Shown here: positions 1 to 64,000 of the stretch, piece after piece
How the letters are laid out: the number at the start of each line of letters is the position of its first letter
Numbering within the stretch: position 1 is the first letter of the stretch
Origin: a virus
DNA length: 64,000 bases
IMG/VR virus record: IMGVR_UViG_3300035695_000001
Span: 32,001 to 96,000 of that record
Direction: 5' to 3' (one strand)
Made by a program: the position numbers and the translations under genes
Notes under the pieces: model-generated
Seen by the model: the letters and a program-made list of their open reading frames with translations, nothing else
What the model was told of the DNA's origin: nothing
The model's database searches: none

Positions 1-39
1 ACAGGCGCCAACGCCGTCGTCACGACCCCGAACGCTGGC

Positions 40-489
40 GTGATGATCGACCTCCTCGGGCCTGGCATCCACACCGAGGCGGTGCTTCTGAGCCGCGACG
101 AGTGGAAGCACGTCAAGCGCCTTTACGGGTACACCCCAGAGAAGCCCACCCCCAAGCCTCCGGAGCCCGTCGACCCGGGCCCGGATGCGTCCTGGGAGGC
201 CCAGCACAAGTACAACGACGCCAAGCGGGCCTGGGATCGCTGGGAGGACCCGCGCCCCATGATGCAGGCCGGCGCCGACCGCAACGCCCTCCGGCACGCA
301 GCCTGCGACGGGATGCGCCTCCTCGCCTGGATCGCCAAGCACGTCGAGCCGGGAGAGGACCCGCTCAAGACCCTGGTCCAGATGGCCATCGGGGCTGGCT
401 TCGACGTCGACCCGGAGGACTACGGCTGGGCGACCAGCGTGCAGGACGAGGAGACCGCCGACGAGGCGGAGGAAGCGGAAGTGGCGTGA
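40..489 (+). CDS. hypothetical protein (start uncertain, may lie upstream)
   Basis: ORF with coding-like codon usage; stop overlaps next ATG. Confidence 0.7.
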   Translation: MMIDLLGPGIHTEAVLLSRDEWKHVKRLYGYTPEKPTPKPPEPVDPGPDASWEAQHKYNDAKRAWDRWEDPRPMMQAGADRNALRHAACDGMRLLAWIAKHVEPGEDPLKTLVQMAIGAGFDVDPEDYGWATSVQDEETADEAEEAEVA

Positions 490-746
490 TGGCGATCAAG
501 TTCGAGAAGATCGAGGCCGGCATGCGCCTCAGCGACGTCCATTCCCAGCGCATGGGCAACGCCAGCATGAGCCGTCTCGACTGCTGGCCCGTGGACGTGA
601 TCTCCGTCGACCAGACGAAGCGGACGGCCCTCGTGCGCTGGAACGGGAACACGGCCCAGACGTGGGACGCGCGCCGTCTGGAGAAACTCTACCGCGAGGA
701 CAAGTTGCCGAAAGCGTACAGAGACCAGGAGGCGCGGGGCCGATGA
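489..746 (+). CDS. hypothetical protein (MAIKFEKIEAG...)
   Basis: TGATG overlap with upstream gene, ATGA overlap downstream. Confidence 0.7.
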   Translation: MAIKFEKIEAGMRLSDVHSQRMGNASMSRLDCWPVDVISVDQTKRTALVRWNGNTAQTWDARRLEKLYREDKLPKAYRDQEARGR

Positions 747-1279
747 CCGAGCCCATCGACGAGAGGACCGCCAAGGATCGCGTGCTCGCCTTCGTGGCGT
801 TCCGGTTCGGAGCCGTGCAGACGCCAGGCACCATCGGCGCCGACATCGGCAAGGCGGCTCGGGCCAAGGGGCTGTCCACGCCGCTGGCGGACTACCTGGA
901 GACCATCGCCCGCCGGCACGAGATGATCGCCAGAGCCTTCCGCTTGGCGGTCCGGGCAGCGAACGGGGAGAGCATCGAGACCCTCTGCAAGGTCTCGCTG
1001 GACGAGGACTGGGCCACCCCTACGGCCGCCCACCGGAGCGCTGGCGAGGTGCTCATCGACATCCGCAACCTCCTCGGGCTGAAGGATGGCGAGTCGACCG
1101 TCGATGCCGTGCGGGCGGCGCTATCCAAGTCCGAGGACTCCGCCGACTGGCGCAGAGTGGCCGTGGAGTGCCTCTGGCGCCTGGACCTGATCGGCTGGAA
1201 GGTCGAGCCGTCCCTGCCAAGGGTGAAGCCGGAGAGCGACGCAGAGCCTCCGCATGCGCTGGTCAGGAGAGCCCCGTGA
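743..1279 (+). CDS. hypothetical protein
   Basis: AGGAGG upstream, ATGA-coupled. Confidence 0.7.
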   Translation: MTEPIDERTAKDRVLAFVAFRFGAVQTPGTIGADIGKAARAKGLSTPLADYLETIARRHEMIARAFRLAVRAANGESIETLCKVSLDEDWATPTAAHRSAGEVLIDIRNLLGLKDGESTVDAVRAALSKSEDSADWRRVAVECLWRLDLIGWKVEPSLPRVKPESDAEPPHALVRRAP

Positions 1280-1626
1280 CGCGCTGGAAGACCAGCCGCC
1301 CCGAGCGACCGTGGAACGGTGGGATCCGGGAGGCTGCCACCATCGTCGACGGGAAGAGGAACATCCTCGGCGGAGTCATCCGGGCCAGCAACGCCAAGGT
1401 CTGGACGGCCTGGGTCAGGACCACTGACGCGGGGAGGCAGACCCCCGAGATCGGGACCTACAAGCGCCGCTGCGACGCCAAGGTGGCCGTCGAGGTGTCA
1501 CTCGATGGTGCCCGCCGCAAGGAAACCGCCCGCAAGGAAGCCGTGCTCGCGCTCCTCGACGATCAAGAGAAGGCCCGCGCTCGCTTCTATGCGACCGGCA
1601 AGCACCCATGGGAGAAGAACGCATGA
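1276..1626 (+). CDS. hypothetical protein
   Basis: AGGAG RBS, GTGA overlap. Confidence 0.65.
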   Translation: MTRWKTSRPERPWNGGIREAATIVDGKRNILGGVIRASNAKVWTAWVRTTDAGRQTPEIGTYKRRCDAKVAVEVSLDGARRKETARKEAVLALLDDQEKARARFYATGKHPWEKNA

Positions 1627-2099
1627 CCGACGAGACCCTGTACCCGTGCGACTTCGTCGAGTGCCCGTCCTGTCGTGATGGGAAGCGCGGCGCGGCGACG
1701 TGCTGCTTCTGCAACGGCACTGCGAAGTTGCTGGCCCCGCTCTGCGCGGTCTGCGCAGAGACCCCGAGCCAGTGCCGTTGCCCCATCCCGTGCGGCAAGG
1801 GCTGCGCGATCGTCCACGGACGCCAGAGCGGGCCATGTGGGGCGCCAGCCGTCGGACTGATCCAGCCAGAGGACTGGAGTAGCCTCCTTCTCCTGTTCGA
1901 TCCCATCCACACCCTCGACGACGCATTCCGGTGCGCGAAGCACCTTCCTGGTTTCGGTGACGCGCCGTTCGAGCGTTTCGACGCCAGCGAGGAATCCACG
2001 CTCGGTCACCTGCGCCGCTACATCATCGACGAGACGAACTGGAAGCCGTGGGGGGTCGGACGACTATGGCAGGTCGCGCCGGAAGAGAGGCGACGATGA
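1623..2099 (+). CDS. Cys-rich zinc-binding protein
   Basis: Multiple CxxC pairs (CPSC, CCFCNG, CAVC); ATGA-coupled. Confidence 0.65.
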   Translation: MTDETLYPCDFVECPSCRDGKRGAATCCFCNGTAKLLAPLCAVCAETPSQCRCPIPCGKGCAIVHGRQSGPCGAPAVGLIQPEDWSSLLLLFDPIHTLDDAFRCAKHLPGFGDAPFERFDASEESTLGHLRRYIIDETNWKPWGVGRLWQVAPEERRR

Positions 2100-2785
2100 G
2101 CCGCTTCCTCGACATCCTGCGCAAGCAGTACCCGCTCCCTGCCTACGCCGTCTTCGCCGAGGTCCGGTCCGCCACTGGGGCCGTCGATGGCCCGCGGTAC
2201 GGGGACTACGTCGTCGTGGCCCTGCTCCCCTCCGGCAGGGGGCAGATCATCCTCCTCGAAGAGAAGGCGTCCAAGGGCGACTATGGGCGCGAGATCAGGG
2301 CACCCGAGAAGTCCGAGGAGATCGGCCGGTTCTGCACGGAGCGCTACTTCATCGTCCAGGCCCCGAGGAAGAACGTGATCCCGGACCTGGACCGGGTCCC
2401 CCACCCGTGGGGGCTGCTGGAGGTAGGGGCCGGTGGGATCGTCGAGGTCCGCGAAGCCGTGAAGGTGGAGCCGGCCTGCGAACCGTCTGCTGGCTTCATG
2501 CGCTCGCTGCTCCGGGCCGCCGTCGTCCAGGGTGAGGCTGGCTCCGGCGAGCACGAGAGCACCATCGGCCGGCACCTCGGCGGCAACAGGTACGCGCTCG
2601 GCTGCGGGCACTCCGCCACCATCGGCGTCAAGGCGTCCAAGATGCCGAAGAAGTGGCCATGCCTCCACTGCGCGGCGGGGGACAAGACGGACGAGGAGAT
2701 CGTCGAGGCAGCGATCGACGACGCGGAGCCGGAGCAACTGCGGCGCTGGGCGGAGAAGATCGAACGGATGCGAGGTGGGGCGTGA
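2096..2785 (+). CDS. MmcB-like PD-(D/E)xK nuclease with C-terminal Zn ribbon
   Basis: FAEV...D...LEEKASKGDYGREI...PEK pattern; LGCGH...CLHC. Confidence 0.6.
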   Translation: MSRFLDILRKQYPLPAYAVFAEVRSATGAVDGPRYGDYVVVALLPSGRGQIILLEEKASKGDYGREIRAPEKSEEIGRFCTERYFIVQAPRKNVIPDLDRVPHPWGLLEVGAGGIVEVREAVKVEPACEPSAGFMRSLLRAAVVQGEAGSGEHESTIGRHLGGNRYALGCGHSATIGVKASKMPKKWPCLHCAAGDKTDEEIVEAAIDDAEPEQLRRWAEKIERMRGGA

Positions 2786-3636
2786 AAAAGGATCGGGCAA
2801 AAGCCATCCTGGACGCTGCTGACGAGTCAGGCGTGCCAGTGGCGTCGCTCGTCCCTGTAGCCCCATCAGGCCGGCTCGCTGTCGCCACGCCACCACAGGC
2901 GAAGCCGAAGAAGAATGGCCCGGCGCGCCGCACGGTGGTCAAGCGGGTGACCGACGAGCGGAGCGGCATCACCGTGGACGTCGTGCTCGACGCACAGACG
3001 GGCCTCTTCGAGGCCAAGGTCCCCGGCTACCCGACGACGATCTTGGGGCCTGACTTCGCCACGGTCGTGGCCGAGACGGAGCGCATCCTACGCGCTGCGC
3101 AGGAGTACCAGTGGAAGCCGTCGATCGTGGTCGATGTGGGCCGCGACGGTGGTTTCTGGGCCGAGGACCGTCCGGGCCGACCTAATGACGACGTGCGCCA
3201 CACGCACCTCCAACGAGGCGGGTGCGTGGTCGACGTCACGGAGGCGGCGCTTGCCATGCGGTACTACCGCGTGGAGATCGCTCCGAAGCCTGGCGACCCG
3301 GCAAGGTTCGTCTGCCGACCGCACATGGAAGACGTGGAAGCCGAAGACGCAGGCAAGGAGTCGTGGGTGCCGAAGCATGCAACGCTGCATCGCGAGAAGG
3401 GCCACGACGTCGGCGACTTCCTGGAGCGCTCCAGCGCCGTCGTGATGCCCTACACGCCAGAACTATGGGCTGCCGTGGAGCAAGCCGCGGAAGACGTGCT
3501 CGCGGTGGGCAAGCGACTCCGCGAACTGGTCAAGCGCCCGGACCTACTGGCCAAGGTTGGCTCGCGCCTGCTCCTCGCCAGCGCACCGGACACCATCCCG
3601 GCCCTGCCCGCACCAGACCAGGAGGGTGAAGCATGA
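2782..3636 (+). CDS. hypothetical protein
   Basis: GTGA overlap, long ORF within operon. Confidence 0.75.
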   Translation: MKKDRAKAILDAADESGVPVASLVPVAPSGRLAVATPPQAKPKKNGPARRTVVKRVTDERSGITVDVVLDAQTGLFEAKVPGYPTTILGPDFATVVAETERILRAAQEYQWKPSIVVDVGRDGGFWAEDRPGRPNDDVRHTHLQRGGCVVDVTEAALAMRYYRVEIAPKPGDPARFVCRPHMEDVEAEDAGKESWVPKHATLHREKGHDVGDFLERSSAVVMPYTPELWAAVEQAAEDVLAVGKRLRELVKRPDLLAKVGSRLLLASAPDTIPALPAPDQEGEA

Positions 3637-4091
3637 AGGTCTGGCTCATCGGCGAGAGCAACCCGTACCAGACCCCGGAGAGCGACCCGGAGCACCACTT
3701 CGCCCTCTACCCGGATCCGCCCAACTCCGCCGGTGGTCGACTCTGTCGGGCGCTCAAACTGCCAGACGCCGAGTACCTGAAGCGGTACCAGCGGAGGAAC
3801 CTGCTCCACACCGTCAAGTGGTCGGTGCCGGCCGCGCGTCGAGCCGCTGCCACCATCCTCGGTGCCGTGGCCGAGAGGGACGCCGTCGTGCTCCTCGGGG
3901 CGAAGGTCGCGGCAGCGTTCGGGGTCCCGTTCGACGTGCTCAAGACCCACCAGCGGCTGGTCCACGGCGAGGTGCTCTACACGCTGCTCGTCGTCCCTCA
4001 CCCGAGCGGACTGTCCCGCCTATGGAACCAGCGATCGATGCGAGAACGGGTGGTAGAGGCCATCCTGCGCCTCGACTCGGTGGCTACATGA
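3633..4091 (+). CDS. uracil-DNA glycosylase superfamily protein
   Basis: N-terminal LIGESNP, SAGGRL, VVLLG and C-terminal VPHPSG motifs. Confidence 0.7.
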   Translation: MKVWLIGESNPYQTPESDPEHHFALYPDPPNSAGGRLCRALKLPDAEYLKRYQRRNLLHTVKWSVPAARRAAATILGAVAERDAVVLLGAKVAAAFGVPFDVLKTHQRLVHGEVLYTLLVVPHPSGLSRLWNQRSMRERVVEAILRLDSVAT

Positions 4092-4342
4092 GCCGCGCGC
4101 TCTCCGAGCGCCTGGCCTGGCTCCTGGAACTGGCCCCGCCGCTGCCCTCTGAGCCAGAGGAGCCTCCGCCTCCTCCCGCTCCATCCCCGCCGCCGTCTGC
4201 TCCCCGCGTCTCGCTGCCAGTGGCCTGCCCTGCGCTCGGCGAGATCACCTCTACGACCTGCATCGACACCCAGGACGCTGGGAGGGTGAAGGCGTGCCGT
4301 GGCTGCGTGGTCGGGCGATCCGTCGTAGGGCTCGACCCATGA
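4088..4342 (+). CDS. small Pro-rich/Cys-motif protein
   Basis: ATGA-coupled; CPALGEI...C...ACRGC. Confidence 0.55.
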   Translation: MSRALSERLAWLLELAPPLPSEPEEPPPPPAPSPPPSAPRVSLPVACPALGEITSTTCIDTQDAGRVKACRGCVVGRSVVGLDP

Positions 4343-4584
4343 GCAAGCGCCTCCACGACCATCGGTCGGTGGCGATGGCCGGCGGGATGATCCTCCTCGA
4401 CCAGGACGAGTTGCGCCGAGCCCCCATCGAGGGCCTGGTCAGGCTCGCCCAGTTCATGGGCCTCCGAGTCCACGGGTCGAAGGCCATGCCTGGCGCGTAC
4501 CGGCACGCTCTCGTCCAAGCGATCATGCGCGAGGAAAAACGGCTGGCCCGAGCACCGAAGGCCAAGCGGCACGACACTGTCTAA
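4339..4584 (+). CDS. hypothetical protein
   Basis: ATGA-coupled ORF. Confidence 0.55.
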   Translation: MSKRLHDHRSVAMAGGMILLDQDELRRAPIEGLVRLAQFMGLRVHGSKAMPGAYRHALVQAIMREEKRLARAPKAKRHDTV

Positions 4585-4608
4585 CAGTGCTGGGCCGTGC
4601 TAGACAGT
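4576..4608. promoter_or_regulatory. ACTGTCTA(A)CA-N11-TGCTAGACAGT inverted element
   Basis: Copy of the recurrent motif, just upstream of the 4629 ATG. Confidence 0.7.
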
Positions 4609-4628
4609 CACCAGGAACGGAGGAGACC

Positions 4629-4952
4629 ATGCAGGAACACACCGGAGCGATCGTGCCGCTGGCCAGCATCCACACCGCGATGGAGGCAGCGCAGGAAGCC
4701 TACCGAGCGCGGGCGGAGCACCTCGCCCGACAGGTGGCAGACGGGAAGATGACGCGCGAGGAGGCGGAGCGGCTTACGGTCGCCGCCGCCACCACAGCGG
4801 CCGAAGCGCTGGCGGCGTCGGAGCGCTACGTCGAGATCCCCGGAGCCGACATGCCCAAGGTGCAGGGCATGAACCGGCACGAGCGTCGCGCGTGGGCCGC
4901 TCAGCAACGGGGCAAGACTCGGAGAGCAGCGAAGGGCAAGGTGCCCGCGTGA
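4629..4952 (+). CDS. hypothetical protein
   Basis: Strong GGAGGAG RBS; NRHERRA motif common in phage proteins. Confidence 0.75.
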   Translation: MQEHTGAIVPLASIHTAMEAAQEAYRARAEHLARQVADGKMTREEAERLTVAAATTAAEALAASERYVEIPGADMPKVQGMNRHERRAWAAQQRGKTRRAAKGKVPA

Positions 4953-5674
4953 GACCCAAGACGTCCGACAAGACGTGCCTCTCCTACTGGTTCCCGAAGC
5001 TCGCGGCGTCCGGCGTGCTCGTCCCGCCGACCAGGATCGTGACGACCGAGGACGAACTGGTCGTGCTCGACGACGGGGAGACGCCGCCGCACTGGACGAC
5101 CTTCCTGGCTGGGCTTCGGAACGCGGCCGACGAGGTCGGAGGCTACCCTGTCTTCCTCCGCACCGGCCACGGGAGCGGCAAGCACGACTGGCTGGAGACG
5201 TGCTTCGTGCCGTTTCCAGAAGTCTTCGGACAGCATGTCTACGCCATCGTGGTGTGGAGCAACATCGTCGACATGATGGGGCTGCCCACCAACGTCTGGG
5301 CGGTCCGCAAGATGCTGCCCATGCTGTCGACGTTCACGGCCTTCGGTGGCTTCCCAGTGAACAAGGAGCGCCGGTACTTCATCGAGTCCGGCAAGGTCCG
5401 CTGTCACCACCCGTACTGGCCGCCGTACTCGATCGATGGGCACACCGCCGAGCCGGACTGGCAGGCGAAACTCGCAGCGCTGAACGAGGAGACGCCCGAC
5501 GAGGTCGCCCTGCTCACGAGGCTCTCGGAACAGGTGGCGCGCGCATTCGACGGTGACGGCGCATGGTCGCTCGACTGGGCTCAGACCCGGGACGGCGACT
5601 GGTACGCGATCGACATGGCCGAGATGCACCGCTCTTACCACTGGCCAAACTGCCCGGCGCAGCGGCCCGCCTGA
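4949..5674 (+). CDS. ATP-grasp fold protein (R2K/Cdc123-like)
   Basis: PVFLRT..GSGKH, VRKML, ERRYFI, WSLD...WYAID pattern. Confidence 0.65.
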   Translation: MRPKTSDKTCLSYWFPKLAASGVLVPPTRIVTTEDELVVLDDGETPPHWTTFLAGLRNAADEVGGYPVFLRTGHGSGKHDWLETCFVPFPEVFGQHVYAIVVWSNIVDMMGLPTNVWAVRKMLPMLSTFTAFGGFPVNKERRYFIESGKVRCHHPYWPPYSIDGHTAEPDWQAKLAALNEETPDEVALLTRLSEQVARAFDGDGAWSLDWAQTRDGDWYAIDMAEMHRSYHWPNCPAQRPA

Positions 5675-5698
5675 CCCCACACCTACCACGGAGACCAC

Positions 5699-6664
5699 AT
5701 GACTATCCCCATGGTCGCGCTGCTGAACGTCAAGACCATCGTCTGCCACAAGGACTGCCCGGATGGCGTAGCCAGCGCACTCATCCTGCGCGACGTCTTC
5801 CCGGACGCTCGTGTCTGCTTCGTCCAGCATGGGACGGCGGAGTTGTGTGACTTCCCCGCCGAGCCAGGCCAACTCTGGTGCGACATCGTCCCGCCACGCG
5901 ATCGCGCCCAGAGTTTCGTCACGGCCGGCGCCATCGTGCTCGACCACCACAAGGGCGCAGCCTACATCGTGGCCCTGTTCGGGGACCGCGGGGTCTTCGC
6001 CGACGAGAATGCCGAGCCTGGGGTGAGCGGGGCCATGCTCGCCTTCCGTGAGGTGTGGCGGCGCGTGTGCCAGCCCTCCGCGACCGAGAGCGAGTGGATG
6101 GTGGTCCAGGACTTCGCAACCCTCGCCGGCATCCGGGACACCTGGCAGCGCCAGAGCCCGCGCTGGGAGGATGCGTGCGCCCAGGCTGCCGCGCTCCGCT
6201 TCTGGCCCGTCGGCGACATCCTCCGCCCGCTGCCCGACGGCAGGACCGACTGGCCCAACGTCGCCCGCAAGATGGAGATCGGCCCGGTGCTCATCGCCAA
6301 GGACAGAGAGCGCGACGACAGGACCATCTCGGAGGCGCTGCGCTTCGAGGAAGGTGGCGTCCGCGTCCTCTGCTTCGAGGGGCACCACACCTCAGACATC
6401 TCCGATCGCCTCTGGGCTGAGATCGACCTCGTCATGGGCTGGCGGTACTACGTCGATGCCGGCGCGCCCAAAGTCGCTTTCTCGCTCCGGTCGCGCGGTG
6501 GGTTCTCCGCGGCCGACTTCGCCAAGCGCTTCGGTGGCGGTGGGCACACACAGGCGGCTGGGTTCACGCTCGACCTCCCTAGCGTCAGGGTCCCGCCCCT
6601 CTCAGCCGACCCGTACTCGGCCGCCGTCGACCTTCTGCGTCTCCATCTCGCTGGGGGCCGCTGA
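5699..6664 (+). CDS. DHH/DHHA1 phosphoesterase
   Basis: HKDCPDG, LDHH, SGA, RDTW, FSLRS, FGGGGH.QAAGF motifs. Confidence 0.9.
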   Translation: MTIPMVALLNVKTIVCHKDCPDGVASALILRDVFPDARVCFVQHGTAELCDFPAEPGQLWCDIVPPRDRAQSFVTAGAIVLDHHKGAAYIVALFGDRGVFADENAEPGVSGAMLAFREVWRRVCQPSATESEWMVVQDFATLAGIRDTWQRQSPRWEDACAQAAALRFWPVGDILRPLPDGRTDWPNVARKMEIGPVLIAKDRERDDRTISEALRFEEGGVRVLCFEGHHTSDISDRLWAEIDLVMGWRYYVDAGAPKVAFSLRSRGGFSAADFAKRFGGGGHTQAAGFTLDLPSVRVPPLSADPYSAAVDLLRLHLAGGR

Positions 6665-6850
6665 AGCGGCCTTACGCCTCCGTGCCTCGACCCCTAGCCG
6701 GCTGATCCGCTGGTAGTGCGCTCGTCCCTTCCGCTTCGTCGCAGCCCCACCAGCCTGGCGTCCACGCTCCGCCTCGTCCGGGTAGAAGGCAGGCTCGTCC
6801 GACGCGAGGATCTGGGCCGCCCGCACCCGTCCCCCTTTCTCCTTCTTCAA
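6602..6850 (-). CDS. small KGG/GsiB-like stress peptide
   Basis: TTG start overlapping endolysin stop; ERGRQAGGAATKRKGRAHYQRISRLG resembles KGG repeat. Confidence 0.4.
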   Translation of the reverse strand: MKKEKGGRVRAAQILASDEPAFYPDEAERGRQAGGAATKRKGRAHYQRISRLGVEARRRKAASAAPSEMETQKVDGGRVRVG

Positions 6851-7521
6851 GACGCTGCCCCGCCATGGCAAGCGATCGGGATCTCCCGGAACCGGCTCAA
6901 GTCCACGCTGGCCCCGACCCCGGCGACGCGGCCGTGCCCGGTGAACTGCCACCCCACTACCTGCGGGTCCTCGCCCCACGCTCCCCATGGCTTGCAGACG
7001 GCTGGGGCGAGCGACGAGTAGGACGCCACCCAGAGCCGGTACCTCGTCAACTCTTGGTGGGCCGCCATGCCCATGCCCGCCGAGACCCAGGCCGCCGAGT
7101 AGAGGATGGGCGGCTCGCCGACGTCCTGCTCGACCAGGGCCAGGAACTTGAGCAGCGCACCGACGGTGGGGAACTTCCCCTGCGACCCGACGGAGCGCTC
7201 CACGTCCACCATCGGCACCAGCATCGGCCCGTCCCACCCGTCGTCGGCGATGTGGAGCTGCCGGAGGAAGTTGTCCGCCTGCGCCTCGGGTTCGGAGAAG
7301 GGCGAGTAGAAGTGGTAGCCCCGCACCGGGATCCCGACCACCCGAGCCGCCTTGACGTTGGCGATCCCGTTGGTGGTGACCGACCCAGGCCCAGCAGCCC
7401 CCTCGCTCAACTTGACCCACGCCGCGTCCACCTTGGGGACGTTGGCGGCGACGAGGGACCAGTCGGGGAGGCCCTGGCTCGGGCCGGTGTCCAGGATCAG
7501 GTGCGGTGCTTCGACGGGCAT
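6847..7521 (-). CDS. GH25 muramidase (endolysin)
   Basis: D.S..Q...DW, VKLSEG, GYHF, PMVDVE, LWVASY, WQFTG, VDL motifs. Confidence 0.9.
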   Translation of the reverse strand: MPVEAPHLILDTGPSQGLPDWSLVAANVPKVDAAWVKLSEGAAGPGSVTTNGIANVKAARVVGIPVRGYHFYSPFSEPEAQADNFLRQLHIADDGWDGPMLVPMVDVERSVGSQGKFPTVGALLKFLALVEQDVGEPPILYSAAWVSAGMGMAAHQELTRYRLWVASYSSLAPAVCKPWGAWGEDPQVVGWQFTGHGRVAGVGASVDLSRFREIPIACHGGAAS

Positions 7522-7539
7522 GCCGTCGAGCCTACCTCA

Positions 7540-8133
7540 TCATGGGAGGCTGTCGCGTACCAGGACGCAAGTGCTGCCGTAGTCTCTATGGCCGCGGTTG
7601 TGGGGAAACCCGGTGCCCTGCTGGATGAAGCCTGGCCCGTGCCTTGACGGGTCGTAGATCCCGACGTTCGGCACCCACCAGCCAGTCAAGCCAGCCAGCC
7701 CCGGAGGTGGTGGCCCTCGCCAGTGCTTGCCGGCGTTGGCGATCGGCCTGTCCCCGAGGTCCCCCAGCGCCGTGATGGCGGCGATGACGTGGGCGTCGTG
7801 CCGGTCGCACCAGTCCCTGCTCGACATCCTGGCGTCCCCTGGTACGCACCTCTGTGCCCGGAGGAAGGCGTCTGGGAGTGGGTACGCCTCCAACTCGGTG
7901 CCGGCCGCAGATGCGACCTCGTGGAGCAGTAGGATCTCCGCCGTCGTCGGGAGCCTCGCCCCGAGCCTCTCGGCGATGGCCAGTGCCTCGTCTGTGCTCA
8001 GGTGGGCGAGCCCTGGCCCGTTCGGCACGGGGTCCAGGAGCGGCGTTTGCGTGACCCACACCGACCCGAGCGGCACCCACGACGGGACGACGACGGCCTC
8101 GATGGGGGTAGCGTAAACGTCGGCCATGCTCAC
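7540..8133 (-). CDS. conserved hypothetical protein (AGKHW...GWW...IQ...HxDY)
   Basis: Coupled to upstream gene; RLPT motif and conserved-looking C-terminus. Confidence 0.7.
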   Translation of the reverse strand: MSMADVYATPIEAVVVPSWVPLGSVWVTQTPLLDPVPNGPGLAHLSTDEALAIAERLGARLPTTAEILLLHEVASAAGTELEAYPLPDAFLRAQRCVPGDARMSSRDWCDRHDAHVIAAITALGDLGDRPIANAGKHWRGPPPPGLAGLTGWWVPNVGIYDPSRHGPGFIQQGTGFPHNRGHRDYGSTCVLVRDSLP

Positions 8134-8747
8134 TCCGTCGCGGCGAACGCGCCCCGGCGGATCTGGACGAGGGGCTCCGACGCTTGCTCATGGAACTGGC
8201 AGGACGAGGCCACGTAGGTGCGGCACGTCGTCGGGCGCTTGTCGTACACCGTACAGGCGCTCGTCGATGGGTCGAGGAAGAGACAGCGGGGCCCGGTCTC
8301 CGTCGCCCCCTCTGGCCTGGCGGTGCCCTCGCCCGTCCACGGGACGAGGCGGATGTTGCCCACGAACCCGTCGATCCGTGGTCCCTCCGGGTAGAAGTCC
8401 ACGCCCCGCTCGGCGTCCTCCCGCCCGAGCCTCACCACGTCGTCGGCGTCGATCTGGACCTTGGTGTAGACCCCGCCACAGCAGGCGCTGGTGCAGCCCA
8501 CGCACTTGGGCTCACCCTTGAGGCTCTCGCGCTCCCGCACGTACCGGAGCCCCGCCTTGGCCAGGATGTTGAGGGCCTCCCGCATGTACTCGGGGAGCCT
8601 CTCGTCGATGGGGACGACCTCCTCGTAGAGGGTTGGGTTGGCCCCCTCCCCCACGGGGACGTGCAGGGTGACGGTGGCGGTGAGCGCCGTCGCGTCGAGG
8701 AGGATCGAGGAGAGCCAGCGGGGCTGAGCGTCGCGTAGGTCGGCCAT
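8130..8747 (-). CDS. YkgJ-family Cys-cluster (Zn/Fe-chelating) protein
   Basis: CVGCTSACC...CLFLD...CTVYDKRPTTCRTY. Confidence 0.85.
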   Translation of the reverse strand: MADLRDAQPRWLSSILLDATALTATVTLHVPVGEGANPTLYEEVVPIDERLPEYMREALNILAKAGLRYVRERESLKGEPKCVGCTSACCGGVYTKVQIDADDVVRLGREDAERGVDFYPEGPRIDGFVGNIRLVPWTGEGTARPEGATETGPRCLFLDPSTSACTVYDKRPTTCRTYVASSCQFHEQASEPLVQIRRGAFAATE

Positions 8748-8760
8748 GGCCCAGCCTACC

Positions 8761-9069
8761 TCAGCGCGGAGCCTCGCAGGCATCGACGGCCTGGCACGAC
8801 GTCGCCGAGGCCCGGCAGTCCATGTTGAGGCGGAGCATCCCCGAAGCGATGGCGTTGGTGAGCACGACCTCGCACGGCACCCCGGCGGGGGTCGGCTTGC
8901 CACCCTCGCAGCCGAGGATCCGGTAGTGCTCACAGACCGCGGCGACGCTGGCCTGGGGAGCGTCGCGCAACGGGGCGGGAGCCGTCGTCGACTGGTTGGA
9001 CGATGAGGACCGGCCTGACGAGCACGCCTCGATGACCAGCGCAGAGGCGAGGAGGATGGCGGGCTTCAC
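8761..9069 (-). CDS. small Cys-rich lipoprotein
   Basis: Signal peptide with IEAC lipobox-like end; six further Cys; GTGA overlap. Confidence 0.6.
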   Translation of the reverse strand: MKPAILLASALVIEACSSGRSSSSNQSTTAPAPLRDAPQASVAAVCEHYRILGCEGGKPTPAGVPCEVVLTNAIASGMLRLNMDCRASATSCQAVDACEAPR

Positions 9070-9932
9070 GACGCGGTCTCCTGGGCGGGCGCCCGGTTCA
9101 CGAGCCATAGGTCACCCGAGCGCATCCAGCCCTCGCTCATCCAGAACCTGCCCCCGTCGGCGAAGCCCTGGCCCCAGGAGTTCCTGACCCGGTACCAGCG
9201 CTGTGCGGTCCCGTTCACGGTGACGACCCGCCGGCCGACCACCACCATGGCGTGCCCGCCAGAAGCCTTCGCGGGGAGGTCCACCGGCTGGCTCGGGTCG
9301 AACTGGCCGGCGCAGAAGGCGTCGTCCACGTCGACGCCGATGCAGACGGGGTGCCCGGCCGCCAGCGCCGCGTCCACGTTGTCGCCGAGGTCCCCGGCCA
9401 CGTCGTCGATCACCTGGGCTTCCAGCTCGCCGTCCGTCGAGCGCCGGTCGTACGCCTCGCGCACCACCTCGGCGGGAGGCTCGCTCCGGAACTGGTCGGT
9501 GGGCAGCCCGTCCCCGTCCGGTGCGCCGCTCTTGGACTGGTAGGGCCACGCCGCCTCGGGCGGGATCCCGACCTTGGCCGCCATCGTGAAGATGGACCGG
9601 AACGTGGTCCCCGCGTCTCGGTCGAGCGTGCCGTCCACCGCCCTGCCACAGCGGTACAGCCACTGGCGGCTCCCCATCACGGCGTTGGGGTTGCCCCGCA
9701 GCGCCTCGATGATGTCGGCCTCGGCGGCAGAATGGCCCCCGCAGGATCCCTCCGCCTCCTGGTTCAGGATCGGCACGCTGGCGTCGGTGGCGATGAGGAT
9801 GTCGCCGGGGAGGTTGACGCCTGGACTGGCGGTGAAGGAGCGGAAGCCGCGCCCCGCTGCCCGCAGCGGGTCCCTGAAGAACCCGAGCAGGATCGGCTTG
9901 CCGAGGTGGCCATGGACGAGCGGGGGGCTCAC
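9066..9932 (-). CDS. papain-like C1 cysteine peptidase
   Basis: NQ...GSC (oxyanion Q, catalytic C), GGHAMVVVG (H), VRNSWG (N). Confidence 0.9.
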   Translation of the reverse strand: MSPPLVHGHLGKPILLGFFRDPLRAAGRGFRSFTASPGVNLPGDILIATDASVPILNQEAEGSCGGHSAAEADIIEALRGNPNAVMGSRQWLYRCGRAVDGTLDRDAGTTFRSIFTMAAKVGIPPEAAWPYQSKSGAPDGDGLPTDQFRSEPPAEVVREAYDRRSTDGELEAQVIDDVAGDLGDNVDAALAAGHPVCIGVDVDDAFCAGQFDPSQPVDLPAKASGGHAMVVVGRRVVTVNGTAQRWYRVRNSWGQGFADGGRFWMSEGWMRSGDLWLVNRAPAQETAS

Positions 9933-10474
9933 TTGCGGGCCGCCCGGACCGCCAGTGGGGTCGGGACGACCAGCCGCGGGGCCTGGGTCGCCATCAGCGC
10001 GCCGCTCCCCCCGTCGGCCGGCGTCGAGGCGGTCGGCTGGGCGGACACGATCCCGAGCGGGCCGAGCAGCGCCATCATCTCGGAGTACGCCTGCGCGAAG
10101 GAGGCGAACGCCGCCGCCATCTGGCCCTGCGTCGCGTGCTCCACCCCGGCCAGGCCCTGCTCCCCGAGCACGAGCGCCCCCTGGGCCTTGGCGATGGCCG
10201 CCTCGATCTCCGCCTGCTTGGTCGGGTTCGGCGAGGCTCGGAAGTAGGAGGCTACCCCCTGCGAGATCATGCCCAGGATGGCGACCGCGTCGCTCACCAC
10301 CTCGGAGACCGTGGGCAGGGCGGCGACGAGGGCCGCGCACCCAGTCGAAGAGACGAACGCGATGGGCGCGACGAAGAACGGGGCCGCGACGATCGTTCCC
10401 ACGCCGCAGCAACGTAGGACGCGGCGGGCAAGCATCTGCTCCAGGTGCTTCCAGACGGACAGGGGGCGACGCAT
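9929..10474 (-). CDS. putative lipoprotein, helical Ala-rich
   Basis: Hydrophobic leader ending STGC; start may be downstream (MLARR). Confidence 0.65.
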   Translation of the reverse strand: MRRPLSVWKHLEQMLARRVLRCCGVGTIVAAPFFVAPIAFVSSTGCAALVAALPTVSEVVSDAVAILGMISQGVASYFRASPNPTKQAEIEAAIAKAQGALVLGEQGLAGVEHATQGQMAAAFASFAQAYSEMMALLGPLGIVSAQPTASTPADGGSGALMATQAPRLVVPTPLAVRAARK

Positions 10475-10578
10475 CAGAGAACCTCTCTGGCCTGCGAGCG
10501 ACCCGACGCCTTACCCGTGGAGAAGCCTACCCCGTGCTTGGGGCGGTGTGCAAGGTGTGGCTTGGGGGGAGGAGGAGA

Positions 10579-10601
10579 GGCCGGGCCAGTAGAGCCCGGC
10601 C
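10579..10601 (-). terminator. GC hairpin downstream of the 844-aa gene
   Basis: GGCCGGGC-N7-GCCCGGCC; no clear U tract. Confidence 0.35.
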
Positions 10602-10610
10602 GGGGGCTGG

Positions 10611-13145
10611 TCAGGCGGGCTTGTAGAGGTCGTTGAGGAGGGCCATGTAGGCTTGGTAGCGCTTGTCCGCCATCTGCCTCGATGCCACGGTTGGCCACTC
10701 GCCTCCGTAGTCGACGCTGGCCTTCTCCAGCGGCTTGAGGAGCGCCCACGCTTCGGCCAGTGCCTTGCCTCGGGCCTCCCCCATCTCTTGCGGAGCGTCC
10801 GGATTGGCGGCCAGGAACGCCGGCATGCGCCTGGCGATGTCCCGGCCAGGCATTCCGCTGGCCTTGTACTCGGCCTGCCATGTCGGGTCGTTCTGGATCC
10901 CACCGACAGGTTTGAACTCCCACACGACTTCGTGCCCCTTGGGCGCTGGCAGCGATGCCGTCTCCCGGTCGTCCGTCGCCTCGATGACTCGATCGCCTTC
11001 GGTCCACGCGACGACGGCGCTCACCATGGGCTTCTCGGTCTCCCACGTCACTGATGCCACGATGCCGCCGGTCGGATCCCCGTGCTTGGCGTGCCACCGG
11101 GAGACCCTCGCAGACGTCTTGCCCAGGATGGGGTGGACGAAGTCGCCCAACTTGCCGTCCATGATCTCGGCCTTGAACGACTCCCAGTAATCGGGGAACC
11201 AGCGGGCGAACCCCTTGGGCGGGATCGCGACGTGCGAGTTGAGGAAGGCGCACTCCACAGTCCAGGAAGCGCACTTCCCTGGCTGCACGGTCGTGTCGAC
11301 GATGGTGCCGAGGAGCGGCTTCCCGCGCCAGGACATCGCAGGCACCGCCTCACGGACCTGGCGCTCCTGCTCCAGGCGGGCGCCGGTGACGGCGGCATCC
11401 TCCTCGTCCGAGAACCGGGCCGGGTCCCCCTCAAACATGGCAGAGAGGCCGGTGATCTTGCCGTCCTCCGAGACGACCAGAGGTCCCGTCACGAGGTGGC
11501 ATTTCCCCTCGCACGAGGCACCGTTGCTGAGTTTCACGATGCGGTAGTCGAGCATCTCGGCGTTGAGGAACGCCTGGTCCAACGAAAAGCCGTGGCCGTC
11601 GATGGGGGCGATGTCGACGTGTTCCTTGACCTCGATCCTGCGCACGGTCGCGCCTCCTGGCGTGGTCCTGGCGAGGCAGGTGGACAGGTGAACGTTGTTC
11701 ACGCGGAGACCACCACCACCTTGGGCGGGCGAGAACAGTTCCAGGAAGAAGCGCTCGCTGAGGTTGGCGCTCGGAAACTTGGGTTCATCGGCCTGCGCCT
11801 TGGCAGCGGTTGCGAGGATGGTGTCCTCGGCCGGCGCAGAGACCGGGACGGCGATGGGCTCTGGTCGCTGGGCATGGCCCTCGACGAGTTGTGGCACGTA
11901 GGCCCGCACCTGCGCGCTGAACTCCCAAGGCATGGTGATGTTCCCGCCAGGCTTGACCTCGACGTCGATCCACGGTCGGCGGTCCGGCGCCCTGAAGAGC
12001 CTGAAGGTCACCGTGGTGTCGGTCGGATTGTGCCAGGTGCTCAGCCCACTCCGATAGAGGAGCGGGCTGGAAGGCGGCTCGGACCGGCATGGTACGACGG
12101 GCGCCGGGACGGTCTCGAAGGTCCTCGGGCACAGATGCGTGAGCGCGAGCGGGCCGCCGACGATGTCTCGGAGGATGACGTGCTGGCTCGGGTCGCGGAC
12201 CCGCATGGCGAACGTGACGTGGATGGTCACGCGGAACTGGCCGGAGACGACCCACGATTCCGGGTCCCTGTCGCCGATGCGCTGCGGCACGCCGTCGAAG
12301 ACTGCCACGCTGCACACGATCGAGCCGGACGGCGCGCTGACGCTGTACGGCTGGACGATCTCGACGCCAGCCGGGTTGATGATGGCGACGACGTCGTCGG
12401 GGCAGGACGTAGACGTAGCGCACTGGTAGCCACCGGAACGGTCTTCGACGTCGGTTCCATCGGCGAATGCCGACGCGGGCAACCCCTTGCCGATCTGGTA
12501 GCGCTCCGCGGTCCCCTTGCTGGCGACGATGAGGTAAGGGCGGCCCACGGTCCTGGCGACCGACGTCTGGTCCTTTGCAGCCTCGACGAGACCCGCCGTG
12601 AGCGCACGCCGCTGGCCGCCGTTCCCCATCGCGGTCCCGGCCCATTCACGGTAGGTGCTCCGACTGATCCCGGCGTAGGCACCGCCAGGCTCGATGGCAC
12701 CGCCGAACAGGCCGACCGCCGTCACGTTGCCTTTGTCGTCGACCCCGTACCCAGTGAGCACCTGGGCTTCGATCTTCTCGGCCATCGCCCTGAGCGCCGC
12801 CGTGACAGTTTCGCGGAAGATGGCCTCCATGACGGCGGGCGCATAGCCAGAAGCCTTTGCCTTCAGCGCGTCGGGAACAGAGACCGTAATGGGCTCGCTG
12901 CGAACCTGCGCGAAGCAGAGGGCCGCAGGGACGGTGGGGTTGAAGGCGTACGCCGAGGACCAGGACATGGTCGGGAAGACGACGTCCCAGTGGCAGTTCT
13001 TCCCAGACTCTTGGACGATGGGAAGCGCGGCGAGCAGGCTGTCGCTTCCGAGCAGGTGGCCGCTCAGGCTCCACTTGAAGGAGTCTGACAGGGCCGAGGC
13101 GAGCGCGATGGCGTCGTCGGTCGTAATCTCGTTCGTGGTATCCAT
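10611..13145 (-). CDS. multidomain chimera of structural-protein paralogues (MCP + post-MCP protein + tail tube + DNA-circularisation N-domain)
   Basis: Shared motifs with genes in this window: YAGISRSTY.W.G (MCP), W.N.TD.TV.F.LF (41597 gene), AQGGGG.R.NNV...FEGDPA (tube), VEC.FLN...G.ARWFP.YWE.FK...VHP.LG (28121 gene). Confidence 0.9.
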   Translation of the reverse strand: MDTTNEITTDDAIALASALSDSFKWSLSGHLLGSDSLLAALPIVQESGKNCHWDVVFPTMSWSSAYAFNPTVPAALCFAQVRSEPITVSVPDALKAKASGYAPAVMEAIFRETVTAALRAMAEKIEAQVLTGYGVDDKGNVTAVGLFGGAIEPGGAYAGISRSTYREWAGTAMGNGGQRRALTAGLVEAAKDQTSVARTVGRPYLIVASKGTAERYQIGKGLPASAFADGTDVEDRSGGYQCATSTSCPDDVVAIINPAGVEIVQPYSVSAPSGSIVCSVAVFDGVPQRIGDRDPESWVVSGQFRVTIHVTFAMRVRDPSQHVILRDIVGGPLALTHLCPRTFETVPAPVVPCRSEPPSSPLLYRSGLSTWHNPTDTTVTFRLFRAPDRRPWIDVEVKPGGNITMPWEFSAQVRAYVPQLVEGHAQRPEPIAVPVSAPAEDTILATAAKAQADEPKFPSANLSERFFLELFSPAQGGGGLRVNNVHLSTCLARTTPGGATVRRIEVKEHVDIAPIDGHGFSLDQAFLNAEMLDYRIVKLSNGASCEGKCHLVTGPLVVSEDGKITGLSAMFEGDPARFSDEEDAAVTGARLEQERQVREAVPAMSWRGKPLLGTIVDTTVQPGKCASWTVECAFLNSHVAIPPKGFARWFPDYWESFKAEIMDGKLGDFVHPILGKTSARVSRWHAKHGDPTGGIVASVTWETEKPMVSAVVAWTEGDRVIEATDDRETASLPAPKGHEVVWEFKPVGGIQNDPTWQAEYKASGMPGRDIARRMPAFLAANPDAPQEMGEARGKALAEAWALLKPLEKASVDYGGEWPTVASRQMADKRYQAYMALLNDLYKPA

Positions 13146-13242
13146 CTCGTAGGGCCCTCACACGGCCCGCGGGCTCGGTTGTGGCGGGGGTTCGTCCCCG
13201 CCGGCACCGGGCCTGCTCTTCTTCTACGCCTAGGTCGGAGGA

Positions 13243-13279
13243 ACTGTCTAGCAGTGCCGCCCGGGTCGTGCTAGACACT
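13243..13279. promoter_or_regulatory. ACTGTCTAGCA-N15-TGCTAGACACT element in divergent intergenic region
   Basis: Inverted motif between the 844-aa gene and the HicB-like gene. Confidence 0.75.
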
Positions 13280-13324
13280 GGTTCGGAGGACGGATGGCGC
13301 TGCTACAGCGCTCGGAGGTAAGCC

Positions 13325-13708
13325 ATGGCAGAAGACGACCCCATCGTGGACCCGTACGACGCGCCGCCGGACAGCGAGCCGGTGACGGAAGAAGACCTCG
13401 CGCGCATTGCTGGAACTAGGTTGGCGATCGAGCGCGGCGAGACCATCTCGACCGAGGAATTGCAACGTCGACTGGATGCTGAGTTCCACGTCCGCTTGAC
13501 GGTCAAGTTCGACCGAGAGGAAGACGGGCGCTGGATCGGCGACGTGCCTGAGTTCCATGGTTGCCACGTCTACGGTGCCAACAGAAACGAGGCGCGCGTC
13601 AAGGTCAAGGCGCTGGCCCTCCGCGTCCTCGCCGACCGCATGGAGCACGGGGAGGCCGCGGCCCCAGAAACGATCACGTTCACGACCGAAGGGAACGACG
13701 AGGAATGA
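13325..13708 (+). CDS. HicB-like antitoxin (orphan) with N-terminal addiction-module-like helix
   Basis: DREEDGRWIGDVPEFHGCHVYGANRNEA...ALRVLADRMEHGE matches the HicB N-domain pattern; no adjacent HicA. Confidence 0.75.
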   Translation: MAEDDPIVDPYDAPPDSEPVTEEDLARIAGTRLAIERGETISTEELQRRLDAEFHVRLTVKFDREEDGRWIGDVPEFHGCHVYGANRNEARVKVKALALRVLADRMEHGEAAAPETITFTTEGNDEE

Positions 13709-14763
13709 GCAAGCAGGACAAGGTGGTCGGCCACGGGCTGACGATCACGATCGAGACGATCCCGTGGAAGGAGTGCGGGAGGCTCCTGGAGGAGCACAAC
13801 GGCCGCAACCGGCCCCTGAGCATGACGATGGTCCAGCGCTACTCGCGGGACATGACCGCCAAGCGCTGGCCCCTCTTCCACCAGGGTGTCGCCTTCGACC
13901 ACGCCGGCAACCTGATCGACGGGCAGCACCGACTCGCAGCGGCCTACGCGGCGAAGGTCGACCTGCTCGTGGTGGTCTGTCGGTACACCGACGCCAAGGC
14001 CGGCGAAACGGCGATGATGCTGTGCGACACGGGCAAGTCCCGTTCGGTCGCGGACACCCTCGCCATCGGCGGCGTGATGAAGAAGGAACTGGCGCGGCAG
14101 GCAGCGCCGGTCGCCGGGCACGTCGCCTATCTGCTCAACATGGAGGCCGCCGCGAAGATGACCCGGCAGGAGATCGGCGACGTCTACCTCGCCAACCGTG
14201 AGGCGATCGACTGGGCCGTCACCACGCTCACCGAGAAGCGCTTCTCCGCTCCGCTCCGGGCATGCTTCGCCATCGCCTGGCTCACGGATGCAGCGAAGAC
14301 AGCCGAGTTCACCGCCCAGGTTCGGGAAGGCATCGGTGGCCCAGGCGCGGCGTCGTCCCTCTGGAACCGAGCGATGGCCGACGGGCAGTTGACCGGGATC
14401 CACAGCCTCGGGGAGACGCATCACGCGATGAACCGGGCCCTCCGGGTGCTCAAGGTCCACCTGAACGGCGAGGTGGCACCTCCCAAGTTGCACACCTCGG
14501 AGGAGGGGCTCAACTGGTTCCGAGCCCGCCTCAAGGTCGGTGCTCCTGTCCCCGACTCGGCGTCGGTCGCCATCGGGAAACTGCTCAACCAGGGCGGCAC
14601 GTTCAAGGTAGCCGACATCGCCAGGACGCTCGACATGACCCCGGCCTACGTCAGCACGGTGGCCAGCGAGATGGCTTCGTCCGGGCAGATCCGCAAGGTC
14701 GGCAAGGGCGTCTTCGCGACCATCGTCCAGCCGGACCCCTCGCCGGAACACGACTCGCCGTGA
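13705..14763 (+). CDS. ParB/Srx-like DGQHR-domain protein with C-terminal wHTH
   Basis: NR.L....V..Y..DM....W, LIDGQHRLAA, DTGK.RS; C-terminal IARTLDMTPAYVS...GQIRKVGKGVF. Confidence 0.8.
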   Translation: MSKQDKVVGHGLTITIETIPWKECGRLLEEHNGRNRPLSMTMVQRYSRDMTAKRWPLFHQGVAFDHAGNLIDGQHRLAAAYAAKVDLLVVVCRYTDAKAGETAMMLCDTGKSRSVADTLAIGGVMKKELARQAAPVAGHVAYLLNMEAAAKMTRQEIGDVYLANREAIDWAVTTLTEKRFSAPLRACFAIAWLTDAAKTAEFTAQVREGIGGPGAASSLWNRAMADGQLTGIHSLGETHHAMNRALRVLKVHLNGEVAPPKLHTSEEGLNWFRARLKVGAPVPDSASVAIGKLLNQGGTFKVADIARTLDMTPAYVSTVASEMASSGQIRKVGKGVFATIVQPDPSPEHDSP

Positions 14764-14829
14764 CGGCCTACTTGACGGCGCTGGCCTTCCGGATCGCGGC
14801 GTGCAGTTCCCGAGCCCTCACCCTGCCCA

Positions 14830-14854
14830 TCTAGCAGGCGCGGCCGTGCTACAC
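14830..14854 (+). promoter_or_regulatory. degenerate TCTAGCA...TGCTACAC element
   Basis: Motif variant ending 7 nt before the 14862 ATG, no RBS. Confidence 0.5.
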
Positions 14855-14861
14855 GGGCCCC

Positions 14862-15455
14862 ATGGACCTGACCACCTTGGCGGCTGCCGCCCTGACCACC
14901 ATCCATGCCCTCTCGCCCGTCTCCGCCCCGCACGAGCGGCTCCCCGGCTGGGACGAGACCCAGGACCAACGTAGCACCCGGTACGCATCGATCGCTCAAG
15001 ACGTCGCCGGGGCAGCGGTCGACGCCTGCCTGACCAGCCCGAACCAGGACACCTGCCAGCGCTGGTCCGTCTCCGCCCTCTTGGGTGTGGCGAACCACGA
15101 GAGCGGATTCCAGCCCGACGTGGACATCGGGCCATGCTACCGGGGCAAGGACGGCAAGAGCCCCAGGTGCGACGGGGGCCGATCCGTCTCCATGTGGCAG
15201 ATCCTGACGGGCGGCGAGGAGCGAGAGGTCTTCGCTCACGATCGGAAGGCTGCGGCCCGCCGTGCCCTCCGGTCCATCTCGCGGAGCATGGGCGCGTGCC
15301 GCAAGGCTCCCAACGAGGAGCGTCTCAGCGCCTACGCTGGTGGGCGGTGCGACAACCACATGGGGCAGCGGCGCGCCCGTGAACTCTGGCACGACATCCT
15401 GCGGGCCCAGCGCTCACTCGACCAGGCCATCGCTCGGGCTGGTGAAGTCGGGTAG
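14862..15455 (+). CDS. lytic transglycosylase/lysozyme-like protein
   Basis: Signal-like N-terminus, HESGF catalytic-Glu motif, DGGRSVSMWQI, AYAGG. Confidence 0.6.
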   Translation: MDLTTLAAAALTTIHALSPVSAPHERLPGWDETQDQRSTRYASIAQDVAGAAVDACLTSPNQDTCQRWSVSALLGVANHESGFQPDVDIGPCYRGKDGKSPRCDGGRSVSMWQILTGGEEREVFAHDRKAAARRALRSISRSMGACRKAPNEERLSAYAGGRCDNHMGQRRARELWHDILRAQRSLDQAIARAGEVG

Positions 15456-15481
15456 CCTCCGCACAGAAAGCGAGGCCCATC

Positions 15482-15769
15482 ATGGGTACGTGGAAGATCG
15501 AGATCACGGGCACGGGCATCCACCACAACGGCAAGCCGGAGGACGCGGACGTGCTCGCCCGCAAGTTGGTCGCCGACCTGCAAGCCGCGGGGAGCACCGT
15601 GCGCGAGGCGAGCTTCTCGCTGACCTACACCAGCACGGTGGGCGACAAGACCGTGGAGATGCCGGCCGCCCCCGGATGCGAAGGCTGGACCGACCTGCTC
15701 ATCGACCCGCCGGCCAAGGACATCACCGTTTCCGCTGAGCCTGGATCTGGCCCCCCCCCGCCGAAGTGA
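15482..15769 (+). CDS. hypothetical protein
   Basis: GAGG RBS, coding-like codon usage. Confidence 0.7.
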   Translation: MGTWKIEITGTGIHHNGKPEDADVLARKLVADLQAAGSTVREASFSLTYTSTVGDKTVEMPAAPGCEGWTDLLIDPPAKDITVSAEPGSGPPPPK

Positions 15770-16338
15770 CTCTCGCGGACCAGATCCTGGTCGGGCTCGC
15801 GCTGGGGACAGCCCCCTTCGCTGTCCTCCGCCGGGGTCTCGTCCCAGTCGCCCTGACCCTAGCCGCCATGGCCGGCACCGCTGTCGTGCTGGCCCTCTCC
15901 CCCCCGCCCTTCCTCGCTCGGGTCCTCTTCACCGCCTGGCCTGCCCCCATGGCTGCCCTGGCGGTCCACGCCTTCGGGGCCAAGTCCAAGGCCCTGCCGG
16001 TCCTCGCAGGCTTCCTGTACGCCGGTCTCCTGGCAGCCCTGCTCCGGGAGGTGCCCGACGTCGCTGCCATGCCAGAGGCGAACCGAGCGGCCCTCTACCT
16101 GCTCATCTACCGCGCCAGCCGGCTAACAGGGCTCGCGGTAGTTAGCCAGGTCTTGCGTCGCCCCAGGACCCTCCCCCAGGCTGCCGCCGTGGTCCTGGCC
16201 CTCTCCGCGGCTTGGGACGTCGTGATCTGGTTCACCAGTGCCCCGTGGCGTTCTTGGTCCGCCCCCAACGTGCTTGCGGGCGTGACGTGGGCCGTCCTTT
16301 CGGCGATGATCCTCGGATGGAGGAAGCGGCAGAAATGA
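15766..16338 (+). CDS. polytopic membrane protein
   Basis: Several hydrophobic helices; GTGA overlap. Confidence 0.7.
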   Translation: MTLADQILVGLALGTAPFAVLRRGLVPVALTLAAMAGTAVVLALSPPPFLARVLFTAWPAPMAALAVHAFGAKSKALPVLAGFLYAGLLAALLREVPDVAAMPEANRAALYLLIYRASRLTGLAVVSQVLRRPRTLPQAAAVVLALSAAWDVVIWFTSAPWRSWSAPNVLAGVTWAVLSAMILGWRKRQK

Positions 16339-16568
16339 TAGGGCCAGCGATGGGGTTCTTGGTGACGGTCGCGGTGCTCCTGCTCCTGCTCCAGGGCGCA
16401 ACGCTCGCGTACATGCGCGGGATCTTCATCCGCCTCGCCCCGCCAGAGCCCACGCCGAAGCCCGTTGGGCTCGCGCCGCAGTTTACCGCGCCGAGGGAGA
16501 GCAGCGATCCGCCTGCCCCGGCCCCTTCGCGTCCTGGGCGTCTCCCTCCGCCGCCTCGCGCTCGGTGA
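16335..16568 (+). CDS. single-pass membrane protein with Pro-rich tail
   Basis: ATGA overlap; N-terminal transmembrane helix. Confidence 0.55.
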   Translation: MIGPAMGFLVTVAVLLLLLQGATLAYMRGIFIRLAPPEPTPKPVGLAPQFTAPRESSDPPAPAPSRPGRLPPPPRAR

Positions 16569-16710
16569 CCACCGGGGGGATCTCCGGCTCGTCCACGTCG
16601 TCCTCTGGTCGACCTCGTAGCGCAGCGTTCAGCTTGCGGAGCAGGCGCAGCGTGGTGCTCGGGGTCCCGTCGAGGCGCAGGGTCGCATCGGCGACGGCTT
16701 GCATGGTCAC
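16483..16710 (-). CDS. small hypothetical protein
   Basis: GTGA overlap with 16707 gene, GGAG RBS; convergent overlap with 16335 gene. Confidence 0.4.
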   Translation of the reverse strand: MTMQAVADATLRLDGTPSTTLRLLRKLNAALRGRPEDDVDEPEIPPVVTEREAAEGDAQDAKGPGQADRCSPSAR

Positions 16711-17174
16711 TTCGATCTCTCCTGGAGGGCCTTGAGTCCCTCCTGCAAGAAGCGCAGCGTCGTCAACGCTTCGACGACCTGTAGTTGGATCCCCAGCCAA
16801 GCCTTGCGGTCCGCGTCCTTCGCCTCGCGGTCCCTCCCCTGCTCCCGCTCCAGGGCCGCGGCGCGTTCTGTGACCACGTTGAGGTCGTGCTCGACCTTCC
16901 GCATGGCGGTTTCGAGTTGCTCCACCGCGCCGATCGACGGGAAACTCCCGGTGATCTGGCGGCTCTCCGACCGCAAGGCTGCGAACTGCTCCCGCGCCGC
17001 CTTGATCTCGCCCTGGACGAAGGCTTCGAGGGCGGCCTGGCGGTCGTTCGCCGCCTTCTCGATCGCCGCCTTCTCCTTCGGGCGCTGGACGACCGCGGTG
17101 ACGATCTGGACGACCCCACCGATGGCAGCAACCCCCAACGCGATCCAGCCGGGAGCCGTCGATGGGTCTGCCAT
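16707..17174 (-). CDS. membrane-anchored coiled-coil protein (holin/spanin-like?)
   Basis: N-terminal TM (WIALGVAAIGGVVQIVTAVV) followed by coiled coil. Confidence 0.6.
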   Translation of the reverse strand: MADPSTAPGWIALGVAAIGGVVQIVTAVVQRPKEKAAIEKAANDRQAALEAFVQGEIKAAREQFAALRSESRQITGSFPSIGAVEQLETAMRKVEHDLNVVTERAAALEREQGRDREAKDADRKAWLGIQLQVVEALTTLRFLQEGLKALQERSK

Positions 17175-17472
17175 AGGCAGAAGGTAGCCCGAAATACGGC
17201 ATCCTGGCCAGCAAGGACAAAAAGACGAAGGGCCCGGACACCCTTTCGGCTGGCCGAGCCCTACTCCGGCAGCTCCCTCTCCCGCGGCTTCGCCGAGCCC
17301 CTCCCCGCGGTACTTCTCCGCGCTTCATCGGGTCCGGCACGTTCCGGTGGGGAACGGTGAGGTTTCTTGCTGCCAGCCCCTGGAACGCTTTCATGGGCTG
17401 GGTACGGGCGACGTCCGTCAGCAACGTTCCCAGCGTCACCGTGAAGCCAGCCGAGTAGGCGTCCTGACCCAC

Positions 17473-17483
17473 TGCTAGACAGT
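17473..17483. promoter_or_regulatory. TGCTAGACAGT half-site
   Basis: Exact half of the recurrent element in a divergent intergenic region. Confidence 0.55.
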
Positions 17484-17561
17484 CCAGGCGGGATACGCCT
17501 GGCACGGTCCAGGGACACGCCTGATTGACCCGGCCGCTCGCTACCCCCATCCTCGCCACGC

Positions 17562-17603
17562 AACGAAAAAGCCGGGCCGAGCGACTCCTTCGCCCAGCCC
17601 GGC
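17562..17603 (-). terminator. intrinsic terminator (minus strand)
   Basis: GCCGGGCTGGGCGA-AGGAG-TCGCTCGGCCCGGC followed by TTTTTCGTT; mismatches read as G-U pairs only on the minus strand. Confidence 0.6.
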
Positions 17604-17634
17604 CGTTTAGGACCCCCAACCGACTGGAGATCCC

Positions 17635-18366
17635 ATGCTCAACCCTTACGCGCTTCATGTCCTGGCCGCCATCGCGGCAAGCCTGCTTCTTCCTCGGTAC
17701 GTTCACGACAAGCCCACCGATGGGCCCTACCCCCTCACCAGGGGCGCCCGTCTCGCCTCCATGGCCATCGTCCTCGGCTACGCGGTCGCCCCGACCTTCA
17801 CGGGGAAGGCGTGCATCGTCCTCGACGCCGTCCTGGCGGTCCCCTTCGGGATCCGTCTCTGGAACGACTGCGCCGACCTCCTGCGCCGTCGAGCCCCCCG
17901 CGGGCTCCCCCTCGCCGTGGTCGCCTTCGGGCTGCTCGGACTCGCCACCCAGGCCGCATGCAACAGCGAAGCCCCTGTGGACCCCTGCAAGTACAGGTTC
18001 TGCGGGGACGGTGGGCCCGTGGGCGACGCTGGGACGGGCGGCTCCACGACCAGCACCAGCGAGATCACTGGTACGACGAGCACAAGCACGACCACCACGA
18101 CGCTGATCGGCGATGCCTCAACCGACAGCGATGCGGGCGGTGACGGTGGGACCGGCCTCCTCTACCCGTGTCCTGGCCCAGGGTCGGTGTGCGAGGCCGT
18201 TGGCGGTCAGCATGGCGTCTGCGACGTCAACAACGCCTGCTGCTTCGGCTGCATCGCCGACGGTCTCGTCTGCGAGCCTGGGGACACCCCGAGCGCCTGC
18301 GGCTCGGATGCGACCTGCATGACGTGCTCGGCGGGTCAGCAGTGCGTCCAGGGGGTGTGCAAGTGA
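17635..18366 (+). CDS. membrane protein/lipoprotein with Cys-rich C-terminus
   Basis: TM helices, QAAC lipobox-like site, Thr/Gly linker, disulfide-rich domain. Confidence 0.75.
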   Translation: MLNPYALHVLAAIAASLLLPRYVHDKPTDGPYPLTRGARLASMAIVLGYAVAPTFTGKACIVLDAVLAVPFGIRLWNDCADLLRRRAPRGLPLAVVAFGLLGLATQAACNSEAPVDPCKYRFCGDGGPVGDAGTGGSTTSTSEITGTTSTSTTTTTLIGDASTDSDAGGDGGTGLLYPCPGPGSVCEAVGGQHGVCDVNNACCFGCIADGLVCEPGDTPSACGSDATCMTCSAGQQCVQGVCK

Positions 18367-18752
18367 ACCGCCCCATCCTCGTGCTCTGCGCCGTCACCAT
18401 GCTGCTCGTCGGAGCCTGCTCCGCTGGCGGGCTCCTCGACGTCACCACATCGTCTGGTGGCGGAGCAGGTACCGGCGGGGCTGCCGCCGACGCTGGGGCC
18501 GATGCACTCCCGTCTCCGTGCGCAGCGCAAGAGCCGACGTGCCCGACGGCTCCGCACGGGTCGGTGTGCAGGCTCATCCCTGGAGGACCCTGCGACGTCC
18601 TCGTCTGCGACCACGGCTGGAACGACTGCGATGGCAACATCTTCCCCAACGGCTGCGAGACCAACGTCGACAGCGACCAACTCAACTGCGGCGCCTGCGA
18701 CCACGCCTGTTCGCCGACGGTGGGCTCCTGCGTCCAAGGGGGCTGCAAGTGA
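18363..18752 (+). CDS. myxobacterial-type Cys-rich lipoprotein
   Basis: LVGAC lipobox, GGGAGTGG..DAG linker, CD....NGCET...D..NCGAC...C repeat. Confidence 0.8.
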   Translation: MNRPILVLCAVTMLLVGACSAGGLLDVTTSSGGGAGTGGAAADAGADALPSPCAAQEPTCPTAPHGSVCRLIPGGPCDVLVCDHGWNDCDGNIFPNGCETNVDSDQLNCGACDHACSPTVGSCVQGGCK

Positions 18753-19228
18753 GCCGCGCCATCTTCGCTACGCTCACTCTTGGGCTCGTCGCCGTCGGGT
18801 GCGGCGAGTTCCCCTGCGCCGACTCGAACACCGGCGGAGACACCGGCGGAGCGCGAACGTGCCAGGACGGTGGCTGCCAGATTCCGCCTGCCGTCGCCGA
18901 CATGCCCCCGTGCTCGTCGCTCGCCGACTGCGCCAAGTACCTGAGCCCCGGGCCGTGCGGCACGCTGGCCTGCGACGAGAGCGGAACCCTGGGGCTGCCA
19001 CCAAACCCATACGTCCCGCCTGGCTGCTACATCCGGATCACTCCGGCGTGCGAGACCACCAGCAACATCGGCGGCCCGTGCTCGGTGGACTCCGACTGCC
19101 TCCCGATCAAGTGCTACACGCCTACCTGCATGGATGGCGTGTGCGACTCGCCGCCGGAACCTGCTGGCACCCCGTGCGACGCAGCATCGGTCTGCGACGG
19201 CGTAGGGCACTGCAAGCCGCAGGGCTGA
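18749..19228 (+). CDS. Cys-rich lipoprotein
   Basis: AVGC lipobox; C..D.DC and GTPC....VCDG.G.C repeats. Confidence 0.75.
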   Translation: MSRAIFATLTLGLVAVGCGEFPCADSNTGGDTGGARTCQDGGCQIPPAVADMPPCSSLADCAKYLSPGPCGTLACDESGTLGLPPNPYVPPGCYIRITPACETTSNIGGPCSVDSDCLPIKCYTPTCMDGVCDSPPEPAGTPCDAASVCDGVGHCKPQG

Positions 19229-19235
19229 CCGACCG

Positions 19236-20357
19236 CTACGCCTCGAAGACTGCCCATCCGACTACATCCCAGAGGATGATCAGCCCGACCAACACGGTCT
19301 CGATGGTGATGGCCTTGATCGTCCCGGCCGCTGGCGGGGCAAAGGCCGCGATGAGACCGCTCGCAGAATCCTTCAAGTTCACGCTCCCCGTGTTCTTCGT
19401 CTGGTAGGTTCCGGCGGCCCCGGCCGACACCTCCGTCCCAGGAACTACGAAGGTGCAGCGGACGCCCTCGTCGATTGGCCCGCCGCCAGGGGCGCCGACG
19501 TTCGGGTCCGAGAGCGTCACGTCATACGCAGCCCCAGAGTTGTGCAGCCACACCGTGTCGTATGCGTCCGCATGGAGATTGCCGCCGGGAGCGCTGGAGA
19601 TGCTCACCGTGCGGTGAACGATGCCGGGCACGCCAGACAGATGGATCGGCCCGTTCGCCCGGAGCGCAGCACCGATCCCAGCGGGTGTCGCCTGGATCGC
19701 GTCGCCGTTGGGCGCCCCACCGAAGAACTGGCCACCAGCCCCGGACGTGGCACCGCCCGTAAAGTAGCCGCCCGCGCCGCTCCCAAACCCAGTCCCCTCG
19801 CAGCCGTTGCTGTTGCCAGCCTGGCCGAAGAAAGACCCCCCAGGGCCTGACGTCGCGCCACCGACCCCAGTGACGCCTGAACCCGTCGCGCCGCCCACAC
19901 CAGCCAGTCCAGCGCCGCTACCGTGGCCTGCGCCGAGCCAGCCGTAGTTGTTCCCGCCACCAGCCGCCGCAGCACCGCCAGGGGCGTTGCTAGCGCCCGT
20001 AGCCTGGAGACCCTCTCCAGTCGTGCCACCGCCGATGAAGTGGCCCCCCCACCCGTTCGCCGCCCCACCCGTGGAGACGGTGCCGTACGCGCCGCCATCA
20101 CCCGTAGCGGTGACGCCTGGACGCCCAGACCCGGTCGCAGCGGGCGCGTCGAAGTAGGTGGCGGTGAACTGAGCGTCGACCTGCCAGCGCCCGCCGCCGC
20201 TCGGGAAGGCGAGCACGGAGGCCGGCGCGAGCGCGTACGTCCCGCCCTGCAAGCCATCCACAGCGCTGGCCATCACGACCCGCCAGGTATTGATGACCGA
20301 CGCGGGGATGGTACTCACCCCGTCGATGGCGGGAACCTGGGGGGTCAAGCCGAACAT
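19236..20357 (-). CDS. Gly-rich tail fibre protein
   Basis: Last gene of tail operon; GxGxxGxGG repeats. Confidence 0.7.
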   Translation of the reverse strand: MFGLTPQVPAIDGVSTIPASVINTWRVVMASAVDGLQGGTYALAPASVLAFPSGGGRWQVDAQFTATYFDAPAATGSGRPGVTATGDGGAYGTVSTGGAANGWGGHFIGGGTTGEGLQATGASNAPGGAAAAGGGNNYGWLGAGHGSGAGLAGVGGATGSGVTGVGGATSGPGGSFFGQAGNSNGCEGTGFGSGAGGYFTGGATSGAGGQFFGGAPNGDAIQATPAGIGAALRANGPIHLSGVPGIVHRTVSISSAPGGNLHADAYDTVWLHNSGAAYDVTLSDPNVGAPGGGPIDEGVRCTFVVPGTEVSAGAAGTYQTKNTGSVNLKDSASGLIAAFAPPAAGTIKAITIETVLVGLIILWDVVGWAVFEA

Positions 20358-20377
20358 GCTGTAGTCCTATCTGCGCG

Positions 20378-21253
20378 TCAGAAGACGTTGGGGAAAGGCG
20401 TTGGCGGCGCGAGCATCCTTGCAAACTGGTACGCGCGGTCGCTGCGCCTCGACACGTAGCAATCGACCTGCTGGAGGATCCGGTAGAGCGAGTCGGGCGT
20501 GGCCAGCCCGAGCCCCGACAGCCCGGGAAGGAGCGCACTGATCGCTGGCGTGTTCAGGGCCAACTGGATCGTGCCCGACTTGAGCGGGTCAGGCTGCGTC
20601 ACGAGGAGCGGCTGGTTGCTCCAGTAGTACGGCGTCACGTTGTCGGGCCGCATGTACCAGCCGACCTCTCGACGAAGGCTCACCCAGAAGTCGAAGTCCG
20701 ACGTGAATGGGGTCCCGTCTGCCGCGCCTCCGTTGCAGGTGATCGAGATCGGCCAGACGTTGTCGCCTGGGCTCAGTTCAGACGGGATGAGAAGCGGGCC
20801 GTTGATCCCCACCAGCCCGCCAGAGAAGACGTGGCCCCCCTGGGTCGTGAGGACCAGCGTGCTCGTCGGGTAGCCCCACCCGCTCTTCCGCAGGTTGCTG
20901 GCCCTGTCGGAGAAGGTGCCATCCGCCTGCTGGGGGCCCGGCCAGGTGGGCAGGCCGTCGAGAGCCACCAAGAGCCTGCGGACGACCCCGCCGGAGATGT
21001 AGGCGTTGGCGTAGGGGACGGGGATCGTGAAGGTGTTCGCCCCCGTCACCGTGACCTGGAAGAAGCCGTTGGCCTCCCCGGTGCCGACGATCTCCGAGAT
21101 GTCGACCCAGTCGCCCGTGGTCCGCCCGTGAGCGATCGAGGTCTGGACCTGGACCAGCCCGCCAACGCTCGACGTGCCGACGACGCCCCCGCCGACAGCC
21201 GTACCTGGCTGCCGAAAGAAGGCGCGAGCCTGAGCATATGTCGAGCAGATCAT
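20378..21253 (-). CDS. tail-associated protein with E1-FCCH-like beta domain
   Basis: T..AHG.TTGD.V.IS...G..EANG.F.VTV....TF...Y.SGG; ATGA overlap. Confidence 0.6.
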   Translation of the reverse strand: MICSTYAQARAFFRQPGTAVGGGVVGTSSVGGLVQVQTSIAHGRTTGDWVDISEIVGTGEANGFFQVTVTGANTFTIPVPYANAYISGGVVRRLLVALDGLPTWPGPQQADGTFSDRASNLRKSGWGYPTSTLVLTTQGGHVFSGGLVGINGPLLIPSELSPGDNVWPISITCNGGAADGTPFTSDFDFWVSLRREVGWYMRPDNVTPYYWSNQPLLVTQPDPLKSGTIQLALNTPAISALLPGLSGLGLATPDSLYRILQQVDCYVSRRSDRAYQFARMLAPPTPFPNVF

Positions 21254-22044
21254 GCGGCTGCGTCGGTCGGCTTCGCGTCGGGATCCGGGTTGATGACGGT
21301 GGACGGCGGCACGGTCTGCTGAGCGCCCCACACCTCGGCGATGCAGGCGGCGCATGGCCGGCACACCGGGACGGGCTTCGTGACGTTGTGGGCCAGCGAG
21401 ACGGGCACGGTCGTCGACCCCTTGCCGGGCGGGTCGACCTTCGTGGCCACGCACCGCGAGCAGAGCGCCCCCTCGACGACGGGGGACTTGGCCTCCCGAT
21501 CGTCTGGCGAGAGCGACATCCACTCGGCCAGCGTCAGCGGCGGGGCCTCCGGAGCGGCGATGAGAGCGATGGGCGCGTCCACGACGCGGAGCACACGCAC
21601 GTCTGGCACGTCGCGGTGGTCGGTCGAGTTGACGGCGAACGCCCAGAGGCTCTCTCCGTTCGTCACCCCGGCAGCCTTGATCCCGGCGTCGAGTTGCTGG
21701 CGTGTGAGGCCGAACATCTGGCCGTACTGCTCCAACCGGAGCGCGATCACGGCGGGCGCGGTCATGCACCTCGACGCGCCTGGCCAGCGGTCCTCGATGA
21801 TCCTGCTCCCGACCGGATCGTCCGGCGTGGCGATGAGCAGGATCGGGTCGGCGCCGGTGCGATCGATGTGCTCCGCGCGTCGGGCCATGGCGACGGCGAA
21901 CGCCTCGCGGGCCGCACCGATGAGCCGCCCCTCGGGCCCCCTCGGCGTCTGCGGGACCGTCGATGGGTCCAGTACGAAAGCTCCGCCTGGGTTCGAGAAG
22001 GTGAGGAGCGTGGTGTGGGTCTTGGGGTCGTCCATGCCGGTCAT
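21250..22044 (-). CDS. hypothetical protein with C-terminal CxxC pairs
   Basis: GAGG RBS; CSRC...CRPC. Confidence 0.65.
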   Translation of the reverse strand: MTGMDDPKTHTTLLTFSNPGGAFVLDPSTVPQTPRGPEGRLIGAAREAFAVAMARRAEHIDRTGADPILLIATPDDPVGSRIIEDRWPGASRCMTAPAVIALRLEQYGQMFGLTRQQLDAGIKAAGVTNGESLWAFAVNSTDHRDVPDVRVLRVVDAPIALIAAPEAPPLTLAEWMSLSPDDREAKSPVVEGALCSRCVATKVDPPGKGSTTVPVSLAHNVTKPVPVCRPCAACIAEVWGAQQTVPPSTVINPDPDAKPTDAAA

Positions 22045-22050
22045 GCTACC

Positions 22051-22725
22051 TCAGTGGACTCCGGGGAGCGTAGGCTGCTCGACGACCTTATTGGCCTTGG
22101 GCTTCTTCGGCTTGCGCTTTAGCGTCGACGGAGGCTCCGCGCCGTGGAGCACGGACCATTTCTCGACGTAGTCCGCCGCAGCGCGAAGGACCATAGAGTC
22201 GTCGCGCATGGCCCCGACGCCGAAGTTGCACAGGTGACACAGGAGCGCTCGCACCTTGCCAGTTACGTGGTCATGGTCGACAGACAGTCGTCCCTTGCTT
22301 CTTTTGTTTTGGCACGGCTTATGGCAAATCGCGCACACGCCGTTCTGTGCGACGACCATCGCGTCATACTGCTCTGCGGTGAGGCCAAATTTACGACGGA
22401 GATGGCCGGCGCGAGCTGTCGCAGTATACGCTTCTTTCCTATCGTTCCTGTTCTTTGCCGACTTCTCGGCCTGCTTCTTCCTGAATTCGGCCAGTTCTTG
22501 TTCAGACATTCGCGCGATACGCGCTTCGCGACACTTCCTTTGTCTCTCTGGGCTCTGTGAACGACGCTTCGCGTCGGCGGTCCTCCCGTGGGACAGAACC
22601 TTGTCCTTGTTACGGCCGCGCCACTCTTTTGTGGAATCCTGGATGGCCTGGTACCTTGCCGGGTCCGCTTGTGCTGTTCGCCGTCGCTGTTTCCCTGACT
22701 TAGACAGTTCGTTGAATGGTTTCAT
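22051..22725 (-). CDS. endonuclease VII-family HNH (homing-like) endonuclease
   Basis: FGLT..QY..M...QNGVCAIC...LSVDHDH.TGKVR.LLC..CN; AT-richer than flanks. Confidence 0.9.
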   Translation of the reverse strand: MKPFNELSKSGKQRRRTAQADPARYQAIQDSTKEWRGRNKDKVLSHGRTADAKRRSQSPERQRKCREARIARMSEQELAEFRKKQAEKSAKNRNDRKEAYTATARAGHLRRKFGLTAEQYDAMVVAQNGVCAICHKPCQNKRSKGRLSVDHDHVTGKVRALLCHLCNFGVGAMRDDSMVLRAAADYVEKWSVLHGAEPPSTLKRKPKKPKANKVVEQPTLPGVH

Positions 22726-22750
22726 TGTCCGATGGTACCACGGCGTACGG

Positions 22751-23389
22751 TCAAATTCCAGTCAGCCCGACAGTGCCAATCCCGGCTACGAAACCACTAC
22801 TAGACACGGTAATGATGGCTACGTCCCATGCCGGCAAGACGAGTTTGAGTCTGAGACATAGCCTCCTCTTGAGGTCATCCAGAGCCGATGAGACAAGTCC
22901 AGTAGCGTTAATTTTTACGCCCAAGAGGTTCGACGTTCCGCTCCATCCGTACCCCGCGGGCCCTGGGTTCAAGCCGGGGGCGTACACGATCGGCGATGCT
23001 GCCGCCGTGAGCCCAACGAAGGCCGAGCCCGCAATGGCCTGGCACGCATCCTCGATCGCCGCCAGCGCGTTGGACGAGAGCCCAGCGAAGCACGCTGCCA
23101 CGGCCCCGCGCCGGTCGTTGTCGCTCGTCCCTGGCAGGACCGAGAGCGAGCACGCCTCCTCGAAGACGGGGAGGCTCTCCATCATCTTTGGGGGGCACAG
23201 GAGCCCCTTGAGCCGCTCGTCGCATGCCCAGACGTTGGACAGCATGATGGCCTCGGCGTGGCACATCGCGACATGAAGCGGGTCTGTCGGGTCGAGCAGC
23301 GAAGCATCGAGCAGCGCCTGCTTCTCCTGCTGGACGACGCTGGGGCCGCCGCCCAAGCGCATCGCGAGGGGTGTCCCTAGACCAGCCAT
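22751..23389 (-). CDS. baseplate wedge protein (Mu gp48/P2 gpI-like)
   Basis: Position after baseplate J; P..M.E.L..FE.......P...D..RR and VLPAW motifs. Confidence 0.6.
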   Translation of the reverse strand: MAGLGTPLAMRLGGGPSVVQQEKQALLDASLLDPTDPLHVAMCHAEAIMLSNVWACDERLKGLLCPPKMMESLPVFEEACSLSVLPGTSDNDRRGAVAACFAGLSSNALAAIEDACQAIAGSAFVGLTAAASPIVYAPGLNPGPAGYGWSGTSNLLGVKINATGLVSSALDDLKRRLCLRLKLVLPAWDVAIITVSSSGFVAGIGTVGLTGI

Positions 23390-23392
23390 CGC

Positions 23393-24136
23393 TCAGCCCC
23401 CCACGACGAAGACGTTGGTGCCCACCGGGAGGTCGACCGGCACAGGGCGGTAGTATTCGACGCCACCCCCACCACCGTAAGCGTTGGCGAAGGTCGAGCC
23501 CTGGAGGTCGATGTGCGTGCCGTCAATCACGGTCACCTTCCACACGTTGTTGGCCTCGACGGTCCCGGTCACGTCGACCACTACCACGTAGTAGCCGGTG
23601 ACCAGGTTCGCCGTCGAGGACACGGTCAGCCGGATCAGTCCGGACCCGTTGTTGGCGGCGCCGGAGATCGACAGCCCGCTCGCAGCGGCCACCATGACCG
23701 TGATCGAGACCGAGATGACGTTCCCGGCCCGCGTCGTGGTCATCGTCACTGGGAACGGCATCCCGTCGACGTAAGCGAACGACCAGCGGAAGTTGACGAC
23801 CTCCAGTTGGCTGTTCGGCACGCTATTGGCCCAGATCCCAGGCCCCAGGATCGACGTCGGCAGGGCCTCCACCGTGTAGGTCCCCACCCCTGTCCTGGTG
23901 GCCACCATCCAGTTCGACGGGCCCGTTCCCCACTCGGCCGAGCCGTCTGCGGGCGTCGAAACGCCGCTGGCGACCGTCGGGAATCTGAGCCACGCGCGCC
24001 TGGTCGTGAGCGACATCTGGGCGACCGAGTCGAACGCCCGATTGACCTGCGCGGCGGATAGGTCGGTCTGGACGTTAGCGACGATCACGGCATCGCGCAT
24101 TGGGATGCCGTAGGTCCCGGGGCTCTGGGCTTCCAT
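23393..24136 (-). CDS. tail/baseplate-associated protein with C-terminal FCCH-like domain
   Basis: RTGVGTYTV; ISGAANNGSGLIRLT...VTGTVEAN..W.VTVID...IDLQGSTF.NAY..GG. Confidence 0.6.
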   Translation of the reverse strand: MEAQSPGTYGIPMRDAVIVANVQTDLSAAQVNRAFDSVAQMSLTTRRAWLRFPTVASGVSTPADGSAEWGTGPSNWMVATRTGVGTYTVEALPTSILGPGIWANSVPNSQLEVVNFRWSFAYVDGMPFPVTMTTTRAGNVISVSITVMVAAASGLSISGAANNGSGLIRLTVSSTANLVTGYYVVVVDVTGTVEANNVWKVTVIDGTHIDLQGSTFANAYGGGGGVEYYRPVPVDLPVGTNVFVVGG

Positions 24137-24151
24137 TGGTCGACGCTGCTC

Positions 24152-25711
24152 CTAAAGTTGCCTGAAGGCGAGGGAGCCAGAGAGCCCAGTCGCAGGGACG
24201 GCTCCGGCCAGGGTGATGACGAGTGGCGGGTCCCCAGTCGTGTCTGGGATCTGCGGCGTCGACTGCGCCGTGCTGGTCCCGGCGAGGTTGACCTGCGAGA
24301 GCGAGAAGTCCTCAATCTCAGCGTATGAGTTTGCAAGGATCCCCAGCATTTTAGTGGTGACTCCGCTAGGCACGCCGTTGGTGATGTCGGCCGCTGGCTG
24401 CCGGCTCGCCAGCGGGAGCAATTCGGGGAGCGCCGTGATCTCACCGGGGCCGAGTTTCTGGACCTGCGCGGCGACGTTCCGCGCGTAGGAGACGAGGTTG
24501 ATCGCGCCGGCCGAGATGTAGACCCGGCACCCCGCGTTGACGATCGTCGTGAGCCATGCGGGGTAGGCCCCCTGGACCGTGATGCTGAAGTTGGGCCACG
24601 ACCCAAGCACGGTCGCGATGTTGAACTCGCGCATGGTCCCCATGACGTGAGGGGTCACCGACGTGTCGAGCGTGGTCGGGTCCCAGATCCCGATGCTGGT
24701 CCCGACCACGGGGGCAGAGACCTGGCTCCCGGCCAGTGAGTGCGTCTGGATCGTGACCCCGAAGGCGATCCCGGTGACGTAGACGTCCTCCGCCGGCCAC
24801 GGAGCCTGGTCTCTCCACCCGCCTCCGTTCCCTGCGCCGAGCGGGAGCGGGAGCGTCAGAGCCGCCACCACGTCTGTCGGTTGGATGGTGCAGGAGTTGA
24901 CCGTGATCCGCTCCTGCCCGGGGAAGGCGGCGGCGAGGGCCCCGCGCACGACGTTCAGGGTGGGGGTGTTGAGAGTGCGGACCGGGCCGGCTTGGGTGCA
25001 GGCCACGGCGAAGGAGCCGGCCCCTCCGTTCGCGGCGTAGCAGTAGGCCGCCTCGACGGCCGCCGTGGCGTTCTCCGCGACCTCGACGACCATGGGCCAG
25101 TTGCCGCCCACGGGGGCCGCCGCGAGCCTCTGGAGGAGGCTGGCGCGGAGTTGGTCGTTCCCGTCTGCCGCGTACCCATCGGTGATCCCGCTCCCATCGA
25201 CGACCCCGGTACGGGCGAGCGCCCCGATGGCCGCGCTGTCCCAGGTGAAGATCGCGCCAGCCTGGGCGTCGCCTCCTGGCCCGCCGGAGATGCAGGTGAC
25301 GGGGACCGATGCGCCGGTGGCGAATGTCCCGCCCCCAGTCGCCCCAGTCGTGTACCGCTGGGCGCCGATCGTCCCTGTGAAGTTCGGAGGGATCGTGACG
25401 GTGCCGGAGCAGGTGATCGTGATCCCGCCGCTGGCGTTGCTCGCCGGACGTGGGGCGACCCCGAAGACGGCGGCCAGGGCGATGAGATCGTCCCCCGTCG
25501 CGGTGAGCGGGTTGGACTGGGCCAGGCTGATCTGGTTGTTGGCGATGGCCTGCGCCACCCGCTGCGTGATGGCGACGCCGCGGTTGTAGCAGTCGCTCCC
25601 GACCCCAGTCTCGACCGTGAGCCCGCCCGAGTAGACGTAGTAGGCGTACCGGAGCGCATCGAGGTACGTGGCGAGCAACTGGCTCGGGGTCGGGTACGCG
25701 GTCTGCACCAT
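24152..25711 (-). CDS. baseplate J/gp47 family protein
   Basis: GSD..., TATGDDL..LA..FGV..RPA..ASG, G.GG, GYAAD..DQLR..LL motifs. Confidence 0.9.
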   Translation of the reverse strand: MVQTAYPTPSQLLATYLDALRYAYYVYSGGLTVETGVGSDCYNRGVAITQRVAQAIANNQISLAQSNPLTATGDDLIALAAVFGVAPRPASNASGGITITCSGTVTIPPNFTGTIGAQRYTTGATGGGTFATGASVPVTCISGGPGGDAQAGAIFTWDSAAIGALARTGVVDGSGITDGYAADGNDQLRASLLQRLAAAPVGGNWPMVVEVAENATAAVEAAYCYAANGGAGSFAVACTQAGPVRTLNTPTLNVVRGALAAAFPGQERITVNSCTIQPTDVVAALTLPLPLGAGNGGGWRDQAPWPAEDVYVTGIAFGVTIQTHSLAGSQVSAPVVGTSIGIWDPTTLDTSVTPHVMGTMREFNIATVLGSWPNFSITVQGAYPAWLTTIVNAGCRVYISAGAINLVSYARNVAAQVQKLGPGEITALPELLPLASRQPAADITNGVPSGVTTKMLGILANSYAEIEDFSLSQVNLAGTSTAQSTPQIPDTTGDPPLVITLAGAVPATGLSGSLAFRQL

Positions 25712-25713
25712 GG

Positions 25714-26157
25714 CTACAACGTCACCGTATCCGCCGCGCTGGTGCGCAGGTTGAAGAACTTGATCGAGCGGATCACGGTCTGGTGCCCGTCGTCGGTCAC
25801 GGTGACGACCACGTCCTTGATCGCCCCCTCCTTGACCATGCCTTGCAGGGCCGTGATGTACGCCTGGCGCTGTTGCTCCAGTGCCGCCGCGTAGATGATC
25901 GGGATGGGGATCTCCGCCGCCTGGCAGGTGAGGATGACCCGCTGCGCGGTCCCGTCCATGCCCACGAGGTTCCCCGACGGGTCGACCACGTACCGGAGCG
26001 TTCGCTGGTCAGGGACAGAGCCTGGGGCCATCAGCGCGCCGGGCCCGCGGTCCTGGACGAGCAGGGCCCTCGACGCCTTCACCGATGGGGCGACGAGCGT
26101 GATCGTGCCGCCACCGGCCGGGCCTGACCCTGCGGGGAAGGAGCCTACGCCGCCCAT
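25714..26157 (-). CDS. baseplate gp46/gp25-like protein
   Basis: Size and position between spike and J; AL..MV.EG.I.DV.V. Confidence 0.6.
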   Translation of the reverse strand: MGGVGSFPAGSGPAGGGTITLVAPSVKASRALLVQDRGPGALMAPGSVPDQRTLRYVVDPSGNLVGMDGTAQRVILTCQAAEIPIPIIYAAALEQQRQAYITALQGMVKEGAIKDVVVTVTDDGHQTVIRSIKFFNLRTSAADTVTL

Positions 26158-26174
26158 CAGCTACACCGCTCCCT

Positions 26175-26900
26175 TCATGGGACGACCAGCGGCACGAGGT
26201 TGACCAGGATGCCAGCGGGGGCCCCTAGACTCGGCGTCGTGGTGATCGCGATGGTGCCGCCAGGCAGGAAGGCGATGACGCAGTTCCCAGGCGGGGTCGT
26301 CGAGGTGAAGGAGAGCGTCAGACCGGCGGCGGACACGTTGACGGCCCCCGAGTTACCAGCGCCATCGGTGTAGGTGGCCGCGAGCGACGTCGGCGAGGCT
26401 TCCACCGTCACGTCGCCCGTCTGGGCCGTGATGGTGCCGGCCGCCTTGTCGAGCACCAAGGACGCACCCCCTGCCTTGGCGCTGACCTGCTTCGCAGTCG
26501 CGTCCAGTTCGACGTGGAGGTCCGCGTCCGTCTTGCTGTAGAGCCCGACCTTGTCGGCGCCCGTCGCGTCGAGCCACGCGAAGGCGTTGGCGTTCAGGCT
26601 GGTGATGACACGGTCCGACGAGCCGATCGTGAAGTTCGCATTGGCCAGCGCTTGCAGTTCCCTGTCATCGCGGGCCGCGATTCCGATCCGGTCGTCCCCG
26701 AGCGTCATCTGGACGACGCCAGCGCTCCCCCCTTGGGTGTCCGCTGGCGCAGGACCACCGTAGAACCCGAGCGACGCGAACATCGGCGCCTCTGCCGCAA
26801 CGCCGGTTCCGTCGCTGGTGTCGCCGAGGTTCGGGGTCGCCCCGTCGTCCTCCGACGTGGCCGTGACGCCAAGGATCTCGAAGTCATAGTCGTTGACCAT
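26175..26900 (-). CDS. baseplate central spike (Mu gp45/gpV-like)
   Basis: LGF.G.P...IAARD.R OB-fold motif followed by beta-helix repeats. Confidence 0.7.
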   Translation of the reverse strand: MVNDYDFEILGVTATSEDDGATPNLGDTSDGTGVAAEAPMFASLGFYGGPAPADTQGGSAGVVQMTLGDDRIGIAARDDRELQALANANFTIGSSDRVITSLNANAFAWLDATGADKVGLYSKTDADLHVELDATAKQVSAKAGGASLVLDKAAGTITAQTGDVTVEASPTSLAATYTDGAGNSGAVNVSAAGLTLSFTSTTPPGNCVIAFLPGGTIAITTTPSLGAPAGILVNLVPLVVP

Positions 26901-28117
26901 CAGGTGCTACCAGGGGAAGGACCGAGGATGAGGGCCCCGCTCGGGATGAGGATGCCGGACGTTCTCTGCCCACCGCTCACGTCGAGGTGCAGGGTACGTT
27001 CAAGCATCCAGAAGGTGGCGTCGAGCCCCTCTGGGACGATGGCCAGCCGGCCCTGTGTGTCCACCGACCAGACCGCGCCAGATTTCGTGAGCCAGCCGTC
27101 GACCGTCCACCCCTTGACCTGGTAGGCGTGGACCGCGTGCTTGCCCAACACAAGTTGCGCCGCCGCGGTACACTTGGTCGGGTCTGAACTGTGCTTGTCT
27201 TTGTAGATCAGCGGCTTGGTCGGATGGGTCGCGCTCTTGTAAACGCATAGCGTAGGGAGCACGTCCGAAGCCAGCGTGACCGGGCTCTTGGGCCTGCTGG
27301 CGTTGAACGCGGCACCGCTCGTACCAGGCGGCGGCCCCTGTTGGCCAGCCTGCCCAATGACTGACGCCTGGGAGAACGCCTGCTTGTTGGTGGTCTCGAC
27401 CTCGATGTCGCCGTAGAACAGGTTGAACTCTGAGCCGAGTCCTGGTTGCGTCGACATCCCCAGCGACCACGACCTTCCCTGTGTGTAGTTCGCCGTACCA
27501 AGGATGATCCCGCCGTTGCCGTCGTCGCGCATGACGACGCCGAGCCTGGTCACGATCTTGTTGATGAAGGCGACGCAGTTCTCACCCTCCTTAGCTACCG
27601 CTGCCTTGGTTTTCAGATCGCTCACCACGAACGGCGGAGCGGTCCCTCCGGGCAACGGCTTGCCTGAAAGAGCCTCGGCCCGTGCTCTACCGTCGGTGGT
27701 GATCGGGAAGCCGGGAGGGTAGTACGGCGCCAGCACCTGCCGGACAACGGCTTCGATCGACGTCGCCGACTTACTGCGGATCGTGTAGTCAGGGTTGACG
27801 TTGGCCTCGTGCGCCGTGGTGAGCAGGCTCTCGCACTGGATCTGGAGCGTGCATCCCGTCTTGGCGCTGTACCTCCGCTTCGCGCTGACGACGAGGTAGC
27901 GCCCCTGGCAGGCGCTGTTGACGTAGACACGAACCTCTGCCCCGCGGTCGAGCCTGGTCCTGTAGTCGTTCCACCGCGCGAGAGGCGGAGCGATGTGCAG
28001 GTCCAGATGGCCGAGCGGGTCGGTGAAAGAGTCCTTGAGCGTGGCCTGCGTGAACGTGTCGACGACGAAACCATCAGGGGTCGCGATGCGAAGTTGGGCG
28101 CGTGGCTGGTTCGCCAT
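26900..28117 (-). CDS. baseplate hub (Mu gp44/gpP-like)
   Basis: Position; G..V.VYVN, KEGE....FI..I..RLG......G.G.I, GW......W motifs. Confidence 0.8.
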   Translation of the reverse strand: MANQPRAQLRIATPDGFVVDTFTQATLKDSFTDPLGHLDLHIAPPLARWNDYRTRLDRGAEVRVYVNSACQGRYLVVSAKRRYSAKTGCTLQIQCESLLTTAHEANVNPDYTIRSKSATSIEAVVRQVLAPYYPPGFPITTDGRARAEALSGKPLPGGTAPPFVVSDLKTKAAVAKEGENCVAFINKIVTRLGVVMRDDGNGGIILGTANYTQGRSWSLGMSTQPGLGSEFNLFYGDIEVETTNKQAFSQASVIGQAGQQGPPPGTSGAAFNASRPKSPVTLASDVLPTLCVYKSATHPTKPLIYKDKHSSDPTKCTAAAQLVLGKHAVHAYQVKGWTVDGWLTKSGAVWSVDTQGRLAIVPEGLDATFWMLERTLHLDVSGGQRTSGILIPSGALILGPSPGST

Positions 28118-28120
28118 ACG

Positions 28121-29077
28121 TCAGGCCGCCGTGTAGTAGGTGATGGCCTTGTACTTCGGCACCTGGACGAATGGGATCAACTGCGGGTTGAGCCCGAGGA
28201 TGTCGTCGAAGGTGTTGCCCACCGAGTTTGCAAACGCGGCCAGGGTGGTAGGTGTGTCGATGGTCCTGCTCGCGGTTGGCCGGTTGGCCAGGCCGATCTG
28301 CGTCTGGGCGCCCTGGATGTAGGAGAAGAACGCCCAGACGGCCGACAGCGCCTGGGACGCCTGACAGGCGTCGAGCGACGTCAGGATCTCAGCCATCGCG
28401 ATGACGTCACCGATGAGCGCCAGGATCTGCGCCAGCGTCGTGAATGACAGCGAGAAGACGCCGCCCGAGATGGCCGCCCAGATCGACGAGAGAGAGATGC
28501 TCGCGCCCGTCGGCATCCCGTACATGCCCCACGTTTGCTGGGGCAGCCTCCCAGGCCCAGGGAAGACACCGAACTCGGCGCACGCTGCATCGGCAGCGCT
28601 CGCCAATGTGGCTGGGTTGCCGGCGAGCACGTCGCCGAAGAAGGCGATGGTGCTCGGATCCTCGTTGGTCAACTCCCAGGTGATGGTCACCGTGATGCCG
28701 CTCAGGCTCTCGGTGGTGATGGTCGTCGACCCGTCCGCCACGACGGCGCGAACCGACCCAAGGAGCGGGTGGACGAGATCCCCGGGGTTGCCGTCGAGCA
28801 CCTGGGTCTTGAAGACCTCCCAGTATTCTGGGAACCAGCGCGCGTACCCCAGCGGTGGCGCTTGCGTCTGCGTGTTCAGGAAGCGGCACTCGACCTTGAA
28901 CGGCTTGACGTCCATCCCGGTCCAGTCGTGGCCGGCGATGTCGACATAGGGGTACTCACGCTTCGCCTGACGGTGCGTCCATTCGAGCGGGAAGGCGTGG
29001 TACGGCGGGAGCAAGAGCCCGCGCCAAGACGGCGCGGAGAGCCCTTGGATGATGGTGCTGTCGCCGGTCGCCATCAC
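28121..29077 (-). CDS. DNA-circularisation protein (Mu gp43/gpN-like) with LysM-like C-terminus
   Basis: PSWRG, REYPYVD, GDLVHPLLG; C-terminal TL...A......DI..LNP. Confidence 0.85.
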   Translation of the reverse strand: MMATGDSTIIQGLSAPSWRGLLLPPYHAFPLEWTHRQAKREYPYVDIAGHDWTGMDVKPFKVECRFLNTQTQAPPLGYARWFPEYWEVFKTQVLDGNPGDLVHPLLGSVRAVVADGSTTITTESLSGITVTITWELTNEDPSTIAFFGDVLAGNPATLASAADAACAEFGVFPGPGRLPQQTWGMYGMPTGASISLSSIWAAISGGVFSLSFTTLAQILALIGDVIAMAEILTSLDACQASQALSAVWAFFSYIQGAQTQIGLANRPTASRTIDTPTTLAAFANSVGNTFDDILGLNPQLIPFVQVPKYKAITYYTAA

Positions 29078-31245
29078 TTCCCCGGAGTCGCGCCAGAGAA
29101 GACGCTGCCGCCACTGCCGTGGTTGGCTCGATCGACGATCGTGCCCAGCGTAGCGATGTGACGGCCGATTGCATCGGCTGCGGCGTGTTGCTTGTCGGCT
29201 GCGGCGTGTTGCTTGTCGGCTGCGGCGTGTTGCTTGTCGGCTGTTGGACTCCCAGTAGCCGGCGTAGTACCAGGCGCTGCTGTGGTCGTATGGTCACCTG
29301 ACCCACCGAGCCCGCCACCCTCGTCGTAAGCCGCTAGGGCTTGCTTGTGCTCCTTGAGCTTGGCGTACATCGCCATCAACTCGACTTGGGTCCGGCCCTT
29401 GGATTGCTCGCCTGAGTCAAGGGCAGCCTCCTCCTCGCCGACGTAGAATCTGGAAGCGTCAACGATTCGCTTCTTGAGCAGCCTCCGCTTGACCGAAGTC
29501 TCCTTGGACTCGCCAGGCTTCTCCTCGCCGAGCGCTGCGTACTGCGAGAGCGCCTCCTGACGCTCTTGCGCGTACGTCGCCATGGCGTTTGTATGCTCGC
29601 CGCCGCTGACCAGGTGTAGCGCTTGCAGGAATGCGACGACGCCACGGACGGCCGTACCGAGGAGACCCACGGAGCCAGCGAGCGCCTCCCACAGCCCCTT
29701 GTTTGCTCCGATCTCTTTCATGAACCCGGTCAGCGTTGGGACCATCTCCTTGCCCACCGCCTGGACCAGGCTCTGCCAGGCGGCTTCCATCTGGGCTCCG
29801 CCCGTCGCTTGGACCGTGTTCACGTCCTGGAGCAGGTCCTTGTAGTCGCCCGACGCGGCGGCCAGTTCATCGAACTTGGCCTTGACCGCGGATGCCCCGG
29901 CGGCGGCCTTCTCCTTCTCGGTCCCCTGTGTTGAGGCATACGCCTTATTGAAGGCGTCGAGCATTGGCGTCATCACGGCGCCTGGCTGACCCCTGCCGCC
30001 ACCGCCGAAGATTTTGTCGAGCGCGAGCTTCATCGGGACCGCGTTGGTCTCGTCCCCCTTGACGGTGTTCTGGGCGCGGGCCTTCACGAACATCTCCGCC
30101 ATGATGTCTTGGATCGGACGGATCTTTGCCTGCCCGTGCTCGTCCTTCTCGGTCGAGTAGACGTCGAGTCCTAGACCACCCTTCCCGGTCCCCTTTAGTT
30201 TCGTGGCCTGGCTCGTGAGTTTGGACATGAACATGCCCACAGCCTGGCCTGAACGCTCCGGGTCTCCACCCTCGCCCGCCGCACCGAGGAGCGCGTTCAT
30301 GCCGCGAACGCCGAGCCGCTCGATGTCGTAACCTGCACCCTTTGCACGCCCTGATGCCAACTGGAGTTGTGACGCCGCCTGCTCGAACGAGACGCCGCCA
30401 ACCTTCGCACGAGCAGCAACTGCGGCCAGAGCGTCGCCCATCTCGTTGACGTCCTTGATCTTGAACTCGCGGTGGAGTTTGCCCGCGAGCGCCCCGATCT
30501 CCTCCGTCCCCTTCCCGGTCGCCTGCGACACCTTGGCGATGACGTCGGCGTACTTCCGCGCGTCGGGGAGACTCCCGCTCTTCTCACGGAAAGCCCCTAC
30601 GCCGGCTGCCACGTCCTCGGCCTTCATGCCAGGGTTGGCGATGGCGGTCTCCTCGAACTCCCGACGGAGCGCGGAGACGTTGGTCAACTTTTCTCCTGGA
30701 CGGCGCGCGTCGATGGCAATGCGACGGGCGATCCCCTGGAGTTTCATCGACTCGCGGACGGCTCCGCTGATGCCGTCGATGACCTTGCCGCTGAGTCCAG
30801 AGAGGCTGGTCATCCAGCCGGCGCCGAGGTCGCTGATGAGCCGCTTCCCGATCCCTCCTAGGAGGTTCGGCACGACCATGGCAATGCGACGGGCCGAAGC
30901 CACCGCGGCGTCTTCGACCTTCTTGATCGATGCTTCCTGAGCCGCGGCGGCCTTCTTCGCCTCGTCCTCCCGGATCTTCGCGACCGCCTTGGCATCTGCC
31001 ATGGCTTTCTTCGCAGCATCAGAAGACGCCTTGGCCGTAGCGCGCTCCTGTGCCGCCATCTCGGCCGTGACGTTGCGCGAGACGCCTAGCCTGGCGTTCA
31101 TCGCCTTGCGCCACTCGGCGTCGGCACGTTCCTGTGCAGCCTGCTGAGCGGCTTGCGCTCGCACGCCGTCCTCGCCCAGCGTGGCGATGGCCTTCTTCAG
31201 TTCGGCGTCGCCGATCTTGCTGAACTGCCAGACGACTTCGGGCAT
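29074..31245 (-). CDS. tape measure protein
   Basis: 723-aa Ala/Gly-rich helical protein after the chaperones. Confidence 0.85.
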   Translation of the reverse strand: MPEVVWQFSKIGDAELKKAIATLGEDGVRAQAAQQAAQERADAEWRKAMNARLGVSRNVTAEMAAQERATAKASSDAAKKAMADAKAVAKIREDEAKKAAAAQEASIKKVEDAAVASARRIAMVVPNLLGGIGKRLISDLGAGWMTSLSGLSGKVIDGISGAVRESMKLQGIARRIAIDARRPGEKLTNVSALRREFEETAIANPGMKAEDVAAGVGAFREKSGSLPDARKYADVIAKVSQATGKGTEEIGALAGKLHREFKIKDVNEMGDALAAVAARAKVGGVSFEQAASQLQLASGRAKGAGYDIERLGVRGMNALLGAAGEGGDPERSGQAVGMFMSKLTSQATKLKGTGKGGLGLDVYSTEKDEHGQAKIRPIQDIMAEMFVKARAQNTVKGDETNAVPMKLALDKIFGGGGRGQPGAVMTPMLDAFNKAYASTQGTEKEKAAAGASAVKAKFDELAAASGDYKDLLQDVNTVQATGGAQMEAAWQSLVQAVGKEMVPTLTGFMKEIGANKGLWEALAGSVGLLGTAVRGVVAFLQALHLVSGGEHTNAMATYAQERQEALSQYAALGEEKPGESKETSVKRRLLKKRIVDASRFYVGEEEAALDSGEQSKGRTQVELMAMYAKLKEHKQALAAYDEGGGLGGSGDHTTTAAPGTTPATGSPTADKQHAAADKQHAAADKQHAAADAIGRHIATLGTIVDRANHGSGGSVFSGATPGK
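29174..29243. repeat. 21-bp tandem repeat x3.3 (ADKQHAA) in tape-measure C-terminus
   Basis: TCGGCTGCGGCGTGTTGCTTG in three exact copies plus a partial. Confidence 0.95.
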
Positions 31246-31249
31246 GGCG

Positions 31250-31639
31250 CTACGACCCCACCTGGTTCAAGGCGTCGTCCAGACGCTGCTCGGCGAGCGC
31301 GGCGACCTCCGCCGTACGGGAGAAGCCCTTCTTCTCCACGAAACTGGCGTGCTCGGCGTGCGCTCCCCAGGTCACCGTCACCGAGTCCGCGTCGATGACG
31401 GGAACTTCGGCGTAGGTGCTGGCGTCCAGCGCGCCGGTCTTGCTCTTGTACGCGGCGCTCGCCAGCGCCTCGGCCGTGGCTTCGTCCAGCGTGGTCTTCA
31501 TGACCTCGGCGACGCCTTCCAGAGCCTTGATCTGTTCTGCGGAAGCGCCAGGCATCTCAGCGGCTTCGTCCACCTCGCGCAACGCTGCCGCGACAGCGTC
31601 TGCACCAGTGGCAGTGAAGTCCCAGAGGAGGGCTGGCAT
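31250..31639 (-). CDS. HK97 gp10-like tail-completion protein
   Basis: KTGALDAS...V....AEHASFVE.KG pattern. Confidence 0.55.
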   Translation of the reverse strand: MPALLWDFTATGADAVAAALREVDEAAEMPGASAEQIKALEGVAEVMKTTLDEATAEALASAAYKSKTGALDASTYAEVPVIDADSVTVTWGAHAEHASFVEKKGFSRTAEVAALAEQRLDDALNQVGS

Positions 31640-31642
31640 TGC

Positions 31643-32377
31643 TTACTCCGCGGCGGGCTCCGGCCTGGCAGCCAGCGCCGCTTCCAGTTCTGCGATCCGC
31701 ACTCGCGCAGCAGCCAGCGCAGACTCCGCTGCCTCTCGGTCGGCAACGAACGCCGGGAGCGCTGCCTGTGCGTCCACGACCTCCTGCCTGGCGCTTGTGA
31801 GTTTTGCGGCCATGAGCGACGCGATGAGGATCGTCTCGCTCATGCTCCTTGGAGCGAACAGGATCTTGGGGATGTCGGTCCCGATGTTGCTGGCCAGGGC
31901 CGGCGCCATCTTCTCGACGATCTCGTCGGCGCTCTCCACCGTGAGGGCCGGAGCGAGCGCCATCTCCTCCTTCGTCAGCCGGTACATGTTGTGGAGCGCC
32001 AGCCAGTTGTCGTCCGTCAGGCGCGACCGCATCGCGTCCGGGTTTTGGAACACCTGGCCACCCGGGGTACCGTCCGGCTTGACGTACCGCACGGCCAGAC
32101 AGAGCGCTTCCAACGTCTCGGCCGAAACGCGGAGCCTGTCGTCGGCGCGTACGATCTCGGCGGCCTCCGCGTGCTTGGCCTTCTTGGAGAGGGCGACACG
32201 GCGGTCCGCCGCGAACACCAGTACGTCGTCGTCCTCTGCCGGGTTGAGCAGGACGATGGCCACGTTGAGCACCTGGTGCCCAGGCGCCCTGTAGAAGCCG
32301 TCGATGGGCCAGACCTTGAACTTGCGCGGCTGCTCGTCGATCAGTCTGAGGATGTCGATGGTCTGCTCTTGGCTCAT
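31643..32377 (-). CDS. tail assembly chaperone
   Basis: Position between tube and tape measure; F.N...M...L..D....L...Y. Confidence 0.6.
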   Translation of the reverse strand: MSQEQTIDILRLIDEQPRKFKVWPIDGFYRAPGHQVLNVAIVLLNPAEDDDVLVFAADRRVALSKKAKHAEAAEIVRADDRLRVSAETLEALCLAVRYVKPDGTPGGQVFQNPDAMRSRLTDDNWLALHNMYRLTKEEMALAPALTVESADEIVEKMAPALASNIGTDIPKILFAPRSMSETILIASLMAAKLTSARQEVVDAQAALPAFVADREAAESALAAARVRIAELEAALAARPEPAAE

Positions 32378-32988
32378 GACGTCGATCCTGTCGCAGCCCT
32401 GGCCGCGGCGAAAGCCATTCGATGCCCGTCAAGCAGGTGGCCCACTGGAATCCCCCAGTAGCGCTCTGGGCGCGGGATCCAGATCGGCCCCTTCGCAGCA
32501 AGGTGCAGGTCCATGCACTCGGCCAGAGCCCGCGCCCTGGCGATGTTCGTCTCGTCCGCGGCGCCTTCCTTCAGGCGCTCGTGCCAGGCTCTGACGTCGC
32601 TCGTTCGGTACGTCGGGCAGATGGCACCGAGGACCGTAAGGGCGGCCTCTGACAGCCCCTCCCACACCTCGGCGGGGAGCCGTCCGACGACTTCTTGTGA
32701 GGGGAAGATGGGGGCGGTGCCAGCCCAGACAGTGGTAGCGATGATCGTCCGCATTGCGCGGCGACCCTCCACGGCTGGCACCTCCGGGCACTCGGCAAGG
32801 TCCCAGGCTGAAGCCAGGACCAGCGAGGGGACCGCCCAGACCGTCATGGCCAAGGTGGGAGCGAAGGGAAGCCGGTAGGCCAGTCGCTTCGATGGGCGCG
32901 GGTCCAGCGTCCCGTCCGAACGCGGCGTCCCGAGCAGGCTGCGCCAGAGCCTGTCGGGCGCGATGTCAGTCGGCGGCGAGACGCCCAT
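32374..32988 (-). CDS. putative tail chaperone paralogue
   Basis: Position; PIFPS.E....L....W..L resembles the 31643 gene. Confidence 0.5.
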   Translation of the reverse strand: MGVSPPTDIAPDRLWRSLLGTPRSDGTLDPRPSKRLAYRLPFAPTLAMTVWAVPSLVLASAWDLAECPEVPAVEGRRAMRTIIATTVWAGTAPIFPSQEVVGRLPAEVWEGLSEAALTVLGAICPTYRTSDVRAWHERLKEGAADETNIARARALAECMDLHLAAKGPIWIPRPERYWGIPVGHLLDGHRMAFAAARAATGSTS

Positions 32989-32991
32989 GGG

Positions 32992-33393
32992 TCACTGGAA
33001 CAGAGCCGGGTCGCCCTCGAAGTCCGCGGAGAACTCCGTGATCGCCCCGTCCGCCGTCGTGACCTTCGGACCCGTGGTGATGTGGCACTGCCCCGAAGCC
33101 GCGGCCCCGTCGCTGTACCGCTGGATCTGGTAGTCGAGGATCTCGGAATTGGCGAACGCCAGTTCCAGGTCGAGCCCGTTGGCCAGAAACTGGAAGTCCA
33201 TGTGGTCGACGATGTTGAACTTCCTGGTGGTCGATCCAGCCGTCGTCCCCATGTAGTTGCGGAGCGGGGAGCGCAGCGTCTCGCGCTTCCCGTCCAGTGA
33301 CGTGTCGAACTTGACGTTGTTGGCGCGGATCCCTCCGCCACCCTGGGCAAGGGACCAGATGGACACGAAGTACAGTTCACCCAAACCTGCCAT
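32992..33393 (-). CDS. tail tube protein
   Basis: 133-aa beta-rich protein directly after sheath, GGAG RBS, ends FEG. Confidence 0.8.
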   Translation of the reverse strand: MAGLGELYFVSIWSLAQGGGGIRANNVKFDTSLDGKRETLRSPLRNYMGTTAGSTTRKFNIVDHMDFQFLANGLDLELAFANSEILDYQIQRYSDGAAASGQCHITTGPKVTTADGAITEFSADFEGDPALFQ

Positions 33394-33424
33394 GGTTCAC
33401 TCCTGTGCGTGCGCCTTGGCGCGT

Positions 33425-35665
33425 TCAGCTCGGGTCGCTGGTCTCGTTGATCAGCGTCTGCTGCCAGTTGTTGTGGCGCGCGACCCTGAGCGCGACGCCG
33501 AGGCTCCACCCGCCCTGCTGAAGAATCGTGGTGTCGGTGGCCGCCTTCATGTCCTTCAGGTAGGTCGGGTCGAGCAGTGGCTTCCCGTTCTGGTACTGAC
33601 CGCACATCTGCGTGATGAGCAGGTTCGCGGCCGAGTCCACCATGAACGGGTAGACCTGCCCAGGGATGGGCTTCACGCCAGAGGCGGGGTTCGCCTGGAT
33701 GTTGCCCTTGTTGAGGCCACGCGCCTTGCAGATGGCCGCGAAGGCAGCCCACCACTCGATCATCACCGAGCCGATGTGGCCCTCCCTCGCCCGGTAGTCC
33801 TCCGTGGTCGTAGGGCTCCCCGGGGGCAGCCAGGAGTAGCTGGCGATGTCCCGGCGGATGAAGGCCGCGCCGGACCCGTCGTAGGTCACGTCACAGCACC
33901 CCCCGTTGAGCAGGGTGACCTCGTCGGTCTGGGACCAGACGTTGGACAGGAGGTACGGCGTCGGGAAGGGGCAGACAGTGCCGAGGTTGGAGTCCGTGGT
34001 GTAGCCGGTCAGGTTCACCGCGGCGTAGACACTCTGCTCCTTGCTCAGGATCCCGGTGTACGCCGCGGCGCGCATGCTCGGGGGCCAGTCATTGGCGGTG
34101 GCCGGGATGACCTTGAAGAAGGTGCTGTTGACCACGCTGGCCTGGGCGACCGATGCGGACTGCGTCGAGGTGCCGTCGACCCCGCAGATCCCGAACTGGC
34201 TCTTGCCGACGGTGGGGGTGAGGCTCTGCGAGATGTAGGCGCTGTACTGGCCGACACCACCGTCGCTCGCGTTGCCACCGCTCGTCGCCGTGCAGGCAAT
34301 GGCGTGGTAGGTGAACTCCCTCGCCGAGACTGCGGTGATCGCGTTCGCGCAGGAGTCCGCACCCGCCCCGTTGACGGTCGAACCGGCCGAGATCGTGGTG
34401 GCGTTGGTCGGGTTGTCGTAGCTGAGCCGGACCTGGTCGAGCCAGTAGTTGGAGCGCGCCCCCAGTTGGTAGGTAGTGAGGGTGATCGTCGAGGCGCCGC
34501 CCGACGCCGCCCCGTTGTGCTCGGAGGTGTCCCAGCCGGCCACCTTGGCGACGACCGACCCGGAGGTGAACTGGACCCCCTTGGCCGTCGCGCCTGCCGT
34601 GTTGGTCGCCCACGTCACGCTGTTGTTGGCGTTCGCGGTGCCCGTCGAGCCGGCCGTGCCGCCGGTGAAGGTGCTCGTCAGGAGGCCAGCCATCTGCGAC
34701 GCCGTCACCTGAGCGACGTTGGGCACGTTCCCGGTGCCGTTCGTCAGCGCTCCGACCGAGAGGCCGAGCGACGTCAGCACGTCCGCGGAGCCGGCCACGA
34801 CCGCGCCCACCGCGGCGCTCCCGAGCTGGTTGCTGGTGAGTTGCGTCTGCCCTCCGTTGTTGAGGGCCACGCCGCCCGTGAGCCCGCCAGGGAGGGCGCT
34901 GTTGATCTTGGCGTGGAAGGCCGCCTGCGTTGCCTCCGACCCGGAGAACGTGACCACCGTCTGCGTCCCCATGAACGACAGGGTCAGCGTGTGGCTGGCG
35001 GTGACCGCTGCGTACGTCGCGCCTGAGCCGGTGACCGTCGCCGCCGCGGCCGAGATGGTGAGGGTCTGCGCGCCTGCCTCGTCCACCTTGCCGACCAGGG
35101 TGTCCCCGTTGACCAGGGCCACGGGGAAGGCGTTGGCGCTGCTGGTCTCGGAGCCGTTGGTGGCCGCGCTCCCGCTCATCGCCGAGAAGGGGAGGTCCGG
35201 GTCGGCGTTGATGGTGTCGACGAGGTTGGAGACCTGGGTGCTCGGCGAGTCGCCCGCTGCGACCGTGATGCCCATCCTGGACTTGCCGGGGACGTTGACG
35301 GCGCAGGAGTCGATGTAGAGGTCGCAGCCGACACTGGCGTTCGTCGCGAGGGTCCAGGTGCGCGTGCTCGCAGTCGCGCCGCCCGCCTGCGCCATCGCCA
35401 CGATCGTCACGAGGACGTTGGGGTCGATGATGCGCAGCGCGCGGTGCATCCACGCGGCCTCGGACCTGGAGCCGTAGCGGGTGTTGCAGTCGGCCTGGGA
35501 CTTGACCGGCGAGCCCAGCGTCTCGACGCTCTCCGTCCCGGCGGCGAGCATGTTGGCGATGATGACGACGTTGCGGGAGGTCCCGTTCGCCGTGCTCCCG
35601 CCCTGCGCGGGCTTGAAGTCACGTTCGGAACTTGGAATGGGCCACGAGGCCGGGGGGAAGCTCAT
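33425..35665 (-). CDS. tail sheath protein (Mu gpL-like) with inserted domains
   Basis: V.IIANM..AGT, YG.RSE...M, LL..G...V.YD.SG...I.R.I; large contractile-tail gene. Confidence 0.9.
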   Translation of the reverse strand: MSFPPASWPIPSSERDFKPAQGGSTANGTSRNVVIIANMLAAGTESVETLGSPVKSQADCNTRYGSRSEAAWMHRALRIIDPNVLVTIVAMAQAGGATASTRTWTLATNASVGCDLYIDSCAVNVPGKSRMGITVAAGDSPSTQVSNLVDTINADPDLPFSAMSGSAATNGSETSSANAFPVALVNGDTLVGKVDEAGAQTLTISAAAATVTGSGATYAAVTASHTLTLSFMGTQTVVTFSGSEATQAAFHAKINSALPGGLTGGVALNNGGQTQLTSNQLGSAAVGAVVAGSADVLTSLGLSVGALTNGTGNVPNVAQVTASQMAGLLTSTFTGGTAGSTGTANANNSVTWATNTAGATAKGVQFTSGSVVAKVAGWDTSEHNGAASGGASTITLTTYQLGARSNYWLDQVRLSYDNPTNATTISAGSTVNGAGADSCANAITAVSAREFTYHAIACTATSGGNASDGGVGQYSAYISQSLTPTVGKSQFGICGVDGTSTQSASVAQASVVNSTFFKVIPATANDWPPSMRAAAYTGILSKEQSVYAAVNLTGYTTDSNLGTVCPFPTPYLLSNVWSQTDEVTLLNGGCCDVTYDGSGAAFIRRDIASYSWLPPGSPTTTEDYRAREGHIGSVMIEWWAAFAAICKARGLNKGNIQANPASGVKPIPGQVYPFMVDSAANLLITQMCGQYQNGKPLLDPTYLKDMKAATDTTILQQGGWSLGVALRVARHNNWQQTLINETSDPS

Positions 35666-35666
35666 C

Positions 35667-36308
35667 TCAGCTCTCCTCGGCAGCGTGCGCCGCCGGCTGT
35701 GGGTTGGTCGCCCGAGACTTGACCCACTTCGTGAGCCCGTGGACGAGGCTGCTGTGCGGGTCGACCCCGGCGGGCGCCGACTTGTCGAAGAAGACGGGGT
35801 GGCCGTTCTCGTTCGGGTGCTCGATGACCAGTCCCTCCTCACGGAGGGTGGCCAGCGCTTCGCCGAGGGCCTGTCCGCTGAGCCCGAGGCCGGTCAGGGT
35901 GTGCGTGACCTGTGCGGGGACATTGGCGGCGCGCCAGGCGACGTACTGTGCCTCCGCTCTGGCAGCGTCCTGCGCCTGCTTCGCCTCCGCCTGCGCCTTG
36001 AATGCAGCCTCGGCGCTCTCCTGGTCCGGGGCGTCGACCTCGGCGAGGATCGCCAGCGTCTTGCCCGCCTCCTTGCGGAGGTTGGCGTGGTCGGCGATGA
36101 CCTGCTCACGCGGGATGAAGCCGGCCGCCTTGTGGGGGTGCGTCGGGGTCGAGTGCCGACCCATCACCGGCTCGGGGCGGGGAGGAGCAGCCTTGACGCC
36201 GACGGGTCGGACCCGCGGCGGGTTGGACGTGGCCAGGTGTGGGTCGAGCACGAGGTGGACGTGGCCCGAACCCTCCTGCGGGAGGGCGGTGACGAGCAGG
36301 AAGCGCAT
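35667..36308 (-). CDS. hypothetical protein upstream of sheath
   Basis: GAGAGG RBS before MRFLLV. Confidence 0.7.
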   Translation of the reverse strand: MRFLLVTALPQEGSGHVHLVLDPHLATSNPPRVRPVGVKAAPPRPEPVMGRHSTPTHPHKAAGFIPREQVIADHANLRKEAGKTLAILAEVDAPDQESAEAAFKAQAEAKQAQDAARAEAQYVAWRAANVPAQVTHTLTGLGLSGQALGEALATLREEGLVIEHPNENGHPVFFDKSAPAGVDPHSSLVHGLTKWVKSRATNPQPAAHAAEES

Positions 36309-36322
36309 GAAGGGCCTCTCGG

Positions 36323-36883
36323 TCAGATGAGTTGGGCGTCTCGACGGAGCAGCCACTGCGCGCCGTCGAACCAGAAGAGCCAGTTGGCGGGGAAGATGAT
36401 CGACGACAGCACGCCGCCGTTCGTGCCGCCATTCACGAATGTGACGGTGTTCCCGCTGGCGTCGGACCGAGTGACCTCGATCTTCGACCCGCGTGGGATC
36501 AGCGTCGCGCCGTCGAGGTAGAAGGGTGACAGCGTGACCGTCAGCGCGCCGGTCAGTCCCGCAGGGATGACCCGCCACGGGCCGCCATAGACGCCGATGG
36601 TGAGCGCTCCGCTGGCCTGGGTGATGTCGGGGCCGCGGTCGTCCTCCGGTTGGAGGATCCATGCCCCGCTCACCGTTGGGTTGGTCGGGATGATGACGCT
36701 CCAGCCATCGTCGTACTGGCTCGGCGGAGACCCCTGTGCGAGCGGAGAGCCTGGCACGAAGGCGAAGAGGCCCGACGGCTTGCCCCCGAGCACGTAGGCG
36801 TAGTGCGTGACGGTGAACGGGTTCGTGGCCCGCAGTTCCGCCAGGTTCTGGTAGATGCCTGCTGCCAGCCTCGGCGAGCCCAT
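36323..36883 (-). CDS. fibre/tailspike N-terminal-domain-like protein
   Basis: LAELRA...YVLG...G.F.....DDG..VIIP...GAW resembles tailspike attachment domains. Confidence 0.5.
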   Translation of the reverse strand: MGSPRLAAGIYQNLAELRATNPFTVTHYAYVLGGKPSGLFAFVPGSPLAQGSPPSQYDDGWSVIIPTNPTVSGAWILQPEDDRGPDITQASGALTIGVYGGPWRVIPAGLTGALTVTLSPFYLDGATLIPRGSKIEVTRSDASGNTVTFVNGGTNGGVLSSIIFPANWLFWFDGAQWLLRRDAQLI

Positions 36884-37905
36884 CAGGTGTCGTCCTCCAG
36901 TGGCGCGGCGGGGAAGACCCGGTCGAGCACGTCGAGCGGCCCTCGCGGGTCACCGTCGTCCACCACGTTGATCCCAACCAGGAGGTCCCCTGGCTGCTCG
37001 TTCGGCGCAGGGGTCGGCAGGCCGATCTCCTCGTAGACGGTCATGGACAGGGTCACGGCTGGGAAGCCTCGGAGTGCTGGCTGGTCAGACCCGGTCGCGC
37101 CAGGGATGGGCCCCACCAGCTCGAACTTGGACTGGCCGGCCATGATGCCGAGCCCGGCCAACTTGAGCAGGACGGCGATGCTCTGGTCCGCCTCGTGCTG
37201 TGGGTGGTGCCCGATGGAGAAGGCCCGCATGAGCGTCCCCTCGACCGAGGGGAAGAACCCGTAGCGGTCTTGCCAGGCGCCTGGAACGAGGATCTGGTTG
37301 GCCACGTACGCGACCTTCACCGTCGAGGTCCGGAGGTCTTGGACCGTGGACCAGTTCTCGACCTTGCCGCTCTCGCGCCAGACGAAGAGGGCGGGCAATT
37401 TCGGGATCCCGTCCTTCGCCTGCCCGAGGTAGCCGCAGATGGCCGATCCGTCGGTCTGGTGGTTGGCGTTGAAGGTCGGATCCGACGCCTGCGGGGGCAG
37501 GGGCCCGGAGCCCACCAGCGACGTGGTCCCTCCGGTGCTGTAGAGCACGACGATTCTGGTGTCCGGCGCGTTGCCGATGGGCGCTGGCCCCACCAGCACG
37601 TACTGCCCGGCGGACACCGTCAGCCCCTGCGACCACGTCGCGTAGCCGGAGACCCCGGTGCCCTCCTGGAGACCCCTCACGAAGAAGGCGGAGGGGCGCT
37701 TGAAGGGGTCGTAGTAGTGGGTCGCGATGACGGCAACCGGGGCCATCCCGTTCCGGTTCTGGAACTTCGGGTTGAGGTCCGTGGCGAGCCAGACGTTGAC
37801 GTAGGCCGCGATCCCCTCGACGACCAAGTCACCGAACGCCGAGTCCATCGCCCCCGGGGGGATGGGGTACTGCTGCGGGCCGATGTTGGAGGCGGGAGAG
37901 GGCAT
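36883..37905 (-). CDS. tail terminator/neck protein with inserted beta module
   Basis: Position; LPALFVWR; insert TWSQG...GQYV...GGTT...P...TDGS..C.YLG. Confidence 0.55.
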   Translation of the reverse strand: MPSPASNIGPQQYPIPPGAMDSAFGDLVVEGIAAYVNVWLATDLNPKFQNRNGMAPVAVIATHYYDPFKRPSAFFVRGLQEGTGVSGYATWSQGLTVSAGQYVLVGPAPIGNAPDTRIVVLYSTGGTTSLVGSGPLPPQASDPTFNANHQTDGSAICGYLGQAKDGIPKLPALFVWRESGKVENWSTVQDLRTSTVKVAYVANQILVPGAWQDRYGFFPSVEGTLMRAFSIGHHPQHEADQSIAVLLKLAGLGIMAGQSKFELVGPIPGATGSDQPALRGFPAVTLSMTVYEEIGLPTPAPNEQPGDLLVGINVVDDGDPRGPLDVLDRVFPAAPLEDDT

Positions 37906-37909
37906 CGAT

Positions 37910-38341
37910 CTACAGGCTCGCCGGCATGCCGAGCACGGGGACGCCGCGCCGGATCAGTTCCACCTGGAGGCTGAGCCACACCGTCCGCTCGCCCTTGGCC
38001 ATGGTCTCCTGCGCGGGGGTCCTAGGCACCATCGCTGACTCCAGCCGGTAGACGATGTCGCAGGGCTTGCCGGTCGGGTGGGCCTTCAGCCACTTGCGGA
38101 TCGCCCGGCCAACGGCGACCCCCTCGATGACCGTCGGTCCAGGAACGTCCAGCCAGGTGGCCACCTCGGCAGACGCCTCGCTCCACTCCAGGACGCCGAT
38201 GAGGCTGTCGGTGGCCTTCACCTCGGGCGCTCCGAGCCTGCGTGCGAGGCGCTGCGCGAGGGTCGACTTCCCCGAACGTGGGCCACCGACGACAGCAGCG
38301 CGAACGCGGGTCCTGGGCGGTGGAGGAGCGAGGAGGAGCAT
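37910..38341 (-). CDS. small P-loop NTPase/kinase-like protein
   Basis: VVGGPRSGKSTLA Walker A; TD, VIEGV. Confidence 0.8.
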   Translation of the reverse strand: MLLLAPPPPRTRVRAAVVGGPRSGKSTLAQRLARRLGAPEVKATDSLIGVLEWSEASAEVATWLDVPGPTVIEGVAVGRAIRKWLKAHPTGKPCDIVYRLESAMVPRTPAQETMAKGERTVWLSLQVELIRRGVPVLGMPASL

Positions 38342-38353
38342 TCCATCATTGGA

Positions 38354-38851
38354 TCAGAAGGGCACACGCCTGTCCACGGACACGAGGTCCAAGGTGTAGT
38401 GGAGCATCTTCTCGGTCTTCACCCCGCGAGGCCCGACGCAGTAAGCGCGTGGACCCTGTGGCCAGCCTAGAAGGTACAGGTACTCGAACCCTGGCGCCTC
38501 ACTCGGTACGAGTTGCTCGACGGTGAACCCGCCGACCTGGGTCACCCCATCTTGGGCGAACCAGGCCGGCGTGATCCACTTGACAGTCACCGATGGGTCG
38601 CCGGCTGTCCCCTCGACGTGGGTGTTTTGGAGGACACCGTTGACGTCGTAGTGCCCGACCTGGAGGTCTGGGTAGGGAACCGGAACTCCAGTGTCGATCC
38701 GGTTCCCCCCGTCCGCTGCCGTCCAGAGCCATGACTTGAGCGTCACCGGCACCTGGTGGAGTCCCAGCACGCCGGGCACGTTCGCGCGGATCAGCGCCAC
38801 GACTGGGCGCAGGATCTGCGGGAGGAGCCCGGTCGGCGGTCCCTGTGGCAT
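38354..38851 (-). CDS. head closure/head-tail joining protein
   Basis: Position and size; beta-rich, ITP motif. Confidence 0.5.
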   Translation of the reverse strand: MPQGPPTGLLPQILRPVVALIRANVPGVLGLHQVPVTLKSWLWTAADGGNRIDTGVPVPYPDLQVGHYDVNGVLQNTHVEGTAGDPSVTVKWITPAWFAQDGVTQVGGFTVEQLVPSEAPGFEYLYLLGWPQGPRAYCVGPRGVKTEKMLHYTLDLVSVDRRVPF

Positions 38852-38861
38852 GGTCCTGTCG

Positions 38862-40946
<2,085 letters not shown>

Positions 40947-40976
40947 GGGTGGTCTCCAGAACGGAAGGGGGATGGT

Positions 40977-41372
40977 TCAGCCAGCCGTCTGGCGCAGGCC
41001 GGGAAAGGCCCCTGCCGACGGGTCGTACTTGGGCGCCGAGAACACGTCGTTGCGGACGGGCATGTTGAGGGCGTGCGAGAGCTGGGCGACGTACATCCGG
41101 CCCTCGATACAGCGACCGATGACGCCGCGTGGGACGTCGATCGCAGACTCGTCAGCGCTACCGACCTCGTGGACAGCGCGGAACGTCGCGATGCCGGCCA
41201 TGATGGCATCGAGCGTGGTCAGGTAGCCGACGATCAGTGCCTCGGTCGCGCCTCCGTCGGGGAGATTGGCCAGCGCCTGGAACTGCCCTTCCAAGACCGG
41301 GTCGGTCTGGCTGTAGAGCAGCGAGTAGCCGAGGTAGCGCCGAATGGACGCCTTCTGCGCGAACGACAGCAT
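40977..41372 (-). CDS. head-tail connector/adaptor
   Basis: K..IRRYLGY N-terminus, helical, downstream of MCP. Confidence 0.65.
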   Translation of the reverse strand: MLSFAQKASIRRYLGYSLLYSQTDPVLEGQFQALANLPDGGATEALIVGYLTTLDAIMAGIATFRAVHEVGSADESAIDVPRGVIGRCIEGRMYVAQLSHALNMPVRNDVFSAPKYDPSAGAFPGLRQTAG

Positions 41373-41375
41373 CGG

Positions 41376-41600
41376 CTACTCCTCGGCGGGTTGTGGGGCC
41401 TTCTCCGGAGCCGTGAACTCGGGGCACTTGCAGCCGGCCACCGTGCAGCGGCCCGTCCGCATGGCGTGCTTGGCCTGCGTGTGCTTGCACCCGACCGGAT
41501 GCCGGCACTTGGTTCGCGGGTGGACGACGGGGACCACCGACGGAGCCGCATGCTCATCGGCCCGCGCCGTGGTGGGCTGAGGCTCTGCCGGCTCGGTCAG
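41376..41600 (-). CDS. small zinc-finger protein (start uncertain)
   Basis: C....C.H....H.....C....C.C..F. Confidence 0.5.
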   Translation of the reverse strand: MTEPAEPQPTTARADEHAAPSVVPVVHPRTKCRHPVGCKHTQAKHAMRTGRCTVAGCKCPEFTAPEKAPQPAEE

Positions 41601-42301
41601 CCGGCCTCGGCTTTTGGGGCCTCCGCCTCCGCCTTGGCCTTGACGAGCGCCGCTTCCAGTTCGCGGATGCGCCGCTCGGAGGCGTCCTTCTCGGCGTCCT
41701 TGGCGGCGACCTTGGCGGCGAGTTCCTTGGCCTCGGCGTCCTGCCTGTCCATGCGGGCCTGGATGGCGGCCAGAGCGTCGAGGCTCACCGGCTCGCCGAC
41801 GACGCCGTGCCCCTTCAACTTGGCCTCGGCGACGCCCTGCTCGTGGGAGCGGACGAGCGAGAAGTGGACGTCGGGGGGGGGCGCCCCCATCTTGACCAGC
41901 AGCGGCGCGTGGCCGCCGATCACGATGCCCGTGCGGTCCGTCGTCTGGATGGCGCGGTCGTACTCGGAGGACAGCGCGACCGACTCCCCAGGCTTGATCT
42001 CGACGTGCTGCCACGCCGTCTTGGCTGGCCCAGGCCCCTTGAAGAGCTTGAACTTGACGGTCTGGTCGGTCGTGTTCTTCCAGACGGTCGTGCCCACGGC
42101 GGTCACGCCACCGGACACGCGGAGTTGCTCGTTGCTGGCCCGGAGGCGGTCGTTCTCGGCCCGAAGCCGTTGCAGTTCGTCGGTGTACTCGGACATGGTC
42201 GTACCTGGTTCTGGGAGAAAGGTGGCCGCGTCGACCGCAGCGAGGCTGGCTCGCGCCGCCTCGCCCATGGCCTCCGCGATCTTGAGCAGTTCAGGGCGCA
42301 C
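41597..42301 (-). CDS. post-MCP head-associated protein (alternative start 42196)
   Basis: Directly after MCP; beta domain W.NTTD..V.FKLF plus coiled coil. Confidence 0.7.
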   Translation of the reverse strand: MRPELLKIAEAMGEAARASLAAVDAATFLPEPGTTMSEYTDELQRLRAENDRLRASNEQLRVSGGVTAVGTTVWKNTTDQTVKFKLFKGPGPAKTAWQHVEIKPGESVALSSEYDRAIQTTDRTGIVIGGHAPLLVKMGAPPPDVHFSLVRSHEQGVAEAKLKGHGVVGEPVSLDALAAIQARMDRQDAEAKELAAKVAAKDAEKDASERRIRELEAALVKAKAEAEAPKAEAG

Positions 42302-42307
42302 GCGACA

Positions 42308-43372
42308 TCACGAGGGGGAGATGTCGGCGATGTACCCGTTGGCGTTGGGGTGCTCGACGCGAAGCTGGACGCGGACCCACACGTTGATGGGGTACGAATC
42401 GCCGTTCTTCGGGAGCACCTCGACGCGGAGTTGGAGGTTGACGGGCTGCTGGGTGTCGCCCGGCCCGAGGCCGGTGCCGCCGAACGCGGTCATGTCCTCG
42501 CCGAGCGTCTCGAACATCTCGGGGATGGCGCGGGGCAGGGCCTGAAGCTCGATCGTGTCGTTGTTGAGCATGATGAGCTTGTCGGCCGGGCAGGAGATGT
42601 CCGGCTCCAGCGGGATGTTGTTCCAGAAGAGCTTCTGGGTGCCGGCGCCGAACTGCTGCGGCATCTCGCCCGCGGTCTGCACGCGCTGGATCGGCGTGAA
42701 GAGGCTCTGGTACTTGGAGTGGACGGCGTACGAGCAGAGGATCCGGGTGGGCTCGCGGCCGGAGTTGGTCAGGATCTGCTGGTAGAGGGCCTGGAGCAGC
42801 GCCAGCGTGAGGGGGCGCGGGGTGCCGCCGTTGCTGAGCACGTTGCCGGCCCAGCCGGGGTAGGTGGAGCGGGAGATCCCGGCGTAGCTGCCGGACAGTT
42901 CCAGCGCGCCACCGAGCACACCGATCAGGTTCTGGTTGCCGTTCCCGTCGGTGCCGGTGCCGGTGTAGAAGTCGTCGTTGATGAGCTTGATCAGCCGGGA
43001 GATGGCGCCGCCGATCTTGGCGTCGAAGAGCCGCATCAGGATGTCGGGAGACCCGGGGCTCGTGGCCGCGGCGTCGACCGCGAGTCCCTCGATCTTGGTC
43101 GGGGCGCGGTAGTTGGCCCAGGCCAGGGTCGCCGGCACGTCGGGGTCGTAGGTGAACTCCGAGGAGCTCACGTCCGAACCCGGCGCGAACGCGGCGGCCG
43201 GGGTCTCGGTGGTGGGGAACTCCGCGTCCCACGGCACGTTCTTGCCAGCCCCATCCACGATCTTGACGCCTTGGAGGGCGACGACCTTGCGGTTCCACTG
43301 GAACGCGAGGACACGGTTGAAGAGCTGGCTGAGCGCCGGGCTCAGAACGGACAGGGTGTCGATGTTGGACAT
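42308..43372 (-). CDS. major capsid protein (HK97 fold)
   Basis: 354 aa after scaffold, GGAG RBS; D.Y.G.G, YAGISRS.Y..W, L.V.HPNA.G.I.DI. Confidence 0.9.
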   Translation of the reverse strand: MSNIDTLSVLSPALSQLFNRVLAFQWNRKVVALQGVKIVDGAGKNVPWDAEFPTTETPAAAFAPGSDVSSSEFTYDPDVPATLAWANYRAPTKIEGLAVDAAATSPGSPDILMRLFDAKIGGAISRLIKLINDDFYTGTGTDGNGNQNLIGVLGGALELSGSYAGISRSTYPGWAGNVLSNGGTPRPLTLALLQALYQQILTNSGREPTRILCSYAVHSKYQSLFTPIQRVQTAGEMPQQFGAGTQKLFWNNIPLEPDISCPADKLIMLNNDTIELQALPRAIPEMFETLGEDMTAFGGTGLGPGDTQQPVNLQLRVEVLPKNGDSYPINVWVRVQLRVEHPNANGYIADISPS

Positions 43373-43421
43373 GGGGATGGGGTCTCCGGTTGTTGCTCAG
43401 CCGGCAGGAACGCCCTGCGAC

Positions 43422-44321
43422 TCAGCCGATGAGGGTCTTGACGAGGCCGGCTTTGACCGCCTCGCGCATCTTGTCTTCGGGCTTGGTGGGCTGCGGCGGC
43501 GCACGCCGCCCACGGATGGGGCTCCCACCGCTGCCACCTGGATCGATGGGCGGGAGGATCGCCTCGGCCTCCGGCGTCTTCGCCCACTTTTTGAGGCCCT
43601 TATCGATGGGCTGCTCCTCGCCGTCGTCGTCGATGTAGACGAGCTTGGAGCCCTTGCCGCCGTCGTCGTAGGCGATGCGCCCGTCGGTCTTGAGCACCGT
43701 CCACGCCAGCTTGACGCGCACCGGGTCCTTGACGCCGATGTGCTCGGAGATGGCGTCCTTGGCCCTCGTGACGAGTGCCTCGGACCGGCGCTCGGTTTCC
43801 GCCTGCTCGCGGGCCTTGCGCTCTTCGGAGGCGATCTTGGCGGCCTCCTTGGTGGCCTTCTTCTGCTCCTCCAGGGCCTTCTTCTGCTCCTCCAGCAGCG
43901 CCTGCCCCTTGGCCTGCTCCTCGCGCAGGGCGAGGAACTCGGGGTGCTTGCTGAGGTCCACCGGGGCGAGGGGCTGCTCCCCATCCTTGGGCTTCGCGGC
44001 CGTCCCGGCGAGCGCCGCGATGCGATCGTCCATGGACTTGGTGACCTTGGTCAGGCGCTCGTCGAGAGCCTTGGTGAACCTCTCGGCGAGCGTCTCCCCG
44101 TGGGTCGCCAGTTCCTGCTCGCGCTCGGTCTTGTACTGGGCAGCGCGCTCGGCCCGCTTCGCCTCCGCCTCCTTCTCCCGCTTGGTGAAGGCGGCATGTG
44201 CCGCCTGGTTGGCAGCCGCGGTCGCCTTTTCCTCCGCCGTCTTGGCGGCGAGCGCCGTGACCTCGTCCGCGGAGAGGGTCTTGTTCTGGTTCTGCCCCGG
44301 AGGGGTGATCGGATCGGCCAT
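43422..44321 (-). CDS. capsid scaffolding protein
   Basis: Charged coiled coil directly before MCP; GGSGG near C-terminus. Confidence 0.8.
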   Translation of the reverse strand: MADPITPPGQNQNKTLSADEVTALAAKTAEEKATAAANQAAHAAFTKREKEAEAKRAERAAQYKTEREQELATHGETLAERFTKALDERLTKVTKSMDDRIAALAGTAAKPKDGEQPLAPVDLSKHPEFLALREEQAKGQALLEEQKKALEEQKKATKEAAKIASEERKAREQAETERRSEALVTRAKDAISEHIGVKDPVRVKLAWTVLKTDGRIAYDDGGKGSKLVYIDDDGEEQPIDKGLKKWAKTPEAEAILPPIDPGGSGGSPIRGRRAPPQPTKPEDKMREAVKAGLVKTLIG

Positions 44322-44527
44322 GGGTCTCCGTTCCAGCGTTGGCTCGCGCTGGCTCGTAAATCGGTCTGGTTCGGCAGCAGAGCGCGGTACCGACACCCGC
44401 GCGTGCTGTGCGGCTTCAGGGCGCCGCAGCCCAACCCGGCGAGGTCCGGGAGCCCATCGGTGGTGCTGCTACTGCGATGCGTGGTCAGGCACCGACAAGC
44501 CTGGCCATGCGGTCCGGCCGAAGCCGG

Positions 44528-45076
44528 TCAGCTCTTGCTCTTGGTGGTGCCGCCCATGTTCTTGTAGACCACCATGACGGCGCCATACGGCGCGGAGTAG
44601 CGATCCCAGTAAGGCATCACCGCCTCCTTGGCCTTCTCCCATGTGCTCTCGTCCTCGATGAACGACGGCGGGTTGTCTGGGCGCTCTGGGTTCGACGGAT
44701 CCTTCTCGACCCAGGCCCGTTCCTCGTCCGAGAGCCCGGCCATCAGGTCGGCGTCTTCGAGCCGACTCGCACCGCTCACTTGCTGGGCGTGCATGTCGTA
44801 CCAGGGGTCCCCAGGCTGGAACGTGGGCACGTAGCCGACGTAGGCAACGGGGTCCTGGCCGACCTGCTCGTAGGCCAGGAAGCGGTGGTGCCCGTCGGGG
44901 ATGTGGTGGACGCCGTCGGGGGTCTCGACGAGCACCATCGGTTGGAGTTTGCCGCCAGCCTGGAGCGTGGCGACGAAGTGTGCGACGCGGTCGGGCTCCT
45001 TGGTCGCCGTCCACGTCTCGCGGTCACGGGTGTCTACCGTGTGGATCGGTACGATCTTGGGGCCACACCATTCCAT
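44528..45076 (-). CDS. ParB/Srx N-terminal domain protein with ChaB-like C-terminal helix
   Basis: PMVLV...IPDGHHR..A; DE..WEKAK.......YG.V..VYK.MGG. Confidence 0.75.
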   Translation of the reverse strand: MEWCGPKIVPIHTVDTRDRETWTATKEPDRVAHFVATLQAGGKLQPMVLVETPDGVHHIPDGHHRFLAYEQVGQDPVAYVGYVPTFQPGDPWYDMHAQQVSGASRLEDADLMAGLSDEERAWVEKDPSNPERPDNPPSFIEDESTWEKAKEAVMPYWDRYSAPYGAVMVVYKNMGGTTKSKS

Positions 45077-45079
45077 GGG

Positions 45080-45715
45080 TCAGCCCTTCACCTTCACGCC
45101 CGTCGCCCGGCCCGCGAACGGAGCGCCGCCAGTGGCGCGCTTCACGATCCGGTCGTCCAGTTCATCGTCGTCGTACTCGCCACGCATGTGCCTGTTCATG
45201 TCTGGCGACCCGAACCGCCACGCATCGACCGGCGTGTAGTGCATGGCCTCGTTCTCTGGATGCGCTGGTCGTGCATCGGCAGGGAGGTGGTCGACCTTCT
45301 CCACCTTGATCGCGCGGAACGGGTCGTGCGCCACCATCGACATCAGCCGACCCATCTCTGCTCGCTGCGCTGCGTCTCCGCCAGCGGCAGCGTGGTGGTC
45401 GAACTCGAACTGGATCGCAGTAAGATCGACTTTGAATACACCGTCCGCCGTCTGCACGTAGTTGAGGAAGTGGCCAGGCACCGACCCGACGTAGGCGTCA
45501 AACCCGTTCGCCTTCGCGACCGTGGCGAAAGCATCTGATGTCGCGCCGCACTGGCGCACTGACTTCGTCAGCAGGATGTGCTTGTGGACGAAGTAGGGGA
45601 CCTCTTTGTTGAGGAATGAATCCAGATCCGCAGAGGACTTCTGGTCCCCGCCGCCTTCGCTTCCACCGCTTGTCCACTGTCCGTTGGCGGCGCGCGCCTG
45701 CTCCTGGCTGCCCAT
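45080..45715 (-). CDS. papain/transglutaminase-fold protein with head-morphogenesis-type leader
   Basis: Q.RAANGQWTSGG leader; QC...S / GHF / VDLT..QF Cys-His-Asp triad. Confidence 0.6.
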   Translation of the reverse strand: MGSQEQARAANGQWTSGGSEGGGDQKSSADLDSFLNKEVPYFVHKHILLTKSVRQCGATSDAFATVAKANGFDAYVGSVPGHFLNYVQTADGVFKVDLTAIQFEFDHHAAAGGDAAQRAEMGRLMSMVAHDPFRAIKVEKVDHLPADARPAHPENEAMHYTPVDAWRFGSPDMNRHMRGEYDDDELDDRIVKRATGGAPFAGRATGVKVKG

Positions 45716-45717
45716 GG

Positions 45718-46398
45718 TCAGACCCGCAGCACGCCGTCAGCGCCACGCTGGATCTCGGAGCCGTCGGTCACGAACCTGGAGGCTCGACCAGCCTCCGGTG
45801 CCGGCGCGGCCTTGCCCATCGGGTCGGAGCGCACCCAGGCGATGGCCTCTGGCGGGAAGTCTTCGGCGAGTTGCTCGTAGACGTCCTCTTGCGCTTGCTC
45901 CGATGTGGGCAAGCCTGCGTCGACCTTCCACGACCACTTGAGCACCGCGCTCTGGATCGTCATGACGTCGTTGGCCGCCGCCTGCATCCCGAGCGCGAGC
46001 AGATCCTTGATGGCCTGCTCCGCCAGCGCGAGCCAGGCCGACGAGCGGTTGACCACCAGCGCCCCGAGCACGCAGCCCTCGACGACCCCGCTTGGCCACG
46101 GGCGGAGCCTGGTGCTGGCCGCCAGTTCCTCGACGGAGCCAGACGACTGGCCGCCCAGTTGCTCGACCAACTCGGCAAGGGTGTCCGCGTATCCGTCGAG
46201 CGCCTCGGCGTAGTCCCCGATCAGCCGGTGCAGCGCCACCGCCTCGCACCCGCGAACACGGTGGTGTCCCGCATAGATCCCGGCCCTGAGCACCTGTACG
46301 TCGATGCTCAGCCCGTCCAGGATGGCGACCGCGCTCCGTCGCACGTCGTCGTCGAAGTGCCGCATCGGGGAGCGGCGGAGGATGGGCGGTTGGGCCAT
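45718..46398 (-). CDS. ferritin/Dps-like protein
   Basis: H..VRG.....LH.L..DY........D.LAE...QLGG, W.W C-terminal helix. Confidence 0.7.
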   Translation of the reverse strand: MAQPPILRRSPMRHFDDDVRRSAVAILDGLSIDVQVLRAGIYAGHHRVRGCEAVALHRLIGDYAEALDGYADTLAELVEQLGGQSSGSVEELAASTRLRPWPSGVVEGCVLGALVVNRSSAWLALAEQAIKDLLALGMQAAANDVMTIQSAVLKWSWKVDAGLPTSEQAQEDVYEQLAEDFPPEAIAWVRSDPMGKAAPAPEAGRASRFVTDGSEIQRGADGVLRV

Positions 46399-46401
46399 GA
46401 G

Positions 46402-48327
46402 TCAGGGTCCGGCTGGCGTGGGTGCGCCTGGGCGCGGCGGTGGAGTCTTGGCCGGTGGCGGCTGAGCCTTGCCAGCGGGCACGGCCGGCTTGCCTGGTTG
46501 GGCAGTGGGCCCCTTGCTCGGCGCGGCGGGAGCCTTGGCTGCCGCCTTCGCCTTGGCGGTCTGAGCCAGCGCCGCGGGGGACGGAGGAGGGGGGCGCCTG
46601 GGAGGGGTCGGACCCACGGGCCGCTGTGCCGCAGTTGGAGCGACCTTCGCCGCACCGGGGGACGGAAGCCCCTGCTGCTGGGCCAGCGCCGCAGCCTGAG
46701 CAGCGGCGTCTGCCTTCGCCTGCTCTGCGTCAGCGGCGGCCTGTTCCAGGTGGGCCTTCAGTTCCCCGATGATCGTGGTCATCGTCTGCTGCGAGACGCC
46801 TGGGAGCCACTTGCGGAACCACCACGACCAGTATTCGGCCTTGGCTGTCCCGCTGGGGAGATCCATCGGAGAGCCAGGACCGGCACCGAGGATCTGGACG
46901 GCCTCGCCGAGGAGCGCGGCACGGTCCTCGTCTGGGTCGAACTGGTCCAGACCGTGGACCGCCCACTTGACGTTCTCGCCGCGGGCGTCGGAGATGATCT
47001 CGTAGACCCTGCGCGCAGCGTCCCGAAGGATGGCGGCCAGGGCCTTGAGCACCACGCAGAAGTCGTTGTTGTCGGCTGACTTGCTCTCCCCAGACCGGCC
47101 CAGCGCGGTGGACGTGTTGGAGATCGACGCGGCCATCTTGCCGGTGACCCGGAAGATTTCGTCCGTCAGGTCTTGGAGTTGGGTGGCGACGATCTGGAAC
47201 GGGGCGGTATCCGGCCCCTCGAAGGCGAGTTTGTCGCCCTGGGCCAGGACCACGAACCCCTTCGACTCGTACTGCTTCTTTGGGTCATCGCCGCGGGACT
47301 GCTGCTGGGCGACGTCGGCTGGGAGCGGGCCGTGGAAGGCCCCGGTCTGCGGGCCCAGATAGACCACCGGGATCGTGATCAGGCTGCGCTGCTGGGCGGC
47401 GAGGAGTTCGGACCGGCGCCGCCACAGTTCCAGGCAGAGGAGGCCGGCGAGGTTCCCCAGCCAGAGAGTGTCCGGCAGTTCGATCTCGACGATGGGGATC
47501 TCACGGAACGTCGTCGGGCCGGACTGCTCGGCGATCTCGACCTCGACTTCCGGCTGTGGCTTCTTCCCCTTGACGATGGGGACGTTGTACGTCGTCCAGG
47601 TGACCTGGCCGTTCTCGTCGAGGTTCCAAACCTTGTAGACCTCGACTGGGTTGTCGACGGGGTCCTCTGGGGTGGCCCGGCGGGTCTCGATCTTCCTGGT
47701 GATGCACCAGGAGAAGCGACCGACCGTGAAGCGAGCGGTGCCACCACCGTCCAGCGGAACCGCTTGCCGGACCTGGTCGTGGTACTCCCACCAGAGCATC
47801 TCCTCCGGTGGCATCTCGTACACGTACGGCTGCCCGAGCCCAGCCGACTTGGAGTCCGCCCGGTTCTTCGGGGCCGGGCCAGTGTTGGCCGGGAAGTCTA
47901 CCGCGATCAGCGCCCGCTTCTTGACCAGCGCGGTACGCAGCGTGTCCTGGAGCACGCCCACGAAACTGGTCCCGCGAAGGTCGGCGTCGTCGGAGAGCGC
48001 CTCGTACACCTCTGGCTCGGGGACTTCCCCTGGGGTGTTGGGGTCGTCAGCGTCTCCCGCCGGGGTGACGGAGACCGGCCCAGAGAACATCGCCGAGGCG
48101 TACTGGTTGACGATCTGGCCAAGGTAGCCGACGTAGCCCGCCAGATCCTTCCGCGCCTTGTAGCGTTCTGGACTCTCGCCTGGCGCTTTCTTCAGGTACT
48201 TGTCGACGTTCTCCTGGATCTGGATGCCGCCGCAGTAGAGGTCGTCCAGCGTCTCCCACCAGGCAGCATCGTAGCCGCGACAACCGTCGGACTTGCCGCG
48301 CTTGGCAGAGAGGAGGCCGTACTTCAC
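46402..48327 (-). CDS. portal protein
   Basis: W....DLY.GG......YL.K..GE....Y..R...A.Y, SGESK..D; Pro/Ala-rich tail. Confidence 0.85.
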   Translation of the reverse strand: MKYGLLSAKRGKSDGCRGYDAAWWETLDDLYCGGIQIQENVDKYLKKAPGESPERYKARKDLAGYVGYLGQIVNQYASAMFSGPVSVTPAGDADDPNTPGEVPEPEVYEALSDDADLRGTSFVGVLQDTLRTALVKKRALIAVDFPANTGPAPKNRADSKSAGLGQPYVYEMPPEEMLWWEYHDQVRQAVPLDGGGTARFTVGRFSWCITRKIETRRATPEDPVDNPVEVYKVWNLDENGQVTWTTYNVPIVKGKKPQPEVEVEIAEQSGPTTFREIPIVEIELPDTLWLGNLAGLLCLELWRRRSELLAAQQRSLITIPVVYLGPQTGAFHGPLPADVAQQQSRGDDPKKQYESKGFVVLAQGDKLAFEGPDTAPFQIVATQLQDLTDEIFRVTGKMAASISNTSTALGRSGESKSADNNDFCVVLKALAAILRDAARRVYEIISDARGENVKWAVHGLDQFDPDEDRAALLGEAVQILGAGPGSPMDLPSGTAKAEYWSWWFRKWLPGVSQQTMTTIIGELKAHLEQAAADAEQAKADAAAQAAALAQQQGLPSPGAAKVAPTAAQRPVGPTPPRRPPPPSPAALAQTAKAKAAAKAPAAPSKGPTAQPGKPAVPAGKAQPPPAKTPPPRPGAPTPAGP

Positions 48328-48449
48328 TGGGTCAGGTGTCGAAGAGGACAGTCACGCGGGCGCCATGGGATGGGGGCGTCCGGTCGCTCGCGTGACCTTG
48401 ACGAAGGATGCCCCCGTTTTTGGCCTGTTGCAGCGGCGGTTTGCGGCGA

Positions 48450-48878
48450 TCAGTCGCCCCTGCGACCAGCACGTTTCCCAGCCACTTTGGTGGCTTTCTT
48501 CTTTGCCTTCGGCGCTACGCGGCGCTCTTCGGCACGATCCGCTACCGATCGCATCGAAAGCGGAATGAGGCGGCACTGGAGCCAGATGGCGAGCTTTTCG
48601 CGGACCGCAACCACGTTCCCGAACCCGTCAGCCGGGCCATAGATGGGGCAACTCTTGTCCTTTGTCGCCAGTTCCCTGAGTTGGCGGATCGATCCAGGCC
48701 CACCGTTCTCGGCGCAGAACTTGGCGATCTCCTTCCAGCCGCTCAAAGGAGCGGGAGGTGGAGGACGTGGTTCCACCACATGGATCACCGAAGCAAGCCC
48801 ACCAGATCCAGAGAACCCGGTTGGCCCTGGTACGGCAACGAGGCCGTAGGTGACGAAGCAGCCGGCGGCCAGCATCAC
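48450..48878 (-). CDS. small HTH (excisionase-like) DNA-binding protein; start probably near 48790
   Basis: LSGWKEIA...S.RQL.......P motif. Confidence 0.55.
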   Translation of the reverse strand: MMLAAGCFVTYGLVAVPGPTGFSGSGGLASVIHVVEPRPPPPAPLSGWKEIAKFCAENGGPGSIRQLRELATKDKSCPIYGPADGFGNVVAVREKLAIWLQCRLIPLSMRSVADRAEERRVAPKAKKKATKVAGKRAGRRGD

Positions 48879-49597
48879 CGGCCCATCACCAGCGAGACCA
48901 CAGCGCGGGCCCGTGGCTGGCGCGTGGCACGATGTTGCGACGGCTCATCGACTGGGAGCCCGGCGGCGTCTCGGTAGAGCCGCACAGCCTCGGCGAGGAG
49001 GGCCGACGCCTCGTCCTTGACCCGACGGAGGGCCGACTGGCCTGGGTTCGTCGAGTCGAGGCAGAGCGAGACCACGAACCGCTCGGCAGCCGTCAGGACC
49101 AGCCTGGGGCGCTCCGACTCCTTGGTCTCCTTGCTGGCGCTCATCCGGACCGGCTTGGCGTCGAAGCAGACATCCGATTCGATCCCGGCGAGGAGCACTG
49201 ACACCCCGTAAAGGCTGGGGGCCAACTTGCGGAAGACCCTGGAAGAGACCCCGCGAGCCTCCCCGTCTTCCAGGCGCCGAGCCCAGGGGATCGGACCGTG
49301 GGAAGCGTAGAGGACCAAGCCCCAGGCTGGGGAGCCAGGTGCGCGAGCGGGGAGGGCGACGAGCGCGTTCCGGATGGCCCGGCGGTGCTCCCACCCCTTC
49401 AGGCGCCGGTCCATCTTGGAGCCGTCGCCGAGCAGGCGCCGCTCCGGGTCCGTGCAGCCACCCCCGAAGCCACCCTGAGCGGCATCGACCAGCGAGGACC
49501 ATGACGATGTCACCTGCGAACCATGGCCATGGCCCTCGAAGAAGTCGACGAGGTAGCCGTCAAGTACACGATCCCCAGAGTGACGCCCGACACCCAT
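48875..49597 (-). CDS. hypothetical protein (possible late regulator; alternative start 49513)
   Basis: Heads the late operon; function inferred from position only. Confidence 0.5.
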   Translation of the reverse strand: MGVGRHSGDRVLDGYLVDFFEGHGHGSQVTSSWSSLVDAAQGGFGGGCTDPERRLLGDGSKMDRRLKGWEHRRAIRNALVALPARAPGSPAWGLVLYASHGPIPWARRLEDGEARGVSSRVFRKLAPSLYGVSVLLAGIESDVCFDAKPVRMSASKETKESERPRLVLTAAERFVVSLCLDSTNPGQSALRRVKDEASALLAEAVRLYRDAAGLPVDEPSQHRATRQPRARAVVSLVMGR

Positions 49598-49604
49598 GGC
49601 AGAA

Positions 49605-49706
49605 GGCTAGCACGGGCTGTCTAGCACGGGTGCAGGAACGCAACGATGGGCGCCCGTCGGTTGCTCAGACGCCACTGTCTAGCAGCGGCCGGTGGTGCTA
49701 GACAGT
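49605..49706. promoter_or_regulatory. cluster of CTAGCA sites plus ACTGTCTAGCA-N11-TGCTAGACAGT
   Basis: Sites at 49605, 49617, 49674 and 49696 in a divergent intergenic region. Confidence 0.75.
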
Positions 49707-49733
49707 GGGGGCCCGTAGGGGCAGGAGGCACGA

Positions 49734-49979
49734 ATGGCGAAGGTCACGATCGAGCGCATGGGCGGCGACAGTTACGAGCCTGTCCACATCACGGTGAAGG
49801 TCGACGGAGTCGAGGTGGGGAACGGCGGCATCGGCGGGGAGCCCGAGGACAACTGCGAGGCCCGCGACTACCGCTGGGTCCGCCCCATGATCGAGAAGTT
49901 GGCCAAGGCGCTCGGCGCCGAGGTCGAGACGGTGGCGGTGAACGACGACGAGGACGAGGACGAGGACGAGGATGTCTGA
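49734..49979 (+). CDS. small acidic protein
   Basis: AGGAGG RBS; GEPEDN...RD..WV. Confidence 0.75.
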   Translation: MAKVTIERMGGDSYEPVHITVKVDGVEVGNGGIGGEPEDNCEARDYRWVRPMIEKLAKALGAEVETVAVNDDEDEDEDEDV

Positions 49980-50715
49980 GCGAGTCGGGCGCGTGGCGAT
50001 GACCGCCGCAGAATTGCGGGGGGCCGTGTTCACGATCGCGGAAGGGATGGCCGGCCTGAGCGTCGGCCAAGCCACCACGGTGCGAGCGCTGACCCACCGC
50101 CTTATCGGCGAGGTCTGGCGACTCAGGGCCAAGATCCGCTACCAGACCCGGCGCATCTGGGACCTGGAGGAGGGCGCCAAGGAACTGGGGGCTCCCGCGT
50201 TCCCGAAGGAGATCCAGCACCTCCGGGAGCAGGTGACCAGCCTGCAAGCCAAGGGGACCGAACTGCTGGAGCGGGCACGGAGGGCGGAGGATCACTTCGG
50301 CGAGGTCGATGCGATCCTCGCCGAAGCCTTCCAGGCTGGCGGCTGGGCTAGAGGCGCAGCGGTGAGCCTCCCCGGTCTCATCAAGGGGCTGCGCGAGGGG
50401 CTGGAGGTCGCGCAGATGGCGAACAGCCAGCCAACGGTCAGCCCGCCGGATCGAGGCAACACTGATGCGTGGGAGACGCCGTGGCCGTCCATGGAGAAGG
50501 CGGTCATCCCGAGGACCACGGACGAGATCCAAGCCTGGCTCGCCGTCCACGCGATCGAGGAGTACCGTGGCGAGGTGGTCAAGTTCTGTGAGCAGAAGGC
50601 GATGTCCGCCCAGAGCGAGGGGCTCTGCCACCCAGACGTCCTCCGATCGATGTACTGCGATGGCCAGGCTTCGGCCTTCAAGGCGCTCGCCGCCATCCTC
50701 CGGGGTGCGAAGTGA
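49972..50715 (+). CDS. coiled-coil hypothetical protein
   Basis: ORF within operon. Confidence 0.7.
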   Translation: MSERVGRVAMTAAELRGAVFTIAEGMAGLSVGQATTVRALTHRLIGEVWRLRAKIRYQTRRIWDLEEGAKELGAPAFPKEIQHLREQVTSLQAKGTELLERARRAEDHFGEVDAILAEAFQAGGWARGAAVSLPGLIKGLREGLEVAQMANSQPTVSPPDRGNTDAWETPWPSMEKAVIPRTTDEIQAWLAVHAIEEYRGEVVKFCEQKAMSAQSEGLCHPDVLRSMYCDGQASAFKALAAILRGAK

Positions 50716-51446
50716 GCGCCGGGAACGTCGGCAAGGTGGTGACCTACACTTGCTCTTCCAAAGCCGACGGGGGCCAGCGGACCGTGAAGATCCTGGCCTG
50801 GGTCAAGGCAGGGGATTCGATGGACGCCACCCGTCAGTACCTCCTGGTCCCGAAACGGCAGGATGGTGGCCCTGACTGCGCGGACACCTCGCAGTTCCAC
50901 CGCTACCTCGTCCAGGAGGATCGCCGGACCCCCGCTGGCCGGGTCCTCAAGACGAAGTGGTACGCCCCGATCGCCAGCGTCATCGACTCGGCGCTGCGGT
51001 CGTCCGTGGGGGCAGCCGTGGAGCCGAAGGTCGCCGAGATGCCTCCCGAGCCCAAAACCCGCACGGGCACGGTCGACGTGGAGAAGATCGAGGCCAACGC
51101 CACCAGCATCATCCTCTGGCTGAAGAACGCCGCAGCGGTGGCGCCGGCCATCCCTGGCGGGACGGATGGGTGCCTGCGGACCGCTGGCTTCATCCAGACG
51201 CTGCTCTCGACGATCCGGCACCTCAAGGACCGAGAGGAGAGCATCATCGCCGCCTGCGATAAGGTGGCGGACGGGGGCCAGTACAGGGCCGACATCGTCT
51301 CGGCCATCTCCGGCATGCGGAAGGAGCGGGACCAGTTGCGGCTGGCCCATACGGAGGCGGTGGGTCTGCTCAAGGAACTGCGCGGCGACGTCTCCGACGA
51401 GTCGTTCCTGGCCAGGATGGACGCCGTCATCGGGAACGCACCATGA
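50712..51446 (+). CDS. hypothetical protein
   Basis: GTGA/ATGA coupled. Confidence 0.7.
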   Translation: MSAGNVGKVVTYTCSSKADGGQRTVKILAWVKAGDSMDATRQYLLVPKRQDGGPDCADTSQFHRYLVQEDRRTPAGRVLKTKWYAPIASVIDSALRSSVGAAVEPKVAEMPPEPKTRTGTVDVEKIEANATSIILWLKNAAAVAPAIPGGTDGCLRTAGFIQTLLSTIRHLKDREESIIAACDKVADGGQYRADIVSAISGMRKERDQLRLAHTEAVGLLKELRGDVSDESFLARMDAVIGNAP

Positions 51447-51877
51447 GCAAGCGCATCGACGTGGTCTCCGCGGTCCTCCTCAACCAGGAGGGCCGGATCC
51501 TCCTGACCCAGCGCCGGCCCGGCAAGCCCTACCCATTCATGTGGGAGTCGCCAGGGGGCAAGGTGGAGGCCGGGGAAAGCGACCGCGGAGCCCTCACCCG
51601 AGAACTGAGGCAGGAGATCGGGATCCTGCTCTACGACATGGACCCGCAACCCATCTGGGAGGGTGAGCCGGCCCCTGGCATCTTCCTCCGGTTCTACTCG
51701 GGGATCCTCTTCGCTGGGGAGCCGAAGCCGAAGGAGGGGCAGGGGATCGGCTGGTTCCTCCAGCGCGAGGTCTCTGCCATGGCAGCGATGGCCGACTCGC
51801 TCACCCCAGGAAACAAGGCGGCCATGGTGGCGATCTCCGCCTGCATGCGGGCGGCTATGCCGCGGGAGGACTGGTGA
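51443..51877 (+). CDS. NUDIX hydrolase (MutT-like)
   Basis: WESPGGKVEAGES...ALTRELRQEIG Nudix box. Confidence 0.9.
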   Translation: MSKRIDVVSAVLLNQEGRILLTQRRPGKPYPFMWESPGGKVEAGESDRGALTRELRQEIGILLYDMDPQPIWEGEPAPGIFLRFYSGILFAGEPKPKEGQGIGWFLQREVSAMAAMADSLTPGNKAAMVAISACMRAAMPREDW

Positions 51878-52401
51878 TGGCCGACAGGATCCTCGTCACC
51901 GGCTCGCGCGACTGGCCTGGGACCTTGGATGACATCGCCAGGCACCTGCCCGACCACTGCGACCCGAAGGTCGGCGAGGTGGTCATCATCCACGGGGCCT
52001 GCGCTCGGTGGCGTCTCCCAGACGGCCGCGTCGTCACCTATCCTGGTCCAGGCGGCGTGCAGTGCTCGGTCGACATGCTGGCCGACTTCGCTGCCCGAGG
52101 GCTCGGCTTCAAGGTCGAGCAGTACCCCGCCAACTGGGATCGGGATGGGAAGGCCGCCGGCAACATCAGGAACGGGCGCATGCTCCGAGAGAGCCACCCG
52201 AACCGGGGACTAGCCTTCGGCGCCATCTGGAAGCGGGACCCGCGCCGCACCTCGGGGGCCTTCAAGGGGTGGTCTCTACGAGGCACGGGGGACTGCGTCC
52301 AGCGCCTGCTCCGAGCCCGGCTGCCGGTCCGCTGGGTGGCCAGCCCCGAGGCCGACGCCGTCGACCTGCGCCAGCTCCCTCCTCCGCCAGTGGCCGGCTG
52401 A
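51874..52401 (+). CDS. SLOG family (YspA-like) nucleotide-binding protein
   Basis: ILVTGSRDW, IIHGA, D..A, YPANW...G.AAG.IRN..M, GT.D.V. Confidence 0.85.
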   Translation: MMADRILVTGSRDWPGTLDDIARHLPDHCDPKVGEVVIIHGACARWRLPDGRVVTYPGPGGVQCSVDMLADFAARGLGFKVEQYPANWDRDGKAAGNIRNGRMLRESHPNRGLAFGAIWKRDPRRTSGAFKGWSLRGTGDCVQRLLRARLPVRWVASPEADAVDLRQLPPPPVAG

Positions 52402-52427
52402 GCCCGGGGAGACCCGGGCCCGATGCC

Positions 52428-52664
52428 CTACAGCGTCGCGGCGAAGACTTCCGCGTCCGGAGAGAGAGCCTCTGCCCCGGGGTAGTCCCTGTCGAGCGCA
52501 TCGGACGGCCGCGGAACCAGATCCACAGCACCGTCGATCGCATCCGCAACGGGCCGGTACTCCGGCCCCATCGCCCGGAGCGGGGCGAGCGTCGAGTCAG
52601 ACGTGCGGGTAGTCGGGGAACTGAACGGCGCGCGGTCGGTCCTGAACCTCGACGCGCGAGACAA
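52428..52664 (-). CDS. small hypothetical protein
   Basis: ORF only. Confidence 0.35.
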   Translation of the reverse strand: MSRASRFRTDRAPFSSPTTRTSDSTLAPLRAMGPEYRPVADAIDGAVDLVPRPSDALDRDYPGAEALSPDAEVFAATL

Positions 52665-52745
52665 CAGCGACGCCGGGCGCGTACCCGCCCAAACGCTCGA
52701 TCCGGAGCGAAGGCCGGGCGGGGCATCACAGGGGCGAGCGTTGCT

Positions 52746-52943
52746 TCAGTCGAACGAGAATGAGACCCATTCGGCGGGAACGTCGACGGTTTCGGTCCGG
52801 TAGGGATTCAGAGAACCGAACACAACGCGGTCCGCCGTCGTCGACACGAGCCGAACCTCGAACGGCTCCGAAGGAAGACCCGTTTGCCGGGCGTAGTCAG
52901 CGGGGATCGTCACGAAGCATCGAGCTTGCCGGGGGGTATTCAT
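52746..52943 (-). CDS. small hypothetical protein
   Basis: ATG directly after hairpin motif; globular composition. Confidence 0.55.
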   Translation of the reverse strand: MNTPRQARCFVTIPADYARQTGLPSEPFEVRLVSTTADRVVFGSLNPYRTETVDVPAEWVSFSFD

Positions 52944-53015
52944 AACGCCCGAAGCCCCGGCTACCCTCCCCGGATAGGGGGGGCGGCTCGGGGCCGTTGC
53001 AGGGGCGAGGGGAGG

Positions 53016-53387
53016 CTACGCCGCGGTACCCTCGATGAGCTTCCCGGGGACCACGTAGCCCCGGGAGACGAGGTCAGCGTAGATCCGGCGCGCCTCCGGG
53101 GCGGGCACGAGGCGCACGTAGCCCGTCCGGGAGTAGGTCACCCGGCAGACGGGCGAGCCAACCTCGCCGGAGAACGTCACGTAGAAGCGCCCGTAGGAGA
53201 GGATATGAACCTCGACGGGCCGGGGGGCAACCACGGGGGGAGGGGACGCGGGCGCCTTCCGGACGCGGCGTTGACTCGCCGGAGGGGCGGGGATCTCGCA
53301 CTGCGCGGGGCAGTGCGGATCGACGGGCGGAAGGGGACGCGCCTTGACGGCGCGGGGTGAAGCCTTGCGGGTCGGGGTAGTTTTCAT
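53016..53387 (-). CDS. hypothetical protein (MKTTPTRK...)
   Basis: Leader nearly identical to that of the divergent 53708 gene. Confidence 0.6.
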   Translation of the reverse strand: MKTTPTRKASPRAVKARPLPPVDPHCPAQCEIPAPPASQRRVRKAPASPPPVVAPRPVEVHILSYGRFYVTFSGEVGSPVCRVTYSRTGYVRLVPAPEARRIYADLVSRGYVVPGKLIEGTAA

Positions 53388-53519
53388 GCCGGATCCGTAG
53401 TGCAGAGGACATGCCAGGGGACGATAACGCGGAGCGTCGCCTAGAAACACAGGGGATCCGCAAGAAGAGGGGCAGAGGAGCAGGGGATAGGGGCCCGGCG
53501 GGTTGCAGGGGAGAGGGGG

Positions 53520-53627
53520 CACCATGACAGCAATGTCGCGCGGAAAGCCCGCAGAATCAGGGGGTATGATCCGCCAGTCATAGCGAAAACGCGGGAGATC
53601 CGATTACACCATGACAGCGATGTCATG
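53520..53627. promoter_or_regulatory. paired operator-like palindromes CATGACA-N4-TGTCATG
   Basis: Perfect at 53610-53627, partial at 53523-53540. Confidence 0.6.
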
Positions 53628-53707
53628 CCACCGGGCGCGCTATCCGCGTCAAGGGCGGGAATCAGCGGGATCCGGGGGCGGCACGGGCCGTGCATTCCGG
53701 ATCAGGC

Positions 53708-53908
53708 ATGAAGACATTCCAGGTGTCCGTTACCGACCAGCGCGGCAAGTACGTAGCCCGCAACTACACTGTCAGCGCCAATGATGCGATGACGGCGGAA
53801 TTCGACGCTGTCGACAAGTTTATCGCCGATAACGGGCATCCCCCGTACGTGCCCGGCAAGAGCAGGGCCAGCACGTACTACAGCCGGTTTTTCGCCTCTG
53901 CCAAGTGA
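53708..53908 (+). CDS. small hypothetical protein (MKTFQVSV...)
   Basis: Globular 66-aa ORF at divergence point. Confidence 0.65.
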   Translation: MKTFQVSVTDQRGKYVARNYTVSANDAMTAEFDAVDKFIADNGHPPYVPGKSRASTYYSRFFASAK

Positions 53909-53967
53909 CCGCCTCTCCCGGGAGTCCCGCCCCTCACCCCAAACCCGGGGCAGGGGCTTCCGGCGTT

Positions 53968-54345
53968 GTGAAGAACCTCATCGCCTACATCGTCCGCCCG
54001 GCCCCTACTCCCACGACGGGCAACCGTCGCCTCGTTCTCTGCCCGACGCACCGAGACGAGGTCATCGCCTCAGCCGAGGAGACGGGGGCGTACCTCGGGC
54101 GCGCCAAGCGCCATGCGGCGACGGGCGAGACGTGCGCGCACTGCGCGGGACAGCCGGTCAAGGGGAAGGCCACGCGCGCCCAACGTACGCCCCGAATCTG
54201 CCCCGCCATCCGTCGCGCGTTCAAGGCGGCCCCGTCTCGCCCGCTTAGCTGTCGCTTGCGCAAGCTCACGTCCGGCAAGGTCGGTCCGGGGACGGGCCGC
54301 TCCGGGCACGGATGCCGAGACGGGTACGACAAAGGCCACGGCTAG
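53968..54345 (+). CDS. basic Zn-binding protein
   Basis: GTG after hairpin motif; CPTH...CAHC. Confidence 0.55.
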   Translation: MKNLIAYIVRPAPTPTTGNRRLVLCPTHRDEVIASAEETGAYLGRAKRHAATGETCAHCAGQPVKGKATRAQRTPRICPAIRRAFKAAPSRPLSCRLRKLTSGKVGPGTGRSGHGCRDGYDKGHG

Positions 54346-54416
54346 CCCCAGCGTCGCACCGATACCGGCCCCGCCTCTCTTCGGAGACAGCGGGGCTTCG
54401 GTGCTAGGAGGTTCCC

Positions 54417-54761
54417 ATGTCAGCGATGCTCACGTTCCATGTAGCCTTTACCCTCGACGGGGACACCGTCCGCACGCTCAAGCGCGGCACCAGCGCAGCA
54501 GACGTCAAGCGGCGCCTCCGGGCAGATTGTAAGGACGTCCGGGCGATCATCGTCATCGGCAAGGGGACGCCAGATCCTGCTCCGCGACCGACGATCGCGA
54601 CGTGCGACGGATGCACCAAGGAACGGCGCGACGTCAAGGCGTGCGGCGAGATCGGGCTATGCTTCCTCTGTCGCAAGGAAGGCGAGCGGGGACGCCAGTA
54701 CGATCGGAAGATCGGCCGCTACGTCCACCCCGAGCCGCCCCCGTACTACCTCGACATCTAG
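54417..54761 (+). CDS. Zn-finger hypothetical protein
   Basis: AGGAGG RBS; CDGC...C...CFLC. Confidence 0.65.
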   Translation: MSAMLTFHVAFTLDGDTVRTLKRGTSAADVKRRLRADCKDVRAIIVIGKGTPDPAPRPTIATCDGCTKERRDVKACGEIGLCFLCRKEGERGRQYDRKIGRYVHPEPPPYYLDI

Positions 54762-54783
54762 CCCCAGCACCGACAGCGGACCA

Positions 54784-54817
54784 GAAGCCCGGCCCCCGAG
54801 ATGGTGCGCCGGGCTTC
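54784..54817. terminator. hairpin terminator between convergent genes
   Basis: GAAGCCCGGC...GCCGGGCTTC followed by GTCGTT. Confidence 0.6.
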
Positions 54818-54837
54818 GTCGTTCCATGGCCCTGCCG

Positions 54838-56793
54838 TCAGGCAGGGGGCATCGCGCCGGTGCTCCGGTAGACTGGCGCCGGCATCGCTCGGCTCAGCAC
54901 CGCCCAGGCGATGGCAGCGGTGAGCACGAGGTCGTCGTTGCTCCCGTTCTTCGCCCTGGCCTTGCCCCAGGCGTCAACCACGAAGGTCCGGAACTCCTCC
55001 AGCACCTTGACGTCTGGGGTCCGCCAGTTCCCGACGCGGTGGTCCTGCTCCAAGCCTGAGAGCGCGGCCTCTCGGCTGGGGCCGGTGGTGACCCACCCCT
55101 TCTTCCCGTCGGCGTCGGCCCAGATGTTTGGCCAACCGACCCAGTCGGCCCGCGCCCACTCGATCAGGCGCTTGGCGAAGGCTGGCGCGACCCTGGCGAT
55201 CTCCCGCAGGTCTTGCGACGCTTCGACGTCGCACAGCCTGGCCTCTATGCAAGCACGGTCGCCGACCACGTCAGCGATCATCTTCGGCCTGGCCATCTCG
55301 TCGATGGTGGAGATCCCGGTGTTGTTTTTCTCGATGGCGATCCAGGCGTTGCCGTACCGGATGGCCAAGGCGACAGCGAGCCGGCCCAGTTCCTTCGGCT
55401 TCACTTGTCCATGCAGCGTGGCTACGTGCCTTGGGCGCGCCCCCCGGGTCCACACCTGCAAGGCGGCCGGGTCGCCACCCTCGCCGCCGCTGGTGTCACC
55501 CGCGACGAGGTAGCTCTCCTGCTTGTCGTAGTCCTCGAAGATCCGGAGCCCGTAGGAGGCGCCGGCCCTGCGAACCTGAATCACCTTCGGAGGCTTGGCC
55601 TTCTCCTTCGCGGTCGCCTCGCCGATGAGGTGCTCTGTGACCTCCTTGGCGAAGTAGCCGGTGCCCGACGCGATGAAGCATGTGATCGGGTCGGTGGGCA
55701 TCTCCTTGTCGACGCGCATCTGCCCCTTGGCGCGGACCTGGGCCCGGTACCACTTGAGAAACTCCATCGCGATCGTCGTGATGGACTTGGTCCCGCGTTC
55801 GATGAGACTCAGCATCGTTTCCTCCTTGGAAAGGTGTTCATGGAGCAGGGCCCAGCACTGCTCCTCGCGGACGCGGCGCTCGTCGATGGGCTGCTGGTCG
55901 GGCGTGACCGTCTCGCCTTCGTCGAGCGGCAGGCGCCGGTTTGGCAACTCGAACCACGCGAAGAAGTGCGGCGTGAACTCGTCCCCCTCGGCGGACGTGG
56001 CCCGCTTCCACATGCGGTGGAAGTAGGCCCCACCACGCGGGTCGTCGTCGCTCGTGCTGACCCCGTTGGGAGTCGACTCGATCGTGACCTCGGTCCCAGG
56101 TGCCGGCGCGGTGACCGAGTTGAGCACGCTGTCCATGGTGGCCGCAGCGACCTCCCAGAAGGCGATCTCGGTGCAGTGCAGCCGGTGCGTGGTGCCACCG
56201 CGGCCCTTCTTGTCGGCGGTGTGCTCGCTGGCGCCGGCCTCCAGAACCTCCAGCACTCCGCCGCCAACCGTCGAGGAGAGCGCCCACCGCCCCTTGCCCC
56301 CGGCCTTGGCTTGGAGCGGGATGTCGAGCCCCTTGTCGACCAGGCTCTTGAGCATGAGGTCGATCGTTCTGGCGAAGTCCTTCTGCATCCCGTGCTCGCT
56401 CTCCGTCTGCACGATGACGCGGACGTTGGCCCCTGGGTGCATGAGCCAATACCAAATGTCGCGGCCGATCTCGACGGTCGACATGCCCAGCTTTCTGGCC
56501 TTCAAAACTTGGTCCCTACCCGTGCGGGCAGCGTCGAAGTCTCGCTGGAGCTGCGTGAGCACGAAGGGGACCGGCCGGCCCGCCATCTCGCCTGGCTTCT
56601 CGCCTGCCTCGGCTGCTGGCACGCTCAGGTGCCCGCAGAACCCGACGAAGTCCCCAGCGTACTTCTCCCTCAGCGCGGCGAGGGTGGAGAGCGGCTTGCT
56701 GTCCCAGTTCTCCAGCAGGGACAGGGTCAGGTGGACGAGGTCGTCCAGACTCTTGGGGCCTCTGGGCTGAGGGCGGGCAGCAGCGCGGGGCAT
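54838..56793 (-). CDS. terL: terminase large subunit
   Basis: LKARKLGMST (Walker A), LHCTE.AFW (Walker B), ESTPNG, GDTS.G.G.D, IEKN, NDDLV nuclease motifs. Confidence 0.95.
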   Translation of the reverse strand: MPRAAARPQPRGPKSLDDLVHLTLSLLENWDSKPLSTLAALREKYAGDFVGFCGHLSVPAAEAGEKPGEMAGRPVPFVLTQLQRDFDAARTGRDQVLKARKLGMSTVEIGRDIWYWLMHPGANVRVIVQTESEHGMQKDFARTIDLMLKSLVDKGLDIPLQAKAGGKGRWALSSTVGGGVLEVLEAGASEHTADKKGRGGTTHRLHCTEIAFWEVAAATMDSVLNSVTAPAPGTEVTIESTPNGVSTSDDDPRGGAYFHRMWKRATSAEGDEFTPHFFAWFELPNRRLPLDEGETVTPDQQPIDERRVREEQCWALLHEHLSKEETMLSLIERGTKSITTIAMEFLKWYRAQVRAKGQMRVDKEMPTDPITCFIASGTGYFAKEVTEHLIGEATAKEKAKPPKVIQVRRAGASYGLRIFEDYDKQESYLVAGDTSGGEGGDPAALQVWTRGARPRHVATLHGQVKPKELGRLAVALAIRYGNAWIAIEKNNTGISTIDEMARPKMIADVVGDRACIEARLCDVEASQDLREIARVAPAFAKRLIEWARADWVGWPNIWADADGKKGWVTTGPSREAALSGLEQDHRVGNWRTPDVKVLEEFRTFVVDAWGKARAKNGSNDDLVLTAAIAWAVLSRAMPAPVYRSTGAMPPA

Positions 56794-56796
56794 GGG

Positions 56797-57111
56797 TCAG
56801 CCGCCGATCTCCGTAACCGTGACGTCTTCGATCCACCCAGGCTGTGGGTTGAACGGAGCGGTGATGCAGACACGCATCGTGGCGAAGTCGATGTGGGCCT
56901 CGACGCCCTGGTCAGGCCAGGCGTTGGCCACCTCGACGGCGAGTCGGCTGGGCGTCAGCGTGTCGGCCTCGGGCTCACGCTCACCAGGCGCAGGGTCTGG
57001 CGCGTAGCGCTTGTATTTCGACAGGAAGACGTGAGCCTCGCCACGCATCCGCTCGAAGTGGCCTTGCGCGGCAAGGGTGTGCATCAGCGCTGCCTGTGCC
57101 ACGGGCCTCAC
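56797..57111 (-). CDS. hypothetical protein
   Basis: GGAGG RBS, GTGA overlap. Confidence 0.6.
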   Translation of the reverse strand: MRPVAQAALMHTLAAQGHFERMRGEAHVFLSKYKRYAPDPAPGEREPEADTLTPSRLAVEVANAWPDQGVEAHIDFATMRVCITAPFNPQPGWIEDVTVTEIGG

Positions 57112-57749
57112 GTCGCCTCCTCCGCCTTCGGCGCCTCGATGACGATGGCCGGCGCCCACCCGAAGTGGCAGGTCCGCCAGTCGGGCCCGTAGGCTTCCGC
57201 GGCGGCCATGGCGTAGCCGTCCAGGTAGTCGCGGCGCTGGTCCTCGGGAACGTACTCGGGCGCGACCAGGGCCGTGGCGCGGGCAGCGAGCCCACCCGCC
57301 GAACCGAAGGGGTTGTGCTCACAGGCGTCGAGCGCGCAGTTGGTGGCGCCCCAGTTGTACGGCTCGGGGGGAGGGTCCTGCCAGGTGACCTTGGTCTTGC
57401 CGCCATGGCCGTGGATGCAGACCACCTCGGCCATGCTGTCGTAGATGGCGACCGACGAGTGCTTGGTCAGCCAGGACAGTGCGACCCTGCCGTTGGAGAA
57501 GCGGATCCCCTCGGCGACCCGGCCGGTACCTGAGACCCCGCTCTCGTCGTCGGAGCGGTCGAGCCAGAACCGGATCGTGGTGGGGGCGCTCTGGGTGGCG
57601 ACTTCGAGGAAGCGCTCCGCGGCCTGCTTCTCGCCCGCGTCCTGGATCTTGAACTCGTAGACGATCTCTCGCGGCCGGATCTGATCGCGCGGGTTGGCTG
57701 GCTCGACTGGGGGCGGCGGAATGGTGCTGGGAGGGTGGGGGGCGTCCAT
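57108..57749 (-). CDS. conserved phage hypothetical protein
   Basis: R..D.SGVSGTG.VAEG..FS.G.V...W......HGHGG.T motif. Confidence 0.75.
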   Translation of the reverse strand: MDAPHPPSTIPPPPVEPANPRDQIRPREIVYEFKIQDAGEKQAAERFLEVATQSAPTTIRFWLDRSDDESGVSGTGRVAEGIRFSNGRVALSWLTKHSSVAIYDSMAEVVCIHGHGGKTKVTWQDPPPEPYNWGATNCALDACEHNPFGSAGGLAARATALVAPEYVPEDQRRDYLDGYAMAAAEAYGPDWRTCHFGWAPAIVIEAPKAEEAT

Positions 57750-57757
57750 GCGCCAGA

Positions 57758-57780
57758 GTCTAGCACCTCGGTGTCTAGCA
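57758..57780 (-). promoter_or_regulatory. tandem TGCTAGAC sites; putative leaderless extended -10
   Basis: Minus strand reads TGCTAGACT-CTGGCGC-ATG(57749). Confidence 0.6.
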
Positions 57781-58632
57781 GTCGTGCTTGGGCCAGCCGA
57801 TGTCGCGGATGACGGCGTGCGCGTTCGGCTGGTCGACCACCAGTTGCGTGACCAGCGTGGCAGCGACGCCAGGTACCTCCCCCTTCTCGCCGCGTGAGAA
57901 CTGGAACCGCACCGGCGACGAGTCGCCCACCCGGAGGTAGTTCAGGCAGACGTGGTCTGGTTGCAGGAGCACGATGATGCCCCGCGGGAACCGCTCGACG
58001 TTGGAGAGGCGCATGCCTACCTGCTGGAGCACCTTGCCGGCAGCGTCCATCGCGTCGGGGTTGCCCACGGCCAGCGTGGGAGCCGTACCGCTGGCGGTGA
58101 CGCAGTAGTTGACTGCCCGGGTCGCCAGCGCCGTCGTGAGGGGCCTCGGCACGCCGCCGTTGGCGAAAACGTTGGCGCTCCAGTGCGGGTAGGTCGATCG
58201 GCTGATGTTGGCGTAGACGGCGGTGGCGGCCAGCGCACCACCGAGCAGGCCGTAGATGGCCGGGTTGTGGTTCCGGTCGATCCCGTTCCCGACGTGGAGG
58301 TCGTCCTCGACGAGACGGGCCAGGGCTCCGAACACCTTGGTGACCCGCTCACGGAACCGCTCGGCGAGCGCTTCCCGCCCGTAGGTCTCCGCCGCGAGCA
58401 CGTCCTCCGCCGTGACCTGGAAGGCGGCCCGGTACATGCCCCACGGGAGGCACGCTTGCCCGGTCGGCCCGGTCACTCCATCGGGGCGTGCCTCCCAGTT
58501 GACGTTCTTGCCGTACCCTGGCCGCGCCTCCAAGGCGGCCATGAGGCTGTTCGGGCCGGCGTGCTTGGCTCCGAACTCGAAGTGGTAGGTGCTGGTGAGG
58601 GCTGAGGTGATCCTGGTGGCTGCGTCGTCCAT
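57775..58632 (-). CDS. truncated major capsid protein paralogue
   Basis: GKNV.W, DD...G.G.D.N.N....G.LGGAL.....YA.ISRSTYP.W..NV..NGG.PRPLT.AL, QL.V..PNA...I.DI shared with MCP. Confidence 0.9.
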   Translation of the reverse strand: MDDAATRITSALTSTYHFEFGAKHAGPNSLMAALEARPGYGKNVNWEARPDGVTGPTGQACLPWGMYRAAFQVTAEDVLAAETYGREALAERFRERVTKVFGALARLVEDDLHVGNGIDRNHNPAIYGLLGGALAATAVYANISRSTYPHWSANVFANGGVPRPLTTALATRAVNYCVTASGTAPTLAVGNPDAMDAAGKVLQQVGMRLSNVERFPRGIIVLLQPDHVCLNYLRVGDSSPVRFQFSRGEKGEVPGVAATLVTQLVVDQPNAHAVIRDIGWPKHDC

Positions 58633-58639
58633 CCCGTGA

Positions 58640-58669
58640 GTCTAGCAGTACCGACGCCTGCTAGACAGT
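58640..58669. promoter_or_regulatory. GTCTAGCA-N11-TGCTAGACAGT element
   Basis: Minus strand reads TGCTAGACT-CACGGG-ATG(58632). Confidence 0.75.
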
Positions 58670-58823
58670 GGTCGCAGCGGCTTGCCTCGTTTGGCAAAAG
58701 GGCTCGGTCGTCCACGCCTCGGTCGTCCGAGGCACCGGGCCGTGTATCCCGGTGCTTTTGGCGGGTGTCCCGCCCGGCGGGGTGGCTTGCTCGTCCAGAG
58801 CCCAGAGCACCTTAGCATGCTGC

Positions 58824-59123
58824 CTAGCAGGTGGTCGACGAGACCAACGTCCACGCCTCGATCTCAAAGCGGACCCCTGGCGGTGGGTCGTAGGCCCCGG
58901 CAGCGACGAGGAGGGCAGCCTGTGCGCGGGATGGTAGCGGGTCCGGGTCGGGTGGCTTCGGCTGGCGGGGGAGACGCGCGGGCAGGCGTTGAGCCTCCTG
59001 GCGAGGCATCGACGCGACGGCCTGGGCTGCCACACGGACGACGGCCCGACACCGACACCGGACGGCGCGGTCTGGCCGGCGGACCCGGACCCTGGTGAGG
59101 CAGGACTGGCAGACCTCGGGCAT
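58824..59123 (-). CDS. small Cys/Arg-rich hypothetical protein
   Basis: CQSC...CRC; ORF only. Confidence 0.35.
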   Translation of the reverse strand: MPEVCQSCLTRVRVRRPDRAVRCRCRAVVRVAAQAVASMPRQEAQRLPARLPRQPKPPDPDPLPSRAQAALLVAAGAYDPPPGVRFEIEAWTLVSSTTC

Positions 59124-59506
59124 GGGTCAGATCCTACCCATCCCCAACCCGGGCGGAAGGCGGTAGGAGTGGTGGGCGCTCTTAAGTGTGGGCGTGGCGA
59201 CGGACCCCCCTGAAGACTCGACGGCGTGCGCTGGTCGGGCAGGGAACCGGGCTCCCTCAACCCAGGCGGATGGCCAGCACCGAAAACGGCCAGACCCAAT
59301 GGGGGGTACGGGGGGCTCCGTTTCCCTTCTCCCTCTCCAGCGTGGGGGTGGGGCCCCAAGCTGTCTGCCTCCGGTTCTCCTCTCGGTCTGGGAGAGGGAT
59401 CAGAGAGGAAGAGCAGATCCGCTCTCACTGTGCTCCAACCTCCAGCGCGAACGTCCGGCGCGTCGCACACTTCGCTCGACCTGGCTAGGACCGAGGGAAA
59501 GGCCGG

Positions 59507-59761
59507 CTAGTCTTTCAGGGTGAAGCGCTGGACGCTGTCCACCGGCGGATGCTCGGGGTCGAAAGGGTGCTCTACCCGCTGCGGTAGGAGCCGCGGAGGG
59601 CCGACCGGCACGACACGGGACTTGGGGCACGGTCGCTGAGACGGCATGCGGACCGTCGGCGGGGCGGAGATCGGCCCCGAGGCAGGAGGTGCCTCGATGG
59701 CATCGGGGGAGGACGGGTCGATGCTTGCCACGGCCGCCAGCATGAACAAGCCAGCGCTCAG
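59507..59761 (-). CDS. small secreted/Pro-rich protein (start approximate)
   Basis: Hydrophobic N-terminus LSAGLFMLAAVAS. Confidence 0.4.
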   Translation of the reverse strand: MSAGLFMLAAVASIDPSSPDAIEAPPASGPISAPPTVRMPSQRPCPKSRVVPVGPPRLLPQRVEHPFDPEHPPVDSVQRFTLKD

Positions 59762-60237
59762 GTACATCGGGAGCCTCCCGGTTCCGGCGTGGTGCTGGTC
59801 GAGCCTGCCCACTGCACCTCGACGGCACCGATGACCACCCCGTCAGGCTTGGCGGGCTCCCTGCGGTCCACGCCGTAGAGGATCGCGAGGTCGTCCAGTT
59901 CTGGCCCCGTCGCGAGACACAGGTTGACGGCGCACAGCGATGGCATGAAGCCGGCCGTGGCCTTGTGCAGCATCCAGTAGACCTCGGAGCCCTTGCCGTA
60001 CTTGGCCTGGGCCTCCTCGCGCCGCTTCACGCGCTCCGGGTAGATGGCGTCGAGGACCCGGTCACGGAGCGCGGCGCTCGTCTCGCCAACCGTGGGGACG
60101 ATCCCCATCCCGCTGGCTTCGCGCTCGATCTCCCTGCGCTCGATCCACCTGCGCTCTCGGCGGTTGCGCGGGTACTCGAACTGCCAGTGGCCCGATGACC
60201 CCTTGCGGAACGGTCGGCGGTGCTTGTGCTGGCTCAT
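59758..60237 (-). CDS. protein containing baseplate-J-like fragments
   Basis: GKGSEVY...NLCLATGPELDDLAILYGVDRREPA versus J GVGSDCY...NPLTATGDDLIALAAVFGVAPRPA. Confidence 0.65.
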   Translation of the reverse strand: MSQHKHRRPFRKGSSGHWQFEYPRNRRERRWIERREIEREASGMGIVPTVGETSAALRDRVLDAIYPERVKRREEAQAKYGKGSEVYWMLHKATAGFMPSLCAVNLCLATGPELDDLAILYGVDRREPAKPDGVVIGAVEVQWAGSTSTTPEPGGSRCT

Positions 60238-60326
60238 CGACGACCCTCCGTGAAGATGATGGCGATGGCGCCCATGAGCAGGATGATGACGATGGACCAG
60301 AACCCGTAGTGGTGCGAGAGGCTCAT
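60234..60326 (-). CDS. 30-aa single-TM peptide (MSLSHHYGFWSIVIILLMGAIAIIFTEGRR)
   Basis: ATGA overlaps at both ends; below the ORF-track length cutoff. Confidence 0.6.
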   Translation of the reverse strand: MSLSHHYGFWSIVIILLMGAIAIIFTEGRR

Positions 60327-60556
60327 GTGATCACCTTGCCGAGCGCCTCGCCCAGCGTCTGCCCGCGGGTTGTCTGGTGGTGCCCGCCGCGGACGTTGCC
60401 CAGTTCTAGACGGGAGGCGTGCTCCTCGTAGACGTGAACCTGCACCGTGAAGGTGCCAGCCCCGTCGGGGTCATGTCCTCGCCGAAGGGACAGGGTCGCT
60501 AGCTCCCCGTCGTCCAACAGCCGGCGCACCCTGGCACCGATCTCTGCGTCGCTCAT
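60323..60556 (-). CDS. hypothetical protein
   Basis: ATGA-coupled. Confidence 0.6.
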   Translation of the reverse strand: MSDAEIGARVRRLLDDGELATLSLRRGHDPDGAGTFTVQVHVYEEHASRLELGNVRGGHHQTTRGQTLGEALGKVIT

Positions 60557-60714
60557 TGTGCCCTCAGCGCGGCGGGCAGGATCGACGTTGCCCAGCCGTA
60601 TTCGTTGAACTGGTACGGGCTGAACTTGTAGCCGCTCGCCATGCACGGACACCACTGGCGCCCGTGCTCGCAGAGCCAGATCACGCCGTAGCGGACGAGG
60701 ATCGAGCGCCTCAT
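60553..60714 (-). CDS. small Cys/His protein
   Basis: ATGA-coupled; CEHG...CPC. Confidence 0.5.
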   Translation of the reverse strand: MRRSILVRYGVIWLCEHGRQWCPCMASGYKFSPYQFNEYGWATSILPAALRAQ

Positions 60715-60929
60715 GCTGGCCCCAATCTCGGCGCGCCGACAGGCACCACGTTCAACGCGAACAGGGTCGACGACGTGGCCCCGCAGTCCCCCATACAGGC
60801 ATAGAGCGGCTCGACGGTGCCGGTCAGACGGATCTCCCCGCCGCAGGTACAGGCCAGATCCTGGACGGTACCGCAGACCTCGCGCTCTCGCTCTGTGGTT
60901 GCGAAACGCTTGACCTTTGCGCTGCTCAC
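60711..60929 (-). CDS. Zn-ribbon protein
   Basis: CTCGG...C..DCG. Confidence 0.55.
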   Translation of the reverse strand: MSSAKVKRFATTEREREVCGTVQDLACTCGGEIRLTGTVEPLYACMGDCGATSSTLFALNVVPVGAPRLGPA

Positions 60930-61171
60930 GCTGACTCCTTCGGCGGCACCTTGGAGATGACGATCTGATCGTCCACGACCGCGATCTGGACCTCGCTCCC
61001 ATTCCAGGTTGGCATGATGCGTTGGACCAGGAGACCGGCAGCAAGGTTGAGGCTGTCCTTGCGCGAGTACACCACCGGGTCGAAGTGGGACCCGTCGTCG
61101 TCGAGCGACTCCTGCTCGACCTTGAACTGCGCATCCTCGGTCATCCCGAGGCTCATTCGGACCTTGCTCAT
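60926..61171 (-). CDS. hypothetical protein
   Basis: ATGA-coupled. Confidence 0.6.
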   Translation of the reverse strand: MSKVRMSLGMTEDAQFKVEQESLDDDGSHFDPVVYSRKDSLNLAAGLLVQRIMPTWNGSEVQIAVVDDQIVISKVPPKESA

Positions 61172-61440
61172 TGCGGCCACCTTCCTGGCTTGACCATGTC
61201 GAGGACCATCTCCCACGCCTCCTGCTTGGCTTGCTTGTGTGGCGCCTTCATGTGGATGGCGGCGTGCCCGGTGATCGTCCGGATCGCCACCATGTTGGAG
61301 CCCTCGCATCCGCCGCAGTCGCAGAGCCGGACCACCAGGCTGGCGCTACCGTCTCGCTTCTTGAAGCGTCGGACGATCGCCCCCGGGACGTGGTCGCGGA
61401 AGTGCAGCGAGAGCAGGTAGACGTACTCGCGAGAGGTCAT
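61168..61440 (-). CDS. hypothetical protein
   Basis: ATGA-coupled; CDCGGC. Confidence 0.55.
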   Translation of the reverse strand: MTSREYVYLLSLHFRDHVPGAIVRRFKKRDGSASLVVRLCDCGGCEGSNMVAIRTITGHAAIHMKAPHKQAKQEAWEMVLDMVKPGRWPQ

Positions 61441-62345
61441 CGACGTCCGATCGCCACGATGGGCTCGCGACTGCTCACGAAGCCAGCGATGGGCGCGCCG
61501 GTCCCCCCGAAGTAGTAGACCCCCTCGCCGCTCCCACGCGAACTGGTCCTGATCTCCACCCCGCCGTCGGGACGGCCACGAACGCCGACAGGGGCGCCCA
61601 TGATGCCCTCGAAGACCACGTCGGGTACGAAGGCTGGACGCTCCGTGCTGCCGGCGAAGACAGCGAGAGGGCCTCCGTTGCCGGCGTCGGCCGGCGTCAG
61701 CGGGAGCGCCATCTGCGGGTTGGCGTCGGGCGAGACGGGAGAAGCCTCTGGCACCTCGTCGGACGCCGCCCCGGGGTGGTCGGTCTCCCGCTTGAGGGCG
61801 AGGTAGGCCCACGCCGCGATGGTGAGCAGGTCTTCTCGGCGAGGGAGAGGCTCGATGTCGGCGTCCGGGTCGTCTCGGAGGGCCTCGTCATCCTGGAACA
61901 TCTCGGCGGCGTTCCCGATGTTGTCGACCAGCACACCCAGACTCTCGGTCTTGCCGAGGCCGCTCCCGAGCCGCCGGGCCTCCGCCTCGATCTCGCCGTG
62001 GAGTGACGTGGTCGGCCCCGGCTCCAGCGCGATGGGCAGGGCGAGTTGGCCCCGCATGGTGCGGGCGTGCTCCTTCACCTCCCGGAGCATCTCCTGGGCG
62101 TAGTCGTCCCCGTTGTCCAGGCTCCGAGCCAGGACCAGGAAGGTCGCCTCGGACAGGTTCACCATCTCCAGCGTGCGCTTGCCCAGCAGCGTGGCCACGC
62201 CGAGGAGCGTCAGCCGGACCTGACTGGAAGCCGTCATCGAACCGGCCGCCTCGCAGAGCGCTGCCGAGGCCCGGAGCAGCCTCGCCTGTCCTGCCCGCTG
62301 GCAGCAGAGATCCCATCCGTCGTCCACCTTGTTCTGGTCGCTCAT
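61437..62345 (-). CDS. hypothetical protein with degenerate MazG-like helical segment
   Basis: EI.AE.RR...ESLGVLVDNIGNAAE...REDLL.IAA.A. Confidence 0.6.
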   Translation of the reverse strand: MSDQNKVDDGWDLCCQRAGQARLLRASAALCEAAGSMTASSQVRLTLLGVATLLGKRTLEMVNLSEATFLVLARSLDNGDDYAQEMLREVKEHARTMRGQLALPIALEPGPTTSLHGEIEAEARRLGSGLGKTESLGVLVDNIGNAAEMFQDDEALRDDPDADIEPLPRREDLLTIAAWAYLALKRETDHPGAASDEVPEASPVSPDANPQMALPLTPADAGNGGPLAVFAGSTERPAFVPDVVFEGIMGAPVGVRGRPDGGVEIRTSSRGSGEGVYYFGGTGAPIAGFVSSREPIVAIGRR

Positions 62346-62629
62346 CGTCGGCCTCCGAGGTCGATGCCGACCGGCTGGATGTCCTCAGCGATCTCTTCGA
62401 GGAACTTGAGCGCCGCGTGGAAGGCCGAATCGCCCTCCTGTCGCCACGATGCGACGCTATCCACGATCTCCCTGGCCAGTGCTTCGTCCGCAACTAGCGC
62501 TCGCCGGATAGCGTCCGCCGTGTCCTCGCCATCCCTGGCCTTCACCAGTCTCCTGACCTCGGCGTGCGCCTGCTCGCAAAGGCACCCCGGTCCGTGCCCT
62601 GCCCACTTACCGCTGGTCTTGTCGTCCAT
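62342..62629 (-). CDS. hypothetical protein
   Basis: GAGGA RBS; coupled. Confidence 0.6.
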   Translation of the reverse strand: MDDKTSGKWAGHGPGCLCEQAHAEVRRLVKARDGEDTADAIRRALVADEALAREIVDSVASWRQEGDSAFHAALKFLEEIAEDIQPVGIDLGGRR

Positions 62630-62847
62630 CACATCCTCGTCTCCTCTTGCCGTGCCACCGAGGCGTACGGCTCCCCGCTCTTGCCGTTGGTCCAGGTCGA
62701 CCCGCATCGGCCGCACTTGAACCTGGGACGCCCGTCGGCCGCAGGCGCCGCCATCCGGATGATGTCGGTGTGCCTGCACGACCCGCAGCACGTCTTGGTC
62801 CGGCGCGGTTCCTTGGCGGCTCGGCGTCGCCCCCTGCTCTTGCCCAT
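62629..62847 (-). CDS. Zn-ribbon protein
   Basis: CCGSC...FKCGRCG..W; apparently leaderless after TGCTAGACAGT. Confidence 0.6.
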   Translation of the reverse strand: MGKSRGRRRAAKEPRRTKTCCGSCRHTDIIRMAAPAADGRPRFKCGRCGSTWTNGKSGEPYASVARQEETRM

Positions 62848-62851
62848 CCGC

Positions 62852-62889
62852 ACTGTCTAGCACAAGGTCGTCCGGTTGTGCTAGACAGT
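62852..62889. promoter_or_regulatory. ACTGTCTAGCA-N16-TGCTAGACAGT element, divergent region
   Basis: Perfect inverted arms. Confidence 0.8.
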
Positions 62890-62958
62890 GGACCGAGAGA
62901 GCGGGCCGGCACCGGCGAGAAGGGTCGCCAGCACCAGGCCCGACGTGGAGTCTACCTC

Positions 62959-63333
62959 ATGGGACAGATGACGTATGCGGTGATGCTCGGCGTGAAGAAG
63001 GCCCCTCCGGCAAAGCTGAAAGAGGGCTGGCACAGCCTGGTGGAGGGCTACTCTCGTGAGAACAGCAAGGATGGCCCCACCCCCGACACGCCTCACGGGG
63101 ATGGCGATCATGAGATCCTCGGTTTCTTCGTCGCGGTGGGCGCCAGCGGGCACGACTTCGCGCCGGACCTCGTGAACTTCCCACTGAAGGACTTCGGCAA
63201 GCAGGAAGACTACAAGGGGTACCTGGCTGCATGCCGCAGGTCGTGGAAGCGCTTCGCTGCGTGGTGCGAGAGCAACCACAAGATCACGCTGGGCGAGCCC
63301 ATCCTCTACCTGGTCCAGACCGAGGTCGGCTGA
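62959..63333 (+). CDS. hypothetical protein
   Basis: GGAG RBS before MGQMTY. Confidence 0.7.
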   Translation: MGQMTYAVMLGVKKAPPAKLKEGWHSLVEGYSRENSKDGPTPDTPHGDGDHEILGFFVAVGASGHDFAPDLVNFPLKDFGKQEDYKGYLAACRRSWKRFAAWCESNHKITLGEPILYLVQTEVG

Positions 63334-63334
63334 C

Positions 63335-63673
63335 ATGGCGACCAACATCCCGGCAGGCGCAGAGGTGACGCTCACGATCCGGCTGACCGTGGGCCCATGG
63401 ACCCCATGCGACGAGGGCTACGAGCGGCGGTGGTCCGGTCCGGTCGCCAAGGACGGTTCCCAGCCCGCGGCTGCCCGCGTGACGAAGAAGGCGATGCCGT
63501 GGCCGTTCAAGCCGCGGTGGGAGTGGAGCGCTGGCGATCCCTACAGCGATGAGTGGATCGAGGAAGGCGAGACGAAGGGTGCCGGTCCTGATGACGCGAT
63601 GGCTGTGGCCGACGCCGCCCTCAAGCAGATCGTGGCCGACATCGAAGGCGAGCCGCCCACGGCGCCTGTCTAG
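63335..63673 (+). CDS. hypothetical protein
   Basis: GAGG RBS; follows upstream stop. Confidence 0.7.
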   Translation: MATNIPAGAEVTLTIRLTVGPWTPCDEGYERRWSGPVAKDGSQPAAARVTKKAMPWPFKPRWEWSAGDPYSDEWIEEGETKGAGPDDAMAVADAALKQIVADIEGEPPTAPV

Positions 63674-63721
63674 CACCCGCCAGCACTGTCTAGCACTGGC
63701 CCCCCAGGTCTGCTAGACAGT
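63666..63721. promoter_or_regulatory. three-site cluster CTGTCTAGCA / ACTGTCTAGCA-N15-TGCTAGACAGT
   Basis: Immediately upstream of ATG 63728. Confidence 0.8.
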
Positions 63722-63727
63722 GACCTC

Positions 63728-64000
63728 ATGCCCACCCCAAAGAAGCCAGCCAAGCAGCCACGATCCTCCGAGCCGACCGAGACGGTGGAGCCCTCGTCCA
63801 GGGCCCCCGTCGAGCGGAAGAGCCCCATGCTGGCCACCACGGTCTCCAAGGAGGTCTACAACGCCGTCCAGGAGGCCATGGAGGAGCACGGGCTCAAGCG
63901 GTCCGTCGTAGTCGACAACGGGCTCCGGATCGGCCTCGGGCTCGGGGCAGGGCCGGAGGGGTGGAAGATCCCCATGCCCCCAGGCTTCAAGGCGCTGGCC
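63728..64000 (+). CDS. ribbon-helix-helix (CopG/Arc-like) DNA-binding protein, runs off window
   Basis: MLATTVSKEVYNAVQEAMEEHGLKRSVVVDNGLRIGL fits a beta-helix-G-helix pattern. Confidence 0.6.
   Translation, partial: MPTPKKPAKQPRSSEPTETVEPSSRAPVERKSPMLATTVSKEVYNAVQEAMEEHGLKRSVVVDNGLRIGLGLGAGPEGWKIPMPPGFKALA

Follow-up and report, generated by a model that had tools for sequence, protein, structure and literature searches.

An open reading frame of 844 residues, found in the genome of an uncultured phage recovered from rhizosphere metagenomes, chains together diverged copies of four virion proteins: the major capsid protein (MCP), the protein encoded after it (post-MCP protein), the tail tube and the tube-like domain of the tube initiator. 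Three of the four copies lack a loop that links subunits, the tube and initiator loops being recognised as putative ring-stacking hairpins. The gene is under selection, and a promoter-like element of its own stands upstream. Because loop loss, selection on the fold and the separate element all fit, they point to a non-assembling mimic of virion parts that would be used in conflict.

The window analysed here is a 64,000-nucleotide stretch of the phage genome, which is complete and circular (162.7 kb, ~68% GC). At ~19-48 kb of the window lies a contractile-tail virion module with portal, MCP, sheath, tape measure, tube initiator, hub and baseplate J, so that the phage carries full head and tail modules, in contrast to a satellite without virion genes of its own. 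It encodes a LexA-type repressor, and an integrase search gave no match to PF00589 (tyrosine integrase) or PF07508 (large serine recombinase). Distant relatives of its MCP occur in one Haliangiales assembly and one Planctomycetales assembly, which may serve as a lead to the host.

Domain architecture of the fusion gene

The fusion comprises the following features (window coordinates):

10611..13145, minus strand: fusion ORF, 844 aa, with a coding-like codon score, GC3 of 0.75-0.95 along its length and one contig spanning it
12162..13145, minus strand: MCP copy, residues 1-328, HK97 fold, its E-loop shortened and two other segments shortened or rewritten
12915..12998, minus strand: shortened E-loop hairpin of the MCP copy, residues 50-77, from alignment and model
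11823..12047, minus strand: residues 367-441, copied from the middle domain of the post-MCP protein (BLASTP E 9e-7)
11412..11774, minus strand: tail-tube copy, residues 458-578, with 13 aa of the putative ring-stacking hairpin absent
11034..11345, minus strand: tube-like domain of the tube initiator (DNA_circ_N, Mu gp43 type), residues 601-704, from sequence and model
10902..10931, minus strand: 10-aa motif weakly like the tape-measure N-terminus (p ~0.035)
10614..10898, minus strand: predicted helical C-terminal region, for which a homologue search was empty

The cognate genes in the virion module are:

42308..43372, minus strand: MCP (PF17236)
41597..42301, minus strand: post-MCP protein
32992..33393, minus strand: tail tube, assigned by its size and its position after the sheath gene, with no family match
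28121..29074, minus strand: tube initiator (PF07157; PDB 9KI1 family; DNA-circularisation type, Mu gp43 type)

A sequence-only reading had proposed that four segments of the frame match these proteins, and BLASTP against all ORFs of the window agreed, with E values from 4e-29 to 9e-7. The tail tube matched fusion residues 460-578 (E 4e-29, 42%), the MCP residues 10-217 (E 4e-25, 33%; later alignments stretch this match to about residue 328), the tube initiator residues 628-702 (E 3e-17, 46%) and the post-MCP protein residues 367-441 (E 9e-7, 34%). The four domains keep the order of their source genes, again as proposed, as well as their orientation, and form two neighbour pairs, MCP with post-MCP protein and tube with initiator. 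Two descriptions needed trimming: the tube copy, called near full-length, lacks 13 residues of one loop, and the supposed baseplate part covers solely the tube-like domain of the tube initiator, whose whole helical/LysM part is absent. Residues 329-366, 579-600 and 705-844 returned no homologue in searches, and the last 95 residues are helical by prediction. The suggested resemblance of residues 739-748 to the tape-measure N-terminus survives in part, as the 10-mer keeps the W, F and G that three related tape-measure N-termini conserve (p ~0.035, all windows allowed for), yet it gave no BLASTP or phmmer match and lies out of source-gene order.

Two other genes of the window show internal resemblances. 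A 129-aa gene before the tape measure (31250-31639, minus strand) has a start motif resembling the tape-measure N-terminus, and a 694-aa protein between the head and neck genes (38862-40946, minus strand) has in common with the tail sheath (33425-35842, minus strand) a segment of ~100 aa, at 62% protein and 70% DNA identity, which is also present in the closest relative of the phage.

The reading frame is intact, as had been claimed: codon bias is coding-like throughout the open 844-aa ORF, and codon scores favour the annotated frame along its entire length, most weakly at the first linker. Misassembly is excluded. A 23.6-kb Logan contig of even depth (11.3) covers window 8000-14189 without any difference, so the junctions of the fusion are not assembly errors; the run behind this contig may be the source sample, which makes it a test of assembly and not of occurrence. 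Shorter identical pieces of the fusion region are present in three other runs.

Loss of subunit-linking loops and selection on the fold

AlphaFold2, given an input alignment of intact MCPs, modelled the MCP copy with a pLDDT of 82.7 and a pTM of 0.82 as an HK97 fold with spine helix, P- and A-domains; the whole fusion modelled from single sequence was uninformative (pLDDT 33). The best structural match of the MCP-copy model was the capsid of cyanophage A-1(L) (7F38; Z 21.6, rmsd 3.8, 273 aligned), and its comparison with Mic1 (6J3Q) gave a Z of 18.3. Fold and conserved core residues are common to the MCP copy and SU10-type MCPs (PF17236; Mic1 6J3Q, A-1(L) 7F38), and likewise to the initiator domain and the Mu gp43 tube initiator (PF07157; 9KI1; PMC11915804). 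Unlike these cognate families, the fusion has its linking loops deleted, lacks the helical/LysM half of the initiator and is a single chain encoded outside the virion operon.

The hairpin before the MCP spine helix, which is the E-loop by topology, spans 30 aa in the fusion against 38-46 in 99 intact MCP relatives, so that the copy falls short of the full-length E-loop of a functional HK97-fold MCP. Two more segments of the copy are shortened or rewritten, at ~223-231 and 295-307 of the phage's own MCP, with boundaries that depend on the alignment. In the tube copy, 13 residues are gone from a loop that all five intact tubes have in full; the initiator copy is ~20 residues short at the equivalent loop, which is whole in all seven homologues. 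In both copies this deletion is the sole large gap. From its position in the tube fold the deleted loop is probably the ring-stacking hairpin, which would leave both copies without this element. Searching solved structures by sequence with the tube family gave no match, nor did the profile of the tube match that of the initiator. The conserved tube core is present, the tube copy being 47-51% identical to three tubes and the initiator copy 38-40% to two initiators, and an Atlas model covering residues 598-706 gives alignments with DNA_circ_N and Dit-like models.

Selection is evident in what the gene has kept. Among the MCP columns invariant in the phage's own clade, the copy retains 45 of 75 that are conserved across the family (60%) against 26 of 89 others (29%; p 6.5e-5), a retention that may partly predate the copying and stem from the donor's time as a working gene. 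Fourfold-degenerate sites of the copies are at or near saturation relative to the phage's own genes and the frame is nonetheless open, whereas none of 2000 simulations of neutral change (at least 20% change) kept an open frame. The saturation of synonymous sites makes pairwise dN/dS unusable, and dN/dS among orthologues is impossible because the fusion is a singleton. The gene is under selection and not decaying. That the fusion is a singleton in all searched databases, with a gene order that suggests deletions from one block, would suit a functionless remnant of a captured structural operon that is still shrinking, or an artefact of the assembly. We consider this very improbable: a single contig covers the gene without differences, the frame is open despite saturated synonymous sites, in-frame codon bias is retained, and the deletions hit equivalent loops in three proteins as well as in unrelated copies.

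Age, distribution and upstream element

The segments had been taken for copies of the phage's own proteins, an origin that is unsupported because they are equally close to the genes of relatives. The tube copy is 47% identical to the phage's own tube and 51% and 50% identical to the tubes of two relatives, while the three intact tubes are 58-59% identical among themselves. End branches of the MCP and initiator copies measure 1.35-1.9, against 0.17-0.6 for the genes of this phage and its closest relative; the tube-copy branch (0.47) is slightly above those of intact tubes (0.27-0.35). The copies are old by these sequence distances and would stem from an ancestor or from a relative, and not demonstrably from this phage itself. 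Placing the MCP copy as sister of the phage's own MCP, as after a recent duplication, was rejected (AU p 0.005), as was a sister position to the own MCP plus that of the closest relative (AU p 0.015, with a long-branch caveat); placement within the wider clade was not rejected (AU p 0.15). Since source gene order is kept, we infer a single block: one duplicated or captured stretch of a related morphogenesis operon would have been condensed by in-frame deletions of ~8 and 4 kb. Stepwise accretion could also have produced the fusion.

Similar fusions were sought in related phages and none was found. In a 5.8-billion protein set (lengths of 464-1477 aa only) and in GenBank phages, the matches were the fusion itself or single-domain relatives; in a 1.84-billion set, each of 106 matches covered one stretch and none exceeded 414 aa except the fusion itself; and scans of metagenome and viral contigs, sensitive to close relatives only, gave no second fusion. 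Homologue searches of this kind would overlook any fusion of the same design that is unrelated to this one. G001, the closest relative (MCP 73%, genome 53% complete), lacks the fusion, including in the covered region between the tail fibres and the C1 peptidase gene, as does G002, a complete relative whose virion module is syntenic, so that the gene is dispensable in the lineage. Sixteen IMG/VR fragments (16-88% complete) have one MCP each and no extra copy.

This distribution bears on whether the fusion could assist the assembly of its own phage or be a minor component of it, a protein that buffers scaffold, chaperones or proteases, times nucleation, joins the head and tail lines or enters the particle in few copies. 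Capsid paralogues with structural roles exist, for example T4 gp24. The conserved folds, the arrangement of the domains as two neighbour pairs and the position of the gene on the virion-gene strand beyond the tail fibres are consistent with such a role. Against it, the gene is missing from both the closest relative and the complete, syntenic one; head and tail-tip domains of one chain could not reach both sites in a single particle; and rapid evolution is atypical of core assembly factors. We think this role quite unlikely.

Upstream of the fusion stands the following feature:

13246..13276, unstranded: divergent TGCTAGAC element pair, with 99 bp separating the end of its minus-strand copy from the start of the fusion

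The TGCTAGAC element occurs in 49 copies against 1.5 expected, in 27 clusters and almost always between genes; none lies within 17.5-49.6 kb, which is the 32-kb virion module (p ~0.003, before any correction for operon structure). In form the element resembles an extended -10 promoter or an operator, and its placement suggests that the fusion is transcribed apart from the virion operon. Early expression is unsupported, because genes beside the terminase have the element upstream as well. The closest relative (53% complete) does not have it. A variant, TGCTAGACT, stands 6-9 bp before apparent start codons at window 57758 and 58640 and at the genome equivalents of window 78171 and 80718, a spacing like that of leaderless transcripts that have an extended -10 box.

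The fusion gene itself lies ~29 kb from the head genes, so that its MCP copy is not in a head module after a scaffold gene. Downstream of it are a papain-family C1 peptidase (9066-9932) and a GH25 lysin (6847-7521), both on the minus strand; in a more distant phage (L003) a C1 peptidase is located within the head module. Divergent from the fusion (13325-14763, plus strand), and sharing the element pair with it, are a HicB-like gene and a gene for a 352-aa protein with a C-terminal HTH.

Possible functions and loop-trimmed copies elsewhere

Several defence systems (Avs, DSR2, CapRel and Thoeris) recognise virion folds that are conserved and that phages cannot easily mutate. The fusion bears on how phages may evade such fold-based sensing. 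In the mechanism we propose, once the operon block had been condensed in frame, selection would have kept each fold and removed the protruding loops that link subunits. We infer that the product, transcribed from its own element separately from the virion operon, would be a soluble chain of virion-like monomers incapable of normal polymerisation. The chain would bind recognisers of capsid and tube folds, be they sensors in the host like Avs7/8/10/16, DSR2 or CapRel, or inhibitors from prophages and satellites that act stoichiometrically on assembly. Binding without the completed activating contact would shield the real subunits, as a competitive decoy, and several copies in one chain would allow one gene to cover several sensors or inhibitors. 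Our preferred reading, a tentative one with somewhat less than an even chance, is therefore a decoy that does not assemble and that has several targets among the proteins recognising virion folds.

The contacts made by known sensors cut both ways. Loop 35-55 of the tail tube inserts into DSR2 and is required for complex formation (PMC11087589), Avs16 touches the tube stacking hairpin, and Avs7/8/10 touch the A-domain interface of the MCP, Avs7 also the E-loop (10.64898/2026.01.04.697583). Loss of the main epitope may abolish sensor binding altogether. Monomeric tail tube triggers DSR2 (PMC11087589) and monomeric MCP triggers Avs7 (10.64898/2026.01.04.697583), so a folded monomer could equally activate the sensor and trigger the defence. 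Loops ordered only in the particle could, moreover, vanish simply once selection for assembly has ceased, irrespective of what the new role is. A functional model for the decoy is DSAD1, the anti-DSR2 protein of phi3T/SPbeta, which competes with the tail tube for the sensor (PMC11087589). DSAD1 is small, blocks one sensor and has no described paralogy to the tube, whereas the fusion carries four true paralogues of virion proteins.

Loop loss, selection on the fold and the separate element would also fit a dominant-negative assembly poison, whose intact faces would dock on the growing procapsid, tube ring or baseplate of a co-infecting relative and block extension, with head parts tethered to tail parts and the loss of loops hiding the fusion from host sensors. 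One face kept and the linking loop lost would be the layout of a chain terminator. The LexA-type repressor makes a lysogen-like state possible. An ESMFold2 co-fold of the tube copy with three of the phage's own tube subunits lends weak support, with a score of 0.51 against 0.02 for the best control, at a level where passes are more often wrong than right and where likeness to solved tube rings could explain the score. Runs agreed in at least 83% of contacts, and the partner pLDDT was 73 or more. Among solved pairs 58 of 80 passed the same mark, and among mismatched pairs 2 of 110; only 7 of the 80 solved pairs, but both mismatches, did so with a score of 0.60 or below.

Assembly interference has precedents in Ccm (PMC8569155), Tab (PMC10884400) and Tai (PMC11364771). 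Ccm of cos-type SaPIs (SaPIbov5) is, like the MCP copy, a diverged HK97-fold capsid homologue used in conflict, 24% identical to the helper capsid protein; it is a single domain, satellite-encoded, which keeps its E-loop and forms the pentamers of small shells (PMC8569155, PMC5052747), unlike an MCP copy with a cut E-loop and attached tail domains in a complete 162.7-kb phage. Tab and Tai, phage- or island-encoded with their own promoter, block the assembly of related phages, and neither is reported as a copy of a virion protein (PMC10884400, PMC11364771). Tab targets the tape measure and needs an anti-Tab (PMC10884400). In contrast, no antidote gene was identified in the fusion-bearing phage, and with the tube copy about as close to its own tube as to those of relatives, a poison should strike the phage's own assembly too. 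As no integrase was found and the copies are no further from the own than from relatives' proteins, the poison is weakened as an explanation; we regard it as unlikely.

The claim that no protein with this four-domain virion-copy architecture has been described held in the literature searched, most subscription papers lying outside the search: neither such a fusion nor loop-deleted paralogues acting as decoys appear there. The novelty of the fusion is its architecture, which is known from one genome. A decoy would be a multi-target counter to structure-based pattern recognition, and a poison a new kind of phage-against-phage weapon made from virion paralogues. The fusion is also a natural modular test set, in which each domain can be set against its intact cognate, differing mainly by the loop seen touching the sensor. 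Either way, loop-trimmed virion copies become searchable as a class of accessory genes.

Such copies stand alone outside virion modules in this phage and in two related phages. In the window, the relevant genes are:

57775..58632, minus strand: second, stand-alone MCP copy, 285 aa, with an E-loop span of 23 aa and a TGCTAGAC copy 6 bp before its start
54838..56793, minus strand: large terminase, with Walker A/B and nuclease motifs visible and no Pfam match

In a quick tree the stand-alone MCP copy groups with that of the fusion, possibly through long-branch attraction. The complete relative has a tube copy (P0064) with the same loop removed, beside its terminase and far from its intact tube. 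Further loop-trimmed MCP copies are present on a 141-kb contig, 17 kb ahead of the MCP in its head module (P0096; L025:10001-11056), among the accessory genes of a 118-kb contig whose own MCP was not seen (P0115) and on short contigs (P0052, P0054). Trimmed copies fall in two or three separate places of the MCP tree (again a quick tree), and this scatter suggests repeated origin. It is possible, if doubtful, that phages of the lineage turn virion genes into mimics unable to assemble, through loss of the very loops that connect subunits and also set off fold-sensing immune receptors, with four such mimics chained here to blunt several sensors at once.

Some smaller observations concern the same loci. 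The stand-alone MCP copy of this phage directly precedes a 213-aa gene and the terminase block, and the large terminase is 65% identical to the gene that adjoins the loop-less tube copy of the complete relative. An IS200/IS605 element (TnpA, TnpB) lies among the tail genes of the closest relative (L010:11930-13527). The portal of the 141-kb contig is read as two consecutive ORFs of 156 and 458 aa (L025:14818-16609), which suggests a frameshift, a split gene or a sequencing error. Two of the trimmed MCP copies, P0052 (L024:925-1950) and P0096, come from different samples and have in common an added N-terminal Cys/His motif that may bind zinc.

Follow-up and report, generated by a model that had tools for sequence, protein, structure and literature searches.

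The phage analysed here carries extra, diverged copies of virion-protein domains from which family-conserved assembly loops are absent and in which the cores are conserved. The copies reside in an 844-residue chimera and in a stand-alone paralogue of the major capsid protein (MCP). They appear to be folded but non-assembling proteins maintained by selection, a reading to which we assign a probability of roughly 0.8 from sequence comparison. This had been proposed in the original prediction from three deletions, and three further findings now back it: a fourth deletion, the recurrence of such copies in other phages, and cores whose conservation is normal. The copies are best regarded as homologues, and not as functional members, of their families. 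The range to which the prediction had been assigned, 11409-13145, contains the E-loop and tube deletions of the chimera; the stand-alone copy lies outside it.

The phage genome is complete (162.8 kb, 68% GC) and its source metagenomes are from rhizosphere; the window, the whole stretch of 64,000 nucleotides that was analysed, is part of it. A minus-strand myophage structural block in the window comprises terminase, portal, a scaffold-like gene, MCP, sheath, tube, tape measure and the DNA_circ_N protein (Table 1). The PDB entry matched by the true DNA_circ_N protein, 9KI1, is the Mu DNA circularisation protein N; the tube family gave no match to the PDB by sequence. Relatives of the MCP are present in contigs of Polyangiaceae genomes, which suggests a myxobacterial host. 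A search of 401 genomes from the order of a Polyangiaceae MAG returned 11 MCP matches, one per genome, and no tube matches; there was no sign of a host-encoded copy in these genomes. The complete phage genome has no match to PF00589 (tyrosine integrase) or PF07508 (recombinase), and a plasmid-like prophage state is possible.

Table 1. Coordinates in the window of the copies, their deletion sites, the true structural genes and neighbouring elements
Feature	Position	Strand	Remarks
Chimeric ORF, 844 aa	10611..13145	-	Diverged virion-protein domains in operon order plus C-terminus without assignment
MCP-like domain of chimera, residues 1-331	12153..13145	-	phrog_9953 major head protein; 33% identity to MCP
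Shortened E-loop of chimera	12939..12986	-	16 residues versus 28; conserved G65/D67 motif gone
Post-MCP-protein-like domain of chimera	11871..12047	-	E 9e-7; 34% identity to product of gene after MCP
Tail-tube-like domain of chimera, residues 460-578	11412..11768	-	42% identity to tube; 48-52% to true tubes outside gap
Site of 14-residue hairpin deletion, chimera tube domain	11661..11684	-	
DNA_circ_N (Mu gpN-like, tube-initiator-like) domain of chimera, residues 603-704	11034..11339	-	46% identity to 28121-29077
Deletion site in DNA_circ_N domain of chimera	11259..11321	-	21 residues versus 40-42 in homologues
Chimera C-terminus, mostly helical	10611..11033	-	No assignment
Inverted TGCTAGAC pair, about 100 nt upstream of chimera	13243..13280	.	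Common to divergent HicB-like gene
Stand-alone MCP paralogue, 285 aa	57775..58632	-	Without E-loop tip, A-loop and 283-312 insertion; PHROG major head match
E-loop remnant of stand-alone copy	58468..58494	-	9 residues
Inverted TGCTAGAC pair directly upstream of stand-alone copy	58640..58669	.	TGnTAnnnT 6 nt before ATG
Gene directly after stand-alone copy	57108..57749	-	Precomputed Pfam match Acb5 (anti-CBASS); own element pair 57758-57780
True MCP	42308..43372	-	Downstream of scaffold-like gene; PF17236; PDB 6J3Q, 7F38
E-loop segment of true MCP	43145-43228	-	28 residues
Gene after MCP, parent of second domain of chimera	41597..42301	-	
True tail tube	32992..33393	-	Downstream of sheath gene; TM 0.72 versus PF06199 tube clusters
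Hairpin of true tube, residues 34-49	33247-33294	-	
True DNA_circ_N/baseplate-hub protein	28121..29077	-	Matches PF07157, phrog_184, PDB 9KI1
Segment of true DNA_circ_N protein shortened in chimera	28895-29017	-	

The domains of the chimera follow the order of the structural operon: MCP-like, post-MCP-protein-like, tube-like and DNA_circ_N-like. The second domain corresponds to the central beta-rich part of the post-MCP protein, without its coiled-coil flanks, and has no large internal deletion. For the C-terminus, an atlas search gave no usable match; a seven-residue motif at 10911-10931 bears a weak resemblance to the tape-measure N-terminus (shuffle p=0.005, post hoc; hhalign not significant). 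The whole forms a single open frame of 844 codons that spans three fusion points. Its GC3 is 0.86, as in real genes, and the values measured for the copies are 0.86 and 0.90. No second chimera was found in the viral contigs searched, and a search of 1.84 billion representatives revealed no other multi-domain member, each match being to one domain only. Contigs with an identical protein are also 100% identical in DNA, and no RNA dataset was found among the listed holders of the sequence.

Two trivial origins were considered and rejected. Independent contigs from two further sequencing runs bridge the E-loop and tube deletions of the chimera with zero differences; the deletions are thus not assembly errors. 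Recent duplication of the phage's own genes is ruled out by identities of 30-48% and by the failure of the copies to group with the phage's own MCP. A single-sequence AlphaFold model of the chimera was unusable (mean pLDDT 33), so that folding of the copies is judged from their sequences.

Both capsid copies match PHROG major head proteins; their genes are 14 and 29 kb away from that of the MCP, outside the head operon. A word-based search with the stand-alone copy found only itself. The predicted residue counts between the conserved anchors, 28 in the MCP, 16 in the chimera and 9 in the stand-alone copy, were exact on recount. The segment from W48 to A81 measures 28-36 residues in 100 of 104 MCP homologues, as against 13 and 20 in the copies, and the G65/D67 motif is absent from both of these; in a further 15 MCPs, taken from other loci, the E-loop segment is always 28-35 residues long. 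A model of the MCP (pLDDT 74, pTM 0.75) adopts the HK97 fold and is closest to the A-1(L) and Mic1 capsids, matching 7F38 and 6J3Q at E about 1e-13. In the model, strands 46-49 and 80-83 flank the segment, and the long P-domain strand and the spine helix follow. Its identification as the HK97 E-loop therefore holds in the model, where it occupies the place between the two stem strands of that loop. E-loops make long-range inter-subunit contacts in capsids (bioRxiv 10.1101/2022.09.09.507160). The cyanophage MCPs of Mic1 (PDB 6J3Q) and A-1(L) (7F38), of PF17236, share sequence family and fold with the true MCP and the copies; the copies differ from them in lacking the E-loop tip, in their degenerate N-arm, A-loop and P-loop, and in their location outside a head operon.

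Losses in the capsid copies are not confined to the E-loop. The stand-alone copy is also missing about 23 and 27 residues from two A-domain stretches: residues 213-254 are represented by 17 residues, compared with 32 in the chimera and 40 in the MCP, and residues 279-324 by 17, compared with 35 and 44. Conservation of the N-arm, E-loop, A-loop and P-loop in both copies is at, below or near the 5th percentile. Across residues 138-190, which form the G-loop and the link to the A-domain, the two copies keep 26 and 25 of 35 consensus positions (median of true MCPs, 26); at the remaining 100 consensus positions they keep 41 and 37, versus 71 in true MCPs (p=2e-6). The pattern, as read from the alignments, is a general loss of lattice contacts with one strongly retained stretch. 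With several interfaces lost, exclusion from the lattice is a better fit than capping of it.

The tube copy presents a cleaner case. In the chimera, two residues stand in place of tube residues 34-49, precisely the net loss of 14 originally described, and other indels in this domain are of only 1-2 residues. Over some 120 columns the domain, a beta-sandwich core, shares 48-52% identity with true tubes (own tube 48%, others 50-52%), and its branch length is 0.43, compared with 0.28-0.42 for the true tubes. The replaced residues constitute the most conserved part of the tube, with 9 of 16 positions invariant among five true tubes versus 25 of 116 elsewhere (p=0.006). Because the loss falls at the most conserved site of a domain that otherwise diverges no further than the true tubes do, an early, selected loss seems favoured. 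In folds of this kind it is mainly the protruding hairpins, among long segments, whose loss does not cause unfolding, and position alone is thus no proof of positive selection.

The model of the true tube has the tail-tube fold, with TM 0.72 against PF06199 tube clusters. For a model of four copies the score was 0.47 (best control, 0.02), a level attained by 20 of 30 proteins whose structures were solved as same-chain pairs and by 1 of 23 solved as single chains, counts that are only a rough guide for a job of this type; contact agreement between runs was at least 80% and partner pLDDT at least 73. The pass may reflect resemblance to tubes already solved. Of the 16 replaced residues, 11 belong to the 27-residue donor face of the model, which is distinct from the acceptor face. 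Some 29% of the possible 16-residue segments of the tube carry equally many interface residues, so this overlap alone is modest evidence. Assignment of the deleted beta2-beta3 hairpin to a subunit interface holds in the model. The MCP and tube models together place the deleted segments at the E-loop and the interface, and not away from the interfaces. Deletion of the tube hairpin or loop halts tube growth in T5 and SPP1 (PMC8718954) and, for Loop1, in P74-26 (PMC10034513), and SPP1 monomers retain their fold (PMC8718954). These engineered tubes (SPP1 gp17.1, T5 pb6, YSD1_22 and P74-26 Loop1) bear the same type of lesion as the tube copy; they are laboratory mutants of siphophages, whereas the copies described here occur naturally as additional genes in a myophage, one of them within a multi-domain fusion.

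A fourth deletion, missed earlier, has removed 20 residues of a conserved motif from the DNA_circ_N domain of the chimera. The motif contains YPYVD; the length at this place is 40-42 residues in the parent and in six clear homologues, compared with 21 in the chimera. We take the N-domain of Mu gpN to be tube-like. A tube-like N-domain has been described for Pam3 gp17 (PMC9942802). Profile comparison of the tube family with DNA_circ_N was not significant. By its position, and given a tube-like gpN, the deleted motif would be the tube-type hairpin of a tube initiator. The loop is the sole large loss in both the tube and the DNA_circ_N domains. The statement that the copies specifically lack assembly loops can be retained for these two domains; it has to be given up for the capsid copies, with their A-domain, N-arm, A-loop and P-loop losses.

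Loop-less subunits might act as chain terminators, docking through the acceptor face on the growing tubes, baseplates and procapsids of related phages, where growth would stop for lack of a loop. The tube copy has the anatomy for this: its acceptor face is whole and free of gaps, and its identity to the phage's own tube (14/28) is within the range of true foreign tubes (12-22/28), while the donor face is gapped at 9 of 27 positions. The copies are also no closer to the phage's own proteins than to those of relatives, as the tube identities above illustrate. Without the loop, growth from ring to ring is blocked in SPP1, and hexameric rings are what is left in YSD1 (PMC8718954). Defences that block assembly are known (PMC10884400, PMC11364771), and the presence of relatives in Polyangiaceae genome contigs indicates that resident forms exist in the family. 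However, the acceptor face is no better conserved than the rest of the domain, either in the chimera (14/28 versus 36/77, p=0.83) or in a second tube copy (9/28 versus 24/77, p=1.0), and the chain-terminating function originally suggested does not find support there. The MCP copies, moreover, lose several interfaces together, no antidote gene is evident, and, with PF00589 and PF07508 absent from the complete genome, there is no support for a lysogenic phase during which such a poison could safely be kept. We consider chain termination rather unlikely.

Similar copies are found in other phages. All four MCP- or tube-type domains among the copies in this genome are without the loop. In the complete relative G001 the tube at 149.9 kb is intact, and a hairpin-less copy, P0064, stands apart from it and adjoins terminase. 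Four other MCP homologues have short E-loops of 8, 11, 21 and 25 residues. All four lie outside head operons, after a small-terminase-like gene, before terminase or among glycosyltransferases, and none is preceded by a scaffold-like gene, a pattern biased by their selection for a short loop and likeness to the chimera. Of 32 long loci with ordinary MCPs, one lies at the edge of its contig; in the other 31 the MCP has portal, scaffold or adaptor genes for neighbours. Scans of viral contigs with P0115 and P0096 gave no match. In the MCP tree the six copies require at least three positions, and no bootstrap tree unites them; all six are on long branches (1.6-2.0, versus a median of about 0.5), however, so their placement is unsure. 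The two copies in the window join between long branches, and neither finds a position when placed alone.

These long branches would also be expected of relaxed remnants, that is, of structural genes which, having been duplicated or captured, ceased to serve assembly, and in which loops are merely tolerated losses and the products have a minor unrelated role or none. The patchy distribution and singleton chimera agree with such an origin, as does the operon-like order of domains, which serial deletion of a captured module would produce. The A-domain stretches lost by the stand-alone copy are likewise variable across the family (SD 5.5 and 4.2) and of low confidence in the MCP model. Decay is argued against, however, by an open frame of 844 codons across three fusion points, by normal GC3, by a tube branch length and core conservation like those of true tubes, with a single large deletion at the most conserved segment, and by the strongly uneven conservation of the MCP copies. 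Recurrence in several lineages is a further difficulty. On balance we regard relaxed remnants as unlikely.

The copies also differ from the structural genes in what precedes them. The element TGCTAGAC occurs 49 times, versus 2.9 expected; it is absent from the structural block and from the whole range between 19 and 48.4 kb, and present upstream of both copies. The element upstream of the stand-alone copy and of the next gene resembles an extended -10 box 6-7 nt before the ATG, a reading that would give leaderless transcripts from the host polymerase. A simple sigma-70 scan found no site at either copy, and no full promoter. The context would be an accessory or anti-defence one, as judged from element-tagged accessory regions and one neighbour with a precomputed Acb5 match, and a single neighbour is weak evidence. 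Three copies (the stand-alone copy, P0064 and P0096) are near terminase genes, P0052 is downstream of a small-terminase-like gene, and a co-assembling capsid paralogue, Ccm, is known (PMC8569155); yet a role in the phage's own morphogenesis, as chaperone-like or nucleating subunits or as minor virion parts at the portal vertex or tube ends, is very improbable, since relatives carry differing copies or none, unlike a core assembly factor, the copies lie outside the late block with an accessory-region element, and Ccm retains its E-loop.

Since related phages carry similar copies, it is probable that those described here serve as mimics that do not assemble, in conflict with the host or with rival phages. 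The accessory genes would go back to genes for virion proteins in this phage family, and loss of the loops, which would exclude the products from the phage's own capsid and tail, was quite probably favoured for that effect. Soluble copies would be made from TGCTAGAC-tagged accessory units and not from the late operon. The likeliest role, at somewhat under even odds, is that of a decoy: the copies would tie up, without setting them off, host factors such as immune sensors whose targets are the free subunits of capsid, tube and baseplate, and the 844-residue protein would display several baits at once. Sensors are known whose ligands are the MCP, the tube and the tape measure (bioRxiv 10.64898/2026.01.04.697583), and the phage protein DSAD1 competes with the tube at the host sensor DSR2 (PMC11087589). 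Two points speak against a decoy. In models, Avs16 contacts the tube hairpin and Avs7/8/10 the A-domain interface (bioRxiv 10.64898/2026.01.04.697583), parts missing from the copies, which may therefore bind such sensors poorly; and, because DSR2 is activated by monomeric tube (PMC11087589), a permanent monomer could trigger a sensor rather than block it.

Further observations touch on the mimic reading from both sides. The tube branch of the chimera is like those of true tubes, residues 138-190 are retained in the capsid copies, and one neighbour matches Acb5. Conversely, the chimera is a singleton, complete G001 and partial G002 gave no extra MCP match, and G001 has a third, weak tube-like domain that retains much of the hairpin length.

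The copies may work like known systems without belonging to them. DSAD1 supplies a working model for a decoy; it has a proven target (PMC11087589), whereas the copies are recognisable paralogues of several virion proteins. Ccm of SaPIbov5 is likewise a diverged capsid homologue used in mobile-element conflict, but it is satellite-encoded, keeps its E-loop and forms small-capsid pentamers, in contrast to the phage-encoded, loop-less copies (PMC8569155). The Tab/Tai systems, which block rival virion assembly, offer a working model for a poison (PMC10884400, PMC11364771). PADLOC gave no match, and lysogeny is unsupported here. In the literature searched, we found no paper that describes natural loop-less virion paralogues or decoys.

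Among the prime triggers of bacterial immunity are the capsid, tube and baseplate proteins, which phages cannot readily alter. It is a tentative and still doubtful proposal that large phages repeatedly make assembly-dead mimics of their own virion genes, three or four of which are here strung into one multi-bait protein that would blunt several sensors, or would block head, tube and baseplate assembly of rivals. The presence of copy and intact parent in one genome would allow pairwise comparison of binding, polymerisation and sensor activation, and the strong conservation of residues 138-190 in the capsid copies suggests which surface matters. If the proposal is true, natural loop-less paralogues would be a general bypass of the immune constraint on virion proteins, or a general weapon against rival phages.

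Within the structural block, the minus-strand group of virion genes, the sheath protein and a 694-aa glycine-rich protein have in common a domain of ~90 residues (63% identity), and the same domain is likewise shared by these two proteins in the partial relative G002. A 21-nt repeat stands in three exact tandem copies (29174-29243) close to the tape-measure gene's 3' end.

Features discussed in the text (window coordinates unless a locus or genome is named)
Feature	Position	Strand	Remarks
Loop-less MCP paralogue P0052	L123:925-1950
Loop-less MCP paralogue P0096	L124:10001-11056
Sheath protein	33425-35842	-
694-aa glycine-rich protein	38862-40946	-
948-aa open frame	L112, G001 51529-54372	-	related phage
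Gene following stand-alone MCP copy	57108-57749	-	Pfam Acb5 (PF26761), precomputed match
HicB-like gene	13325-13708	+	divergent from chimera
TGCTAGAC sites	4577-4608, 13243-13280, 17473, 49617-49706, 57758-57780, 58640-58669, 62853-62890, 63666-63721

In the related phage G001, the N-terminal domain of the 948-aa frame resembles the tube in degenerate form (hhalign probability 87%), and the frame's middle region weakly matches ORFs of the window's genome and of G002; its product is possibly another mosaic protein. P0052 and P0096, from other phages, both carry near the N-terminus a short run of cysteines and histidines of the form CxC..DCDYH, which may be an added metal-binding element; even so, the two proteins do not cluster in the tree. 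In a Polyangiales chromosome (L170, G213), a truncated MCP fragment with an intact E-loop continues into an integrase-like remnant adjoining a tRNA-like sequence and forms a decayed prophage edge.

The gene following the E-loop-shortened stand-alone MCP copy strongly matches phrog_7499 (function unknown), and the large terminase lies two genes beyond it. The HicB-like gene and the chimera, the 844-aa ORF of diverged virion-protein domains, share a TGCTAGAC element pair. A scan of the whole genome found 49 dispersed copies of this element, most commonly arranged as inverted pairs, and none in the structural block. At three sites the element has the sequence TGnTAnnnT and lies 6-7 nt 5' of an ATG; these sites may be leaderless promoters with an overlapping operator.
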